Part shown: one piece after another, positions 1 through 64,000 of the stretch | Layout: the number at the start of each line of letters is the position of its first letter | Position numbering within the stretch: position 1 is the first letter of the stretch | NCBI GenBank assembly: GCA_964187785.1 | Contig: OZ076409.1 | Coordinates: forward strand, 79,610,001-79,674,000 | DNA from: Amphiscolops sp. MND2022 | Lineage: Eukaryota | Length of the DNA stretch: 64,000 nt | Direction: 5' to 3' | Program-made: the position numbers and the translations under genes | Notes under the pieces: model-generated | What the model was told of the DNA's origin: nothing | Databases searched by the model: none | What the model saw: only the letters and a program-made list of their open reading frames with translations

Positions 1-1041
1 CTTCTATATGCGTTTTCATTGGTGGCAAACTGCGTTACTAGAGTGTGACAGTAACTTAGCAAACAGTTGCTGTGTTATTGCGAAAAGGCAAATTTTCTGA
101 AAATTATTTTTTTGCAAATTTTCACTTTTTTCCAGTTACTTTTTTGCCGGTGGTTCGGAAAACAAACTATATTGACACAATTAACAACTTGCCCCAAATA
201 GTCCAATAGATTGTTGATAAGAAACAAACTTTCGTTTTCCTATATGCATTTTTCGTTTCGTAATTTTTTATTGATTGGGAAAAAAATCGCTGTCCCCATT
301 GAGGACAAAATCACTAATGAGGTTAAAAAATGCTGAAAGACCCTACAGAGAAACATTTCCCGATTATCACAATTCTAAAGAAGAGACACACAGACATTTT
401 ACCAATAATTTTGAAGTTAGTCAACCCATTCTGAAAAAAAAATCAGTTTTGCGTGCCGAGCGAGAACAAGCATTTTATGTACGCTGTAAAAGTTGAATCA
501 ATGTAGGAAATCTCACTCGGTAGAAAACTCAGGAACATGAAAAAGAAGTTTCAAATAACGTCAAGACTCAGCCGAAAGTCTTTCAAAATTTTCTGTCCAA
601 AATTTTTGGAATTTGGAAAAATTCGATTTTTTCTGTGGCCTTCCATTGGCAACCGCCAACGGAATTTACACATGTTTTGACAAGTTACAACCTTTACTAT
701 TTTATATAACCAGATTAAGGAAGCAGCTTAACCCCCAAGTGACGCTCGGCAAAACTACAGACTTACTTATTGTCTGAAGCGAATGAAATTCCTAAAATAA
801 AACTAAATTGTATATTTTCTGATTGAATTTATAAACGAAGTTTGCAATAAACTTTTCCAAACTTGCTGTATGTATACGCCGTTACATGAAATAGGTCTTG
901 ATAATTGACAATTTTGAAGCTTTTTTCGCAGTGTTATTCAAATCGAACTTCGAGAATTTCATAATTTATCAATGAAAGTTTATTATTTTCGCTTTACAAT
1001 TGATTTATTCCAGCGACGGGTAGACCAATCAGAATGGAGCA

Positions 1042-4000
1042 TCACCAAATGAAACAAGTGGGACAATATTGTCGGTAGGCCTCTATCTCTCCAGTCTGGG
1101 GGTTCATCAGTGTCGTGTACACAGTCAGCTGGTTTAGAACGGGATCAGTAGACAACACATTGAAGATGTGGGCCTTGTCGATAGTTTCAGCTGATGACTC
1201 ATTCATGCACTTCTGTCCAGGTATACGTCGGTTATCTGCAACATTGATTTTTCAATGTTAATGAATCAAATTGGTCGTAGCATATTAGGTATTTTATAAG
1301 TATCACGGTTTGTCAATTTGATTTGGTTAACCCGATTCAACTGGCCATCTGTGCTGTTGGCCGACCCGATCCAGTGTGATTGGATATCAGACAAATATTC
1401 TCAATTTTGTGATGCAACTATACCTCGTATTGAATGAAAAGTTAGACGTGGATCGAAAATTTGTTTGTGAGCAACTTTCAACAATGGGACTATTTCTCAT
1501 TTAAAAAGATACAAAAAGTTAAGTGATTCTGAAGTAAGATCAGCTTCATTTCCTGATCTAATTTCATTCTTTTCGTGTTAAAAACTTCATTTCATTACTG
1601 ATCCGCTATTATGAATTCGTTTCGCACTTTCGGTAATAGCATCGGTGACCAAATTTAGCACCTAACGTAGGTTATCTACCTGGGATTATTTAACACATTT
1701 TATTTAAGTTACAAAAACCGTAATAATACCGTTTAAAACCATGAAAAACATTTCTCAGTTCGTAATGTTTTGAAAGTGCTCCCAAACATTTTTTCGAAAA
1801 GTTTGTCTATTTTTCAGAGCCATAGAGCGATATCGATTCAAAAAGCATTAATGGTGAGCATTGGTTATTACCAAGGAAAAAAGGTTTTTTCCAGTGGTCG
1901 TAATTGGTCTCAAGAAGATACCATCGGTCTTCTTCCAAGTTCAGCTGCAGGGGCTGAAGAGTTTCGTTGATTCCTCGGGTGATCAGATGTCCTTCATTGT
2001 GTTGCACTCCACTGACAATGAAGTAGCACGGGGCTATGAGACCCCTAGTACTCAGGGCATTGATGGCGCCGTCGTAGGTGTAGCTGGCTTCTAACACATC
2101 TCGTACCAACCACGTAGCGAAATACAAGTTTTCGTTCTTTACAAGCCAGTCGAACAAGCCATGGATACCTCCGTTAGGGGGCGCGAACCGTTCGTTCAAT
2201 GAGATGCTAACAGAGGAATAGAATGAGTCAACATAATTTGAAAACAAAATATTACATTTCGGAAAATTATTGAAAGGAACCATCATTTTTATCAATGCAG
2301 TTAAACGAAGAATGTTTAAAAACCACCTAAAACGTTTTGTGAACTTTTTTAGTTAGTTACGGTACTGCTATTAAGTATGACCATGGTAGCGAGAACTAAT
2401 AGAATGCAAAAATAATGAAAGGTTTTTTGAAAAATACTGCATTATTTTTTCATTGCATTTTCTCGGTGCTCTGGTTCTCAATAAGAATTTTTGTTTGTAG
2501 GCTTTCGGACAAGTTTTTATACAATGAGATTTCGTTTTAATGATTTGTTAAAGTTGAATCCCGCTGATAATGTTTTTGAAATGAAAATTGATTGTACAAA
2601 TTTTCGAAATTTTTTCTACGACAGTGTGTTTGTTTTTGGATGTTTTGACTATGGACTTTTGTTGCGTACTTGCAGAAGAATTAATTGGACCGTTCCTATA
2701 GGAAGTATACTTAGACGCGTGTCTCACCTGTAATGACCGCCTCGAACACCTGTGATTACACCAATGTACCCTCCAAATGTGGTCATATTGAACACAGGTG
2801 TATCCCCCTTAACAACTTCCACGTTGAACTCCATCGTCCTGAGAATCTCACTCATCTTCCAGGTGTGAGTCATGTTATCCCAACCAAGAAACAGTCCGAA
2901 GTCCAGGTTACGTGCATGGAAATGCTCTCCCGTGTTTTTGTTCTCAGCCACAATTGAAGTGCAAACGGAAAAGAGTTCGTAGAAAATATTGTATGCCACA
3001 GCTCGTCCCACAGTGATTCCGGACTTCTGAGCAATGCCTTTGATTTCATTCCTACAATAACAGTGAACTTCATTCATATCAGTCACATCGAAAATTGAGG
3101 AAAATTCAATTTTTGCCAAACAATTTTTGGGAATAACCTGCGGTTATTTTGAGACTAACTAAACTCAGCGCTCAGGGCAAAAATGTTGATTCGAAGTCTT
3201 AGGGTACTGTAAAATTTTAAGCAACACTTAAAGCTAGGCTTCAATTTGCTTAGTCTTGTACAAAGTCAGTGCCAACTAAAAATATAAATACCCCCAATTT
3301 GAGGCAACCTTCAATTCTCTGAATATTTCACCCGATGAGCGCAGTTTTTGGCTACGATGAGAATATCCCATATATATTCTCACAGGTTCCAAGTTTTTTG
3401 AATTTTTAGTTCAATGTCGAATACCCCAGTTTCAACCACCTCTAAATGAAATATCTTTAAATAAGATCTGTGTTGTCACAATGGTCAACACATTGGCACT
3501 CGACAATGCTAGCTAAAAACATTTTTTACCAATATTGGCATTATCCGTACTGCTCTTTTCATTTACAAAGACAGGTGATTATCAAATAAACTCTTCATGA
3601 TCGAAATGGATCAATAAAGTGCGGGAAATCTCATCTCTGAACTTTCAGAAAATACGGTAACATTTGTAAGCAATGCTACCATATAGTAATTTAGGACATT
3701 ACATACTTCAACAAGCAAAAACTAACAAACCTGTACTCTCTGGGCACTTTGTAGAGAAGCAACGGGAAATATTTATCCACGAATTCAATGATTTTCCCAC
3801 TTGGATCGATAATTTCCACAAGATGCACTGCTTGATCTAGAAGGGCATTAATCTGGTCTTTGTACACTTCAATAATATCATCCCATCGGTGCAGAGGGTC
3901 TTTATTCAGATCCAGTTTGTACCAGGGTAGTGCATACTTCTGCTGGGGAGGGTATGCGTCTTTTTCACACCCATAATTGGGGTTTGGGTTGGCAATAACC

Positions 4001-4047
4001 AATGCAAGACACAAAATTGAAGCGAGTGCTAGATATCTCCACCACAT
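1042..4047 (-). CDS. ASAH1: Acid ceramidase-like (N-acylsphingosine amidohydrolase, Ntn-hydrolase) gene, copy A; exons 4047-3731, 3051-2728, 2206-1872, 1235-1042; 389 aa
   Basis: N-terminal signal peptide, then DAYPP and PWYKLDL, the autocleavage/nucleophile motif YELFSV-CTSIVA, HARNLDFG, LNERF, PCYFIVSG, ETNYDHW, DNRR and C-terminal CPTCFIW*. All introns are GT-AG with matching phases (2,2,1). Spliced length is 1170 nt with no internal stop. Confidence 0.93.
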
Positions 4048-4458
4048 GGTTCGTATCGTTGTATATCTACAGATAGCACAGTTTCAAATGACCGCACGAA
4101 CAATTTGTATTTGGTTCAGAGCGTTTAGTTTAACCTTGAGAGGCGTAGGCTCCAATTTGTGCCTCATTCGTTTACTTTGACAATGAAACTATTCGTTCAG
4201 ACGTTTTTTCGATATTTGAAGAGCTCAAATGTTTTGTTGAATGTTTACTTCGCAACGGAGTGAGTTAATGTGAACGAAATTCAACTGCGTTGAGATGGTA
4301 TAAGATTATATTACATGCTTTAGATACCTAAATATGGTTTCAATCTAAATAAGAATGGCTAGAAAAATGTTCGTAAAGAAAACTTCAACAATGTGTTTAC
4401 TCCGATGTCAGTAATTTGTTAGTCTTATTTGTTTTCTTTTTTTTTCACAAGACATCAC

Positions 4459-4712
4459 AGTGTTCGAAGCCATGATATTCTTGCCAAGATCCATGCCAAG
4501 TTCCTTGATAGCTTTGCCAAGATCTTGCCATGATCTTGGCAAGCAAACCATGACCATGCAAGATCGTGCAAAGGCTAACCATGATCTTCGCAAGGATGCC
4601 AAGATATACCATGTTCTTGACAAAGGTTCCATGGTAGCAAATCCGTTTTTTTTGGTAACTCCCAGTGTTCGAAGCCATGGTATCCTTGCCAAGATCCATG
4701 TTCCCGCTCGCC
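4459..4712. repeat. CATG/CTTGGCAAG-rich degenerate repeat (probable MITE-type interspersed repeat)
   Basis: Many units like cttgccaagatccatg in both orientations. A 37-nt direct repeat (agtgttcgaagccatg...gccaagatccatg) occurs at 4459 and 4664. A related patch lies at ~63545-63606. Confidence 0.55.
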
Positions 4713-7700
4713 GCTTCAGACATTTTTTCCGTCGCATTTAGATGATATTCCTTAGACGTTATTGCACTCAACATTCAGCTACTCTTCTAGATGTCTCACT
4801 CAGATCAAAAACTTCTATAATAGTACCAAAAACCTAAATAAAGCTCTTACTACCGGCAAAAACATGTGAAAGGAATATTTTTTGTATTTGGCAGAAACAT
4901 TTCAACAGCAAACACTTTTCATAATTATTATTACACCGCAAATTTTTGTTCTGAAATTGAGTCAAAATCGAAAAAATATATATATTCAACTTTTGAACTC
5001 TACTTATTGCCTTAAGAACTACCAGTCAAAAGAGAACCATCTTGGTTTCAATACTGTAGCTTTGACACTCTTGTTATTTTCCGTCCATATTCAAAATGGG
5101 AAAGGAGAATATTTAAATCAAACGTTTTTTTTCACAAAATTCGCTAAGCACCAAATTTATATCTAACTTTAAGGGTATCACCCATAAAATTCAACTCACA
5201 TAAATTTAGCTTCGTGCAATATGTATGTGTGGAGATTTCTGGAATTTTTGGTTAACCCAAAGCACCCCAGATTGACCCAAAAATGACCCCAAAATTGGGA
5301 AAATTTCCAATTTTTTAACGTTTTCGTGCAGTTTTTGTCAATTTTTCGATAGATGTCGTGGATTAGAATTTTCAAAACGTTCAACAAGGCACAACCTCAA
5401 TGTCAAATAATTTTTATGAAGAGATAATTGCAGTTTTCCGAATGAAGGGTGTTTCAAATTAACACCGAAGATGACAGAAATCCCTAAAATTTCCCAAACA
5501 TTCAAAGTTTTGATGCAATTTTTGTTGAAGTTTCGACAGATTTCATGGATTGGAATTTTGAAAAGGGTCAAAAAGGAAAGCATGTGTTGTCCAGAATGCT
5601 TAGTGAAGTGATGAAAGCACTTTTTATATGAAAAATGGCTGAAATTGACATCGAAAAAGACAGAACTTCGAAAATTTCCTTTTTTCACCATTTTAGTTCA
5701 ATTTTTGTCAAACTTTTGACAGACTTTATGTACTAAAGTGTTAAAACTCCTAAAACAATGGGAAATTTTGTTGTTTCAGTGGGCTTCCATCTAGAGATGA
5801 GTTCAATTTGTAACAGAAACTTGCATCAAATTGATCTTGAAATTGTCAAAAAACTTGATGTTTTTGTGGTTTTTGATTCCATTTAGGTACACTTTCCGAT
5901 AGATTTCGTTATTAAATAAAACACAATCAACAACGAAAGAACAAGCTATGCAGCAAATTTTTTCAGTAGGAAGTTGCAGCTGCAAAAACACTTCAGAATA
6001 ACTCCAAATGAGTCCAAAAATTTCACCATCTTCATGTTTTTATGCAACTTATGTGTACTTTTTGAATCATTCTGGAGTCAGAACAATGACAAACGTTCAA
6101 CAAAGATTTAACTAAGAAAACAGTGGGCTTTAAAAGAAATATTGGCAGACTTCGGTTGGAAAATGGCTCAAAGTGACCGCAAAAAGTCGCAATTGTCAAA
6201 ATTTTTGCCGAATTCTAACCGTTTCAGTGAACTTTTAATTGAGATTGGAAAATGTCGGTAAGATAAAATCTTCGAAAAACTTCAACTGATAAAAGTAGGT
6301 CTGTGTTTAACAGAAAAATTTCCACATTTTCTTGGAAAAGGTTTCCTCATAATGGCCCAAATGATGCAAAATTACGATTTTTTTACATTTTAGGCACTTT
6401 TTGTACACTTTTTCATCTATTTCCTTGCATAAAAAGTTTTTGGAAACTCCATAAAGACTAATCCTGGTATTCGGTTGAAGATTTTGAAGATATAACCAAT
6501 TTTTTGTTGGAATAGGCCCCAAAACACACCAAAGTCCATGAAACAACAAAACAGCACGTTTTTTGACAAATTAATCCCAATGTTTGTGCAAACCACAAAT
6601 GTTTTTGCAGAAAAGAACTTCTTTTGGCCTGAAGGAGAAACAATAGGGTGATCAAAACGCAATTTGAAGATAAAAGTGGGGTGAAGTTGATCGAGTTTAC
6701 AACAAAGATTCGAATTTTCTCATTTTTCGTCAACACACAGTCCCAGTTTTGGACCGTTTCCAAAAATTTAGTTCAATCAGAGAACTGAAATGCTCAGGAT
6801 TGACTTGTGTAGCTACCAGTAGTGTTTTGAAAAAATATCATACAAGTTTATTTGCACAACCTTTTAGAACTTTACTTGGAAAGACAAACTTCGATCTTTT
6901 TTGCCGAATATTTATTATCCAATAAGCTCCAAGCAAAATCATAGATAGGGTTAACACCTTCCAAAGGAAAATGTTTTCAGCTACTTCGTGGGTTAGAATG
7001 GTGTAACTAATCAACAACCAAACGCGGTGTCCAGTAGGCGTGTTTTTGAAGAGACATCTGTTGATTCATGTTGGAAAAGTTCCGAGAAAGTTGACCCCAA
7101 AGTTGTCGAAAATATATCCAGTATTGAAACTATGCGCATTAATATAACATACCGAGACCGCTCAAATTTCTTGAACTTGCAAAGGACTAAGTTTAAAACT
7201 ATTACCATTTTCTCAGTATCAAAAATTACCCCAAGAAATTCGCCTGAGGCTAAGAAACCACTTTTTCCCCCACAGGAATCACAAAAAGTCCAACAACTTG
7301 AATTTTATTCGGTAAAGACCTATGGTGGCCAAAACAATTTCAGCCCGGAAAACTACGTTTCTCAAGCCGAAATCTATTATGAAAGCACGGGAGTACCCTT
7401 TGACCAAATGAAATTTTCGGAAAGACGCAGAGAACTGAAAAAAACTGAAATGAGTTTTTTTTCTACAACCAAAAAAACTCATCAGTCCTACATGATCAAA
7501 AGTATCAACGAGGTCACCCTCAAGACGCGGAAAAGTGGCCAGCTATCACGGTAATAAAAAATTAAGATGGATCAAAACTTTCGTTTTTTCGAAATTCTTT
7601 GCGTTTTCATAGTGCAGTGGCTATTCTTGAGCTTCAAATTTATGTAGTTGAAAAACATTTTGGGGCGGAAAATATCTCGCTGCTTAGCCGGCGTCTTGTT

Positions 7701-8076
7701 TAAATCTTGTAATGTACACTTTTCCTGAAAATGCTTTTTTTTTCAGAATTGAACAGCCAAAGCTAAAAGTTATTTCTCCAACAAGGTTATTAGTAGCATT
7801 TTTTATCCTTTTGCCATTTAATTTTTGAAGGCAAACGTTTCCACAAAGATTGGATTGTAAATTTAAAAAATTCGAAAACAGTCAAAAGAACCATGTTTTT
7901 CTCCGGCGTTGTTCGTTATGATTGGCAGAATTTGCGAGGCAATACTTTCCGAAAAATGCCAAAACTTACAATACGCAGTAAAAAATTTTTTGTAGAATGT
8001 TTTGGATTGGAAACAAGAAAAACGTTGTAATTCCGAATGATGTTCAACAGATTTTTTTAGGCTTGTGTGTCAGAGG

Positions 8077-9680
8077 AAAACATAGGCGCGACGGCATGTC
8101 GCGCTTGGCCTCGAGCAGAAATGTTCAATGGTCTGCAGAAGGTGCTACAAATAGTATAATTTCCTGGGCTCATAACCTTGTGAACTTATCTAGTCTCACA
8201 TCAAAAAATTCTGATGAAAGAACTACAAAGATGAGTGAATAAAAATGTTTGAGAAAAAGGAGAAATGTAATTTTGGCAAAAACACGAACGCGTCATACTT
8301 CGTGACGGAAGCCGTGATGGTACAAAAACTAGCCTACATTTTTGCCTCACTTTGTGAGGAAAATCATTTTCTTATCTATTTTCAGTTTAGAGAAAAATGG
8401 GCTACAAAGTGGAAATAGAATTGAAAAAATGCATATATTTTTATTATCCCTTCATTCGCTCAAAAACCAGAGCGAAAACAAATTCGACGTCTCTGTGAGC
8501 CTAAAACGTAGGTTTTCAAAACCATAAAGCAAATTTTTTTTTAGAAATGTCTTTCAACGAAAATATAGCTTAGGATCTTGCGCAATTTTTAGCGAAAACA
8601 TGGTATCCATATCTATTATTGGTTTTTTGAGAAATTTGCCTCACAACTTTGAAATGTTGGCAGATGTCACGAAATCTTCAAAAAAACATAGGCGCGACCA
8701 ACTCGAGCAGAAACGTTCAATGGTCTGCAGAAGGTGCTACAAATTCTATATATTTTAGGGCATACAACCTTGTGACCTTGTCTAGTTTCAGATTAGGTAA
8801 ATTTGATGGAATAACTAAAAAACTGAATAGGTTTTTTTTGGAAAATTGAAAAAACCTATTTTTGGCCACAACCCGAAATCGTCATACTTCATGACGGAAT
8901 CTTTGATGGTACAAAGAGTAGCCTACATTCTTGCCTTCCTTTTTGGGGGAGAATGGTTTTCGTATCTATTTTCAGTTTTGAGAAAAATCAGGTACAAATT
9001 GGAATAAAATTGGAAAATATTCAATTTTTTTACCCCGTTTTTGTCGCCCAAAAAAACCAGAGCGAAATAGTTTCGACGTCACTTTCAGCCTAAAACGTAG
9101 CCCACAGAACGCACTTACACTTTACAAAACCATGAACCCCGTATTTGGTCTGGGTGATGAGATTTAGGAGCTCAAGTATAAAAGAATCAAGAAAAGTTTT
9201 ATAAAAAAACATTCAAGTATTTTTGCCAGAAAAACGAAAGGGTCATATTTTATGACGGAAACTTTGTTGATCCAATAATTAGCCAACATCCTTGCAGTTT
9301 TTTTCTTGAGGGGTAGTGGTTTCTGTATCATCTTTGCCCAAAAAACTGAGTATGAAAAAATTTTTGAAGTCATTTTTAGGCTAAAATGTAGCCTATGAAA
9401 TGTTTGTGCAATATACGAATCCATGGACTCTGTATTTGGTCTCAGTTCTGAAATATAGGGGATCGAATTCGAGAAACAGTCAAAAATAACGTTCATTCAA
9501 AAATTCTTTCCAAAAAACCCATGAAGCTGAATTTTTTGAAAACGTTTTTCGAAGAAAGTGTAGCCTAGGATTTGCGCAATTTTTAGCGAAAACATGATAT
9601 CCATATCTATTCTCGGTTTCGAGAAATTTGCCTCACAAGTTTGAAAAGTTGGCAGATGTCACGAAATCTGCGAAAAAAAA
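8077..9680. repeat. Locally duplicated repeat blocks (8077-8520 vs 8685-9100; ~8565-8690 vs ~9560-9680)
   Basis: Shared strings such as ctcgagcagaaa-gttcaatggtctgcagaaggtgctacaaat and gcgcaatttttagcgaaaacatg-tatccatatctatt. Confidence 0.7.
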
Positions 9681-11591
9681 CGTCACGACATGGACACCTC
9701 GCAAAGTTCGAGCCTCAATAAAACGTCACTATATAGGCAAAGCTCTAGACCCCAAAAAAATAAAACGTCACCATATGGGTACCTCGCAAAGCTCGAGCCC
9801 CTAAAAACTAAATTCAGTTAAAATTACCTTGATGCAGTGATTCCAGAATAGCATCTTATTTCGTTCCTGTAATCCTTTTTAAGTCGAGTTTTCACTTCTC
9901 GATTTTTAAGTCACGAAAAAGTTTAGTTTTAGCCGGGGGCATTTACAAAAGTTCTTTTGCTCTACCGGTTTCTGCCAATAGGTATTTTTAGTTCTATTAT
10001 TTCTTTTCAATTACTTTGGCACTTGGTCTGGAGGTTAATTTGAGTTTCTCTGCGTGGTGAGTGATTTCATCTGCTAGTACGTGAGTTTGAATCCCGCGCT
10101 AGATGATTTTTTGCTTGCAAGGGTTTAGGAAAGACCAAGGTGTCCCACTTTCGTTTTTCTTGAGAATATGCAATTTTTTCTTTGCATTTTTCTAAGGGAA
10201 GAGCCCGTATTCGGGGAAAACAAAGCGCTTTACGAGCATAGAGGGCCCTTCAAGCATTTTTCGTACCGTGCGACTGTTCAAAAACTGTTTTTGAAAAAAA
10301 AATCGAAGAGAAAATTTTTTCGAGAACATTTTTCCGGGAAAAAATTGTTTTCACACAATTTTCAATTTTTTCAAGTTTTCTGTTGAACGAAACCATTTTC
10401 CGAGTTCTGAAGGTGGCTTTGGTTTATCTTTGGTCCTTGTCGAGTTTCGCCGCTTCGATTTTTTGATGTTTCTTCGTTTAAACAACACTGTTTTAGGCCT
10501 GAAGTGTCACACATTGAGTAACTTTAGCACTGTGTGACTTTTTTAACAACAAAGTGTGACAATAACTTTTAAGAAAATGTCTTTCCTTCACACTGAAAAG
10601 TCCCTCATTCGGAACTTGTTTCAATATTTTACAAAAAACTGAAAGCTTTTTCAAAGAGGTTAAAGGGTGCTCATTTCAATATTTTTCATTTTCAACCCGA
10701 GATAGCTGTAGCAAAAGTGAAATTTTCTCTATCGCTAAGAAAAATAGGTTCTTCTTGCGAACAAATTGTTCTACTTTTCAATTTTTTGCAATTTCATTGT
10801 TCTTGAAAGTCCTTGACCTATAACGAAAAACAGTCATAAACCCCAATCGGAAAAATAACTTGGCGTGTTCCTGTTAAACATACCAAGGTTCTGAAGATCA
10901 AGTTTTACTTTGTGAAAACCAGTGTTCAATCCGCTTGAATTTTTAACATGGCTATAAAAGTTACTAACAACTTTCACAGGGTGGTCACGGTGTCATGGAC
11001 GTCATAGAGATGTCATGGAGAGTAATCGGGTGTCATGGAGAGCTTTGATGATTCAAAATTCACTTCAGATTGAAATGCGCGCCAAAAATGGAGTTTTTGA
11101 ATGTGATAAAGATTGGCTAACCCAAGCTGAGTTCAAGCTATGGATTGGACGGATGTCTGATTTGTGATGATTCTGTTTATAATAAGTTTAAATTTATTTT
11201 TTTTCACCAGTCAGACCACACAAATGTCACGATGCGCACACACGATGCATGCAGATTTTTGTTTCTGACAGCGTGGCCACCCTATTTCACAATGATTTTT
11301 TCGCAACTCTCACAAAATTTTTCGTGCGGATATTTTTCAGTACTGCATTCGACTTTTATCGAGCTGCTTGAAAGAATCGTTGAAAAATGAGCGACACGTT
11401 TTTCAAGTTTCTCGTTTTTGGCAGCAGTTCTTATTTAAAAAGTTGCAAATAAGTTGACTTCATCAAATTTTTACCACAGCTCCACTGCAGAGTACCTTCT
11501 GCCATGTTATAAACTGCAAGCTAGCGTCATTTTTAAAAGTTGAGAAATCAAATGAAAACAAGACGCCCGCTAAACACCGGGATATTTTCCG

Positions 11592-12934
11592 CCCTAGTTG
11601 AGACTGCTGGAACTTTTTACATGCTGCAGGCCTGCATGCAGGGTAATTTTTAATAAAACCTGGAAAATTCAGTAAGGTTCCGGTGGCAAATCTTGATGAA
11701 TTACACTGCATTTTCCACTACAGCAATTAAATTTGAAATATTTCCTTATTTCTTTTACGGACACGATCACGTTGTATTCACACATTGATTTCTCAAATAC
11801 TTATCTGATTTAATCACCGCTTCTCAAATAGGACGCTGAAGATGACGCTAGTTTGCTGTTTACATTGTGAATGAAGTTAATTTGCATTAAAATGGCGGCA
11901 AAATTGTTGAAGTCTCAGCTGCATTTAAAATTAGAACTGATGCATATTAAAACTTGCAGAACTTCGCGGCTTGAAATTGCCGCTAAACCTTTGATGATTC
12001 TTTAAAGCAGCCTGATAAAAGTTGGCGACAACAGGGAAATATTAACGCATTAAAGATATTTAGAAAATCATAATAAAAGTTGCTGGCAACATTAAAGTAC
12101 ATGTAAGAAGTACAAGCATGTTCAACAAGGGCGCCTTCTTAGTTGACTATTTTAGTTACTTTACTATTTTAGTTACTTGAATATTTTAGTTGCTAATAAC
12201 TAGAATAGTCAAGTAGTGGATGGAGATCGTAGAGATTTGGCAGGACTTGGAAAACAAGACGAGAACGTCTAAAGTCGGCGCTGTATCTAAGGCTCAAAAA
12301 GCGCAAAGTTTTTAAAACATTCCCTGCATTTATTTATTAAAAGCTCAGAAAACAGTTTCGAGACACCCAAAGGGTGCCTTTCATGTTCGATAAGGAACAA
12401 TTTTATCCCCAACTGGGAACAAAAAAAACAGTTTTTTTTTAAAATAATTTGGATTTTTTCGTTCAGAAAATGTCGCACAGTGCCGGAAAAAATTGAAAGG
12501 GGGCCCTATAGACTCGTCCGGTTTTGTAAGTTACGTTAAAAAAGTAAAAATTGAAAGGGGGGACCCTTTGCACTAAGTTTGCCTTGGACGGCAAGTAGAT
12601 TTAGTAGTCTGAGTGGTTTTAGTAGTTTCTGTACAAAAAGTGGACCGATCAGTGTGAGGTCTGTCATCTGAAGAAAAAAAGGTCACTGTAAGAGTGGGGC
12701 GTTTTTCCTTTAAAGGAAAAAGTGCCGACTAAAAACGCCTTTATATGTGGGCGGAAAATAACAACGTGCGTGATCGCGTCAGTAACGAAGTGATTTTTCT
12801 TTCGACTTTAGATAAATAGTAAAATACTTTAGTTACAATAGGCAAAAATACTTACTGTATTTTCTAGGCTTTACGAAAATATACCTAGAATGCAGGCCTG
12901 CAGCTTGCAAAAATTACCGGCAGTTTTGACTAGG
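11592..12934. mobile_element. Non-autonomous DNA transposon (MITE, CCCTAG...CTAGG termini), same family as 15314-16956, with a nested Helentron-like repeat
   Basis: Imperfect TIRs ccctagttgagactgctggaa / ttaccggcagttttgactagg. Interior 11700-11990 is the reverse complement of interior 15960-16290. Confidence 0.65.
12254..12735 (+). mobile_element. Helentron-associated-like (HINE/DINE-1-like) non-autonomous repeat
   Basis: Starts acaagacgagaacgtctaaagtcggcgct and ends in a hairpin plus the inverted subterminal repeat agtgccgactaaaa. Homologous copies occur elsewhere in the window. Confidence 0.65.
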
Positions 12935-14118
12935 AAAGATTCGTTTCCGCAGTTTTCTCTAGTGACATTTGCAAGAAATAGTTAGTTCGAGTACAAGTCG
13001 CAAAAAGAATTGAAGATCAACTTGGCGACAAAATAAGACACCAGTAATTTCGAGCAAATGTTAAGGCCATGACTTTGAGAATTTAACGTTTAAAGTTTAT
13101 TAAAAAAGTGTTTTGGTTTCAAAAAAACTTGAGAAAAAGTCTTTTTTGCTTTGAAGCCAAAGTGAAAAAACTTTGACAGAAAATTAATTGTCAATTGACA
13201 TTCAGAGCTATTGAGCAGTTCAGGAAAGATTTTTTGTCACTAAAAGGCCCCCTTCAGGATTTTTTTGTGGCTCTAAGAGGTTTATGAGAATTTTCTAATT
13301 GAATGTCCTTGAGACTAATATTAAGACTTTGTTGACTTGGGCCGTTCATGGTTTCTTTTGTTATCATGATCTTTTTTAGTTTACAGAATTAATCGAATAT
13401 ATTTTTTTCATCACACTGTTATGCTCCATTTGAAAAATATCATTTTCAGCTGGGAAGGAAAGTCTGCTTTGAAACTTTTTTGTCGAATGTTTATTCAAAG
13501 ATTTTTTCATTTCTTAGAAATCTTCGGCATGCATAAACTGCCTATAGCTCATCGATATCTTAGTGTATCATTGAGTGCTCAAGAATAGTTTGTGTAATTT
13601 GAAATTTTCTAATAATTGCTATTCATTTTGAATAATATTCTGAATATAAATGTCAAATTAAGCGATGATTTAAATCCGACCGATGGTCAGATGTCGTCTC
13701 TTTGAAGAGTTCCATGAAAAAACTTGAACTGAACTGTAAACATTCTGATCCAATTTTTTGATAGTATTCTTTTGCTGAAAAGCATGTTTCTACGGGATTG
13801 ATACAGAAAAATTCAACTTTAAGCATATTCTATAACTTATTTTGTTTTTAATCCGACACTCATGAGAAACAAAAACTCTGATGAATATACATTAGCATTT
13901 GAAGACGTTGAATCTTAGCACAAACTTTTAAAAAGATGTTCAAGTTTCATCAGTGATATTTTGTATGCTGCAATCTCAGATTGACAGAAACATGTTAAAA
14001 GTTTTCCAATCATTCGGGATCACTTTCAGGAGCCGTGTGAATCATGCAGCAAATATGTGTGATTAATAATAAATGAGCCAAAATTGACTGGCAGTTCAGT
14101 TCATGAGCAGTGTTTCTT

Positions 14119-17100
14119 TCACCAAATGAAGCAATCAGTGCAGTTTCTTCGGTAGCCTTCCAGTTGACCCGTCTGAGGGTTCATGAGGGAAGAGAAAACG
14201 GTCAGCTGGTTCAGCACGGGGTCAGTGGATAGGACATTGAACAGGTGTGCTTTGTCAATATCCTCAGCCGAAGATTCGTTCATGCACTTTTGGCCAGGGA
14301 TGCGGCGATTATCTGTAAAAAGGTCGATTTATAAATTTTTACTAAATAGTTATAACTATTTTGTTTTGAAATGGTCAGTTTTGATTCAATCAGGCTTTTG
14401 TCACTTTTGGCTGCTGTTATGTAAAACTGAAGAAATCAAGGCATATTGAAGGGGGCATAAAACTTGAAACGAGGCCGTTTGAGAAAATAAGCACTCGCTG
14501 TCCATAGATTAAAGAAAGAAAAAATTAATTTCAAATCAAATTGAATAGCTCTTATTATGTAACTCTTATGTGTCTTATCAGTTGCTATTGCTTGAATGTT
14601 TTGCCTCATAAATATCATAAAATCTCAGAATGAAAAAGATAGTACCGAAGAAGGGTGGTTTGTTCCAGTGGTCGTAATTGGTCTGCAAAAGATACCATCT
14701 GCCTTCTTCCAAGTTTAGTTGCATTGGTTGCAAACTGTCATTGTGTGCCCGTGTGATCAAATGTCCCTGGTTATGTTCCACTCCACTCACGATGAAGTAG
14801 CAAGGTGCAATGAGTCCTCTGGTGCTCAGCTCATTGACTGCTTCGTCATAGGTGTAGTTTGCCTCCAACACATCCCGTACCAACCAAGTTGCGAAATACA
14901 AGTCCTCCTGTTTCACAATCCAATCGAACAGACCGGCAGGGCCACCGCCTCCTCCAAATACAAACCGCTCGTTCACGGAGACACTAAAAAATTGCAAACT
15001 ATTTTTGATGGAATTTAGAAAGGTTTAGGAAAATTATTCATGAATAATGGATGCCATAGTTGAAACTGCTTGAAACTTTTGCATGATCTCATAGGCTGCC
15101 AAGCACTTTTAGCATGATTTTGGGAGTTTCATATATGGCGAACATGTATTAACTGATAAAGAATTATCGGAAAAACTTTTTATCAATGCTGAATCTAAGC
15201 TAATTTGAGTTCTCATAGTTAGCGTTTCATTCAAAAAACTAATGAATAAGTTTTACTGATGTATGATTTCCTCCAGAAATGAAACTTTCATTGATGTTTT
15301 GAACCATCGCCTACCCTGGTTGGAACTGCTTGAACTTTTTACATGTTTTTAGTCGGCGCCTTTTCCCTTAAGGAAAAAAGCCCGACTCTTACAGTGAGTA
15401 GTTTTTTTTTGTTTTTTTTTCAGTTGACAATCTCACTCTGAGTGGTCCACTTTTCTTACAATTTGTTCATCTTTCATATTTGTTCATCTTCCATCTTCGA
15501 CCCAGCCGGAGTGCGTGGGTTCGATTCTCGCACTAAACCATAAATTTTTTAATGCTTCCAAAAGTACAGGTGAGACCAAAGGGCCCCCCCTTTGGGTTTT
15601 TTTCGGCACTATGCGACTTTTTTCGAAAATTTTTGAAATTTATCAAAGGGTACCCCCTTGCATTTTTTTTGAAATTTTCGGTTTGTAGAAAACGTTGAAT
15701 GAGCCTGAATGGCCTTTTTTTGAGTTTTTCGGCATTTTGCGACTTAAAAAATACTTTTTCTTCGAAAAAAAAATTTCAAAAATAATTTTTTTGAAAATTT
15801 TTTTTTCCAAATTTTTACAATAGTTGTTCCTTGAATATTTTTGAGCCTAAGATATGGCGCCGACTTGGGACGTTCCCGTCTTGTTGTAGGTTACCAAGCT
15901 AATTTTCCATGATTTTATAAAATTCTCAAAGAAATGTCCATGCATTAAATCTTCACTGATTCGATTTAAATTTATCAAGCTGCCTATAAAATGCATCTTA
16001 AATTTGGCGGCAATTCTGCGCCGCGACGTTTTGCAAGTTTCATAAAGACGCCGATCTAATTTTGGAAGCAGCTGAGACCTTAATCAATTTTACCGCGCTT
16101 TCAATGCAAACAAATTTCAGTCACATTATAAGTTTCAAAGTAGCGTCATATTCAGCGTGCTATTTGGCTAATGGTGTTTACACAAGGTAGTTGATTGAGA
16201 TACTTAGGCGTGAAAACAAAGTGATCGCTGCGGTGAAGAAGTGGAAATGTTTTCAGTTTTAATTCAAATAGTGAAGGCTGCATTGTAATCCTACAAAATG
16301 TTTCCATGCACGGTCCCGGAATTTTCCATGTTTTATAAAAAATTAGCCTGCATGTTTCCATGCAGCATGTAAAAAGTTCAAGCAATCTCGACTAGGGTAA
16401 TCATTTACCCTAGTTGAAACTGCTTAAACTTTTTACAAGTTTTTGTAGGTTACCAAGCTAATTTTTCATGAATTTATAAAATTCTCAGGGAGTCTTCCAT
16501 GCAGTAAAATTTCACTGATTCGATTGAATTTTATCAAGCTGCCTAAAAGATGCATCCTAAATTTGGCGGCAATTCCGAGACAAGAAGTTTTGAAAGTTTC
16601 ATTAAGAAGCAATTCTAATTTTGAAAGCAGCTGTGACCTCAATAATTTTACCGCGATTTCAATGCAAATAAACTTCAGTCACATTATAAGTTTCAAAGTA
16701 GCATCATATTCAGCGTGCTATTTGACTAACTGTTATTACATAAGGTACTTACTTTGAGAAACTTACGCGTGAAAGCAAAGTGATCGCGGCAGTGACGAAG
16801 TGGAATTGTTATCAGTTTTAATTGAAATAGTGGAAGCTGCATTGTAATCCTACAAAATTTGTCCATGAGTGCTTTCAGTATTTTCTATGTTTATCAAAAA
16901 TTTAGAATGCATGCATAGATGCAACATGGAAAACTTTCCGGCAGGTTCGACTAGGGTATCCAATTAATTTATCTCCGGGCTCAGTCGAAAGGGCTCAGTC
17001 AAAAGCATAAACTTTGTAGATGATGAAAGATGGTGGAGGTTTGAAAGAGCAGTTTCTCCTGACAACTCAAATCAAAAAATGCTGAAAATAGCTACTTGTG

Positions 17101-18499
17101 TTAATTGGGTAATTCAACACAAAATTTTTTGTCTATGATTCTGCATTTTGTTGGGTAATTCAGAACAAAATTTTCTGGCTTTTGTTCTGCATTTTGTTTT
17201 GAAAATTTTTAAAGCAACCCAAAGACTGGGCAGTATATATATGTGGTGCCTCAACCTGTATTTGCTGGCTTTGACACCAGTGAAAACTCCGACGTATCCG
17301 GCAAAGGTTGTCTGGTTGAACACAGTTTGGTTACCATCCACAACTTGCAAGTTGAACTCCATCTGACGTAGAATCTCACTCACTTTCCACGTGTGGTTCA
17401 CGAAGTCCCATCCCAGGAACAAACCGAAATCCAAGTTGCGGACGTGAAAATGTTCTCCAGTGTTTTTGTTTTCAGCCACAATTGAGGTACAGACGGAAAA
17501 GATTTCATAGAAAATGTTGAATACTATGATCCGGCCCAAACTCACTTGCGTCTTCTCTGCTATGCCAGTTATTTCGTCTCTGGAAAACGGAGTAAAAAAA
17601 CAAATCCTGCCGTGAAATTGAATTTATCGTCTCGGCACATGAAATCGATTACCCTGATCTTCATTGAAAACATTTTAAATTCATGGCCAATTTTGATGAG
17701 TTCATGTATTTCACCGTCTAGTTCACATTATTCTGCTAGAATTCTGTTTTATCATGTAAGAATCCCAGTCGACATTTGCAAAAACACTCAGATTTTGAAT
17801 GGTATTTTTTAGATGTTAATTCAAAAAGCATCAGTTTTTTAGAAATTTTGTGTACCAAACTCACCTGTATGTTTGGGGAAACTTCACAAGTAGCAGTGGG
17901 AAATAGTCATCGACAAACTTGACAATTTTTCCACTGGGATCTATCAGGTCCACCAAATGCATTGCTTGGTTGATCAGAGCTGTGATCTGTTCTTTGTACG
18001 TTCCAGCGATCTCGGACCACCTCTTTGTAGGTTTCACACTCAAGTCCAGTTTGAACCAAGGGAGGTCATACACTTCGTTCGGCGGGTACGCATCAGTCTC
18101 ACATTTCACCTCTGGATCTTCAAAGTCCTCTTCGGTTTTGGAGCAGTACACAAAATGATGCTCCAAAAACGTGACCGCGAATTTCAGGATATGGGCCACA
18201 GCTTCCCGTTTAACCTCTGGACTTTCCGGGATTGTTTTCTCAATTTGACTCATTAGGCCAGAAACTTGGTTTTGGTAAACATCTTTGATGAACGTGCATT
18301 GGTCTTTGGAATCCACGTTGTTGACGGTAGACTCAAGTCTCTCGAAGAAGTCCTCAATTTGATTGGCCAATTCTTGGACATGTGACCTTAACTCATTTTT
18401 CGAGGGGTCCCGCAACTTGTTTGACGAAAAAATTGAATTCGTCCCACAGAACGCGAAGCAGAAAATTGACAAGATAGTTATATCTTTGACAGCTCCCAT
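14119..18499 (-). CDS. ASAH1: Acid ceramidase-like gene, copy B, with extended N-terminus; exons 18499-17865, 17579-17256, 14983-14646, 14312-14119; 496 aa
   Basis: Same motifs as copy A (CTSIVA, HVRNLDFG, VNERF, PCYFIVSG, QTNYDHW, DNRR, CTDCFIW*) and the same three intron positions and phases, all GT-AG. Spliced length is 1491 nt. ATG at 18499 begins a hydrophobic signal peptide. Confidence 0.92.
15314..16397. mobile_element. TA-flanked MITE (CCCT..AGGG termini), copy 1, in intron 2 of ASAH1-like B, interrupted by a Helentron-like repeat
   Basis: ta-CCCTGGTTGGAACTGCTTGAACTTTT ... AAAAGTTCAAGCAATCTCGACTAGGG-ta. Aligns to 16408-16956 once 15349-15884 is removed. Confidence 0.75.
15349..15884 (-). 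mobile_element. Helentron-associated-like repeat inserted in a T-run without target-site duplication
   Basis: Reverse-complement termini of the 12254 family (ttagtcggcgcc ... gcgccgacttgggacgttcccgtcttgt). The empty site acaagtttttgtagg is visible in the adjacent MITE copy. Confidence 0.72.
16408..16956. mobile_element. TA-flanked MITE, copy 2 (tandem with copy 1)
   Basis: ta-CCCTAGTTGAAACTGC ... GCAGGTTCGACTAGGG-ta; colinear with copy 1. Confidence 0.78.
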
Positions 18500-19102
18500 G
18501 TTGAGATGCTGGGAGAAGTGTTGGTGTAAAATCGGTGATACCGATTGCAATCGTCACTTTTTGTCACCTTCAAATGAAGCTTCCTATTTTGTTGATTATT
18601 ATACGTTGTCAATGTTTTTTCTTACGCGTATGAATTCAATATACATTTCAAAGAAAGGTTGTAAATGGCACCTATATAAAATTATGTATCCAATGCAACA
18701 GTATGCGATTCGATGCACGGAACCACGGCTTCCAGACTTTCTATCAAGCACTGTCTATCGAAAGAAAACCATAAATAAAACATCGAATGATGCAAAATGG
18801 GGAAGAAACTATTGTATGGAGCAATATCATTTTATTTATAAAATTTGATGTTGAGTTGAATCTTGTCAGAAGACTTGATTACGTTTTGGGACTTTCTTTG
18901 ATTTGGATTGACTGCAGGGTTTTTGTCAGTTTCATGGAAAAAAAACTTTTTGAGAGTTTCTGATGTTCAATTCTTGACCAAGTCTGAATGTTAAGAGTTT
19001 GATGACACTAATGTCTAAAATCTATTTTCATAATTCCGATTGTTCATCGACGCTGAACAATCTGTTCTGCTTTTCTAAGTTGACACCCTTCCAGATAACT
19101 TC

Positions 19103-19200
19103 GGATATTATTTCATTTTCCTATCTAAATTTTGTCGTAAAAAGTTTTTGTACAAAAACTTTTTACGACAAAATTTAGATAGGAAAATGAAATAATATCC
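19103..19200. repeat. Perfect 98-bp palindrome (no spacer)
   Basis: Arms of 49 nt (ggatattatttcattttcctatctaaattttgtcgtaaaaagtttttgt and its exact reverse complement) centred on GTAC at 19150-19153. Confidence 0.95.
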
Positions 19201-21028
19201 ACGTGGCTTGTTTTTATAATTTCCAACAATTAACAAATCCTTGTTGTATGCTGACTGTAATGAATACGCACTTAGGTTTCAACAAAATAGCGGAGTTTCA
19301 TACGCACGCAATAAATGATGATGATTCTCCACAAGAGAATATCAGTAAGAATGTTTGACCTGAGAACACAAATTGATCGCAAGAAACAAACTATGAAGAT
19401 ACTAGACGAGATTAGCTGTTTGCTCAATGGACGTTTTCGTTTTAGGGGTTACGCGAAATCTCAACAACCATATGACTCCACTAATACTTGTTCTTACCCT
19501 TATCAGAACTTGAACACGTTTGTATGAATCCTGGAAACATACTTTTTTTAATTTCAACAAATAATTTCACGGTTGCCGTAAAGTTCTATTGCGACTCATC
19601 ACGTAAAATGGAGCTCATCAAGTTTTTGTAGTTTTTCAAAATAATTTCTGAGGGAACTTATTAGGGCGATAAAGTTTCTTGATCTCAAGGTCCAATTTTT
19701 GAAAAGTTCTCATGATGAGTTGAGAATAACCGAATGCAAAACATTGAACAAAGAAAAATTAAAAATCACAAGCAATTGTTTCAGTTTTTGTATTCCTACC
19801 CAATATAATTGTACAAATAACAGGTTTTAATGGATGGAATGATTTCAATGCGCCTGCTGGGCACCGGAAAATGTTCCGCCCTGAATTATCCTAGAAGCGA
19901 CTTTTTTCAAGCTTGAGCGCAACTAATGAAGTTATGCCAACGACAAACTTGGAAACCTACCAACCAAGTTATCACATCTTGACTCAAAAGTTCAATTTGT
20001 TCTCAAATCGACGGTTCGACTAATGATGAAGAACATGAAAAAAGAACTTTAATCAGTTTTAGTTTTTAACTTATTTCATCAATTCTAAGAGATCTTGATA
20101 CAACTTTCAAGAAAATTCAAGAACTCGTCTGAACTAAAATTTCAATAAAGTTCACGACCAGATATACAACTTTAGGTTTGAGATGCAAAAAAACAGGATT
20201 GTATCTTTCATATGATGCAGAACAAACGCAGAAACGACTCATGCGCAGACTCAAAAGGCGCAAAGTTTTTCGCAAGTGCACTGGAACGTTGTATCTACAA
20301 AATTTTCTCTGCTAAAAATTATCCTTTCAAAACGGTCTAGGTTCAAAAAAAATTGCTAGCTGAAAACATCGAATATACCAAAGGTCACTCTTTGATTTAA
20401 AAATTTGGAAAAGGTTGCATAGTGCTGAAAAAACCCAAAGAGGGAACCTTGGCCTCATACAGCACTAAATTCAATTAAAATGTAAATTAAAAAACGGGTT
20501 GACTTTTTGGTCTTTGCGGCTGTTTTATTTTATATTGTGGGCAAAAAAAGAAGTGGGTCTTTCAGTGACACCTGGAGAGAAAAACTTACGCCACTGTAAA
20601 AGCGTTTTTTCTTTAAAAGCTTTTCGGCTGAAAACATCGCCACAACTTCTATTGCTACTTGGGCTGTTACCGTGGCGCTAAAAATAAGTTTTAGTTACCT
20701 GGTCTGGACGTATAGCTTTGTTAAATTATGAGGGCTAAATGATCAACTTTTGCTTATGTGATAACACACCGGTGACTTATTTGGATGCAATTCAAAACAC
20801 CCATAAAAGTACATTATCGAAGCGCAAGCAAGCATTCGCTAGAAGCAAACAGGAAATAGTTTGATGAAGGGCAAAGTTTTTGAATTCCACAAATTACAAA
20901 AAGATCGAATGACATGCTATTTTCCGGTCACGATCTTTACACGAACAATCAAAATTTTGTACGAGACATTTTGTTTCATTGATAGCACAGAACGAAGATT
21001 CATGAGTAAAATCATGCTTTGGTCATGC

Positions 21029-21275
21029 TGTTTCGATAAACTTAAGTTTTTATCTTTGTCCTAGAAACGTGGGAAAGATTTTACAAAAGTCAAGGTTGAA
21101 TTGAAATCAACACAATGGAATGATGAGAGTTATGACAAAAGAGTGAATGAAATTTGAAAAGCTGCATGAATAAATGATTCAGCATGTTTATAGTTATTGT
21201 GTATAAATTTGATTCGTCGCATGAAAATATGAGTCAATAAAGTACAAGTTCATTAGAATTTTTAGGGCTTCAACA
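21029..21275 (-). repeat. 3' LTR of Bel/Pao element (247 bp, TGTT...AACA)
   Basis: Direct repeat of 27557-27786 with about 4 substitutions seen by eye. Preceded on the minus strand by the purine tract AAGGCGGGCGGAA (21276-21288, PPT). Confidence 0.92.
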
Positions 21276-22336
21276 TTCCGCCCGCCTTGAAGGAATGAAT
21301 TAATTTCTTCTATATTTCAGATTTGGAATGGCTTCCTTAAGTCATTTGATTCATTTGTGTCAAACTGGCCAGATCGGCGAATTGGGCTGGAGTTCACTGC
21401 CCCGAATAAATGGAAATTCTCGTAGAACGTGGGATGATGTCGGCGCAGAAATTCAAAATAATGGTCTCAGTAAACTATTATATGACGTTTGGGTTAAACA
21501 ACCACTAGTTATTTGCAGTCAACATTTCTTTGAAATAAGTGAAGAATTTCTAAATGCCGTCAGAGGTTGTAAAATTAAAAGACATCTCAGCTCAATTTTC
21601 CGAAAATTAAACTGGATGCTGAAAGTAGGGAAACAAGCAAAATTGAGCCACCCAAGAGTTTTCCAAAGTCATTTGCCAGTCATAATTGGCATTGAATGAA
21701 TAATTCAAGCTGGAAATACTCGAGTTTGATGTAATATTTGTAAATCTTTAAGAATACGTCGCATATTGCTTGTTGCCGCCAGAGCAGAACAAGACTTTCG
21801 CGGTCGGGTGCCAGAGGATGTTCTGCTTCTAAGAGTGAAAACACTGAGCAAAATTTTAAAGATTCTGCCGAGAAAGATAAGTCAATGTGACTTGAAAGTG
21901 AGTCGATTCTATCGAATGGGAAATTTTTTCTATCAAGTTGTCTAAATTTAAAGGATGAATAAATAACAATAAGACTGCAATCGGTGATATATGTACGGTG
22001 GTAATCCGTAGAAGCTGTAGGAATCATTCCGTATCAATAAAAATGGTAAATCAAGCTGATAATTGAATTTAAAGTCGCCTAATGTATATGAAAAGGTGCA
22101 GTAAAGTGTAAATTTTCCAAAAATTTGCCTTTTTTTAAAAGGTCCTCGTAAAAAGTACCATGGCCAGTAGTAAGCTGGTTGCATGCACTTTCGATGTTCG
22201 GAGCGATTTTTTTGATTTTCGACCAAAATTGTTGATATTTGGGGGTTTTCCTGGGGGTAGTTATGATGAATCCAAGAGATAATTTTCGGAAGTTTCGACG
22301 TTCCAGAAAATTGAGATAAATGTAAATTTCGACCAT

Positions 22337-25300
22337 CTAGTGAGATGAGTCGTCGACTGGGAGCTTCCTGAGCTTCACCACTGGTCGGATGATATCGCCA
22401 GAGGTCGTTTTGAGTTTTGCGACTCTGTTCACTTGATCATTTCCTGAGTACAATTGGGTGATTCTCGCCATTTTCCATCTTAGTGGTGGCAAATTGTCTT
22501 CTGCGATTAAAACTAGGTCACCAACGTTGAAATTAGGACCGGATTGAAGCCATCGTTTCCGTATTTGAAGGGTCACCAAGTAGTCTCTGTACCAGGCTTT
22601 CCAGAATTGTCGTTTGGAGGCTTCAAGTAACTTTAGTCTTTGTCCCAAGGAAATGGAATCAGAGTTCGTCACCATGGACAGATCTCTTGAAGCTCTCCTT
22701 AGTAGAAAGTGAGCAGGAGTTACTGGCTGAAGATCGTTCGGGTCATTAGACATAGCTGAAAGTGGTCTCGAGTTCAAGATCGCTTCAATTTGTATCACCA
22801 AGGTATTGAGTTCTTCGAAGGATAGTATTTGAAGACCAACAGTGCGACGTAGATGGCGTTTCATGCTCTTCACTGCGGCTTCCCAAAGTCCTCCAAAATG
22901 GGGAGATCGAGGAGGTATTGTTTCCCATTCGATTACTTCTTGAGTTATGAAAGTGGCAATTGAGCTATCATTGCATTCTAGAGCGAGAATTTCTTGTGCA
23001 TTGATAATGTCGTTTCTGGCTCCTATGAAAATCGTTCCGTTATCACTGAGGATTTTCGAAGGTGAACCTCGCCTTGCAACGAATCGCTTGAGTGCCGAGA
23101 TACATGCTTCTTTTGTCAAATCAGCCACCAATTCAATGTGAACTGCCTTGACCACCAATCCAACGAAGATTGCAATGTAAGTCTTGACTCCCGGCTTAGT
23201 GTAGATTGGCCCGGCTAAATCCAAGCCACATGTTTGGAACGGTTTTGCGGGGGTAATCCGTTCTGCTGGAAGATCAGCCATGAGTTGTAACGGTATCTTG
23301 TTCTCAAATCGACTGCATTTGATGCACTGTTTGATGACCTTTTTGACCAAGACTTTGGCAGTTGGGATCCAGAATTCTTCTCTGCTGGAGTTGACTGTTA
23401 ATTCCGCCCCTCCATGGAGCGTAGCTTCATGATAATGTAGAAGTATCAAGTGGGCCAGTCTTGATTTTTGACTCACGAGTAGTGGAAACTTCTTCAATTC
23501 TCGAAACTGTCCTTGCGATAGTCTTCCACCTACTCGAATCGTGCTGCTTTCAATGTCATAGAAAGGTGTTAGATTCAAGATTTTACTTTGTCGAGGTAAT
23601 GCTTTTCCTGCGTTTAGGACTGCGAATTCATCTGCAAAATATTCCAATTGATTTTGGCGTACCAGTGTCCATTTAGCGGTTTCTAGGCATTCTGCTGTTA
23701 TGAACGATTTAGTATTTACTCTTCTAAGTTTGTCAAGAGCAATCTGTACTGTTGCAACTACGCGAATCAAGCTTGTGAAACTAGAGAACTTTTCTGGCTG
23801 AAAAATTGGAGCGTGTTGAACTACTGCATTCGATTGAAGGGTGATTGTTGTGGAATGAGACGTTTTTTGCTTTCTGTGATCTCTTACCTCAGATGGTTCC
23901 ATCAGTTGTATTTGAGATTTCGGCCACTTCTCTTGTGGTTTCTGTAACCAGGCGGGACCATTCCACCACAAAGATGATGATTTCAGTATTTCGAGTGTTG
24001 TGCCTCGAGATGAACAATCTGCTGGGTTACTGGATGAGGGGACATGATTCCAGTTTGACCTTGGCAAAACTTGTTGTACCTCTGAGACACGATTAGCAAC
24101 AAATGTTGTCCATGTTCGTGGTAATTGTGCTAACCATTGCAATACAATTGTGGAATCTGTCCATCCGAATATCTGTTGTTGCGGTAAAGATGTCAGCATC
24201 ATGATTTCCTTTACCTTAGTTAGAAGTTTCGCCTCAAGATGAGCTCCACAGAGTTCCAGACGTGGTAATGACACTGTTTTTATCGGCGTCACGCGGTTTT
24301 TCCCAGCAATGATGTTGACAGAGACAAAACCTTCTGCGTCGACTATCCGTGCGTAGATGACAGCAGCGTAGGCGCTTTCTGAGGCATCCGTGAATAGATG
24401 CAGCTGAATTTCTTCGACCTTTGCGGGAGGAAGGATGCATCTTTTCAATGTGAATGTGTGTAGCGTCGCCAAATCTGTCTTCATGTCACACCATTGCTGT
24501 TGGATGTCATCTGGAAGAGTTTCGTCCCACTCTATTCCACGTATCCAAAGTTTCTGAAGGATTATTTTGAATTGTATTATGATTGGTCCAAACCAGCCGA
24601 TGGGGTCGAAGAGCTTCGCTGTCTCTGACAGCAAATCTCGCATAGTGAGTTTTGTTTCCTGGTTGAATTTCGTGTGGAAGCAAAATATGTCTGTGTTCGG
24701 CATCCAAGAAATGCCCAAAGTTTTGATTTTGTAGTTTTCATCCATGAACTTTACTTGATCTTCATTCTCACGCAGTGGTTCTGGGAAGGATGAAATGATT
24801 TTGTGATGGCTAGAACTCCATTTGCGCAATTCAAAACCATGCTTTTTGAGCTGCTGGCAAATTTGTTCAACTTTGTTATGAGCTTCCGGTATTGAATCTG
24901 CGCCAGAAAGATAATCGTCAACGTAGAAGTCCTGTTTGATAGATTTTTGCAGTGATTCGTCTTTACATCGATTAGCAACTTCTACTAGTGATCGTGTGGA
25001 ATGGAAAGCTGAGGATGCTATTCCATATGTTACCCTCGTCATTCGATATTGTTTAATTGGCTCCTCCGGTGAGTCTCTCCAAAGTATACGATGAAAATCT
25101 TTTGCGCAATGACTCAGTGCTATTTGACTGTACATTTTGGCAATGTCTCCCGAAAAAGCAACTTTATGAGTTCGAAATCTGATGAGAATTGAAAATAGAT
25201 CCTCTTGTACAGTTGGTCCCACCATGAGTGATCCATTGAGTGAGATTCCATTGCTTGATTTGGCTGATCCATCGAAAACTACTCTCAGCTTTGTTGTAGT

Positions 25301-27514
25301 TGAGTCTTCTTTATGCACGCAGTGATGAGGTAAGAAGTTTATCTGGGAGTCCGGCTTGAGAATTTCGTCTTCGGGTACTAGCTCAAGATGTTCGAGATTG
25401 ATAAATTCATGAATGAAATCTGAATAACCTTTTCGCAACATAGGGTGAGCCTCCAGACGCTTTTCTAAGCTGAGAAATCTTCGCTTAGCTTGTACGTAGG
25501 TATCACCTAATGCAAGCGCATCAGATTTGAAAGGCATTTGAACTGTAAATCGGTTGTTCTCGAATGTAGTTGTCTCTTGAAAATGCTTTTCACAAGCAAT
25601 TTCTTCAGATGTGTTTTTGTTTGCTTTTGGAACTTCTTCCAATTCCCAAAATTGTTTCAAATCGAAGGTATCATTGATGCAAAGCGAAGTATTAGCGATA
25701 GTTCCGGCGTGATTTGGTTGTTTTCCGGAAACAATCCAGCTAAATACCGTATTGCGGAAATGGAGGCCATTGTTTTCCGAAAGTTTTCCTTCTAGGGTAA
25801 TTTCTTCGGCAATGTCTGCTCCCAAAATTAAATCAATTGCACTGGAGACATTGAATTCAGGATCTGCTAAGTTCACAGTTCTCATGTGGGACTGTGCTGA
25901 CTTGTCGAAAGAACGACTGGGCAGAAGCTGGGTGAGACTAGGAAGAATGAAAGCGCGAACTTCAATGACTTTGGACCCAGATTTTGGTTTTAGACGTAAG
26001 AGAACACTTCCAGAGTTGTAGGTTTTTGCAACATTGCCAATACCGTTGACTGTCAGTGATTGTCTTCTCCGTTTCAATTGCATCTTTTGCACTGCCGACT
26101 CCGTTATGAGACTAAGTTGAGAGCCACTATCAATCATGGCTCGGCAAACGGTGATTGTAGAGGTATCATCCTCAACTGGCACCAAAGCAGTCGGTATGAT
26201 ACTAGATGCAGAAAAGTTGAATGATTGATGTGCAATTAGTGATCCCGTGACTTCGCCCTTTTGTGTCAAATCTGCATGAAGTAGAGTATTATGTTTTCCA
26301 TGACACGTTTTGCAGGTATGCTTTGACTTGCAATCCTTTGTTACGTGCCCTGAATTCAAATAATTGAAGCACAATTTGGATGAATAAACTAAGGCTTTCT
26401 TCTCTTTCATATCCAATTTACTGAACTTTTTGCATGCGTAAATTTTGTGATTTTCAGAGCAACATGGGCACGTTTCAGCAGATGTCTGGTAGTTCTGTGG
26501 AACTTGTCTTTGTTTCCGATTCCTCACGAACTTGGTATTTTGACTCACAGGCTGTTCTTTCTTTGCGGAATTGGATGCTTCTAATGCTTGTACACGTTTG
26601 TTGACGAAGTCTCGCAATTGATCAAGCGTTTGCAACTTCTTTCCTGGATAATCGAGTCCCCATTGACGTCTAGATTCGTGATCAAGTTTTTCAGAAACAA
26701 TTCTGACCCAAATGAAACTACTCGCTTCTGTATTGACATTGAGTGCTTCAATGGCCATCAAATTTTCTTCGAAGCTAACGAAAAGTTGTCGTAATTCTGA
26801 AGCTGATTCACTTCGCAGAGGCTTCAATTGCAAAATTGCGTCCAAGTGAGAGTTGACAATGAGTCTTTCGTTGTTGTAACGATCAGTCAATGATTTCAAA
26901 GCAATTTTATAGTTTGAATTAGACAATGGTAAATGGGAGACTAACTGTAAGGCTTCACCCGTGAGAGACGCTTTGAGGTAATTGAACTTTTGAATGTCGG
27001 GAATAACCGTATTGCTATCCACTGAAGCCAAAAACTGTTCATAGAAACGAGTCCATCCTTTGTATTGACCATTGAACTTGGGAAGGTCAAATTTCGGCAT
27101 ATTCAAATGTCCTGTTGTTGGGGAACTAGTTGATGTTGAAGTTGGTGCTGTGAATGCTGCGGTCAGAGCTGGATCTTGGACTTCAAATTGTTCAAGGAAA
27201 CTACTAATTCTCTCTAGCTGTGTTCCTATTTTGCTTTCAAAGTCGTCTGCGTCCTCAATTTCTTTCTCCATTTCGTTGTCTGTATCTGGAGTGATTTGCA
27301 GTGCTGCAGCATTCAAGGAAACAGCGTTTTCAAGTCTCTTCTCCAATTGTTTTTCTACTGCTCGCAGATAGCTGAGATCGTCGACTGTGACGTTTTCTTT
27401 TTCTTTGTCGAAAAGAGGTCTTAGTTTCAATTCTAGTTTGGTGGTCACACCAAGAATTGCTGAACGTGAACGTTTCAGCTATTCATGCGTTTTCCCCTCA
27501 TAGGTTGACGACAT
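22337..27514 (-). pseudogene. Bel/Pao Gag-Pol polyprotein (gag DUF1759, Cys/His knuckles, aspartic protease, RT, Pao RNase H, integrase, DUF5641); nonsense codon at codon 12
   Basis: Motifs LPKFNG..W..F, AMIDSGSQLSLI, LPHHCV..KLRVVFDGS, FYVDDYL, FTDASESAY, LPRLEL, SDNG, GGLWEAAVKS, LNSRPL and RPVVKL. ATG 27514 is in frame with the 1703-aa ORF but followed by TAG at 27481-27479. Confidence 0.93.
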
Positions 27515-27531
27515 GCTGCTTCGCTGATTGT

Positions 27532-27551
27532 TCCTGGGTTACGCGGCACCA
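27532..27551 (-). promoter_or_regulatory. Primer-binding site of Bel/Pao element (tRNA-His-like)
   Basis: TGGTGCCGCG starts 5 nt inside the 5' LTR end. TGGTGCCG is complementary to the 3' end of eukaryotic tRNA-His (..CGGCACCA). Confidence 0.7.
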
Positions 27552-27556
27552 ATTGA

Positions 27557-27788
27557 TGTTTCGATCAACTTAAGTTTCTATCTTTGTTCTAGAAACGTGG
27601 GAAAGATTTTACAAAAGTCAAGGTTGAATTGAAATCAACACAATGGAATGATGAGAGTTATGACAAAAGAGTGAATGAAATTTGAAAACCTGCATGAATA
27701 AATGATTCAGCATGTTTATAGTTATTGTGTATAAATTTGATTCGTCGCATGAAAATATGAGTCAATAAAGTACAAGTTCATTAGAACA
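27557..27788 (-). repeat. 5' LTR of Bel/Pao element, outer end shortened
   Basis: Matches the 3' LTR but lacks the terminal 15-17 nt (tttttagggcttcaa). Confidence 0.9.
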
Positions 27789-28373
27789 TGCTCTTTTGGG
27801 ATAACCAAGCGTTGAAAGAAAAGCATCTAAAACCATTTCCCCCCAAACAACGGCATGTATGATGCATGTCAAACTATCAAAAAGGTAAAATTCGCTATGT
27901 AATTTGAAATGGCGTGGAAGTAATGGAAAAGATCCGAAACTTTTTATGGAAGAGAAAGATCAGAAGTTTAAACAAATGGATTGAGAGATTTGATATTGAA
28001 GCATCATTTTGAAGCGTTTTTCATTACACTTCTTCATTTGTTCATCGTTTGAATCTTCATTCGATCAGACGTTCACTACTTATGATGAAATTATTACCAA
28101 GTTGGTAATAGAAGGATTTTCCATTACTTCGACAATTAACGAGATGACACCCAATAAATTTAGCATGATCAAAGCCCAAGAAGGCTTACCTGGGAATAAA
28201 CTCAACGCTAAAAGAAGCATCTAACCTAAGGAACGTAACGTACATTACAAAGGAATAATTTTTCCGTTTTTTCATTGGGGCCTTTTTTGGTAAATAAAAA
28301 TTAAATAAAAGAAATGAATACCCTGTTAACAATACTTGGCCTGGTTGGGCGGCATTTTCTTTTTTGATAATAA

Positions 28374-28928
28374 ACAAGCCGGGACCTCCCAAGTCGGCAC
28401 CATATCTAAGGGTCAAAAACAGCAAAAGGACTTCAAAGTGTCAAAGCATTCACTTCTGAAGTACCTGAAAAACCCGAAAAGTTGAACCGAATTTACGCGC
28501 TAAAGGGGGACCCTTTCGCAATTTTCAACATCCATTGTTGCAAAACATCAAAAAAATTGAAGGGTGACACTTTGGTGATTTTTTTTCTAAAAAATCTCAC
28601 ACTGCCGGAAAAAACAGAAAGGGATTTTTCAAGATCCATTGTTGCAAAACATCAAAAAAATGGAAGGATGACCCTTTGGTGATTTTTTTCAAAAAAAAGT
28701 CTCACACTGCCGTAAAAACTAAAAGGGGGATCTTTAGTCTCTCCCGGTAATGTATGTTACGCGGAAAAATAGGACAAACCTTTTTGGTTCAGTTCGCTAG
28801 GCCAAATGATTCAATTTGGGACCATAAAATTTTGAAGAACTTATAGGAACTATTTTGGTCAGTTCGTGTGGATTGAAAAACGGGTCACTATAATAGTCGC
28901 GTTTTACTTCATGAAGCGCCAATTAAAA
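28374..28928 (+). mobile_element. Helentron-associated-like repeat
   Basis: acaagccgggacctcccaagtcggcacc ... gtcactataatagtcgcg..tgaagcgccaattaaaa; same terminal architecture as the 12254 copy. Confidence 0.6.
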
Positions 28929-29811
28929 ACAACATTCTCCAAAAACACCGGAAAAAACTTTCGATTTACAAAGTATATTTTGGTTTTGCCTGCTGGCAAA
29001 AAACAAAAAACTTTACAGGCTACTATGGTTTTGCACTAGAATTCATTTTCTAGCTAATACACAACACACTGTCAATCAAGAAGTGGTGAAACGGCTGAAA
29101 TTCGAACTGATTACTAAGCTGCACGACATATCATCAGTATCTCAGGTTTCAACCCGTGACCATAGAAAAAAGTCAAACTCACAAGGCTAGAAAACACCGT
29201 AGATCGATTAGGCTGAAAATCAGAAATGTGCATGAGAAAAAAGGAATAGCTGGGTGTCCCAGGCTACAGCCTGTGACGGAAATCTCTACTCTGACTCTCA
29301 CAGCCATCAAAAGGCTCTCCAGGAAACAATCCCTCTTGAAGTAAAGCCTCCACATGAAATCAAAAAGCTCGAACGGTTATGTTTTGATACAATTTAGATA
29401 AATTTGTTACATTAATGCATGTTATTTTATTAGACACCAAACAGAGAAGCAATTGGAAACGTATCCAAATGCTTGCCTCTTTTGTTAGATGGAGGAGCCG
29501 TCCAAAACATGCATCAGCCAATCTGAGCGCGGGCTGATTTATCACATTCAATCTTTGTACTGGTGCTTAACTTAATGTAACTAGCCGTGTAAGGCTTCTA
29601 GACGTGGAAAGAAACGGGTGCTATATTCTGTCTTACCCTCTTAAAGTGAATTAAAGGGATGCTACCTTGATCGATGTTCCATAAAGATGCTATGTAGATC
29701 GAACATAGAGATATTGGTGACTAATCACCCCCTTCAATTTTATTATGCTTCCATGCGACAATCGTGAAATGGACTGTAGGGACATAGGCCCGTCGGGTCA
29801 TGTTTAATGCA

Positions 29812-30300
29812 TGAAGAGCAGACTTCATTGTTTATGTACCACTTTTTAGTGCAGACTTTATTCTGTTCACGGTGAACACAGCGGTCACGGGTTCGAGTCC
29901 TTGCTTTCGCCAGAATTTTTTTGATCATTTGCAAAAGCGGGCGAGACTGAAGGGTCCCCTCTTTCACTTTCTTTCGGCACTGTGCGACTTTTTTTTCAAA
30001 TATTTTGCCTTCAAAGGGTCCCTCCTCCAAGTTTTTTTAAAATATTTTGCAGCAAAGTTAAGTGCTAAAAAAACCTAAAGGGTCTCCCCTTTTAAGTTGA
30101 AAATTCTCATTATTCGTTTTTTTTCGAAAAAAAGTTTTCGAAACGTTTTTTGTCTCCAAAGGTTCCCCCTTCAACTTTTTTGATATTTCGCAACAAACTG
30201 GATCTTCAAAAAGCCTGTAGCGTCCCCCCTTTACTGTTTTGAAAAATTTGCGCTTTTTGAGCCTTAGATATAGCGCCAATTTTAGACGTTCCTGTCTTGT
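29812..30300 (-). mobile_element. Helentron-associated-like repeat (partial)
   Basis: Ends ttttgagccttagatatagcgccaatttagacgttcctgtcttgt, the reverse complement of the family 5' end. Confidence 0.6.
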
Positions 30301-30720
30301 TGTGGCGGTTGAAATTAAAATAATTGTTGTCTGCCAGGTTCAATAGGAGACAGAGGTGATCAGACCCTGCGAGACCCTGTTGGAATGGGGGGTTGTGTTA
30401 TAAATGCCATTATCTGTGCAAGGTAACCTTCCAAGGGCTCAAACTCTAATTAATTGACCGTTTGATTGGTCTTTAAATTCTGATGAGAGAACAATAACTA
30501 GATGGTTATACTTCACAGCAACGAGATGCTAACACTTTGGTTTAGAAAAATGAATGGATTCGAATACCTTTCTTCTACTCGGTTTTAATAATTTTAAATT
30601 CAACTTTATCAAAGTAGTAGAATACAACGAGAGCTTTTTCATGATTCGGAGAGTCTCTTTTTAGAGCTACTGAGCGACGTGCTTGCTCACTCCAAGCAAG
30701 GAAAAGTCCTTCAAGTCTGC

Positions 30721-31280
30721 AAAAAGACGAGAACGTCTAAAGTCGTCGCTATATCTAAGGCTCAAAAAGCGCAAAACTTTTTTTAAAAAAACTTGAAATT
30801 TTCGAAAAAATTTTCTTTCGGAAAATGTCGCACACTTTCGGAAAATGTAGAAGGGGGCCCTTTGGGATTTATTAACATATATTTAGTTGCAAAATATCAA
30901 AAAACTTGAAGGGGGGACCCTTTTGGGACATTAAAAAATTTTCGAAAAAAAAGTCGCACAGTGCCGAAAAAAATCCAAAGGTTTCCTTGAAAACCCCTTT
31001 AGGCACGTCCGGTTTTGTAGGTTTCCTTGAAAAAGTAAAAAAGGGGGGACCCTTTACACTCATCCGGTTTTGTAGGCTACATTTAAAAAGTAAAAAAGCC
31101 AAAGGGGGACCCTTCAGTCCCGTCCGGTTTTGTAGGTTACGTTTAAAAAGTAGGAAATCAAAGGGGGGACCCTCTGGAATAACTTAGATGCGTTTCCCGG
31201 GTATTCGTTTAGTTTCCTTCAGTTGAACGCTAACGTTCGTCGCTTCGAATCTGTCTTAAAAAAGAAAAAAAACGAGTGAC
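30721..31280 (+). mobile_element. Helentron-associated-like repeat split by the Gypsy insertion (its 3' end resumes at 50621-50665)
   Basis: Family 5' end (agacgagaacgtctaaagtcg) and ~58-nt internal tandem units (aaaggggggaccc..ccggttttgtagg). The 3' end gactgtaatagtcggac..agcgccgactaaaaa lies on the far side of the LTR element. Confidence 0.72.
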
Positions 31281-32014
31281 TGTAACGACAAGCTCTCACC
31301 ATTGTCGCCGTAACCATAAGAGCAGGAGGAACACATGGCATGGGTATTTGCCCGGGACAGGCGCCCATGGCCATGAGTCCATTTTGCCTCCTTCGGGTAA
31401 GAAATGTCCCGTCAGAGGAGGATTCCGCTTCTTAAGAAGTGCTCGCCGGCCTGATCCAGTCTGTAATTGCTAACAGTAGCGCGCATTACGCTTTTTCTTC
31501 GGAACCAACGCTTAGATAGCCTTTAAAAAATGCAAGTGGTGGAAAGGAAAAATCAAGTTTTTTAGAAGTTACACAGGAAATCGAAATGAGTAGCTCACGA
31601 GCTGTTACAACAAGAAAATACGAAAATTACTACATATTTAGCACTTTTGAGGCAGCAATTAGCCGAGGACACAAGCACGGATGCTTGGTCAAGCCAATTG
31701 ACTCATTTTCGGTAATCACAGCGTCTTGTAACGCTTCGCTGAAGAAAGCACTGGCTAGAACAAAGTTCAGTCCGTTTTGACAGAAATTTGAGTCTTTTTC
31801 TGACAGCGGCCGTGTTTTTCTGCAGTCTTCTCGTTCGGTTGGGGTCTGCCCGGAGTCTTTTGCTCAAATTCTCTTCAATTCTGTGGGCAGGTACTTGAAT
31901 AAAGACACGCTGCCGTCCAGCGGAATATGACTTTTCAGTAGAGGGGATATAGTCCCTTGAACGAAATTTTCATCGAAATTTTCGAAATCGTGTACTCGAT
32001 AGGTAATCGCTACA
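31281..32014 (-). repeat. 3' LTR of Gypsy element
   Basis: TG...CA termini; differs from 49887-50620 at only 2 positions found by eye. Adjacent purine-rich GGGGAGTGTA (32015-32024) is a candidate PPT. Confidence 0.95.
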
Positions 32015-32158
32015 TACACTCCCCGGGGTCTAGTCTTGACGTCCCCGTCAAGTGTGGGTTGGCATCATCGAGTCTTTACCCAGGGTCATCTATGTCCCAC
32101 TGAGGAGGTAGAGTGCACATCAAGTAGCGCTGGGCAGTTCATTGGGACGTCGTCAAGT

Positions 32159-32352
32159 TGGCCTCGTGGAAGTGTTTTTGACCCAGCGTTGCTGCATTTT
32201 GATCAAATCAATACAACTTCGTATACAAATCTTATACGGCAAGGTTACTTTGTTTTGGAGTATGGCCTCGTGGAAGTGTTTTTGACCCAGCGTTGCTGCA
32301 TTTTGATCAAATCAATACAACTTCGTATACAAATCTTATACGGCAAGGTTAC
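32159..32352. repeat. Two identical 90-bp direct repeats (32159-32248, 32263-32352) in the Gypsy 3' UTR
   Basis: tggcctcgtggaagtg...cggcaaggttac is repeated with a 14-nt spacer. Confidence 0.92.
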
Positions 32353-33138
32353 AATTACTTTTTGTAGCCTGTCGTGAGCAATTCAGGCGTTAAAATTTCT
32401 TTTCGGCCTTTCATACAAAAAAATTTTTTATCGCCGTTAGTGTTAAAACTTGTTTTAAGGTCAACGACCATCACATGACAGTTCAAAATTTATTTTCCGA
32501 AGCTCGGGAGCTTCGCACTGCTTGGCGTTTGATAAAAGTTCTTTTGATAAGCAGTTGCCATAAAATCAACCAATAAGTACGGTCAATTTAAAATTTCTTT
32601 TGCGAGACTTACTCTCAATCCTATCAGGTAACTCAAAGAAAAAACAATGGTCGAGGTCCATCAATCTTTTTATTCTATCCATTTCTCATCTCTCTCCTTT
32701 TGTTTCCTTTTCCTTCATTTTTTTCCTTCTGTCTTTTTCGACAATAGCAACAGTGTGAACAATAACTAGTAACTAAAAGGGTGTAATAGCACCGAAAATT
32801 CAGAGCACGGAGTGCGCACAGCGCATCCATAAGGTAGCATAAGGTAGCTTGAAAAAGCACTAACTGCAAACACAAATTGCAAATTGAATATTGCATTTAA
32901 CTAAGGCAAGGCAAAGGCGTAGTTTTATGGTTGGGTTGCCGGTCCCAAAACGGAATAATGAGGAGGATGAAGCCCGGGGGCTTCATCTCCACTTGGAGGT
33001 TTTTACCCATGACCAATTGGCACTTCCAAAATCAAAGTTTAGCAACAACAGTGGTTGAAACCATGAGGTTTCGCAAAGGTTCATTTAGCACAGGACTATT
33101 GAAGTTTAAAACAGAATGGCAATAATGTTAGGTTTGTT

Positions 33139-36100
33139 TTACTGGGTGGCGGAGAAGTGACGCGCTCTGGGGGAGACGTCGGCTTTCGGTTGTGGTTCGG
33201 ACAGGGATCCTCTTCGCACATTTCCTTCTCGCAGGACTGGCCTTGGTTCGGCGCTGGCAGTTTCATGGGTCCTGGGAGTCGTGTTTGAGCCACTAGGGCC
33301 ATTTTCTGCAGCTACGGGAGTTGAGACTTCTGGCGAATGTTCTTGCGCTGCATTGGCTGAGCCGCTAATATTGGCAGAACTTGTGGTCGACGTGGAGGTT
33401 GGGATCTGCACATCCAATCTACTGGCATTAAACAGGTGTGGTAGATCTAGCGGTCTATTGCGGGTGGCAATGGGTCGTTTCTGCTTGGCACTGAGTTTCG
33501 GGCGTAGATCAGGTCGGCCCCAGAGCCCGCAGGCTCTGGACCAGTTGTCCCTGTTTTCATGTTCTATAATTTGCCTGGAGGCTTCCCATTCGGGTCCGAG
33601 GGGATCACTCAGCAGTTCCATGACATGGTAGCAGGTCTCCGCTGGCATGTCGCTTCCCATAGTGACCCTCGCCTCTGGATTCCAAACAGGCATTGTCTGT
33701 GGAGGGATGATCAAGCCTTTTAGGCGCCCTTGGCGTTCCTCCAGGGTCCTTGACATCCAAAACGCCTAGTTTGTAGTGATCGCGATAGGCGTACTGCTCA
33801 TTAAAGCCTTTCTCAACCATGCTGATTGGCTTTGCCCGGGCATAGCCGATGGGTCCTCGCCAGTACCTGGCTGGAAGCTTGATCATCTGAAAATTATACC
33901 CCTGGTTTGTGTGACCGCCCATGGCTTGTACGCATTCGGTCACGTACTTCCTGAGGTGTGCGAAACTCCAATTGAATCGCTGTGGGATTCCATGGTGATC
34001 TAGGGGCGAATTGTACCAATTCAGCGGGCCGTATTCGCGAGGTAAAGGGCACGCCTTCTTTGTCCGGGCTTTGAGAATGCCGGCCAGGTTTTCGTCCTGC
34101 TGCGTTCCGTTCTTTATGGTGGTATACATGCGGGGTATTAGCAGGAACAGCCCGCGTTCAAGCATCTGCTGATAGTTGTACGGTTTTACATTCTTCAGAA
34201 AAGTCAGGATGGATACTGTTGGTGTCTCCCAGGCGAGTCGCAGAGGCTTGGTGGGATAGCGAAGTATCCCGGTTGGGCCAAATATCGGAGTTAGCACGGG
34301 TGCTAACACCGGTACAAGGTCTTCGACTTCAGCCAAAGTGAAATCTGCCAGCTGGTTAGGTGTCAGAAATCCAGCTACCTCGGTCACCAGCTGACGTCCG
34401 TCATATAATGGTTGGTGCTTATCTACGCCCACGAAAAGTCCCGAGGCAAAGACCAGACTGCAGTATATCCAGTGATATAACGAAGTTGTCATGCGCTCCA
34501 GGTGAGCGGGATAATCCTGAGCGTCTTTTCGTTGTAGCAGCTTGGCTAAGGCGGTGAGGCCTGAGATATTGCCTCGCGCAATCACTAAATACGAAAATAG
34601 CCATTCCAGATTACACTCAGTAACCAGGTCGGTCAATATCATCATTGGGCCAGCTACGAAGCGTTTCTGCCCGAAAGTGAGCATCAGTGCAAAGAGTTCG
34701 TTTACTTGCATGGTACCGATAATCTTGCTGATTTCGATCAACCAGTGCTCGTCTAAGTCGAACTCAACTCGATTAACATCGGGACTCCAACCCAATCCCA
34801 AACAGATGGCAAATTGGTCGGTTGACATCCCAAGTTCTTTTGCAATGTCTGCTACGTTGGTAGTTTGCAGCCGCTGGTACCAAGCGTCGTAGGTGCTGCT
34901 GAAGGCTTGGATTTCAGCCTGAGTCTCGCTCGTCAATTTTGCAGCAATATACCTCATTCCCACTGATAATTGGTCAATAAGGAGGTCCTTGGCAAATTGA
35001 ACTCGCGGGATGGCTCGTTCCACTTCTCGGTCGCTGGGGATTTTGCTCATTATGGCAGTGACTTCCGCAAGATCAATTTTAATGCAAGTCTTTCCACCGG
35101 AGGAGCGCGCGCGCTCTATCCAGTTATTCAGGCGGATTGCCTCACATTCAGCCGTACTAGGTTCTGGGACTCGCCTTTCTCCGTTGTTGTTGAATACTAA
35201 CAAGCCCATACGAGTGCCGTGATCAAAATAGATGGCATCATCGATTGTCAGCTGCGCGTTCCCTGTCTTTTCCACTGACTGTAGCACTTTAGACACTGAG
35301 GCAACATACCCCATGTAGGAAAGCCAGGAGGGACGAAAGTCGTTGGAGCTGATCCGCATATTGGGCGCGCAGATCGCAAAGTCTATTTCTCTACATTTGC
35401 AAATTTCTGTTACCATGTAGATAAATCTCTGCAAGGCGGGAGGCCACTGGCAGAATCCTGGGGGTGTCACAAATAAGACTGGCACGTTGAGTTTATCCTT
35501 TAGGATATTTTGGGCTTTTTCCATGGCTCGGGCCACATTCAGTGCTGCGTTGCGTACTGTTGTTCGCTGTGCTGGAGTTGGATTTATGATTTCAACGTTC
35601 GCGATCTGGGCCATTAGTCCTTCACAGGCCATGTGATCGAAAACGTTACTGATGATCACTCTGCGTGGGGGTGGCTCTTTGAAGGTCCCCGTCATCTCGG
35701 GGTCAAACATGGTGACCAACACTTCAGCCATCTCGGGGATACGTGACAGCGGTAGAGTGAAAACCATCACGTCTGACAGCACATTGTCAATGGGGATATT
35801 TTTGAGGAAGGTCGAGTCTATAAGTTAGGCGAAGCGCGCACGCTGCAACCTTTCTTTTGGCATTGGTAGCTGGGCTTCGAGGTCACGGGCGTACCGTGCG
35901 TTGACCTCGAAGGTCTCTCCAGCATTGAGGAAGTATCGGTCAGCGAATTGCCCACGAAGGTCAATGTTGAGGGCGTCTAAGTAGTTGTCTTCTACGTTTG
36001 GCAGCATATTCATTGCCTTCCCTAGCCATGGCGGCTCATTGGTAGGGGTGTGGTCGGGGCGAATTGGACGATTCATGAATACAGGTACATTCGCCTTCTT

Positions 36101-37510
36101 CAATTTCGCATGCTCTTCGTCATTCGGAGGACACATGTTCTTTTCAAGCAGTCATTCGGGTGATACAATAACTGCCGATTCCCAGATACGTCGGGAGTCC
36201 TTGGTGATCAGCGTGCCCTTCGTGTTTTGCATTGGACTCAGGTACGTCGGTTGCTTTGTAAAGGTCCTCTTAGTTGGGTGTTGAATTGCCTGTTTGCGGA
36301 GTGGGGTTCCAGTTGGACCACTGTTGGTTATTTTCAATCCTGGGTAATCACCCATTATGTCCTTGACAGTTCGCTGAGATTCAGGGGTGCCTTGATAACC
36401 CACAGTTTGCTCCGTTTGTGGCTGTCTTGATGTAGAAGGCTTAGGAGTCGCTCGTTGAGCCAGCGACTCGCGTGTTGTAGACTGCGTGGATGGTGGCTGC
36501 GGCAGTCCTTGTTGTTCGCCTGTTGCGTTTGGTTGTGGCTGGGGTGAGGGAAGCACGGATGCTTCCGACACTTTTGATTTTGTTTGGTTTGGCGTTTTGG
36601 AGGTTGTGGCCTTCTCGTTGGAGATCTTTTTGTCGGGTGTTGGCTTGCTCGAGGGGCTGTCACGGGCAGTTAGTGGTTGTTGAGCACTCTTTTTTGTTGG
36701 AGAAGGGTCATTGCGTTTTCTGGAGGCAGGGCGGCTCTCTCCTCCCCCCTTTTGAGAAGAGCGGGAAGGCGAACGACTGCGCTCTACAGTCACGGTGCGG
36801 GAGTGTCCTGGCTGTTCAGACTGAGGATTGACGTGAGGAATAGTGATGGCATCTTGACTTGTTTGGGTCGAAGTGACGTTTTCGTTGCGAATAGTGACAG
36901 TGGGCAGAGCAATTCGGCGTAGTTCAGGCCAACACTGCTCCATGGATTGCATGAAATCAGCGTAATTAGGGTTGATAGCTACTGCTTGCAGTGCTGAGAT
37001 AACTGCTTGTTCTGCCATTGGTTGATTGGGCAAGTTAGGTACTGTAGGAGCAGAAGTGCGCGCACGCACTACTGTTTGTGGCGTTGATGCAGGAGGTGGC
37101 GGTGGAGGTGGAGGCGGGCAAGAAGGGATCTGTAGAGATCTGGTCTGATGGACTCCGCCATTCGCAGGACTGTATGAGATCGCTGCACGATCATCCGTAA
37201 AGTGATGTGTGAGATCATGGCCGTGCCACACTCCATCTTGATATGTCATGGATCGTTGGAACCCAGGAAAGCCTGAAGTAATAGATATCGTCAGCATAGG
37301 GGCTTGCACTTGTGACTCCATCTGGGCTATGATTGCCGCCACCCCGGCAACTGTAGCTGGCGACAGACCTTGGTCGAGTCTGTCTCGAATAAAAGCAATT
37401 TGTGGGGTACGCTGGACACGCGCAGTGTCGTAAACGCGTTGCCCCAAGGCAGGAGAGTCATCTGAAGACCTTGGAGGGACGTTGTTGCTTCCATCGTTAC
37501 CTTGGTTCAT
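33139..37510 (-). pseudogene. Gypsy accessory ORF2 (~1,450 aa reconstructed): Pro/Ser/Gln-rich disordered N-terminus, SGNH/GDSL-like domain, large unknown helical region
   Basis: ORFs 37510-36152, 36136-35825 and 35782-33605 share one frame, separated by single stops (36154 TGA, 35827 TAA). A 1-nt shift near 33760 leads into 33756-33139. SGNH-like blocks lie at ~35273-35845. Confidence 0.8.
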
Positions 37511-37723
37511 GACGGAAATTCTGAAAGAGTGCAGGTCGATTGTAGCACACTTGATAGTAGGGTAACACCATAGGTCATTTTAAGGGTAATACCAAGGAAA
37601 GTAATAGGATATCACAAATTAACAATGAAGGAAAAGGTAACGTATTAGTTTCAAGTAAACTCCGTGTCGATTCACTGAACTTAATCGAGCGGACAAAACA
37701 AAAAAAAGGAAAAACAAAAAGTT

Positions 37724-39790
37724 CTACGGAAAGCTAGCGACGCTTGCAATAGATACGTAAACGCGATCGTGAAGAACGACGGTCAGGGGCGTGTCAGCGA
37801 ATACGTCCATCAAACAGGTATAAAAGTCGAAAAGATTACGTATTGGGCGCTCAGGATCAATGATGGCAAAGTGTACTTCTATCGCCTCTAAGCGCTCGAG
37901 TAACGTTTTCAAATGATCAAGACATCCAAAGAGAATATCAGCGAGCATAGGGCAGCGAGGTCTAGCTCGTGTGATTAAAAGGTGGATAGTCTGAGGTTGG
38001 CCGTCTATCAAAGATGTGGGTAGCGTCACAATATTGCCAACCTCCGGTCGAAGTTGAAAGATTGCATCTGCACCATGCTCACGAATGACGTAACGAAGAG
38101 CGGCAGAATTAGTCTCTAGGTTTGCGGGACAACATAAAACAATGTGATGGGGAGTCTGCAGGAAGTCCGTATTGGCATACTGCACATAGTCAACCAATTG
38201 AGGTCTCACGGCTCCATGGTATACTAACTCTCGTCCGGGGTCTTTGGAGAGAGCATCGTCACATGTGTTCGGAAGGAGGCCTTTAATGGCGCCCAAGTCT
38301 TGCCACACAGATCGCGGCAACGATTGATTATCAATGTTAGCCCTGGACCATGTATCCAGTGCGTGCAGGGCTGATTGGAGTGATACAGGACTAGGAAATG
38401 AGTGTGTCCATTCGTCCAGGAATCGGATTCGTGAAAAGTTCGATAAGACTGCTATGATAAGTTCCAGCCACCATTCAAACTTAATTTTACCACGATATAG
38501 GTCTATGGTGTGGAAACAAGTGATTCTATCAGGAGAGGCCATCGTCCGCAAACTCTCCAGACAGGTGTTCAAGGTAGTGGGATAAACCAGGTCGGATACT
38601 TGTTTGGCCGTAATTAGTAGCCACCAGTTGCTTGTAGGCTGATAAACGTCTCCTGGTTTTGCGGTGACGTTATACTTGTCATATAAGAGGTCAGCAGGAA
38701 TACAGCGTACCATTTGGATAGGCTCTCGTTCATAGTTGAAAGGACCAAAAGCAATATTTGTAGGCAAAGGGGGAACAGTGATAGGTAAAGTGAATTCCAA
38801 ACCAATAAGATCATAGGTCCACTCCTTGAACCTTGGGCACGGGGCCTTTGCTATCGTAGAATCTTTCATTTTGGATAGGATATAGTCCACGGTATATGGA
38901 GTGTCGCTGCGTTGTAGCCCAGTATAAGTCTTCTCGGCTCGAATAACCAAACGGTCAACCGTGCCGCTTGGAAGCGATTTCTCTTGTTCACGTGCTAGCA
39001 GGACTCCCTGGGTTTAATTGGGAAGCCCGCGTGGACCATGTAGTTACATTCGCAGTCTCGTAGGCCACATGTTCCGCAACGATATCTGGGAATACGATTG
39101 CGTCGCAGTCAATAGCGAGCGTTGGTTGATTCTGACGGTGCTGCTTGATCTGAGGTAACCGCTGCGCTAGGGGCAGAAGAGTCAGTGTCCACAGATGGAG
39201 TGCGACGAACACGGGTAGAGATGTTAGGTCTGGCGTGTGTTGTACGAGGAGGTCTTCCTCTGGGACGGCCTCTTTTGCGAGCGCCTCTAATAGCACCTCT
39301 CTGTTGGTGGCCACGTGGCAGCGAGGCTCGCGGCCTCGCTCTGCCTGGCGGACGTCCCTGCGGTCCATGCCCTCTAGGAGCATTGGAGAGTTTCGTGGTA
39401 GTAGCTGCGTTGTTGTTGGTGGGAACTGTCGCAGGGGGAATAGATCCCTTTTCGTCATTGGTCATTGGTGTTTCAGCACCGTTGTCGTCTAAGGTTGGGT
39501 TGAGAACATTGTCATCGATTAGGGGCCAAATGGGAAAGTTACTCAACATATCCGTAAGAGATGGATTTGTCAATAATGGGGCGGATGTACCGGTCAGAGA
39601 GGTGCCGGCACTTTCGGTGGGTGCGTGGATAGTAGGATTCGGGGCCATGTCCAAGACGTCGGGCACTGCTTCATTCTCTGAGAATAGAGCCTCCATAGCA
39701 GGCAGTGGTGATATTGGTATTTCGGGAATAGGCGCAGGTTCATCCACATGTGATGACAAGATAGCACTCTCATCGGGATTAGCCTGAACA
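37724..39790 (-). pseudogene. C-terminal extension of Gypsy Pol: low-complexity linker, AT-hook, CxxC-x4-CxC motif, two OARD1/TARG1 (Poa1p)-like macrodomains
   Basis: Joined to integrase via a frameshift at ~39790, a TGA at 39111 and a frameshift at ~39005. Motifs RKRGRPRGRPPR and CGTCGLRDCEC. Two repeats align by eye to the OARD1 fold. Confidence 0.72.
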
Positions 39791-42700
39791 CTCGACAGGA
39801 GTAATATCAGAACGTTCGTCGTCAGACTCAGTCGAAGAATAGTCAAATTTTTGATAATGTAGGCGGCTGCCACCTGCGCGCATGCGTGTGCGCAACCGTG
39901 TGTCCATCCAATGTCTTTGTCGAGAAGGCAAAGAGGCATTACTGGCTTCTGAAATTGGTTCCTCCGCACGATAAGAAGGTTGCGAAGCATCGTCTCTCAC
40001 TTCATCGTGGGATTGTTCTGGATCAGGGTCCATGATGATAGCAACCTCGCCGTTATGCGCAGGAACAGCTGCCCATTCTGTTGGACCACCACGGTGCGGT
40101 TTCAATCGTTCGAAATGTACTTTCTGACCAGTGTCAAGTATGTAGACGCGTCCCTCTTGTAGTACTCGTGCTACTTTGTGAGGACCACGCCATGCTCTCA
40201 TCAATTTAGGAGATCCTTTTTGGGGAATGTATCGGCAGAATACCCAAACAGGTTCGCCCACTTCATAGGCTTTAGCACGAATTGCTCGGTCGTACTTCAA
40301 CTTTTGTCGCTGCTGGGCTTGATGCGTGTTACGACGGACTAAGTCATGAATCTCTTGCTGTCGAGCCAGCACATGTTCCACATAGGCTTCGTGTGATTCG
40401 AATGACTGAGTTGCAAATTCGGGATACAAGAAAGTCAGGGGTATAGCTTTTTCCATGCCTCTGGTCAGCATATACGGGGAGAACCCAGTAGTGGCATGAC
40501 ATGTGGTGTTGTATGCACCCATGACTTCATCTAAATACTGGTCCCAATCACGCATTCGTCTAGAGCAGAATACACGCAGTAGGGTGAGTAACGTTCGGTT
40601 TTGTCGCTCTACCAACCCTTGAGTCCTGGGGTGGCCAGCAGTTGAGGTTACTTTGGTCACTTGGGCGGCTTTCATAAACTCAGCAGATACTGCCGCGGTG
40701 AAGTTGGGAGCATTGTCTGACTGCATTCTCGTCGGCGTTCCATGGCGGGCAAACCATTTCTGCAACAACAATTTTGAAGTGGTCGCTGCATCATACTCAT
40801 CGTAGTTGCACGGTACAGCTTCTGCGAGCTTAGAGAAATGATCGATAATAACCAAGATCCCTGTGTTACCATCATCAGAGGGACAAATTTTCATGTGGTC
40901 ATATTGGACTAGCTCGTTAAAATAGCCGCTTTGGATATTTTTCAAGTGAAAGCGTACATCACCAGGCTTGTCACGTACTTGTTGACAAGTGATACATTGG
41001 CTGACGTATTGTCCAATGGTGCGGCGGATGCCTGGCCAAGTGTGGCGCTCTTGAATTCTGGCCAAGACTTTCGCGATGCCCTGATGTCCCATCGCGTCGT
41101 GGGCCTTGAACAATATCTCATGCTGATACAATTGGGGCATCACTATCATGCAGGGGCGTTCATGCAAAGCTCTTTGACTTTTGGAGTACTTTACACACAA
41201 AACCCCGTTGGCGTTTACCAGTAGGAGGTTCTTCTTCTGTTTGTGGTAGTTTTTGGCAAAGGCACGTACATTTTCCGGAAAGATGTCATGATCTATTGAT
41301 TCTTGCATTACCAATTTCTTGATAGCCAAGACGTGGACGTCACGGTTTTGTGCTAGTAGTAGATCTTTCAACCCATGGACTGTGTTAGCATGTTCATGCA
41401 ATTCCATCGATATGCTGTTTACCACAAACGCGGCTTGTTTTACGTGCTCTGGTGCAGTGCTAGTTGCTTGCTTTTCCGTCAGTGGATAAGTGGTTCTTGA
41501 TGGTACGTTAGCAGCATGCGTGGGGAGCAAATAGTCTCGTTGATATTCCTCGGTCAGTTCCAACCAATCCTCAGGATACTCTGGATAAAGTTCGGCAGGC
41601 AGTGCCAATTCTGGTTTTGGCAATGTAGGTAGGGGCGCTCTCATGGCTTCGTCGCGCATGATCGCACTTCGTTTGCTTTGTCCGCTCCTTCGCGTGGGAG
41701 CGGCAACTGTGGTTTCGGGTGAACTTTGGCTAGCCAACCTCTGCAAGTGTGCAGGCAATTCTGGGTGATTTGGTATCACACGTCCGTGGACATCAAACCA
41801 TGGGGCTAGCGGGAGTTTGTTGTATTCCTCTTGTGATAGGAAATCCCATTTGTCTGCAATTGCGGGTAAACCCTTTAATTGCTTTTCGTGTTTTTTGTAA
41901 TCATTTGTTCGTTTGCTAAGACCATCAGCATTGCGATGTTGCGTTCTGGGTCGGTGCTCAATACCGAAGTGATATTTTTCAAGAGCCATAATCCATCGAC
42001 CGATAATCGCCTGATCCATCGAATATGTCTTTAGCCAGGATAGGGCCTGATTGTCGACCCTCAGTGTGAATTTTCGTGGACAGAGATAGCTGTGGTTTTT
42101 CAAGATGAAATAGTATGCAGCGTACATTTCCAGTTTTGGGGCTCCATACTTTGCTTGCGTAGAGGTTAACTTTTTGCTTCCGAATACAATCGGTCGCAAT
42201 TTGCGACTCTCAGGTGGTCCTTGCCATTGGTGAAGAATACCTGATATAGCTACACCACTAGCATCGGTGTCAAGAACAAATTCGCTTTCAGTGTCGGGTT
42301 GCGCCAGAGCAGTGGCTTCCATTAGTGCCACTTTGATGCTGTTAAAGGCTCGCTGCTGCTCCTCCCCCCATAAAAATGAAGAGCCTGCGCCCGTCATCGC
42401 ATGTAAAGGGGCAACTAGCTTTGCATGCCATGGGATAAAATCCCGATAGTAGTTGGCAAAACCCAAGAAACTTTGCAATTCAGTTTTGGTTCGCGGGATA
42501 TCCCAATCTTTCAGCTTGGCGACAGCTTTTGGATCTGGCTTGATACCATCTGCGGATACAACTCGGCCCAAATATTTGATCTCCGATTTCATAAAATCAC
42601 ACTTGGAGACTCTCATTTTGAAGCCGGCCTCACGCAGGCATTGGAATACTTCGCGTAGTCTATCCATGTGATCCTCGATGGTCTCGGTAGCAATCACAAT

Positions 42701-43531
42701 GTCATCGATATAGGCCATAACCATGCTTCCTTCGCGGTTCACTATTCTTTGTAGCGCTCGCGCTATTGCCCGTTGAAATGTTGCTGATGCGTTACACATA
42801 CCAAAAGGCATACGCCGCCACTCAAATAACCCAAGTTCACAAGCGAAGGCAGTCTTTTGACGATCGGCTTTTCGGACAGGAATTTGCCAGAATGCCCATG
42901 CCAAGTCAATACTAGTATAGATTTTGGCTTTGCCCAATCGGGATAGACTCTCATCGATACGTGGCAAGGGATAAGCGTCTTTGATGGTCACTTCATTAAG
43001 TGGTCGAAAGTCACAACAGAATCGCAATTCACCACTCTTCTTTTTGACCATAACAATTCCACTCGCCCAAGGGGATAGGGAAGGTTGTATCAATCCCAAA
43101 GCTAGCAAGTCACGGACTTCTTGGTTAGCACGTTCTGCCTTGTCAGGCGACATTCGTCTTGCACCTTCGCGGTGGGGTATAGCCCCTGGCTCTACTTCCA
43201 CCGGGTGCTTAGCGATTTTACATTTGCCAATGTCGGCTTTGAATTTCATAAACAAATCATCAAATTCGTTCAAAAGTTTACTAAGCGTGTCGCTGGCGGT
43301 CGATCCCCACAAACCGCGCACCTCGTCGAGTTGTGCTTCCGGGCCCGGTATCGGAGCCATTAGCGCCGGATCGGTTCGTTTTTTTATTTCGCGCTCGGAC
43401 AAGCCTAGTTCTGACGGTTCGGTAGAGGACAAAAACTCAAATTCAGATGAAGAACTATATTCAGAAGAAGAATCAAGGTTCATCTGTTCGTAAACTTTAC
43501 AAACATAATTTGCATTTGACTGCAGTTTCAC
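39779..43531 (-). CDS. Gypsy Pol core: reverse transcriptase, RNase H, integrase
   Basis: Motifs SPWASGIV, RFCCDFRPLN, MPFGMCNA, YIDDIVI, FLGFANYYR, DTDAS, VDNQAL, NADGLS, the HHCC zinc finger, QYDH..SDNA..GLVERQNRTL and WRGPH. Confidence 0.95.
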   Translation of the reverse strand: MKLQSNANYVCKVYEQMNLDSSSEYSSSSEFEFLSSTEPSELGLSEREIKKRTDPALMAPIPGPEAQLDEVRGLWGSTASDTLSKLLNEFDDLFMKFKADIGKCKIAKHPVEVEPGAIPHREGARRMSPDKAERANQEVRDLLALGLIQPSLSPWASGIVMVKKKSGELRFCCDFRPLNEVTIKDAYPLPRIDESLSRLGKAKIYTSIDLAWAFWQIPVRKADRQKTAFACELGLFEWRRMPFGMCNASATFQRAIARALQRIVNREGSMVMAYIDDIVIATETIEDHMDRLREVFQCLREAGFKMRVSKCDFMKSEIKYLGRVVSADGIKPDPKAVAKLKDWDIPRTKTELQSFLGFANYYRDFIPWHAKLVAPLHAMTGAGSSFLWGEEQQRAFNSIKVALMEATALAQPDTESEFVLDTDASGVAISGILHQWQGPPESRKLRPIVFGSKKLTSTQAKYGAPKLEMYAAYYFILKNHSYLCPRKFTLRVDNQALSWLKTYSMDQAIIGRWIMALEKYHFGIEHRPRTQHRNADGLSKRTNDYKKHEKQLKGLPAIADKWDFLSQEEYNKLPLAPWFDVHGRVIPNHPELPAHLQRLASQSSPETTVAAPTRRSGQSKRSAIMRDEAMRAPLPTLPKPELALPAELYPEYPEDWLELTEEYQRDYLLPTHAANVPSRTTYPLTEKQATSTAPEHVKQAAFVVNSISMELHEHANTVHGLKDLLLAQNRDVHVLAIKKLVMQESIDHDIFPENVRAFAKNYHKQKKNLLLVNANGVLCVKYSKSQRALHERPCMIVMPQLYQHEILFKAHDAMGHQGIAKVLARIQERHTWPGIRRTIGQYVSQCITCQQVRDKPGDVRFHLKNIQSGYFNELVQYDHMKICPSDDGNTGILVIIDHFSKLAEAVPCNYDEYDAATTSKLLLQKWFARHGTPTRMQSDNAPNFTAAVSAEFMKAAQVTKVTSTAGHPRTQGLVERQNRTLLTLLRVFCSRRMRDWDQYLDEVMGAYNTTCHATTGFSPYMLTRGMEKAIPLTFLYPEFATQSFESHEAYVEHVLARQQEIHDLVRRNTHQAQQRQKLKYDRAIRAKAYEVGEPVWVFCRYIPQKGSPKLMRAWRGPHKVARVLQEGRVYILDTGQKVHFERLKPHRGGPTEWAAVPAHNGEVAIIMDPDPEQSHDEVRDDASQPSYRAEEPISEASNASLPSRQRHWMDTRLRTRMRAGGSRLHYQKFDYSSTESDDERSDITPVECSG

Positions 43532-46500
43532 TTGATTGTCCGGGGAAAATTTGGGGGATGGCTTTATGAATCATCGTCACGGGTACCGCGGTTCCCAAAA
43601 GGGTGCCCTTTTTGATCCGCTGTACGTTGCTGGTGAGATTTCCTAAACTGACGTAAAGGAAGCCAGTTTCCCCCACGGTCGCCACGGTGTCCTCTAAAAA
43701 GATGGCGTTTTTTAACATTCGGTTAGGTGTTTGAAAATTGATTAGCACGGTTCGAAACATGAAAGGTTCTAAGTTGTCTACAAGCAATCTAGCGCGTAGT
43801 ATCGCGCGTTCAAAAGGTTGCAACACTACGTCCTGTGCAATCGCTACCGACGAATTGAGCGATTCGTTACTTACTTGCGTGTGGGCATGGTACCACACCG
43901 GTTCGGAGGGAGCTCGGACAATGACCTTCATCGCGGTTAGATCTACCAAGACTTGATAAGCTCTTAGGAAGTTTCTGCCCAGGAGGAAGTCTTCCACTCC
44001 CATAGCGTCATCAACTACCACGAAGTTAGTTTCTAATTCATAGCCTCCCAATTGGAATTTGACTTTCTCCGCTAGACCAAAAGTTTAGATCGTTTTCCCA
44101 TTCGCGGCATATAAGTCAATACCATAAGGTCGTAAGAGTGTGCCAGTGCGCACGGCGACTCGATTGTAGGCTGAGAAGGTGAGGATGGATACTCCTGATC
44201 CAGTGTCTATTAGACCACGTAATGGCACGGGAGCAGCATCGGGAACCACGAATGAAACCACGAGCGACGCACGCTCATCGATTCTCGCTTCACCAATTGG
44301 TTCTTGAGCATCAATGTTATAGCAGCGCAGCTCTTGCGGTCCCAAGCAGATTCCAGGAGGAAACGCGTCAGTAATAATAGTGGCGCCAAAACGCATGTCA
44401 ACACCATCTATGCAGACGTTGACTGGAATCGGAGAATAGGCATGATACGTCGAAGTGACACCTTTCACTTGCCACTCTTCCGGTTGGGGCAGAGTCAATT
44501 GCCGGCAATTCTCGTTTGCGGTTATCTCTTCTATCAGAGCGTCTATGGTGAGTTCTGGGCGGGTTTCTCTCTCAACCGCCAACAGTAGTCGGGCAGACAT
44601 GATAGTGCGTCCCGAGGGATCAAAAGTAGTTGGCTCTGGGTTCGTCTGGATTTGGATTTTGCCACATGTGACGGTAAGGGGCGTCGCCACGTGAGCGGCT
44701 TCAGCAGGGCGTAGCATGAGTACCATTTCACTGTCACTCATTGTTTGAGAAGCAGATGGCTGTTCAGCCCAGAGGCTGTAGGCCAAATCCTCATGTACTG
44801 GAACATTTTGGCATTGTGATGCAGAGTGTTCGGTCATGCCACAGTTAACACAGAATACGGGGCCAGAACATGCAGAGGCCACATTGTTCTCACACAGGTT
44901 CACTCGCTCTTCGGGTGCAGCGCGAGCCGCGGGTTTCCTTGCTAGGTCTCGATTTGAGCATTCCCTCGCAAAGTGACCTGGTAGTCCACAGTTGAAGCAT
45001 GCTCCTTGGGGAATCACTCTCGCTGGTTGCTGCTGTGCAGGAGCCTGTTTTACCGATGCAGGGCCTGGTGGGGCCATCTGGGGCTTTGCCTCTCGCTGTC
45101 CTTGGTTTGGAGGTAGCACGTTTTGTGGTAGGCCTGGTGCCGGGTGAACCAATTTCCCTGGCACGAAAGGGTGAGGCCTCGATCTCATTGCATACCTTGG
45201 GTCGTAAGGTTTTGACGTGTTTGGGCGATGCCGTTGCAATTGTCTCGTGGTGAATCTCAGGGATTCTACAGTTGGTGGCTCAGTCAAATACGTCTCCGCA
45301 GCGTACACCACGGCCAACTCTTGTCGCAGCGTCGGGTCATTGACGCCATCTATAAAACGTTGCAGGATCTCATAACGACGTGTAGTGATAGGCTCGTCTG
45401 GGAAACCTTGGGTGCGCAGACCTTCCAATGCGTCCAAGAATTGCATCCAATCCTCTTTTTCCTGTTGGACACGAGACATGAAGGTTAGCCTGACGTGCAT
45501 GCGGTTTCCACCGGTTCCAAACCTGCTGGCCAAGAGAGAGAATACCTTGTCGGGCTCGTCTCGTTCAGGTTCAGATTTGTTGATTATATAATTTCTCGCC
45601 TCCCCTTCCAGGTGGTCGATGATAGCCCAGGCTCTGTCGATCTTTGGAGATTTTGCATGCACCCTTTCTAGAAATCGCTTCATCACTGGGAGCCATCCAT
45701 CGACAGAACCATCTTTAGTGCCTTTGTATACCGTAGGGCGGACCCTAGTTTGATCTCGATTAGCAATCAGCGGCGCCAGTTCCTTGGACATGGCCTTGGA
45801 TATTGCCTCGGTAAACCTGAGTTGCTCCGGTGATATAGGCGCTTCTTCAGTGATAGCTGGTGGCGGGATACTGCTGCCTCGCGTTGAGTTGACAGAGTCA
45901 TCGGTGTTCTCGGGGAGAGTCACTTCTCGGCGTCGAGTGCTGCTGGCGCATGGGTTGCCCGGGGGCAATTCGTCGTTCGCGGTTTGGAATTCTGCAGCTG
46001 ATTCTCCCAAAGTTGCATTTGCTGTTTGGAAGGTGCTGGTGACTTCAGTTAGCTCGTTTGTGCGTGTGGGCTCTCGCAGGCCGGTGATACCCATGCTTGA
46101 AGTGTCGATAGTTATCACCTCGCACGTTGGTTCTTTCTTGTGAGTTTTGGTCGTGGGTGGAATATATTTTGTTGATACCACAGACGGGATAAATTTCGTC
46201 GAGGTTGATGCGGCCTCTCCATTTGAGACCAGAGTTTGTGGCAAAGGCGCGTACCTGGCCAAGTGCTGTTTAGAGCCAGATGGGTTTGTTGCAGTCGTCA
46301 CACTCTTTTTTGGCTTGAGGGAGACGCTTTTCATGGGTTTTGGCAGTGACACATCAGTGTCTTGCAGCAACTCTTTGATAGTGTTGCTTGCTGGTGCGGG
46401 TCGAGGTTGGATATTTTTCAACATGGTGCCCATTGCTTGTATCTGTGAACATACCTCTTGCAATTGAGCTTCCATGCGCACCTCTCTTTCGGTCACCATG

Positions 46501-47417
46501 TCCTTCATTTCGGCCATTCGATAACCCATGGCATCCATTCGGGCGGCCTGAATTTCATGTCCTTGCGCTTGTCGCTCAGTTGATGTTCGCAGTTCAGTTT
46601 GCACGGCTTCTATTTCCTCCATTATTGATTGGTGCTCTCTATCGCACCTTGCCTTGCGCTCAGACAGTTGTGAAGCAGCTTGCTTCACGCCTATCTGAGC
46701 ATCTAATAGAGCTTTGCGCGCTTTCGCTGCTTCATGTACGGCTCGATATGCCGAAGATCGGGCAGATGCAGCTTTTGATGAGGGTGAGGATGAGCGCGAG
46801 TCGCCATGAGGTCCTGTAGTGCCAGTCTGTGCTAGTAGAGCTGGAGGCCGTACTTGCTTACCCTTCCCAGATGCTCAGGGAGCCGTAGCTTCTTGAAGAC
46901 GTGCCCTGGCATAATTCATACCCCCGACATACGACATTTGTTGCAATATCTCTGCTGTGTTCGCAGTGCTCTCGCTTGCCATGCTGGGAGCCTTGAGTTG
47001 TCCAGTGGCATTCAAGCAACTCATTTCAGCTTCTTCCTCAGCGTTTGTCCTGTTGGAGTTGGGCCATGTTCCTGCTTCGTCAGTACCGAAAGGTGTGACG
47101 GCTACTTTGGTCAGTTCTTGTAACCATTTGGACGTGTGCGCCTGACTTCCTGTTTCGTCGGCTGAACCTCCGATATCATCGGTAGTCCTGGCGATCGGCT
47201 TGGCCTGATACTTCTCCGATGCGTCGTCTGACATAGGGTCTGAAAAATCGGGTTCCATAACGAAACTGTCATCAGTTGGCCAATCTTCCTCCCTGGGGTC
47301 TGAGGTTAGGTCTGATATTGCACTGAGATTTGTCTCTCACCCCGTTGGGTCTGGTGTTTTCGATGCTTCAGCGCGTCGCAACGGGTCCTTCCTCCCCCTT
47401 TTGAAAGATTAGAGCAT
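43497..47417 (-). pseudogene. Gypsy Gag-protease (coiled coil, capsid-like region, two CCHC knuckles, protease, dUTPase-like domain) with in-frame stops
   Basis: One frame from ATG 47417 with stops at 47411, 47339, 46877 and 44087. Motifs YKG..DG.VDGWL, CFNCGLPGHFAREC, CVNCGMTEHSASQC and LIDTGSGVSIL...FLLGRNFL. Frameshift to the RT frame near 43530. Confidence 0.88.
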
Positions 47418-49852
47418 CGCCGGGTGTTCGTGCGGCTTAATGTTCTCGTTATAGAATTCCAAAGGTTACGCAAACTGTTAGTCTTCATGATTTCACACGT
47501 CTCGAAAAAGTCAAAAATCGATCTAGGGGTCGTACCGGCGTGAAACTTACACAGCGCGTTGATACCGTGGTGTGGGGCCGGAAACCGTGCGTTTGGGGCT
47601 TGCGGAACAGCTAATTCGCAAACAATCGAGTTTTTAGACAATTTTTGAGTTTTTCAGATTTCTTTATAAATGACTAAGATGCCTCGAGCGCAACGTCTAA
47701 TCGTCGGAGACACTTGAAAATTGGCCACCTGACCTTGTGGTAGGTGTACTACACGATAGCAAAATCAAATCTAAGCTAAGGTTCTTATTTCAAGATTCAG
47801 GCTGATTCGGACGTTCGGTACCCTTAGTCACCAAGATACATCAATTTTCATGCTTATTTCAAGATTGTGCTTTACTGAAAAAAAGCTAGCGGGCTCAAAA
47901 TTTGCAAAACAACGTAGTATCTGGTACAAATGATAGAAATGAACGGCAATTCAACCTCGTTTTTTAATTAAGGTACTCGGATCACTCAGGAAAAAATTGA
48001 AAAATTACCCTCTAGGCCCAACTTTTTGAGTGGTACGTTTTTCTATTTTCTCACCAAGTACCGGTTGGATTGACACGAAACTTTGTAGCTACAGTCGATG
48101 AGCGTGCCCAATGCCGGTGAAACCATCAAATGAAAGCGCGGACGCTTATTTGAGGTTCCGACCTTACTTGGACAACACTTATGAAAAAAACACAATTTTG
48201 GACTACTTTTTTCACAAATTGGCTAAGAGGGTCACCTCAAAAAGTGGTAGGGCTGAAAAAAATGGGACCTACGTGTTGCCCCACTACTCGTAGTACTAGG
48301 ATAAACCCTCGATTAGGTGTGCCCGTTAAACACGAGGCACCGACAGTCCGTCAGTTTTGGAATATTTCGGCAGTTTTACAGTCCCCTGAAGTTGAAACGT
48401 TAGAGAACTTTTTTCGACTTTGGTGAAAGTTACGTCCACCAAATTTTCGGCACTAGCGTTATTTTTAGTGGTGGTTATGAAAATGCAACCACCTTTTGGC
48501 TAAGGTCCAAGAATCAATGACCCGACCTCAGAGATAGCTCAGAGATAGTCCGGATTTTAGGAAAATGGAAGTTTTTCAGTGCATTTTTCTACTTTTCTCA
48601 GCACTGAAAAGGAATTTTGGGATGCGGTCTTCACTGTAGATCGTTAAATTTACTGAATAAACTGAAAATAATAGCCCGGGGGCTGCTCTAAGCGTAAAAG
48701 TGTTCGTCAATAGTCAAATTGGGTTTCTTCTAAGAGTACTATAGAAAAACCTCAAAATCACAGTTCTCGTAACTTTTTTCAAGAAGTAGTGGTTATAATT
48801 ACCAAAATGGGTATTGTTGGGTACCGGCAGGTGTACCCCAACCTAATTGCAACCATACGGGGGTGTTTAAAAGCTTCTATACAAGTTCCCCCACAAATTC
48901 AAAGTGCTAAAAATGTTCAGTCTTCCAAAAACGGGGTTTTTTCCTCACAAAATTTATACTAAGTGCCTTTTCGGGCAACTTTGAGCAGTTCGTCGCGTTT
49001 TTTGCGAACTCATTAGAGTCCTGAGCTACTTTTATTTAATTTCTGCAGGTGTGTGGCTAGCACCAAGAGCGCTCGCGCTCATGTAGGTGTTTCGCCTCAA
49101 AATGGCCAAATTTGGCACTTTTCGTCGAAAATACGTGAAAAAACGCACTTTTTTCGCACAAAACAGGTGCAAAAGCACACACATAGTTACAGAAGGCTCG
49201 TAAAAACATTGGCAAGTGGTCGTACACAAAATTTTGAGCAACCCAAAAAATTTTTTCAACCTGACTCAAAAATATTATACAACCCGGACTGACGAGTCGT
49301 GTCTTCTCGTTCTTTTTGCTCATCACCCAGAACAGCTAGAGACAAACGGGTTGCACCGTTAGACACGTCAGCATTTGTAGTACGTCTCCACCAAATTTCA
49401 TTCCTCTAGGTTGCCTGTACGAGAAATGTGATCGGTGAGTCGTAAAACTCGTTTCGGCAGATTGTAAGATTCGTCTGAGCAAGGATCGTCCTCTTCTCAA
49501 CACTCACTTCATTGGTCATAAAAAGCTGAAAAAGGCTAGAAAACACCTGCTAACACTTCTAGCAGCCTTCCAACGGCTTGCTAGACCAATTTTATGAGTG
49601 ACCCGTTAAGAGGGTAGGCTATTTCGATCGTTACCTGTCAACTACTGAAAAAGCATGAAAATCACAACATACAGCGCTTTTTTACAAGATTTACCTTTAT
49701 CCACCGGGCTTGAAGTCTTCAATAACACACACAGGGTAAAAACGTGGAAAAACTCTGCTTCTCTCTTCTTTCCATCAGAGTCGGGTCGTACTTGGCGTCA
49801 ATCACCAGAGGGTCGGCTATTTTAAAACCATTAAGGGAAGCACTTCGAAGCG

Positions 49853-49870
49853 ATCCCTCTGTGGTCGCCA
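49853..49870 (-). promoter_or_regulatory. Primer-binding site of Gypsy element (tRNA-Arg-like)
   Basis: The 18-nt TGGCGACCACAGAGGGAT resembles the complement of the 3' end of eukaryotic tRNA-Arg(UCG) (..ATCCCT..GTGGTCGCCA). Confidence 0.7.
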
Positions 49871-49886
49871 TAAAATGTGTTCTCCA

Positions 49887-50620
49887 TGTTACGACAAGCT
49901 CTCACCATTGTCGCCGTAACCATAAGAGCAGGAGGAACACATGGCATGGGTATTTGCCCGGGACAGGCGCCCATGGCCATGAGTCCATTTTGCCTCCTTC
50001 GGGTAAGAAATGTCCCGTCAGAGGAGGATTCCGCTTCTTAAGAAGTGCTCGCCGGCCTGATCCAGTCTGTAATTGCTAACAGTAGCGCGCATTACGCTTT
50101 TTCTTCGGAACCAACGCTTAGATAGCCTTTAAAAAATGCAAGTGGTGGAAAGGAAAAATCAAGTTTTTTAGAAGTTACACAGGAAATCGAAATGAGTAGC
50201 TCACGAGCTGTTACAACAAGAAAATACGAAAATTACTACATAATTAGCACTTTTGAGGCAGCAATTAGCCGAGGACACAAGCACGGATGCTTGGTCAAGC
50301 CAATTGACTCATTTTCGGTAATCACAGCGTCTTGTAACGCTTCGCTGAAGAAAGCACTGGCTAGAACAAAGTTCAGTCCGTTTTGACAGAAATTTGAGTC
50401 TTTTTCTGACAGCGGCCGTGTTTTTCTGCAGTCTTCTCGTTCGGTTGGGGTCTGCCCGGAGTCTTTTGCTCAAATTCTCTTCAATTCTGTGGGCAGGTAC
50501 TTGAATAAAGACACGCTGCCGTCCAGCGGAATATGACTTTTCAGTAGAGGGGATATAGTCCCTTGAACGAAATTTTCATCGAAATTTTCGAAATCGTGTA
50601 CTCGATAGGTAATCGCTACA
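49887..50620 (-). repeat. 5' LTR of Gypsy element (may extend to 49876)
   Basis: Direct repeat of 31281-32014. Confidence 0.95.
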
Positions 50621-52597
50621 GACTGTAATAGTCGGACTTTTTTTAATAAAAGCGCCGACTAAAAACAATTCCTAGCCTTCCTGAGTGTTCCCTCATACAT
50701 CACCTGAAAATATTGACATGGCTAAAATACATTAATTTAGATTTTATCGGCCAATGTAATCTAGCATATGTCATATCTACTTGATTAATGAGAATAGCAC
50801 ATGAATAACAAGCGTTTCTCAAGAGAGAGCAGTTTTTGCAGTTCAATTTGAAGAAGTCTATGTTAGTGTTGAATCTAGACCCCTGTTTATAATAAGGACC
50901 ACATGCAGCTAGAAGGACCTAGGTCATGACTATCTGGGTCACTGCGTCGCCTATTTTAGCAGTTAAATAATGACCCGCTAAACTGTAGCATTTTCAACGA
51001 AACAAAGAAATATACCTACTGTGCAAGCAGGTGTTTGTCAGTGATATTTGCTAGCTGGGTTGATAGGAGAAAGATGTGTTTTTTGTTAAACAGAAAAACT
51101 CTCAAGTTGGAAGATTTCTGAAGCGCAAAATCTTTATATCTCCCAAAGAATCGGTTTCAAAATCGTTTATTTTGTGGAAAATGGAATCTTAGCAGCTATA
51201 TGATTGCGGTAAAATCTTTTTCGATACGGCTGGGACAAGTGGTCATTTCAACACTGAAACTAAATTTTAAAATTGGCGAGTACAAAGAAACTTATTCTGA
51301 ATTTTGAAGTATGAAGTTTTTTCACAAATTCCAATTCGTTTCGATTGAGTTTTGTGAAGTCTAGTCTCAAAAATATTTCTAGTAAATTCCGTAACAGTTT
51401 CCTACAAACTTTCCCCAGAAAAAGAAAAGGAATCAAACTTAAGCAGCTGTTGCTGAAGAAATTTTTCTAAGGAAAAAACTTGAAACAAAAATGTTTCCCT
51501 GTTCCAGCAAGTGGTTTTTAATGTTAGCAAGTCGCTTTCTTCTGGGATAAAACAAAGGGAATATTTTTGATGCATTTATTGATTTATCTCTCATAATTCT
51601 GAAGCTTATATTTTTCAATAACTTTCCCCAAACAGTTCGGACGTATTTACAGATTTCATTTTTTTTCAGAATTTAATTGTTGGACAATTTTATTAACAAG
51701 AACTTCATTGGTGGAAAGTTTATCAGAATTTCCAATGATTTAACCAATTTAATTGAACCAATTTCGAACGGCTCTAGAAAGAATCGAAAATCAAAAAACA
51801 CACAGCCAACTTATTTATATATATCACTTTCAACATTCGATTCGAAGGGTTGATATAAATAACAATCAATGACGATTTCAGCATTGCCTTAAAGCAACGT
51901 TTAAAAAGCAAAGAACGAAGTCTGAAATTTAGTCAGAAAACTCGTAACTTTATCTGGGAAACCCATGATACGTAGATCTCCAGGAGTTGTTTGAATATGA
52001 TCTTTCTGATTCGCTGTGAATTTTACCTCATGAATAAATCAACTTTTACCCAACGTTCGATTTAAATCGCGCCTTGCACCGGTTTTCGCGTAACAGCCCA
52101 ACTTTGGGGGCCCAAATTTATATCGATCTCGGAAAAAAAACGTCTAACGAAATGTCATTCTCTTTTTATGCCTAAATACATTGAATTTTAAAACCTTTTT
52201 CCTGAATACATTAATCACGCACCCCAAAAGCAGCAAGCGAGGATTTTTCAACTTTCAGTGTTCAATGGCCAGTTTTTATGTAGCTCACTGCTCAGTTCAC
52301 ATTATTGCATATCTTGAGGCATTTATCAGTCAACTTAATGGCTGATAGTTTCCATTCTTAGCGTTAATATTGACTTCCGAAAAAAAATTGACAAATCAAA
52401 AACTTTTTATGAATCATTTTGACATAAGTTTTGCAATATTGGAAGGTCAGAAATTTCAAAACAACGTCTCAAATGAGAAAGTGAAATCAAATTCGGAGTT
52501 TTCGGACTGATTTTTATAGTAAATCATTTTTATTGTAATTAATTGCCTGATTTCAGAGAAGAATTGGTGGTTGATATAATGTGCTTTTTCTGCATCG

Positions 52598-55500
52598 TCA
52601 TGAAGAAATTGGGAAAGTTCTCGATCTTTGATTATCCAAATTAGGGCAGATACAATGTGGATCGTAGATAATACCTGCATCGTGACATGATCTCGAACCA
52701 GGAACATTCTCATCAAATATGTTGTAAGCCTTCACTTCTGCAAGTTCGATTTTTTCCCTGTTGCCATTCAAAACTTCCACTATCGTTTTATGGACATCAA
52801 ACATGGAAACCAGTTTGAAATAGTTCTGTCTCACAAAATCGTTTTTGGCAGTTTTTCGTCTCAAGATGTGCATTAAAGGTGTCTTCATTTCTAGTTCGGG
52901 TCCCTCTGATTTGAGCAGTCGATATATACCATTCAAGTGATTTCCATGGTCTGATAGCAGAAAAATTGTCGTATCTTGGGAGACTGCTGTTTCCAGGGAC
53001 TTCAGAAACCGAGTCAGGGGGTCATCCATGTACTGAACAAGCTCTCCAGTCCATTCATGTGCCTCTGGAATGTACGCCATGAAGAATTTCGGCAAGTCCG
53101 GATAAGTTTCCCAGAAAGACACTGCGTAGTCCATGATGTATTGGTAGACTGGTTTGCCGTACAGACATCTTTGTAGCATCGAAAATCCACCTGAATGTTC
53201 ATTTTTGTTTTTTTTTCAACTGAACATAGTAACGCTGCAAAAGCAAAGTTACACTTTTTGCATCCTTACGGTTCTGAGTTGGAATTTTTCGTTCTCTTAT
53301 GAGAACATGTTCGATTCAAATAATGCTAGCTCTGATAACTTTTTGGAAAATTCTCATATGAAAACAATAATCGTGCTTTTGTTTCCCCACAACTCAATTT
53401 ACACTCAAAAAGGAAAATTTCAGCCGCTATTCCCTATGTTGAAAATAAAATATTTTTCAACCGTGTTTTTTCCCAATTTTGGCCATAGTTAAAATTCATT
53501 CTCAAAACAAAGAATTTCTTCAACAAAGCTTAACGGAGAAAAAATAGGCTCATAGTACTGCATGGAGGTATTTGAAATTTTTGAGAAAATTTGAGTTGAA
53601 ATATAACTATGCGCTGGAAAGGACAATGAAAGAACAAAAAAAGATAAAATCATTCCGGTGAAATTCTGAGACAGTTTGACTTTCGAGAACTATAATCAAA
53701 TTTGTATTCAAGAAAGTAATGTTCATTTAAAGGATTATGTTGAATCAGAATTAAAAGTAAACGTCATTTTTAGTCGGCGTTTTTCGTAGAAAACGCAGAC
53801 TATAACACTGGCTTTTTTAAAACCGACGAAGTGACAGACTTTATAGGCTTTATAAGCTGAGCCGTTTGAAGAAGTGTGAGCGTATTTAGATTTTGATCGG
53901 ATATAACGTTTTCAAAGTTCGGATATAACGTTTTCAAAGTTCGGATATAACGTTTTGAAAGTTCGAATATAACGTTTTCAAAGTTCGTATGTAACGTTTT
54001 AACCCTAATCAACGCAGCGTTACCATATGGCAACATACCTTTCTTTTCAATTTCTAATCCGTTTTGCCAGTAGCCCATATTCTCTAGCACAATTTTTTCT
54101 CGAAAATTCCTTGGTACCTAGATTGGTTTGAATGGCACAAGACTTAAGAAAAATGAATATGTCTCCAAAACTGAGAAAAATGACTTTTTTGCACAAAAAT
54201 GGTCCTTTTTCTCCTAAATTTCCGTTTTCAACGAAATCCAGATTTCTCAAAAAACTTTGACCCATAACAAAACCAACCCCATACACTTGCACAACCACTA
54301 CCTTCGCAAATGATCCCAATAATATTCTGTTGTTACTACAAGCCCCCGCGCAGCGGGCCGCACGCAGTGCGGAACGGCCGCGAAGCGGCGGTACCGGAAA
54401 AAGAAACTAAAATTCTGAAGGAGAGGGGGGGCGGCGACAGGGGCTCACCTGAGCAAAATGAAAGCCCAATACCAGATCTTTCAAACGCGCTATGGCTCAT
54501 TTCTCTGGTAAGCGTAGTTGTGGAAATATTGATGGTTTGAAATTTTTTATCAATCTGTTTGAAAATTTGCAAACATACTTGGGTCAAAGAGGGTTAAAAG
54601 TTCGGATATAACGTTTTCAAAGTTCAGGTGTAATTTCGGCTTTGTGAAATTTTTTCGAATTTTTTGGAGTTTTGCGACATAATGGATGAAAAATCTTGAA
54701 GGGTCCCCCTGGCGCGCCTATTCGGTCCAACTTTATGGTTTTTCCGGTACTGTAGAAGAAAATACTTTGACACTTAGAGAACTCCTTTTGTTTTTTGAGC
54801 ATTAGATATGGCGCCGACTTGGGCCATTCCTGGCTTGTTAAAGATAAATATTAAATTCATATGGCAAAACAGTAATTTCGAAATTAGTCAATTGAGGTCG
54901 TGAAAAAACTTGGGGTGGCTAGTGGGATTTAAGAGTGCTACAAAAATTTTTCGTGAGCTCATTTGGCATTGCATTAATGTACCAGATGATGGTTAGCCTC
55001 TTCTTGGCTTTAGAGTTAACTGAAAGCGCTAACATGCCTTAAAAGTTGTCTGTCGTTTAAACGACTGTAACCAAAGCTTGACATTGGAATCCATAACATA
55101 CCCTGTAAGCATTACGACGCATAACCCTACACGTTTTGAAAAGAGCGGAATTGACTGCTAACCGCACTTAGCACCTGCAAGACCTGGAATCCGCTGTTTT
55201 AAATGACGGATTTCAAAGCCATACTTTATAACAAGTGCAGCGGAATCCGCTTGCATTTGTTTCTGGATTCCGGGGACAAATCTCTTTACATCAAGTTTTC
55301 AGTGGATTCCGGAGGTAAATCTTATTATATTAGGCAGCAGTGGATTCCGCAGTCACTGTACCGGAATCCGGGGTCATATAACCGAGAGAACCGGGGTCAT
55401 AATCTGAGAGCGTATCATGTTTTGAAAACGCACCAAAAAATTTCAAGAATCTACAGTAGAAGTGATAATGCCCAAATATGGCAGCATAAATACTTTCTTT

Positions 55501-58500
55501 CCAGAGAGCCCTTTCTATTTGAGTTCATTTTGGGGCTTACTTTTCTTCAATTTCATTTTTATGAAAGACTGCTGACCTTTGACGAAGCTGTATGGGTTGT
55601 CACCGTCAAAAACGTTGGGGTCACAGAAGGCGAGTTTGTGGTCGTGAGGGGGTAGACAAGTGAGCACGACATCTTCTATCTCCAGTTCGTTGTAGTTGCA
55701 CAATGCCCCGGCATATCCTGTTACGTAACCATTGTTCACAGCCGTGTGGAACAAACTCTCCAGACATTTGTCCAATCCACCGTCTTGTCTAAACAGAGAT
55801 GTGTTCTTTTTTAAGTTGATTCTCATTGATTTTTGGCAACTAATTGACAAATAAAGAGTAGAGGGTCAGAGAATTTCGTCAAATTTACCTCATATCGGAT
55901 TCAGCAGTGCAATGAGATGATCAAAATACACTGTTAATCATTTCAGCCGTGGCCAAACAAATGAACTGTCAAAAACTTTAGTGAATGATAGTATATGACG
56001 TCCCATGGAAGTAGTTTTTGGACGCAGTAGGGAAATATATCGTTGAAAGATAACTTCTGCAAAAGATCCTACCTTATATAGTTTTTGGCTCTGTGTGTAA
56101 GTCAAGAAACATTGAAAACTGTGATGAGAGTATGAGAGTGTTGCTTCCTTTTTTTTCCAAAACAACTGAGTTCTGCCTATTTAGGGTGCAACTTTTTTCT
56201 CCATTCTGACATTTTGAGAACAATGCTCAAATTTTTCATGTTCGTATCGAACGAAGGACAATCTGACGTCGACTTGATTTTTTATATATGTTCTTGGCAG
56301 CTTTTTGTAGTTTTTTTGAGATATCTGAAAGACCAGAAACAATTGATTACTATCTTGAATAGGTATGTATCATTTGCTCAAGTATCATTAACGTTGTTTC
56401 TATCAGCTACTCTTTGAGTATCATCAAAGGTTCGCTCCTGTATCAGCTCTCCATTTTCTAGAAAGCAACTGTCTGGTTGAGGAAAATCTTGAATCATTAT
56501 TTCAATGAAGCAATGGATGTTGTGGTAAATAATAATTCACATACATTCTGATTCCTGAGAGCTATAAGTGACTATTTGAAAGGAATATTGAGGTGATATA
56601 AAAAAGAAGTTTATGGAGATGAAAACACAATTATTGAAAGTGTGACGAAGGACATAAAACACTTCAAACAGTTGCAAGAAGAAAAACGTCATCTCCTATA
56701 CAATTTTGATTTTATTCAAATAATTGATATATTCAAGTACTTCCGAGTCGAATACGGGCAAAAAATAGTACAATCTTTTCAATAATCGAGGCAAACTTAT
56801 CACGAAAAAATAGACTTCAAAATCTACGAGAAAGAGAGTTCAACCTAATCAATTACTTCATTTTTTGAAGTTTTCACTGGAAAGAAAGAAGATGATTGAG
56901 TCTGGAATCAACTCAACCAAACGTATCCTGTCGAAACTTGAAAAGTTGGGTGATAGCAAGAACGAATATTTATTATTGACTGGAACAGAGCTCATAAAAC
57001 AGAAGACTACTGAAAATTGTGAATGAAAGAGCTGATTTTGTCAGACATTAAAGTTCTTGTTTTAATTATCTCCTTCCTGCGAATACATCAAGAACTTGTC
57101 GACCACAATCTTTCAGTATGGTCTTTCTTCCTTTCTCAAGAGGAGAAAAATTTCCTGAAAATTTCTTTCTGGACGTTTTGATACTATTCTATCTACTTCA
57201 ATTGTTGCTAAAGTATTGCCAGTTCGCTCTTTGTCGTCGCTATCAAAAAAACTAATGCCGGGTATTGACACAAATAGATCTGAACAAACATATGATGACG
57301 GAAACTTCAACATATCTGGATTGATTTGGAACTTTTTTGACGAGAAAAGAGTTGTTCAAATCGATTTTCTACAATCGATGCTCATGAAAAAAACGCATGG
57401 TGATATATTCCACACAGCAGGAAAAGTTTGATGAAAAATTTGGGTTTTTGTTTGTTGAAACCAGAGAAAGTTTTTCTCAGAGGAAATCCGTCGTAAAACG
57501 TTCATTGCAACTAGAGCTGTCCTAGAGTTGAGGAAGCACCTACTGATGAAGGATTTCTGCATTCGGGCTCTTTTTCGAAAATCTGCTTTAAATACTCGCA
57601 ACTTGTTCTATAAAAAACAACTTGAAGAAAAAATTGAGTCTTCAACTACTTGCTATGTTCTGTTACATTTAAATCAAATTGAAGACACAAAACAAAAAAT
57701 TGGAAATGGTAATGGTAATTTTTGTCTGAAAGGCCTCGAACCAAGATATCAAAAACGCGAGAATAGTATCTGAATATGATTTATTGTCCGATATAGATAT
57801 TATGAACATTTCGATTGTAAATCAGGGGTGTTCAATTAATTATTGCAAAGAACAATTATTGCAATTGAACAATTACAATTATTGATTTAACAACTCTGTT
57901 TTCCAACAATTATTGATTGCGCGTAATCCTGTGAGGAAATTATTAATTGCAGTGTAACATTTTCCCTGAATTCCACCTACCTCGAACGTGGCAGAGCAAC
58001 TTTTTAGTCGAGCAAAATTTATGATGACTGATTATAGAAAGAAACATTCGCCAAGCAATTTTGAGTCTCAAATGTTTTTGATGATTAAAAAAATTTTGGA
58101 CTCATTTTGATGTACAAGAAGTTTTGTAAATTCAAGCTTCTTCATCAGTTTGTTTTTGACCACAATAATTTCAATTATTGATTTTTTAGAAGTGAAAAAT
58201 CAAATTATTAATGTTTGAAGGATTAAATATAAATATATTGATTATATTGAGTGTGACAAACAGTTTTCATTGATTTGATCAAAATTTAGAAGATGGCTTG
58301 ATCGGAAACAGAGGTCGTGTCCCAGGCTGCCACCTGCGATGGAAATTAAAATTCCATGATGCACGCCTATCCAAAGGAACGTCCAAGCACGATTCCTTTG
58401 AAATGGAGAACAGCACAAAAAGAAAAGCACAAGAGAAACCAGATGAAACTGAAACTATTTTAGACTAGATATTATGTTTTCAATATTTTAAACTACAATA

Positions 58501-61500
58501 CAAAAATTCGTATTAACAAATGTGAAATGCTATTTTAGCTATGTGAAGTGGCTTTTGTAAATATTTTTAGGTTAAAGGAACTAAGAATAGGTGCATGACT
58601 CATATAAAGTTCCTTGCCATCGTGGTCAGAATATGGGAGGCCATGTTGAAAACAACTGGGACACACGATTTGTATTTGCTATTACTGTAAAGTTTAAAAC
58701 GTTGTACTATCAAAAAAAGACAGGAATATAAAAAAATGTTAGTGAACACTCTCTTCAATGCCTTCAAATAGAAGGCAGAAAACCCAATCAAGGTGTTCTA
58801 GAGAAATGAACATGGTGTCCGACTGTGGAAACATGGTGTCATGAACATTACGATGTGTTCTATCACCGTGTTCATTATTGAGAGTAGTTCTAGTTTTCGC
58901 GTTATACTGAACTTCGGAATAACTTTCCGGTCTCTCGTCGGATCTCTCCCATCCCCTTCTAGTCTCTTGTCCTGAACCGGCCATAATAACGTTTTGAATT
59001 TGTGGCAAAACTTGGTTATTGATGGCATCACTTATGGCTCTCTGGATTTGAGAACCAACACTGTTCATCATCTCATCCATCTCCCTAGATATTCTAGAGT
59101 TTAGTTCACACGATAACTTATTGATCTCAGCTTGAGAATCTATACTCGCTGTGATTCGGTCGTAACCGGCACTAGTCCCAGTTTCGGGATTTCTATGATC
59201 AGAATGGAGATTCATTTCCTCATTTTCTAAGTTATTGCTTGTAACACTTTCCTGCCTTCTAATGGAAGTTCCATCGAGACTTTCGTCTCTCCTCATGTCA
59301 TTGAAGTGATTTTCACCTAACATTATGTCAAGGTTTTCAATGTCAGAGAGAATCTCTAATCCTCTAGATTTCCTTGCTTTCTTTTGCTTTCTTGTAGTAG
59401 GCATTAAGACTGAACCGGATTGAATACTTGAATTATCAATTCCGAAATGTTAACAGTGAAACCGTTTGTATTATGAACGTCTTTATCAAATGAAGAGAAA
59501 TACAAGGTATGAGTCTTCCTGCAGGGGTACGGGTATTTATACCCCTAAAGGGATGACACACACATTTTTTACATAGTTTGATCAAGACAAATCATAGGAT
59601 TTTACAATCATCATAAGAAAATCCCCGACAACTACATCTTTCCGGGGGACATTTAAGGAATGGAATCCAGATTCATCATCTTAAGTAGCAACTTCAAACA
59701 ATTTATCGGTTAGGACCACTTAATGTGTGATGTAAACAAATACCACAACTTGCATATTTTATAGTAACATCAAACGAAGGCACGTGCCGGCATGAGTTTA
59801 CTGCGAATTGAGTTGAAAACGGAATGCATTACTATGTGTGGAATTCTAATACTGCATTGATATCCACGAGAATACACTCGCATATCAGGGCCGGAATAGG
59901 CCCAAATCCATAACATGTATTGCACATATGAAGAACATGGTAAAAAGCCTTAGTCGTCTCTTTATCCAAATCAGAAGTATACAAACATCAAAACGTCACA
60001 ACCGTATTCATTTAGTCTAAAACATGATTCTAATAGCTCCGCGTAAGTACTGATCCAATTATGTAACAAAAGCACCATTAAGCTCGAACTGGCCGGAGCC
60101 GTCCATTTGACTGTGGGACTGATTTAAATTAGCGCCGCTTAGTCAATTGACCATATCCGGCCATCATAAATAAAGCACTCATAATTAGTAAAAGGAGAGC
60201 TCTGATTGGCTAATAACCGTACTGAAAGTTACATCGCCGAGAAGGGACGTTTTCTTACTTGAACACGTTTCCTTCTCGCGATTAACTCGCTTATTGTACG
60301 TTACCGCTTTGATTAATTTCAACAACTTCCTTTTACAATCTCAATCACAACTTGATTTGGATAGCTCCAAATCGTAATTTTAACAGACTAATATCACGAA
60401 CAATTATATAAAAATGCACTTGAATAAATAGAATGAATGGGATTAACTAGTAAATATAAGTTTCAGTAAGGGAAAGTTTAAAACGTGGGTAGGGTACCTG
60501 GGACGATTTCCTGATTTTCCGCTGACGTTGTTATTAATGTGCCGTCACAGGCGGCAGCCTGCGACACATGGGTATTATGCTCTATGAGCACAACTAAAGT
60601 TCTATAGAAAAGAATTCAGAAAAGTGATTAGCAGTTCAGTTGGTCATGAGGACTCAGAAACAATCCCTTCGCACGGAGAAAATTCTTCACAAGAAAACGT
60701 GAACACAAATTTTGGGTGTGGTATTGATAATGTTAGGCCTGATATGCTCTTGGAATCAAAATAGGCTTTATCGGGAAAATGAATTTCAGGTTACTCCAGG
60801 AAATGGATTCACTCATGAACGTGATGAAGACGTAGATAAATAGGGCAATCAATTCTGCAATCGAACATAGACTGATTCCTTAGATACAAAGTAATGTACG
60901 ATAATTGCCTTTTAGAGAAACGAACTTTGGGATGGGTACGTCTACTTGTCATCAGGGTCTCGATGATCAGCCGGATGGGTCTCAAAGAAATTTAACAAAG
61001 AAGGATTCTAGATCAGCCAAGGAAATTAGAGGGAGATGCAGACCTAGGTCCTTACAAAAAACGAGGAAAAAACGGGAAATGGGGAAAAAAGAGGTACGTG
61101 AACAGACAAGTAAATAGAATTGGTCACATGGAAAATAAATCATTGGAAGACTCGAGAATTCGATAGTTGCATGAATACTATTTTTATACAGGTCCAAAGA
61201 GTTGTAAATATTGCTATCAACGGTAGAATAACTCTCTAATTAAAACTGGCGATGAGCGCAGCTTATGATAACGCAAATTTGAGACATCTTTATTTCACGA
61301 GGAACTCGAGCCGTTTTGCGCTCCTAAAGAGTAGAAGAACCACTTTTTTGTGGAACAGTGCAAACAATGCAGGTTGGCAATGACAGAAGCCGTGATGCAA
61401 GACCTCACAGGAAGGATCGATTTTTTCTTTATTTTCTCTAATTTTTCAGTTTGCTATGAGCATAAAACGTAACCAAAAATGCAACCCAAAATAAAACTAA

Positions 61501-63463
61501 AAAACTGAGCGAGAAACAACAGTTCTGTCTTTCGAAAACAGAACAAAGGTTTTAGTGTTTCTGAGTATTTCGTTCCAACATAAAACACTGTACAGTGATT
61601 AAAATGCAGAGTTTGATGTGTTTTTATTTTGATGACTAAAATTCTCGGTTATGAAAAAAAGTTTTAGAAATGTTTGTTTCCTAATATGGTTTTTTGTCAG
61701 TTTCATGGTAAAATTTCAGAGTGTTTTATCGGAGAGGTTCACCTGAAACTAGATACGTCACTTATCTAAAGAAGCCATAAAGTACTCACTTGAATTTTTC
61801 AAACGACACGCCATATCTGAGAGGCTCACAATTTGGTCCAGTAAAGGGTCTAATAGAATGAAACTTTAGAAATGAATGCACGTCAATGTCTTCAGAGATA
61901 TGTGAAATTTCTTCCAGATATTCGAACGTCTTTGGCAATGATCTCACAAATTGCTGTCTAGACAATGCGTCAAGTAAAACAACCATGACATTTTCAGACG
62001 GTTTGTTTTTCACTGACTTTGGAAGTTCTGCCCTTTTTGTTTTCGACCGAGCTACAAATTCCTCATTGCGAATCACCTTGACTGACAACTGTGGTTTCGA
62101 GCCTGGTTCAATTTTGAGCACAGACTCAAATTTTGAAGCCTCTTCTTCTGAAACTACTTTCACTCTATCTAAAGTGTAGTTTGCGAACTGTTTGTAACTT
62201 CCCATGTTTTCTCGCGGTATGTCGTTAATGGTGGGGTAAACTACGTATGATGTGGGTTCGAGTTTTTCCTTAACCCATGAAACGTCGTAGCCTGAGCAGG
62301 GTGAAAATTTCGCAAAGTTAAATACACCAGACATAACGGGCCACCAATTGAGAGCTGGTTCCGGAAATTCGCATGTTGATTGGTTCAGAAGGAACCCTGA
62401 CACCTCCAAGGTTGGGCTTTTCCAGAAAAGACCACTGCCTTTATAATTGATTCTCAAAAATTGGTGTTATTTAGAAAAATGAAGAAACTCCTGGCGATGT
62501 GCTTTCACTATTTTCCCAAAAAATTAAATCAAGTCTAAAGTTTATTCGAAAAAAAGCTTACAGGAAAAAAATTAAAGAAGTGTGATGAACACAGGCTCAA
62601 AACAGAGAGGTGTTAATAGAGAACTAAAATAATTTTGATGTGAATAATGCCGAGCAACTGTTGATACACGACAATTCAAAATTTCATTTTTGCCTCGAGC
62701 CATTTGTTACAAAATGTACTTTTACGCAAATTTTAATATTTCTACTGTGAAAATATTCCAAAAAAAGCATTGTTTTAAGAATCGTGAAGAAAACGCAGTA
62801 TTTGTGCGAACTTACAAGATATTGCAAAAAACCCATTTTACGTCAATTAAGGGGTCAATAATTTCATTGCTTTGAGAATCACAAACCTTCATTGTTCCTG
62901 ATGATAATAGTTACAAAAAAGACGCTGCACAGTGAGAGAAGAAGGTAAGTTTTGAGGTAATGGTGAGGTTTGACGTAAGGTAATTTTTGCATTTGGGCAA
63001 CCACGTAGTCAATAAGTTTCCAGAACAGTACGGAAAGGGTAAGAAAACTAAGAGACCCGGCTAAAACTAATCGATTGTATCCCCCGTGTTCTATGAAATC
63101 GTACCCATTCCCAGAATTCCAGGCGACAACGACTGCAATAACCCAGAAAATGCCGTACGGGAGAAGAGAATAACGCTGTGTGAAAACAATGGAATAGTAT
63201 AAGTAATTGAAAGATATAAGAGACACAGTTCCCAAAGCTAGCAGCAAAAGAAGCCCGTTTTCGTCGACAATCCATTTTCTACATGGGTCTAACTGGCCGT
63301 AAGGGCATCTGTACCAAAGCGCTAGCCAGTAGAAGACGATAGAAAGTGCAAGAAGAAAGAAGAAGACGAACGCTTCGTTGTTACACAGCGCCTGAATTCT
63401 TTCCAGCTTCTTTTCAAAAGCTTTTTTTGACAAAAATCTTTCAACTTTCTCTGATAAAGCCAT
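52598..63463 (-). CDS. Multi-TM DUF229-family (alkaline phosphatase/sulfatase superfamily) protein; exons 63463-62887, ~62438-61790, 55788-55577, 53190-52598; ~676 aa
   Basis: Hydrophobic N-terminal helices, then NVMVVLLDALSRQQFVRSLPKTFEYL, FCDPN, RCLYG, EAHE, IFLLSDHG, EMKTP, LVSMFDVHKT and RSC.DAGI...C.C. GT-AG introns with consistent phases (1,2,1) give 2031 nt. The exon-2 acceptor and exon-3 donor are the least certain boundaries. Confidence 0.85.
53898..54000. repeat. 22-bp minisatellite (cggatataacgttttcaaagtt), ~4.5 units, resuming at 54598-54625
   Basis: Tandem units are directly visible. Confidence 0.9.
54003..54593. mobile_element. piggyBac-type non-autonomous element (TTAA target duplication, CCCT...AGGG ends)
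   Basis: TTAA at 53999-54002 and 54594-54597; removing the insert restores a minisatellite unit. Confidence 0.72.
56420..57430 (+). pseudogene. Highly decayed hAT-like transposase remnant
   Basis: Broken reading frames ending in KFPEN..TILSTS...RSLSSL...RS...VQIDF, loosely like the hAT C-terminal dimerisation region (FPN..L.T.P...ERSFS.L...RS...IDF). Confidence 0.35.
58739..60566 (-). mobile_element. Truncated LTR retroelement: probable single LTR (~60566-60062), leader and 5' part of a gag-like ORF (59404-58739)
   Basis: On the minus strand, GTTACA-TAAT-TGG resembles an LTR end plus PBS; a TATA-like TATATAA lies at ~60405 and a hairpin at 60090-60163. The 221-aa ORF (MPTTRKQKK...) has a coiled-coil/acidic profile and degenerates abruptly after ~aa 190. 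No pol or second LTR is present. Confidence 0.5.
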
Positions 63464-64000
63464 ACAAAGCGTTGTTTTGTGAACGTTGAACACTTGCGAA
63501 CTTGGAAACCATGCAAGCTCAATGTTAAATCAAATTTGCAATGATGGTAGCTTTGCCAAGATCATGGCACGATTTTGCTAAAATCCAAAGATCGGTGGCG
63601 AGGGTACCGAAAGTATTAAAAGCAAGAAAAGCCGAAATATCTCTGAGTTTCTAAGTATAACTTGGTTGTATAACTTGTTTTTACTTTGGTAGAATAAAAA
63701 ACTTCTTTAAGTTCTTGAATTAGTGAATAGTACTCGAGTACGCTGGATTCCCAAATAACATAAGAGCAAATAACCTAAAAACTAACTTAGTTACAAATAA
63801 CAAAAATGAAATGAATTTTACTAATCATGAAAATAAAATTGGTTACGAAAAAGTTTTAGTGGTCTGAAGCTTTCACAATTTAAAAAAAGATTTACTGAAA
63901 AAAGTAAGAAAATTACAGAAAAAATATTGTGAGTTCGATTCTTCAACCGGTTATTCGGTTTTATTTTTATGTCATATGAACCTCATTTAATTTTTGTTAA

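What the first reader, a model, noticed from the sequence alone, without database searches (positions are those of the whole stretch)
31281..50620. 19.3-kb Gypsy retrotransposon with an unusual accessory toolkit (macrodomains, SGNH/OSK-like ORF, tandem protease)
Seen: the element is much longer than typical Gypsy elements, has a ~2.4-kb leader, a reconstructable Gag-Pol of ~3,200 codons (47417-37724) and a second ~1,450-codon ORF, and has no Env-like ORF. Known: Gypsy extras are usually a chromodomain or Env. Inference: this is a lineage carrying modules for chromatin or ADP-ribose reading and for RNA or lipid binding. It is the best candidate for an undescribed system in this window.
Basis: partly seen in the sequence, partly recalled or inferred. 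Interest (0 to 1): 0.88.

Follow-up and report, generated by a model that had tools for sequence, protein, structure and literature searches.

The report
Giant Gypsy lineage, three-base target duplications
This is a young, 19-kb jumping-gene family, present in hundreds of copies, whose insertions leave an unusually short three-base footprint and which carries conserved extra proteins built from apparently disabled enzyme folds, pointing to an integration and RNA-handling mode not found in the papers searched.

Summary
The element is real: a 19.3-kb Ty3/Gypsy retrotransposon with 734-bp LTRs (2 mismatches), one ~3,250-codon Gag-Pol frame and a 1,456-aa ORF2. This copy is broken, but the family has about 280 copies and all 22 scored hits carry the whole 33-39.8 kb segment, so it is not a nested insertion. 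Ten of ten ORF2 loci share the gene order, with dN/dS mostly 0.03-0.16. ORF2 holds an SGNH fold (model pLDDT 87, Z 12.0) that seems to lack the catalytic His and is no closer to OSK than to esterases. One degenerate TARG1-like macrodomain is supported; a second macrodomain and the tandem protease are unresolved. No Env signature. Best reading: an autonomous lineage with an altered integrase geometry, a DNA/chromatin-tethering integrase tail and a spliced, non-catalytic accessory ORF. New variant of a known kind.

The parts
50621..50623 (-). 5' copy of the 3-bp target-site duplication (GTC)
49887..50620 (-). 5' LTR, 734 bp, TG..CA
49871..49886 (-). 16-nt spacer between LTR and primer-binding site, same length in all readable family and sister-family copies
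   Evidence: 11 of 11; 9 of 9 readable, 10 examined
49853..49870 (-). 18-nt primer-binding site complementary to tRNA-Arg(TCG) 3' end
   Evidence: (255 genomic matches of the tRNA-end pattern, control 0)
47489..49852 (-). long non-coding leader (2.4 kb with spacer and PBS)
37724..47488 (-). ORF1, single-frame Gag-Pol (~3,250 codons in the family); broken in this copy by frame changes near 47400, 43523, 39804, 39020 and stops at 47339, 46877, 44087, 39111
44800..45710 (-). Gag core: weak PNMA (capsid-type) match and zinc knuckles
   Evidence: zf-CCHC E 3e-7; PNMA E 0.024, below cut-off
44290..44720 (-). conserved pre-protease segment, possibly a degenerate protease repeat (unresolved)
43880..44250 (-). 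aspartic protease (DTG at 44207)
   Evidence: (PF13975 E 1e-5 on P0004)
43580..43870 (-). post-protease beta-rich segment, dUTPase-like by position and look only
   Evidence: 13 of 50 shuffles reach the score
41972..43048 (-). reverse transcriptase (YIDD) and RNase H
   Evidence: best solved relative Ty3 Gag-Pol, E 4e-102
40150..41137 (-). integrase: HHCC, core, GPY/F-type motif WRGPHKV
39240..39360 (-). AT-hook-like RGRP motifs in a disordered linker
   Evidence: 5 of 5 database proteins; Pfam AT_hook only E 1.2
39045..39087 (-). invariant CxxC-x4-CxC motif, putative zinc site
38396..38722 (-). tail domain 1, possible degenerate macrodomain repeat (unresolved), dN/dS 0.05-0.10
37766..38170 (-). 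tail domain 2, degenerate TARG1/OARD1-type macrodomain
37521..37535 (-). splice-acceptor-like site 10 nt before the ORF2 ATG
33139..37510 (-). ORF2 (1,456 aa in the family); broken here by stops at 36154 and 35827 and a frame change near 33760
37133..37423 (-). conserved ORF2 N-terminal domain of no known family
35252..35851 (-). SGNH-fold domain of ORF2, canonical catalytic set apparently incomplete
33460..34963 (-). conserved helical and C-terminal regions of ORF2, no family or structure assigned
32015..32030 (-). polypurine-tract region; purine run ends about 4 nt before the 3' LTR
31281..32014 (-). 3' LTR
31278..31280 (-). 3' copy of the 3-bp target-site duplication (GTC)

Best explanation
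An autonomous, recently active Ty3/Gypsy lineage that copies itself in the usual way but with three lineage-wide changes. (1) Shown: a genomic RNA of ~18.6 kb encodes one Gag-PR-RT-RH-IN polyprotein; the primer site matches a host tRNA (Arg here, Lys in sister families) and lies 16 nt inside the LTR. Inferred: the linear cDNA carries a 16-nt extension beyond the U5 CA that has to be removed. (2) Shown: insertions duplicate 3 bp, always with A or T in the middle. Inferred: the integrase joins the two LTR ends with a 3-bp stagger, a tighter geometry than the usual 4-6 bp, and its long C-terminal tail (AT-hook-like motifs, Cys4 site, one or two macrodomain-derived folds that lost the ligand loops) works as a DNA/chromatin tether or intasome scaffold in the place where chromoviruses have a chromodomain, not as an ADP-ribose hydrolase. 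(3) Shown: ORF2 sits in the env position behind an acceptor-like site, is conserved and has an SGNH fold. Inferred: it is made from a spliced mRNA and is a non-catalytic RNA/particle-handling factor (export, protection or packaging of the very long unspliced RNA, like CERV of Cer1), not an envelope.
For: Copy number and youth; LTR pairs differ by 2-9 nt in 10 of 11 family copies read. Shared order in 10 of 10 ORF2 loci, RT 82-98% identical; element length 19.1-20.7 kb in 8 of 8 measurable. dN/dS 0.05-0.11 on the two tail domains, 0.03-0.07 on the SGNH domain. 3-bp duplication 25 of 25 readable among 31 examined, middle base A/T 25 of 25; controls in the same genome 5 bp (one other Gypsy, one BEL). 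PBS offset and primer switch. Macro loops replaced. SGNH fold; Arg in 26 of 30 rows where block V has His, by my block reading. Acceptor-like site exactly 105 nt before the aligned ATG in 6 of 6 sister stretches, 10 nt in this family. CERV precedent: PMC10309623 (abstract, section 15).
Against: No function was measured. No link between the tail and the 3-bp stagger was tested; the stagger may be set by the integrase core alone. The tail could be cut off by the protease. The invariant Ser, Asn, Asp and His of the ORF2 domain (20 of 24, 33 of 33, 33 of 33, 30 of 33) could form a different active site. The structural search gave no residue pairs, so the His-to-Arg assignment is an inference. The tail model was unusable (pLDDT 35). 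Pyrimidine-rich YAG sites are common in AT-rich DNA. dS is above 1 in most pairs and the pairs are related, and none includes the window's own family.
Confidence: 0.5

Rival explanations
1. The tail is an ADP-ribose reader or eraser that counters PARP-based host defence or targets ADP-ribosylated chromatin.
For: Domain 2 is TARG1-derived; two other Gypsy families here keep ordinary TARG1-like domains at two different polyprotein positions; strong constraint; DPER is invariant in 9 of 9 rows.
Against: Both glycine-rich loops are replaced; no tail reaches a Pfam Macro match. That these loops bind the diphosphate is recalled knowledge.
Confidence: 0.2
2. ORF2 is a lipid-binding Env substitute that moves particles across or along membranes, as proposed for retroelement GDSL esterases.
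For: Env position and acceptor-like site; SGNH fold; proposal in PMC5408684 and PMC6431247 (passages); one conserved hydrophobic stretch scores 1.6-2.1.
Against: No signal-peptide-like N-terminus and no clear membrane anchor; PMC5408684 itself leans to an auxiliary, non-env role for such ORFs.
Confidence: 0.15
3. The ORF2 SGNH domain is an active hydrolase with a rewired catalytic set (Ser of DST plus the invariant N-x-x-D-H), for example removing acyl groups from host defence proteins or metabolites.
For: Ser, Asn, Asp, His are near invariant down to ~25% identity; lowest dN/dS of ORF2; the best fold matches are active esterases.
Against: Block II Gly, block III GxND and block V DxxH are not found in canonical form; geometry of the residues was not measured.
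Confidence: 0.13
4. The extra 6.8 kb is a nested insertion or neutral captured cargo.
For: This copy is riddled with stops.
Against: 22 of 22 scored copies carry it, 10 of 10 diverged loci keep the order, dN/dS far below 1.
Confidence: 0.02

Closest known systems
Ty3/Gypsy LTR retrotransposons (Ty3 as best solved relative)
   Same: LTRs TG..CA, tRNA primer, order PR-RT-RH-IN, zinc knuckle, GPY/F-type motif
   Different: 19 kb, 3-bp instead of 4-6-bp duplication (all TSDs in Table 1 of PMC3286476 are 4-6 bp), PBS 16 nt from the LTR, ~750-aa integrase extension, 1,456-aa second ORF
Bdelloid Vesta elements with GDSL/SGNH ORF3 (PMC5408684)
   Same: SGNH-fold ORF downstream of pol in place of env
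   Different: there the S, G, N, H residues are intact; here they appear altered and the domain is 200 aa inside a 1,456-aa protein with other conserved, unassigned domains
Burro/GYPSM1 and Ogre giant Gypsy elements (PMC6431247)
   Same: very long element with many accessory domains
   Different: Burro extras are BIR, BCL2, MATH, ankyrin and an in-frame env before the protease; none seen here; internal region here is 17.9 kb, below that review's 20-kb bar
TARG1/OARD1 macrodomain; macro ORFs of fish endogenous retroviruses (PMC4977317)
   Same: domain 2 aligns over 125 columns to TARG1-like domains of other Gypsy families in this genome
   Different: ligand loops replaced, fused behind integrase with AT-hook-like and Cys4 motifs, perhaps duplicated
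CERV of C. elegans Cer1 (PMC10309623)
   Same: large accessory protein of a Gypsy element with single-frame gag-pol, from a spliced mRNA, with an enzyme-like fold not expected to be active
   Different: analogy only: no sequence or fold comparison was made; CERV has a G-protein-like domain, ORF2 an SGNH fold

Membership tests
Ty3/Gypsy | domain order PR-RT-RH-IN between LTRs | tested here: met
Ty3/Gypsy | RT-RH closest to Ty3/Gypsy among solved proteins | tested here: met
   Ty3 E 4e-102, caulimovirus/retrovirus entries 1e-45 or weaker
Ty3/Gypsy | tRNA primer-binding site after the 5' LTR | tested here: met
   displaced by 16 nt
Ty3/Gypsy | typical 4-6-bp target-site duplication (usual trait, not a strict criterion) | tested here: not met
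   3 bp in 25 of 25 readable insertions
a named Gypsy clade (412/mdg1, Mag, Osvaldo, CsRn1 etc.) | RT groups with the clade's reference elements | not testable with these tools
   no named reference set; local tree only shows the lineage as its own clade (100/97), 35% RT identity to the nearest local family sampled
SGNH/GDSL hydrolase | SGNH fold | tested here: met
   model pLDDT 86.8; VIA Z 12.0, rmsd 3.1, 156 aligned to 3hp4, list dominated by SGNH entries; Foldseek E 5e-4 to 4iyj and 1u8u
SGNH/GDSL hydrolase | block I Ser | tested here: met
   Ser in 20 of 24 rows, in DST instead of GDS
SGNH/GDSL hydrolase | block II Gly, block III GxND, block V DxxH | tested here: not met
   Pro 27 of 30, N-x-x-D-H, Arg-Pro 26 of 30; block positions assigned by spacing, not by a residue-level structural alignment
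OSK domain | closer to OSK than to other SGNH folds | tested here: inconclusive
   5a4a rank 37, Z 9.4, rmsd 4.0, 152 aligned, against Z 12.0 for the best esterase; no PF17182 hit on ORF2
OSK domain | RNA binding without catalysis | not testable with these tools
   needs assay
TARG1/OARD1 macrodomain | profile homology of tail domain 2 | tested here: met
   Atlas features 0.90-0.92 to ~150-aa viral clusters, one with PF01661 on 14% of members
TARG1/OARD1 macrodomain | glycine-rich loops (MxAGIA, GCGLD) | tested here: not met
   alignment
TARG1/OARD1 macrodomain | profile homology of tail domain 1 | tested here: inconclusive
   8 of 100 shuffles reach it; 1 of 100 against domain 2; reversed control E 0.033 vs 0.022
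tandem aspartic protease | second protease repeat with D(T/S)G | tested here: inconclusive
   Asp kept in 6 of 6 rows but DTG is not; 11 of 100 shuffles reach the score
Env glycoprotein | signal peptide and C-terminal membrane anchor | tested here: not met
   hydropathy scan only; no Pfam hit
dUTPase-like domain between PR and RT | profile homology | tested here: inconclusive
   13 of 50 shuffles reach the score

The most novel reading that the evidence does not exclude
An undescribed deep branch of animal Ty3/Gypsy elements with its own integration chemistry: the integrase makes a 3-bp staggered cut and deals with a 16-nt cDNA overhang, guided by a tail of pseudo-macrodomains, while a dead-esterase protein acts as a Rev/CERV-like factor for a 19-kb genome. 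Size and duplication length put it outside the default filters of LTR finders, so it may be widespread and unseen.
Probability: 0.35. Interest if true: 0.82.

Novelty: new variant of a known kind. Interest (0 to 1): 0.64.

Why it matters
The duplication length reflects the spacing of the two integrase active sites on target DNA, so a lineage-wide 3-bp stagger is a natural variant for testing how intasome geometry is set. Standard pipelines ask for 4-6-bp duplications and LTR distances up to 11-15 kb (parameters in PMC10025401 and PMC11889832), so such elements would be filtered out although this one family alone has about 280 copies (roughly 5 Mb if full length). The lineage also shows an element keeping two enzyme folds under strong constraint after losing their canonical active-site motifs, next to families in the same genome that keep the ordinary macrodomain, which makes the question of what captured domains do for retroelements testable with isolated domains.

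Tried and rejected
Single-sequence fold of the ORF1 tail: pLDDT 35, fold searches uninformative (no macrodomain listed, which excludes nothing). Profile searches of solved structures with tail and ORF2 alignments: nothing meaningful. Atlas on the 739-aa ORF2 piece: no usable hit. Pfam and PHROGs on tails and ORF2 relatives: no family at cut-off. Profile-profile tests of the ORF2 domain against esterases from this genome were not significant (8 of 60, 10 of 50 and 1 of 100 shuffles; three mis-framed rows and three near-duplicates were dropped between 85 and 88); only the fold settled it. Expression: no RNA holder listed. Viral and metagenome contigs: no related locus. Earlier findings: none listed. 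Control duplications: 6 stretch pairs from other Gypsy families gave one readable case; four gave no LTR pair and one lacked an end. A longer duplication hidden by conserved extra LTR bases was rejected: flanks vary freely and only 3 bases match. A frameshifted gag-pol was rejected: the frame is continuous in 32 of 150 copies. Literature searches that found no description of this architecture or of a 3-bp LTR duplication; Repbase, GyDB, Dfam and subscription journals are outside the library, and no supplements were read.
Full report
Observation. The window holds an LTR element on the minus strand from 50620 to 31281. The LTRs are 734 bp, start TG, end CA and differ at 2 positions. Pfam finds a zinc knuckle, RT, RNase H and integrase in Gypsy order, the protease on a family protein, and the best solved relative is Ty3 Gag-Pol (E 4e-102). 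The leader is 2,399 nt to the ATG at 47488. This copy is dead: ORF1 has four frame changes and four in-frame stops, ORF2 two stops and one frame change.

It is a family, not an accident. All 22 scored genomic matches (of 1,970 candidates; the window is one) cover the whole 33.0-39.8 kb segment at 98-100%. The last 158 aa of ORF1 match 150 of 150 scored places at 97-100%, and 32 of these lie in an open frame of 3,200 codons or more, so Gag-Pol and the tail are one frame. The exact PPT/3'-LTR junction occurs 280 times. I picked 10 loci from two searches with distant ORF2 relatives; one proved to be the same family, nine were sister families. All 10 show PR, post-PR segment, RT, RH, IN, Cys4 motif, two tail domains and ORF2 in the same order, with RT 82-98% identical and the ORF2 SGNH region 35-46% in the nine. 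Eight measurable elements are 19.1-20.7 kb. A profile search found 607 ORF2-like proteins at E 0.001 or better; among the 150 listed the most distant are ~24% identical. One of these (P0225) has no match above 30% in this genome, so the lineage probably exists in another organism; its genomic context could not be read. Between sister families dN/dS is 0.05-0.11 for the two tail domains (15 of 16 values computable) and 0.03-0.07 for the ORF2 SGNH region (7 of 8), 0.04-0.16 for the helical and C regions (11 of 16), and 0.08-0.38 for the N domain and linker. Most dS values exceed 1, the pairs are related, and none includes the window's own family.

The integrase tail. After the GPY/F-type motif come a disordered linker with AT-hook-like RGRP motifs (5 of 5 database proteins), an invariant CxxC-x4-CxC motif and two compact domains. 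A Macro search of the genome hit two other Gypsy families, one with the domain after integrase and one between RNase H and integrase; the former matches human OARD1/TARG1 at E 1e-27. Against their profile, tail domain 2 aligns over 125 columns (probability 85, E 6.7e-6; 0 of 100 shuffles), and the Atlas gives ~150-aa viral clusters at 0.90-0.92, one with Macro on 14% of members. Both glycine-rich loops are replaced; that they bind the ADP-ribose diphosphate is recalled. Domain 1 aligns in the same register but 8 of 100 shuffles do as well (1 of 100 against domain 2). So one pseudo-macrodomain is supported and the second is plausible but unproven. The tandem protease (11 of 100 shuffles) and a dUTPase-like segment (13 of 50) are unresolved.

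ORF2. No Pfam family reaches cut-off and profile-profile tests against local esterases were at best borderline. A 200-aa region folded from a 24-row alignment with pLDDT 86.8; Foldseek and VIA return SGNH/GDSL hydrolases almost throughout (best Z 12.0, rmsd 3.1, 156 aligned). The Oskar OSK domain is rank 37 (Z 9.4), so the fold is SGNH but not specifically OSK. Ser is kept (20 of 24 rows), but where blocks II, III and V should have Gly, GxND and DxxH the family has Pro, N-x-x-D-H and Arg-Pro; I assigned these blocks by spacing. An inactive fold is the simplest reading, but the near-invariant Asn, Asp and His leave a rewired site open. There is no signal-peptide-like start and only a moderately hydrophobic internal stretch. 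An acceptor-like site lies 10 nt before the ATG here and exactly 105 nt before the aligned ATG in 6 of 6 sister stretches, which fits a spliced mRNA; this is not shown.

The target duplication is 3 bp: 25 of 25 readable insertions among 31 examined (18 of this family including the window, 7 of sister families; 6 lacked a readable end). A chance 3-base match has probability about 0.02 per insertion, and the middle base is A or T in all 25. Another Gypsy element and the BEL element in this window have 5-bp duplications (only these two controls were readable). The 18-nt primer site matches the host tRNA-Arg(TCG) end but lies 16 nt inside the LTR in 11 of 11 family copies and 9 of 9 readable loci; five of those nine use a tRNA-Lys(TTT) site at the same offset, so the offset outlived a primer switch. 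In the control Gypsy element a TGG-starting site follows the LTR directly.

Mechanism. Shown: autonomy of the family, single-frame Gag-Pol, displaced primer site, 3-bp stagger footprint, constrained tail and ORF2, SGNH fold. Inferred: a 16-nt cDNA overhang; a tighter integrase geometry; the tail as a DNA/chromatin tether or scaffold; ORF2 as a spliced, non-catalytic factor for the long genomic RNA, by analogy to CERV (PMC10309623, abstract and section 15 read). I give this package 0.5; ADP-ribose reading 0.2, Env substitute 0.15, rewired enzyme 0.13, neutral cargo 0.02.

Comparison and novelty. It is a Ty3/Gypsy member; its clade could not be placed without named references (local tree, eight near-identical family copies left out). 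Each module has precedent: SGNH third ORFs with intact catalytic residues in bdelloid elements (PMC5408684; abstract, first part and passages read), macro ORFs in fish endogenous retroviruses (PMC4977317, one passage), giant Gypsy elements (PMC6431247, passages). All duplications in Table 1 of PMC3286476 (section 9, part 1 read) are 4-6 bp, and LTR finders were run with 4-6 bp and 11-15 kb limits in PMC10025401 and PMC11889832 (passages). Passages of PMC4695847, PMC10741241, PMC5718144, PMC6338049, PMC2774666 and bioRxiv 2021.11.30.470311 added nothing on this architecture. Ten searches found no description of this combination or of a 3-bp LTR duplication; Repbase, GyDB, Dfam, subscription journals and supplements were not seen and may hold it. 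Verdict: new variant of a known kind, interest 0.64.

Noticed in passing
window 21026-27786, minus strand: BEL/Pao element with 233-bp LTRs (98%), a 1,713-aa open frame (22337-27478) and a 5-bp duplication CATGC.
   Followed up: partly
L024-L026, L028 and L027, L029-L032: Two other Gypsy families carry ordinary TARG1/OARD1-like macrodomains, one after integrase, one between RNase H and integrase; their RTs are 22-35% identical to this element's, suggesting repeated capture or relocation.
   Followed up: partly
L075-L082: A high-copy Gypsy-like family with a degenerate dUTPase-like domain before RT in ~1,730-codon frames (148 of 150 scored PF00692 hits are weak ones of this kind).
   Followed up: no
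G000:C9 near 57.54-57.58 Mb and G000:C7 near 5.22-5.26 Mb: Tandem arrays of hundreds of tRNA-Arg and probably tRNA-Lys genes (255 and 644 pattern matches), the two primers used by this lineage; one unit is called tRNA-SeC(TCA) by ARAGORN.
   Followed up: partly
window 32159-32352: A 104-nt tandem duplication in the 3' UTR that the ten compared copies lack.
   Followed up: partly
window 37724-47488: This copy has 11 coding breaks although its LTRs differ by only 2 nt and it is ~99% identical to other copies.
   Followed up: no
G000:C1 29073934 and 29091744: Two PPT/3'-LTR junctions 17.8 kb apart on one strand, possibly a tandem or nested pair.
   Followed up: no
window 28494-31173 and 53875-54720: Degenerate GGGGACCC-rich direct and inverted repeats and 22-, 60- and 104-nt tandem units on both sides of the insertion; it may sit inside an older repeat.
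   Followed up: no
window 17861-18553, 52598-53215, 61786-62466: Host gene exons: NAAA/acid-ceramidase type (PF15508) and DUF229.
   Followed up: partly
L053-L072, L126-L131: Many dispersed ~300-aa SGNH esterase frames, some passing the OSK cut-off, probably ORF1 of non-LTR elements; a possible source pool for ORF2.
   Followed up: partly
P0235 (MEO1519123.1): An ORF2 relative is deposited as a bacterial MAG protein on an 816-bp contig, probably host contamination.
   Followed up: no

Follow-up and report, generated by a model that had tools for sequence, protein, structure and literature searches.

The analysed window, a stretch of 64,000 nucleotides, contains a 19,340-bp LTR element on the minus strand (31281-50620), which in this broken copy houses an open reading frame with two macro-like domains. 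Its 5' LTR (49887-50620, minus strand) has TG...CA ends, spans 734 bp and is 99.7% identical to the 734-bp 3' LTR (31281-32014, minus strand), and the whole is flanked by a 3-bp target-site duplication, with identical bases at 31278-31280 on the left and 50621-50623 on the right. The components, all on the minus strand, are arranged in the order gag, protease, RT, RNase H, integrase, long linker, macro ORF and ORF2. Gag and protease (43497-47653) are both disrupted in the window copy, by stops and shifts of frame, with the CX2CX4HX4C knuckle of gag at 44958-44999 and the protease at 44196-44213. The RT, RNase H and integrase region (39779-43570) matches Pfam RVT_1 (2e-36), RT_RNaseH, Integrase_H2C2 and rve, and carries a GPY/F-type integrase motif at 40172-40192. 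An acidic, proline-rich linker 3' of the integrase (39109-39996) lies off the Pol frame here and in the Pol frame in intact copies, and the ORF with both macro-like domains (37724-39013, 429 aa) forms the C-terminal end of Gag-Pol in those copies. ORF2 (33139-37579) is broken in the window copy and is 1,403-1,491 aa long where intact, in three natural copies from three subfamilies; it had no Pfam or PDB match and no noteworthy match in the ESM Atlas, and a by-eye impression of an SGNH-like protein failed confirmation. The TG...CA LTRs, the gag-PR-RT-RH-IN order, the GPY/F-type motif and the CX2CX4HX4C knuckle are Ty3/Gypsy features, and we place the element as Ty3/Gypsy-type (Metaviridae) on domain order and motifs.

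An earlier interpretation, made from the letters alone (hereafter the sequence-only reading), had claimed two tandem TARG1/OARD1-type macro folds at this locus, and profile search, Foldseek and VIA all bear this out. The peptides that it quoted lie within one minus-strand open frame, 37724-39013. A Pfam scan of the ORF and 40 homologues returned zero macro family matches, and a PDB search with the single ORF sequence also gave 0 matches. A profile of 40 homologues, searched against the PDB, retrieved exactly five sequences at E<=10, all of them TARG1/OARD1, with a best match (E 0.0044) that covers domain 2 only. AlphaFold, given both domains, produced a model (pLDDT 74.5, pTM 0.47) that leaves their mutual placement undefined; its top match is TARG1 (Foldseek E 1.1e-8; VIA Z 15.7, rmsd 4.2, 143 aligned), followed over domain 2 by DarG (Z 14.7), BT1257 (13.2) and Poa1p (12.2), versus 10.8 for the next macro class. 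The sequence-only reading had reckoned with the outcome that no macro fold would be found, and profile and structure searches both return TARG1. Domain 2 (37766-38188, minus strand) has a full-length TARG1-type fold, and profile-profile comparison aligns it with an intact Gypsy TARG1 domain from the same genome at a probability of 99.5 (E 8e-23). Domain 1 (38414-38758, minus strand) is a shortened version, about 25 residues shorter in the profile alignment, with gaps where the loop 1/helix 1 region is deleted. Folded alone (pLDDT 74.8, pTM 0.70), it had TARG1 as all eight of its Foldseek matches at E<=0.001 (best E 3e-4) and a VIA match to TARG1 (Z 10.5, rmsd 3.0, 114-117 aligned) that is tied with BT1257, DarG and DarTG. 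The similarity of the two domains to each other is modest (hhalign probability 58, E 1e-4). Between them lies a conserved linker (38189-38413, minus strand; dN/dS 0.06-0.20) that is helical in predicted secondary structure.

Judged by these models and profiles, both domains belong to the macrodomain superfamily and, within it, to the TARG1/ALC1-like class. The top structural and profile match, TARG1/OARD1/C6orf130 (4J5S, 4J5R, 2LGR), shares their fold and the order of strands and helices, and the class also includes DarG (5M3I), Poa1p (6LFQ), BT1257 (2AFC) and SCO6735. In sequence, the domains resemble TARG1 little (13-17%), and they differ from it in being acidic, in standing in tandem within a retroelement polyprotein and in their pocket residues, which are discussed below. 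A profile search of 1.84 billion representatives gave 415 matches at E<=0.001, and the best 150 of the 415 were all family fragments. The ESM Atlas, searched with one homologue (P0009), gave scores below 0.9 throughout, and its ThsA_Macro and Macro clusters, both at 0.81, are a lead only. The SARS-unique domain of coronavirus nsp3 is another case of degenerate macro-like domains that stand in tandem within a viral polyprotein. It is a weak fold match to the pair described here (Z 6-7) and represents another macro lineage, while the window domains are much closer to TARG1.

The pair was also proposed to be fused downstream of integrase, a claim that fails for the window copy and stands for its relatives. 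In the window, the copy is interrupted by a stop (39109-39111) and by shifts of frame close to 39803 and 39010, so the macro ORF is separate from Pol. Searching the genome yielded 4,393 candidates, and 114 of them, at 97-100% identity, were scored as sister copies. Open frames of at least 3,200 aa were present in 23 of these, and 73 had at least 1,140 aa, enough to reach the integrase core. Intact sister copies have a single Gag-Pol frame of 3,200-3,330 residues with the macro ORF at its end, and each of the four natural copies that were examined whole has one 3,310-aa frame that spans everything from gag through domain 2. The same genome holds subfamilies at 83%, 59%, 53% and about 42% tail identity, all with the same fusion, and those with 42-53% tail identity likewise have frames of 3,192-3,303 aa. 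The sequence-only reading had named as damaging the case that intact copies do not join this ORF to Pol; in sister copies and subfamilies alike the two are fused. As most homologues come from this one source genome, the counts of homologues given here and below do not represent independent lineages. The element's own protease could sever the tail from the rest of Pol, which would tell against a docking role for it.

A placement like that of the chromodomain had been suggested as well. In chromoviruses, which are Gypsy elements, Pol ends in a chromodomain (PMC12440569), and the position at the end of Pol does agree, but a long linker intervenes in our element, and the domain pair starts about 470 residues past the GPY/F-type motif. 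The element thus resembles chromoviruses in that an extra folded domain, a likely chromatin tether, ends Pol; it differs in that the fold is macro rather than chromo, in having two copies and a long linker, and in that targeting is here only proposed. No chromo family turned up when the end of Pol, the linker and the tail were scanned with Pfam. Lacking a chromodomain and with tail domains that fold as macro, the element does not belong to the chromoviruses.

To compare the pockets with that of TARG1, we took the register from a HMMER alignment to the 4J5R chain and a profile alignment to the intact Gypsy TARG1, which agree without gaps over loop 2, and anchored the residue numbering on Lys84 and Asp125 as named in PMC9411070. 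Residue counts come from an alignment of 79 sequences, with the homologues that have a residue at the position as denominators. In domain 2, homologues have Arg at the Lys84 position (37967-37969) in 68 of 70 cases and Ala at that of the loop 1 glycine in 71 of 73. In its loop 2 (37844-37861), Asp-Pro-Glu-Arg-Pro replaces the glycine loop, with Asp at the Gly121 position (61/63), Glu at the Gly123 position (58/61) and Pro or Ser at the Asp125 position (40 and 18 of 61). Domain 1 has Ala or Ser at the Lys84 position (51 and 16 of 72), Tyr at the Gly123 position (68/74) and Gly at the Asp125 position, and in its loop 2 (38489-38506) both the 121 and the 123 position are without glycine. Among the homologues, P0151, the most distant one, retains Lys at the Lys84 position. 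In 39 intact TARG1-like domains taken for comparison, by contrast, three of these residues are nearly constant (Lys in 38, Gly123 in 37 and Asp125 in all 39). Both domains therefore lack the marks of an active hydrolase, namely the Lys84/Asp125 dyad and the glycine-rich phosphate loop with Gly123. The sequence-only reading had described the glycine loops as replaced and catalysis as doubtful, and the alignments agree and show that the catalytic residues are gone too. Loss of Lys84 and Asp125 alone is not proof of inactivity, because SCO6735 is active without both while retaining the glycine phosphate loop (PMC9411070, PMC5087735). Published mutants concern that loop: human TARG1 with G123E does not bind ADP-ribose and binds RNA as the wild type does (PMC5928194), and the matching G128E change in SCO6735 lowers or abolishes activity (PMC9411070, PMC5087735). 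From the alignment, we predict that both domains have lost ADP-ribose binding.

Calculating dN/dS across copies had been proposed along with the domains, and both proved to be under purifying selection (0.02-0.13). We used the Nei-Gojobori method on natural copies with long open frames, leaving out rows C_C1 and F_C13 (wrong frame) and treating dS above about 1.5 as saturated. In the subfamily of the window element, dN/dS is 0.13 for domain 1 and 0.02 for domain 2 (10 non-independent pairs, dS about 0.16), while the linker has 0.27, RT 0.09 and the integrase core 0.01. A second subfamily gave 0.08 and 0.13 (2 pairs, also non-independent), and comparisons between sister subfamilies gave 0.04 and 0.06 for domains 1 and 2 (28 non-independent pairs with saturated dS). 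Both domains are thus kept by purifying selection. The tail as a whole diverges faster than the enzymes, with 45-47% identity between distant subfamilies versus 68-80% for RT/integrase. The subfamilies branch in the same order in the trees of domain 1 and domain 2, which indicates joint inheritance of the pair. Both domains also share Asp at the 121 position and Arg at the 124 position of loop 2, where TARG1 has Gly and Leu. As the domain tree is unrooted and has three long branches, it is these two shared changes that suggest, without proving it, that the domain first degenerated at loop 2 and was then duplicated.

A macro search of the genome also found intact relatives in other retroelements. 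One Gypsy lineage (L046-L051, P0267-P0296), which carries an env-like gene, has a TARG1-like domain at the end of Pol. This lineage resembles the window element in that the domain occupies the Pol C-terminus after a long linker, which there contains a RY-x-x-R-type motif, and differs in that the domain is single and its catalytic residues are intact. Further families have an intact TARG1-like domain 3' of integrase or 5' of RT. As RT and integrase of the intact-TARG1 families are only 22-24% identical to those of the window element (24% for the env-bearing lineage), a shared capture of TARG1 and repeated captures are both possible. A macrodomain in an LTR retroelement has a precedent in fish: epsilon-like endogenous retroviruses carry captured macro domains (Basta et al. 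2009, cited in PMC4977317), although these belong to Retroviridae and have macro as additional reading frames (PMC4977317). The portions of PMC11673190 and PMC4695847 covered here contain nothing on macrodomains in such elements. Our search of the literature, with Repbase and the supplements of papers outside its range, found no TARG1-type domain, intact or dead, at the C-terminus of a Gypsy integrase.

The linker between integrase and the macro domains contains two motifs of interest. RGRP/GRP repeats (39244-39357, minus strand), which we take to be AT-hook-like by the usual AT-hook consensus, are present in 23 of the 24 homologues that are long enough and in every subfamily examined; Pfam AT_hook gave one weak match to them (E 0.2). 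Closer to domain 1 lie a YxLR motif and a four-cysteine knuckle (C-x2-C-x4-C-x-C; 39046-39117, minus strand), interrupted by a stop in the window copy. The Y, L and R and the four cysteines are invariant in all 13 natural copies aligned, rows that were picked by a pattern demanding them; among 42 homologues selected by the Cys motif alone, 39 have YxLR, and the motif recurs in all the subfamilies that were inspected. In foamy-virus Gag, Y537, L539 and R540 contact the acidic patch of H2A-H2B and steer integration (PMC9040877, PMC12125541). The window tail shares this YxLR motif of the Gag chromatin-binding site (Y537-x-L539-R540), but in our element it is on the integrase tail rather than in Gag, is followed by the four-Cys knuckle and is known from sequence and a model. 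When a natural 37-aa YxLR peptide was folded with host H2A/H2B and zinc, the score of 0.45, versus 0.03 for the best control, lent weak support to binding, and peptides fall outside the calibration of this score. In that calibration, 51 of 78 solved pairs and 2 of 108 mismatched ones passed the mark, but the passes at 0.60 or less comprised only 5 of the 78 solved pairs and all 4 passing mismatches. The runs had at least 43% of contacts in common, with a partner pLDDT of at least 48. The score may echo memory of the solved foamy-virus complex. Weighing against docking by the macrodomains, this chromatin evidence concerns the upstream peptide only.

To characterize insertion, we inspected the flanks of 25 elements, two of which had no recognisable end. 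Among the 23 with both ends, 21 have an exact 3-bp duplication, none has a longer one and two have none at all; the probability of 21 of 23 by chance is about 2e-34, assuming 37% GC. One copy each of two other subfamilies also has a 3-bp duplication. This departs from the 4-6 bp expected of a Ty3/Gypsy element. In the account of PMC12440569, Troyka elements are the only LTR elements with 3-bp duplications, all others having 4-6 bp. Troyka shares this duplication length with the window element, but has CG...CG ends, a CX2CX8-10HX4C knuckle, no GPY/F and LTRs of 100-400 bp, as that source describes it, compared with TG...CA ends, CX2CX4HX4C, a GPY/F-type motif, a 734-bp LTR and a 17.9-kb internal part in ours. 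Membership in Troyka was therefore rejected on ends, zinc knuckle, GPY/F motif and size (PMC12440569). Our literature search found no TG...CA elements with 3-bp duplications, though Repbase or the Troyka supplement may already list the family. TG...CA ends with a 3-bp duplication are an exception to the Troyka-only rule as stated in PMC12440569, and annotation tools that demand 4-6 bp would likely misjudge such elements. The 23 insertion sites showed no sequence preference or shared flank sequence, and the GC content of their flanks (0.37) is similar to that of surrounding non-coding DNA, which weighs against the docking reading.

From the fold, the fusion, the residue changes, the purifying selection and the joint inheritance, we infer a function for the tail, each step of which is conditional. 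The reading we prefer, tentatively and at somewhat below an even chance, is that the tail is a non-catalytic chromatin-docking module of the integrase, in which dead TARG1-type macrodomains, predicted to be blind to ADP-ribose, serve as protein-binding modules. The ancestor may have had one working TARG1 behind integrase, as in the distant Gypsy lineage of the same genome; its pocket would then have been blocked and the domain duplicated, with the tail remaining attached to integrase. The AT-hook-like repeats would hold DNA, the YxLR/Cys motif would anchor in the acidic patch of H2A-H2B, and the dead macrodomains would add a protein contact, on chromatin or in the integration complex, that is immune to competition by ADP-ribose. 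The integration-targeting idea of the sequence-only reading accordingly draws indirect support from the motifs upstream of the macrodomains, and finds none in the sequence of the 23 sites. The charge of the domains fits protein rather than nucleic-acid binding, as they are slightly acidic, with a median pI of 5.9 and 6.0 (9.1 in intact TARG1-like domains) and a median net charge of -2 and -3 (+5 in intact TARG1).

Several other functions deserve consideration. Pocket-side residues of domain 2 are near-invariant (Asp252 in 75/76, Gln255 in 75/75, Arg318, and Asp355/Glu357/Arg358), so a new ligand may occupy the site. It is thus conceivable, if unlikely, that domain 2 is a ligand-binding site or an enzyme with a remodelled pocket, comparable to SCO6735 in the TARG1/ALC1 class: these polar residues at pocket-equivalent positions persist in homologues down to about 31% identity, P0151 keeps its Lys at the Lys84 position, and SCO6735 works without Lys84 and Asp125 (PMC9411070, PMC5087735). 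SCO6735, however, has the glycine loop and is inactivated by G128E, the state found naturally in our element, and the glycine loops are replaced in both of our domains. We think it rather improbable that the pair binds the RNA or cDNA of the element, in a packaging or chaperone role. The SARS-unique domain binds nucleic acid, and its chains are among the fold matches (Z 6-7). Domain 2 has conserved Arg at 276, 280, 291, 318, 358 and 386, and RNA binding by TARG1-G123E (PMC5928194) would allow such a role, but both domains are without the basic character of intact TARG1. A structural part in the integration complex, through oligomerisation or target-DNA bending tied to the 3-bp stagger, appears very unlikely. 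Such a role would link the tail to the 3-bp duplications of this element and of single copies from two other subfamilies, set against the 4-6 bp of LTR elements other than Troyka (PMC12440569), yet tail and 3-bp duplication co-occur in one clade only, and no such tail is described for Troyka in the portions of that source covered here. In integrases generally, it is the core that normally dictates how far apart the cuts lie.

A decoy or inhibitor of PARP-based host defence, as the sequence-only reading had also proposed, is now quite improbable. Intact TARG1 in several other retroelement polyproteins suggests that ADP-ribosylation matters to them, and the faster divergence of the tail is a further point in favour. 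An ADP-ribose sponge, however, requires an open pocket, and since domain 2 has, in 58 of 61 homologues, the same change as the G123E mutant that cannot bind, such a decoy is unlikely; selection is also purifying rather than diversifying. Only a variant in which the pair mimics the protein surface of a host macrodomain is still conceivable. It is extremely improbable that the domains are functionless relics riding in frame, as the missing catalytic residues and the low similarity to TARG1 might suggest: this is contradicted by dN/dS, by an intact fold and by a reading frame that is kept in every subfamily examined.

The docking reading has some broader implications. The site at which a retroelement inserts is decided by its integrase tail, and the tethering domains known so far are few; if the reading is true, a duplicated pseudo-TARG1 maintained by selection would be a new one. 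A bolder version, which we regard as possible but doubtful, is that this 19-kb LTR clade turned a captured eraser of ADP-ribose into a doubled, ADP-ribose-blind reader, which together with AT-hooks and a foamy-like anchor would form a new integrase tether, the first macrodomain counterpart of the chromovirus chromodomain, with intact TARG1 elsewhere in Gypsy as an earlier stage of counter-defence. Domain 2 is a natural counterpart of the laboratory G123E mutant and points to a role of the TARG1 fold outside ADP-ribose chemistry. Because a single genome has both working and dead forms at the same place in the polyprotein, it becomes possible to ask whether ADP-ribosylation affects retrotransposon integration, and the family is large and abundant in its source animal genome.

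The Pol of a second Gypsy lineage (loci L049-L051 and L046-L048; proteins P0267-P0296) terminates in a single intact TARG1-like domain. This lineage, of which L049-L051 lie at G000:C12:44814317-44828063 in the same genome, has a gag, a pol of 1,925 aa, a frame of 783 aa that is env-like by eye, and LTRs of 441 bp. Pol likewise closes with an intact TARG1-like domain in a further family (P0295 and P0309). In the retroelement polyprotein P0298, the domain lies ahead of RT rather than behind integrase, which is a third arrangement of TARG1-like domains in retroelements.

The pocket-blocked macrodomain family itself has distant members (P0151, P0315-P0317, and P0139) with 31-34% identity, all on short contigs. 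P0151 retains Lys at the position of human TARG1 Lys84, yet its loop is of the blocked type. A search of the host genome with P0151 gave 3,445 candidates, and none of the 135 that were scored exceeded 34% identity, so the family is likely also present in another genome.

The window's element is flanked by an exact 3-bp target-site duplication (31278-31280 and 50621-50623), as are 21 of the 23 family copies for which both ends were found, and such duplications also occur in one copy each of two further subfamilies (loci for all of these: L121-L160 and L064-L073). These 3-bp duplications were found despite TG...CA ends, and the element is not a Troyka. Three subfamilies share a TGGCG motif ~16 bases inside the 5' LTR (within 49851-49886, minus strand) and a CCCGGGGAG stretch directly ahead of the 3' LTR (within 32015-32040, minus strand), and the family's priming sites may be unusual. 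The 3' untranslated region contains a 104-bp tandem duplication (32159-32352).

ORF2 (33139-37579, minus strand; counterparts L038:3632-8104, L070:215-4504, and L071:154-4362) is 1,403-1,491 aa long in intact copies, with 25-40% identity between three subfamilies. It had no match in Pfam, PDB, or Atlas, and is not obviously an envelope gene.

The window also carries a BEL/Pao element (21026-27786, minus strand) with 233-bp LTRs that are 97.9% identical and an open frame of 1,713 aa. Elsewhere in the genome, a histone gene unit of 3.6 kb forms long tandem arrays on contigs C4, C33, C67, and others (L096-L120).
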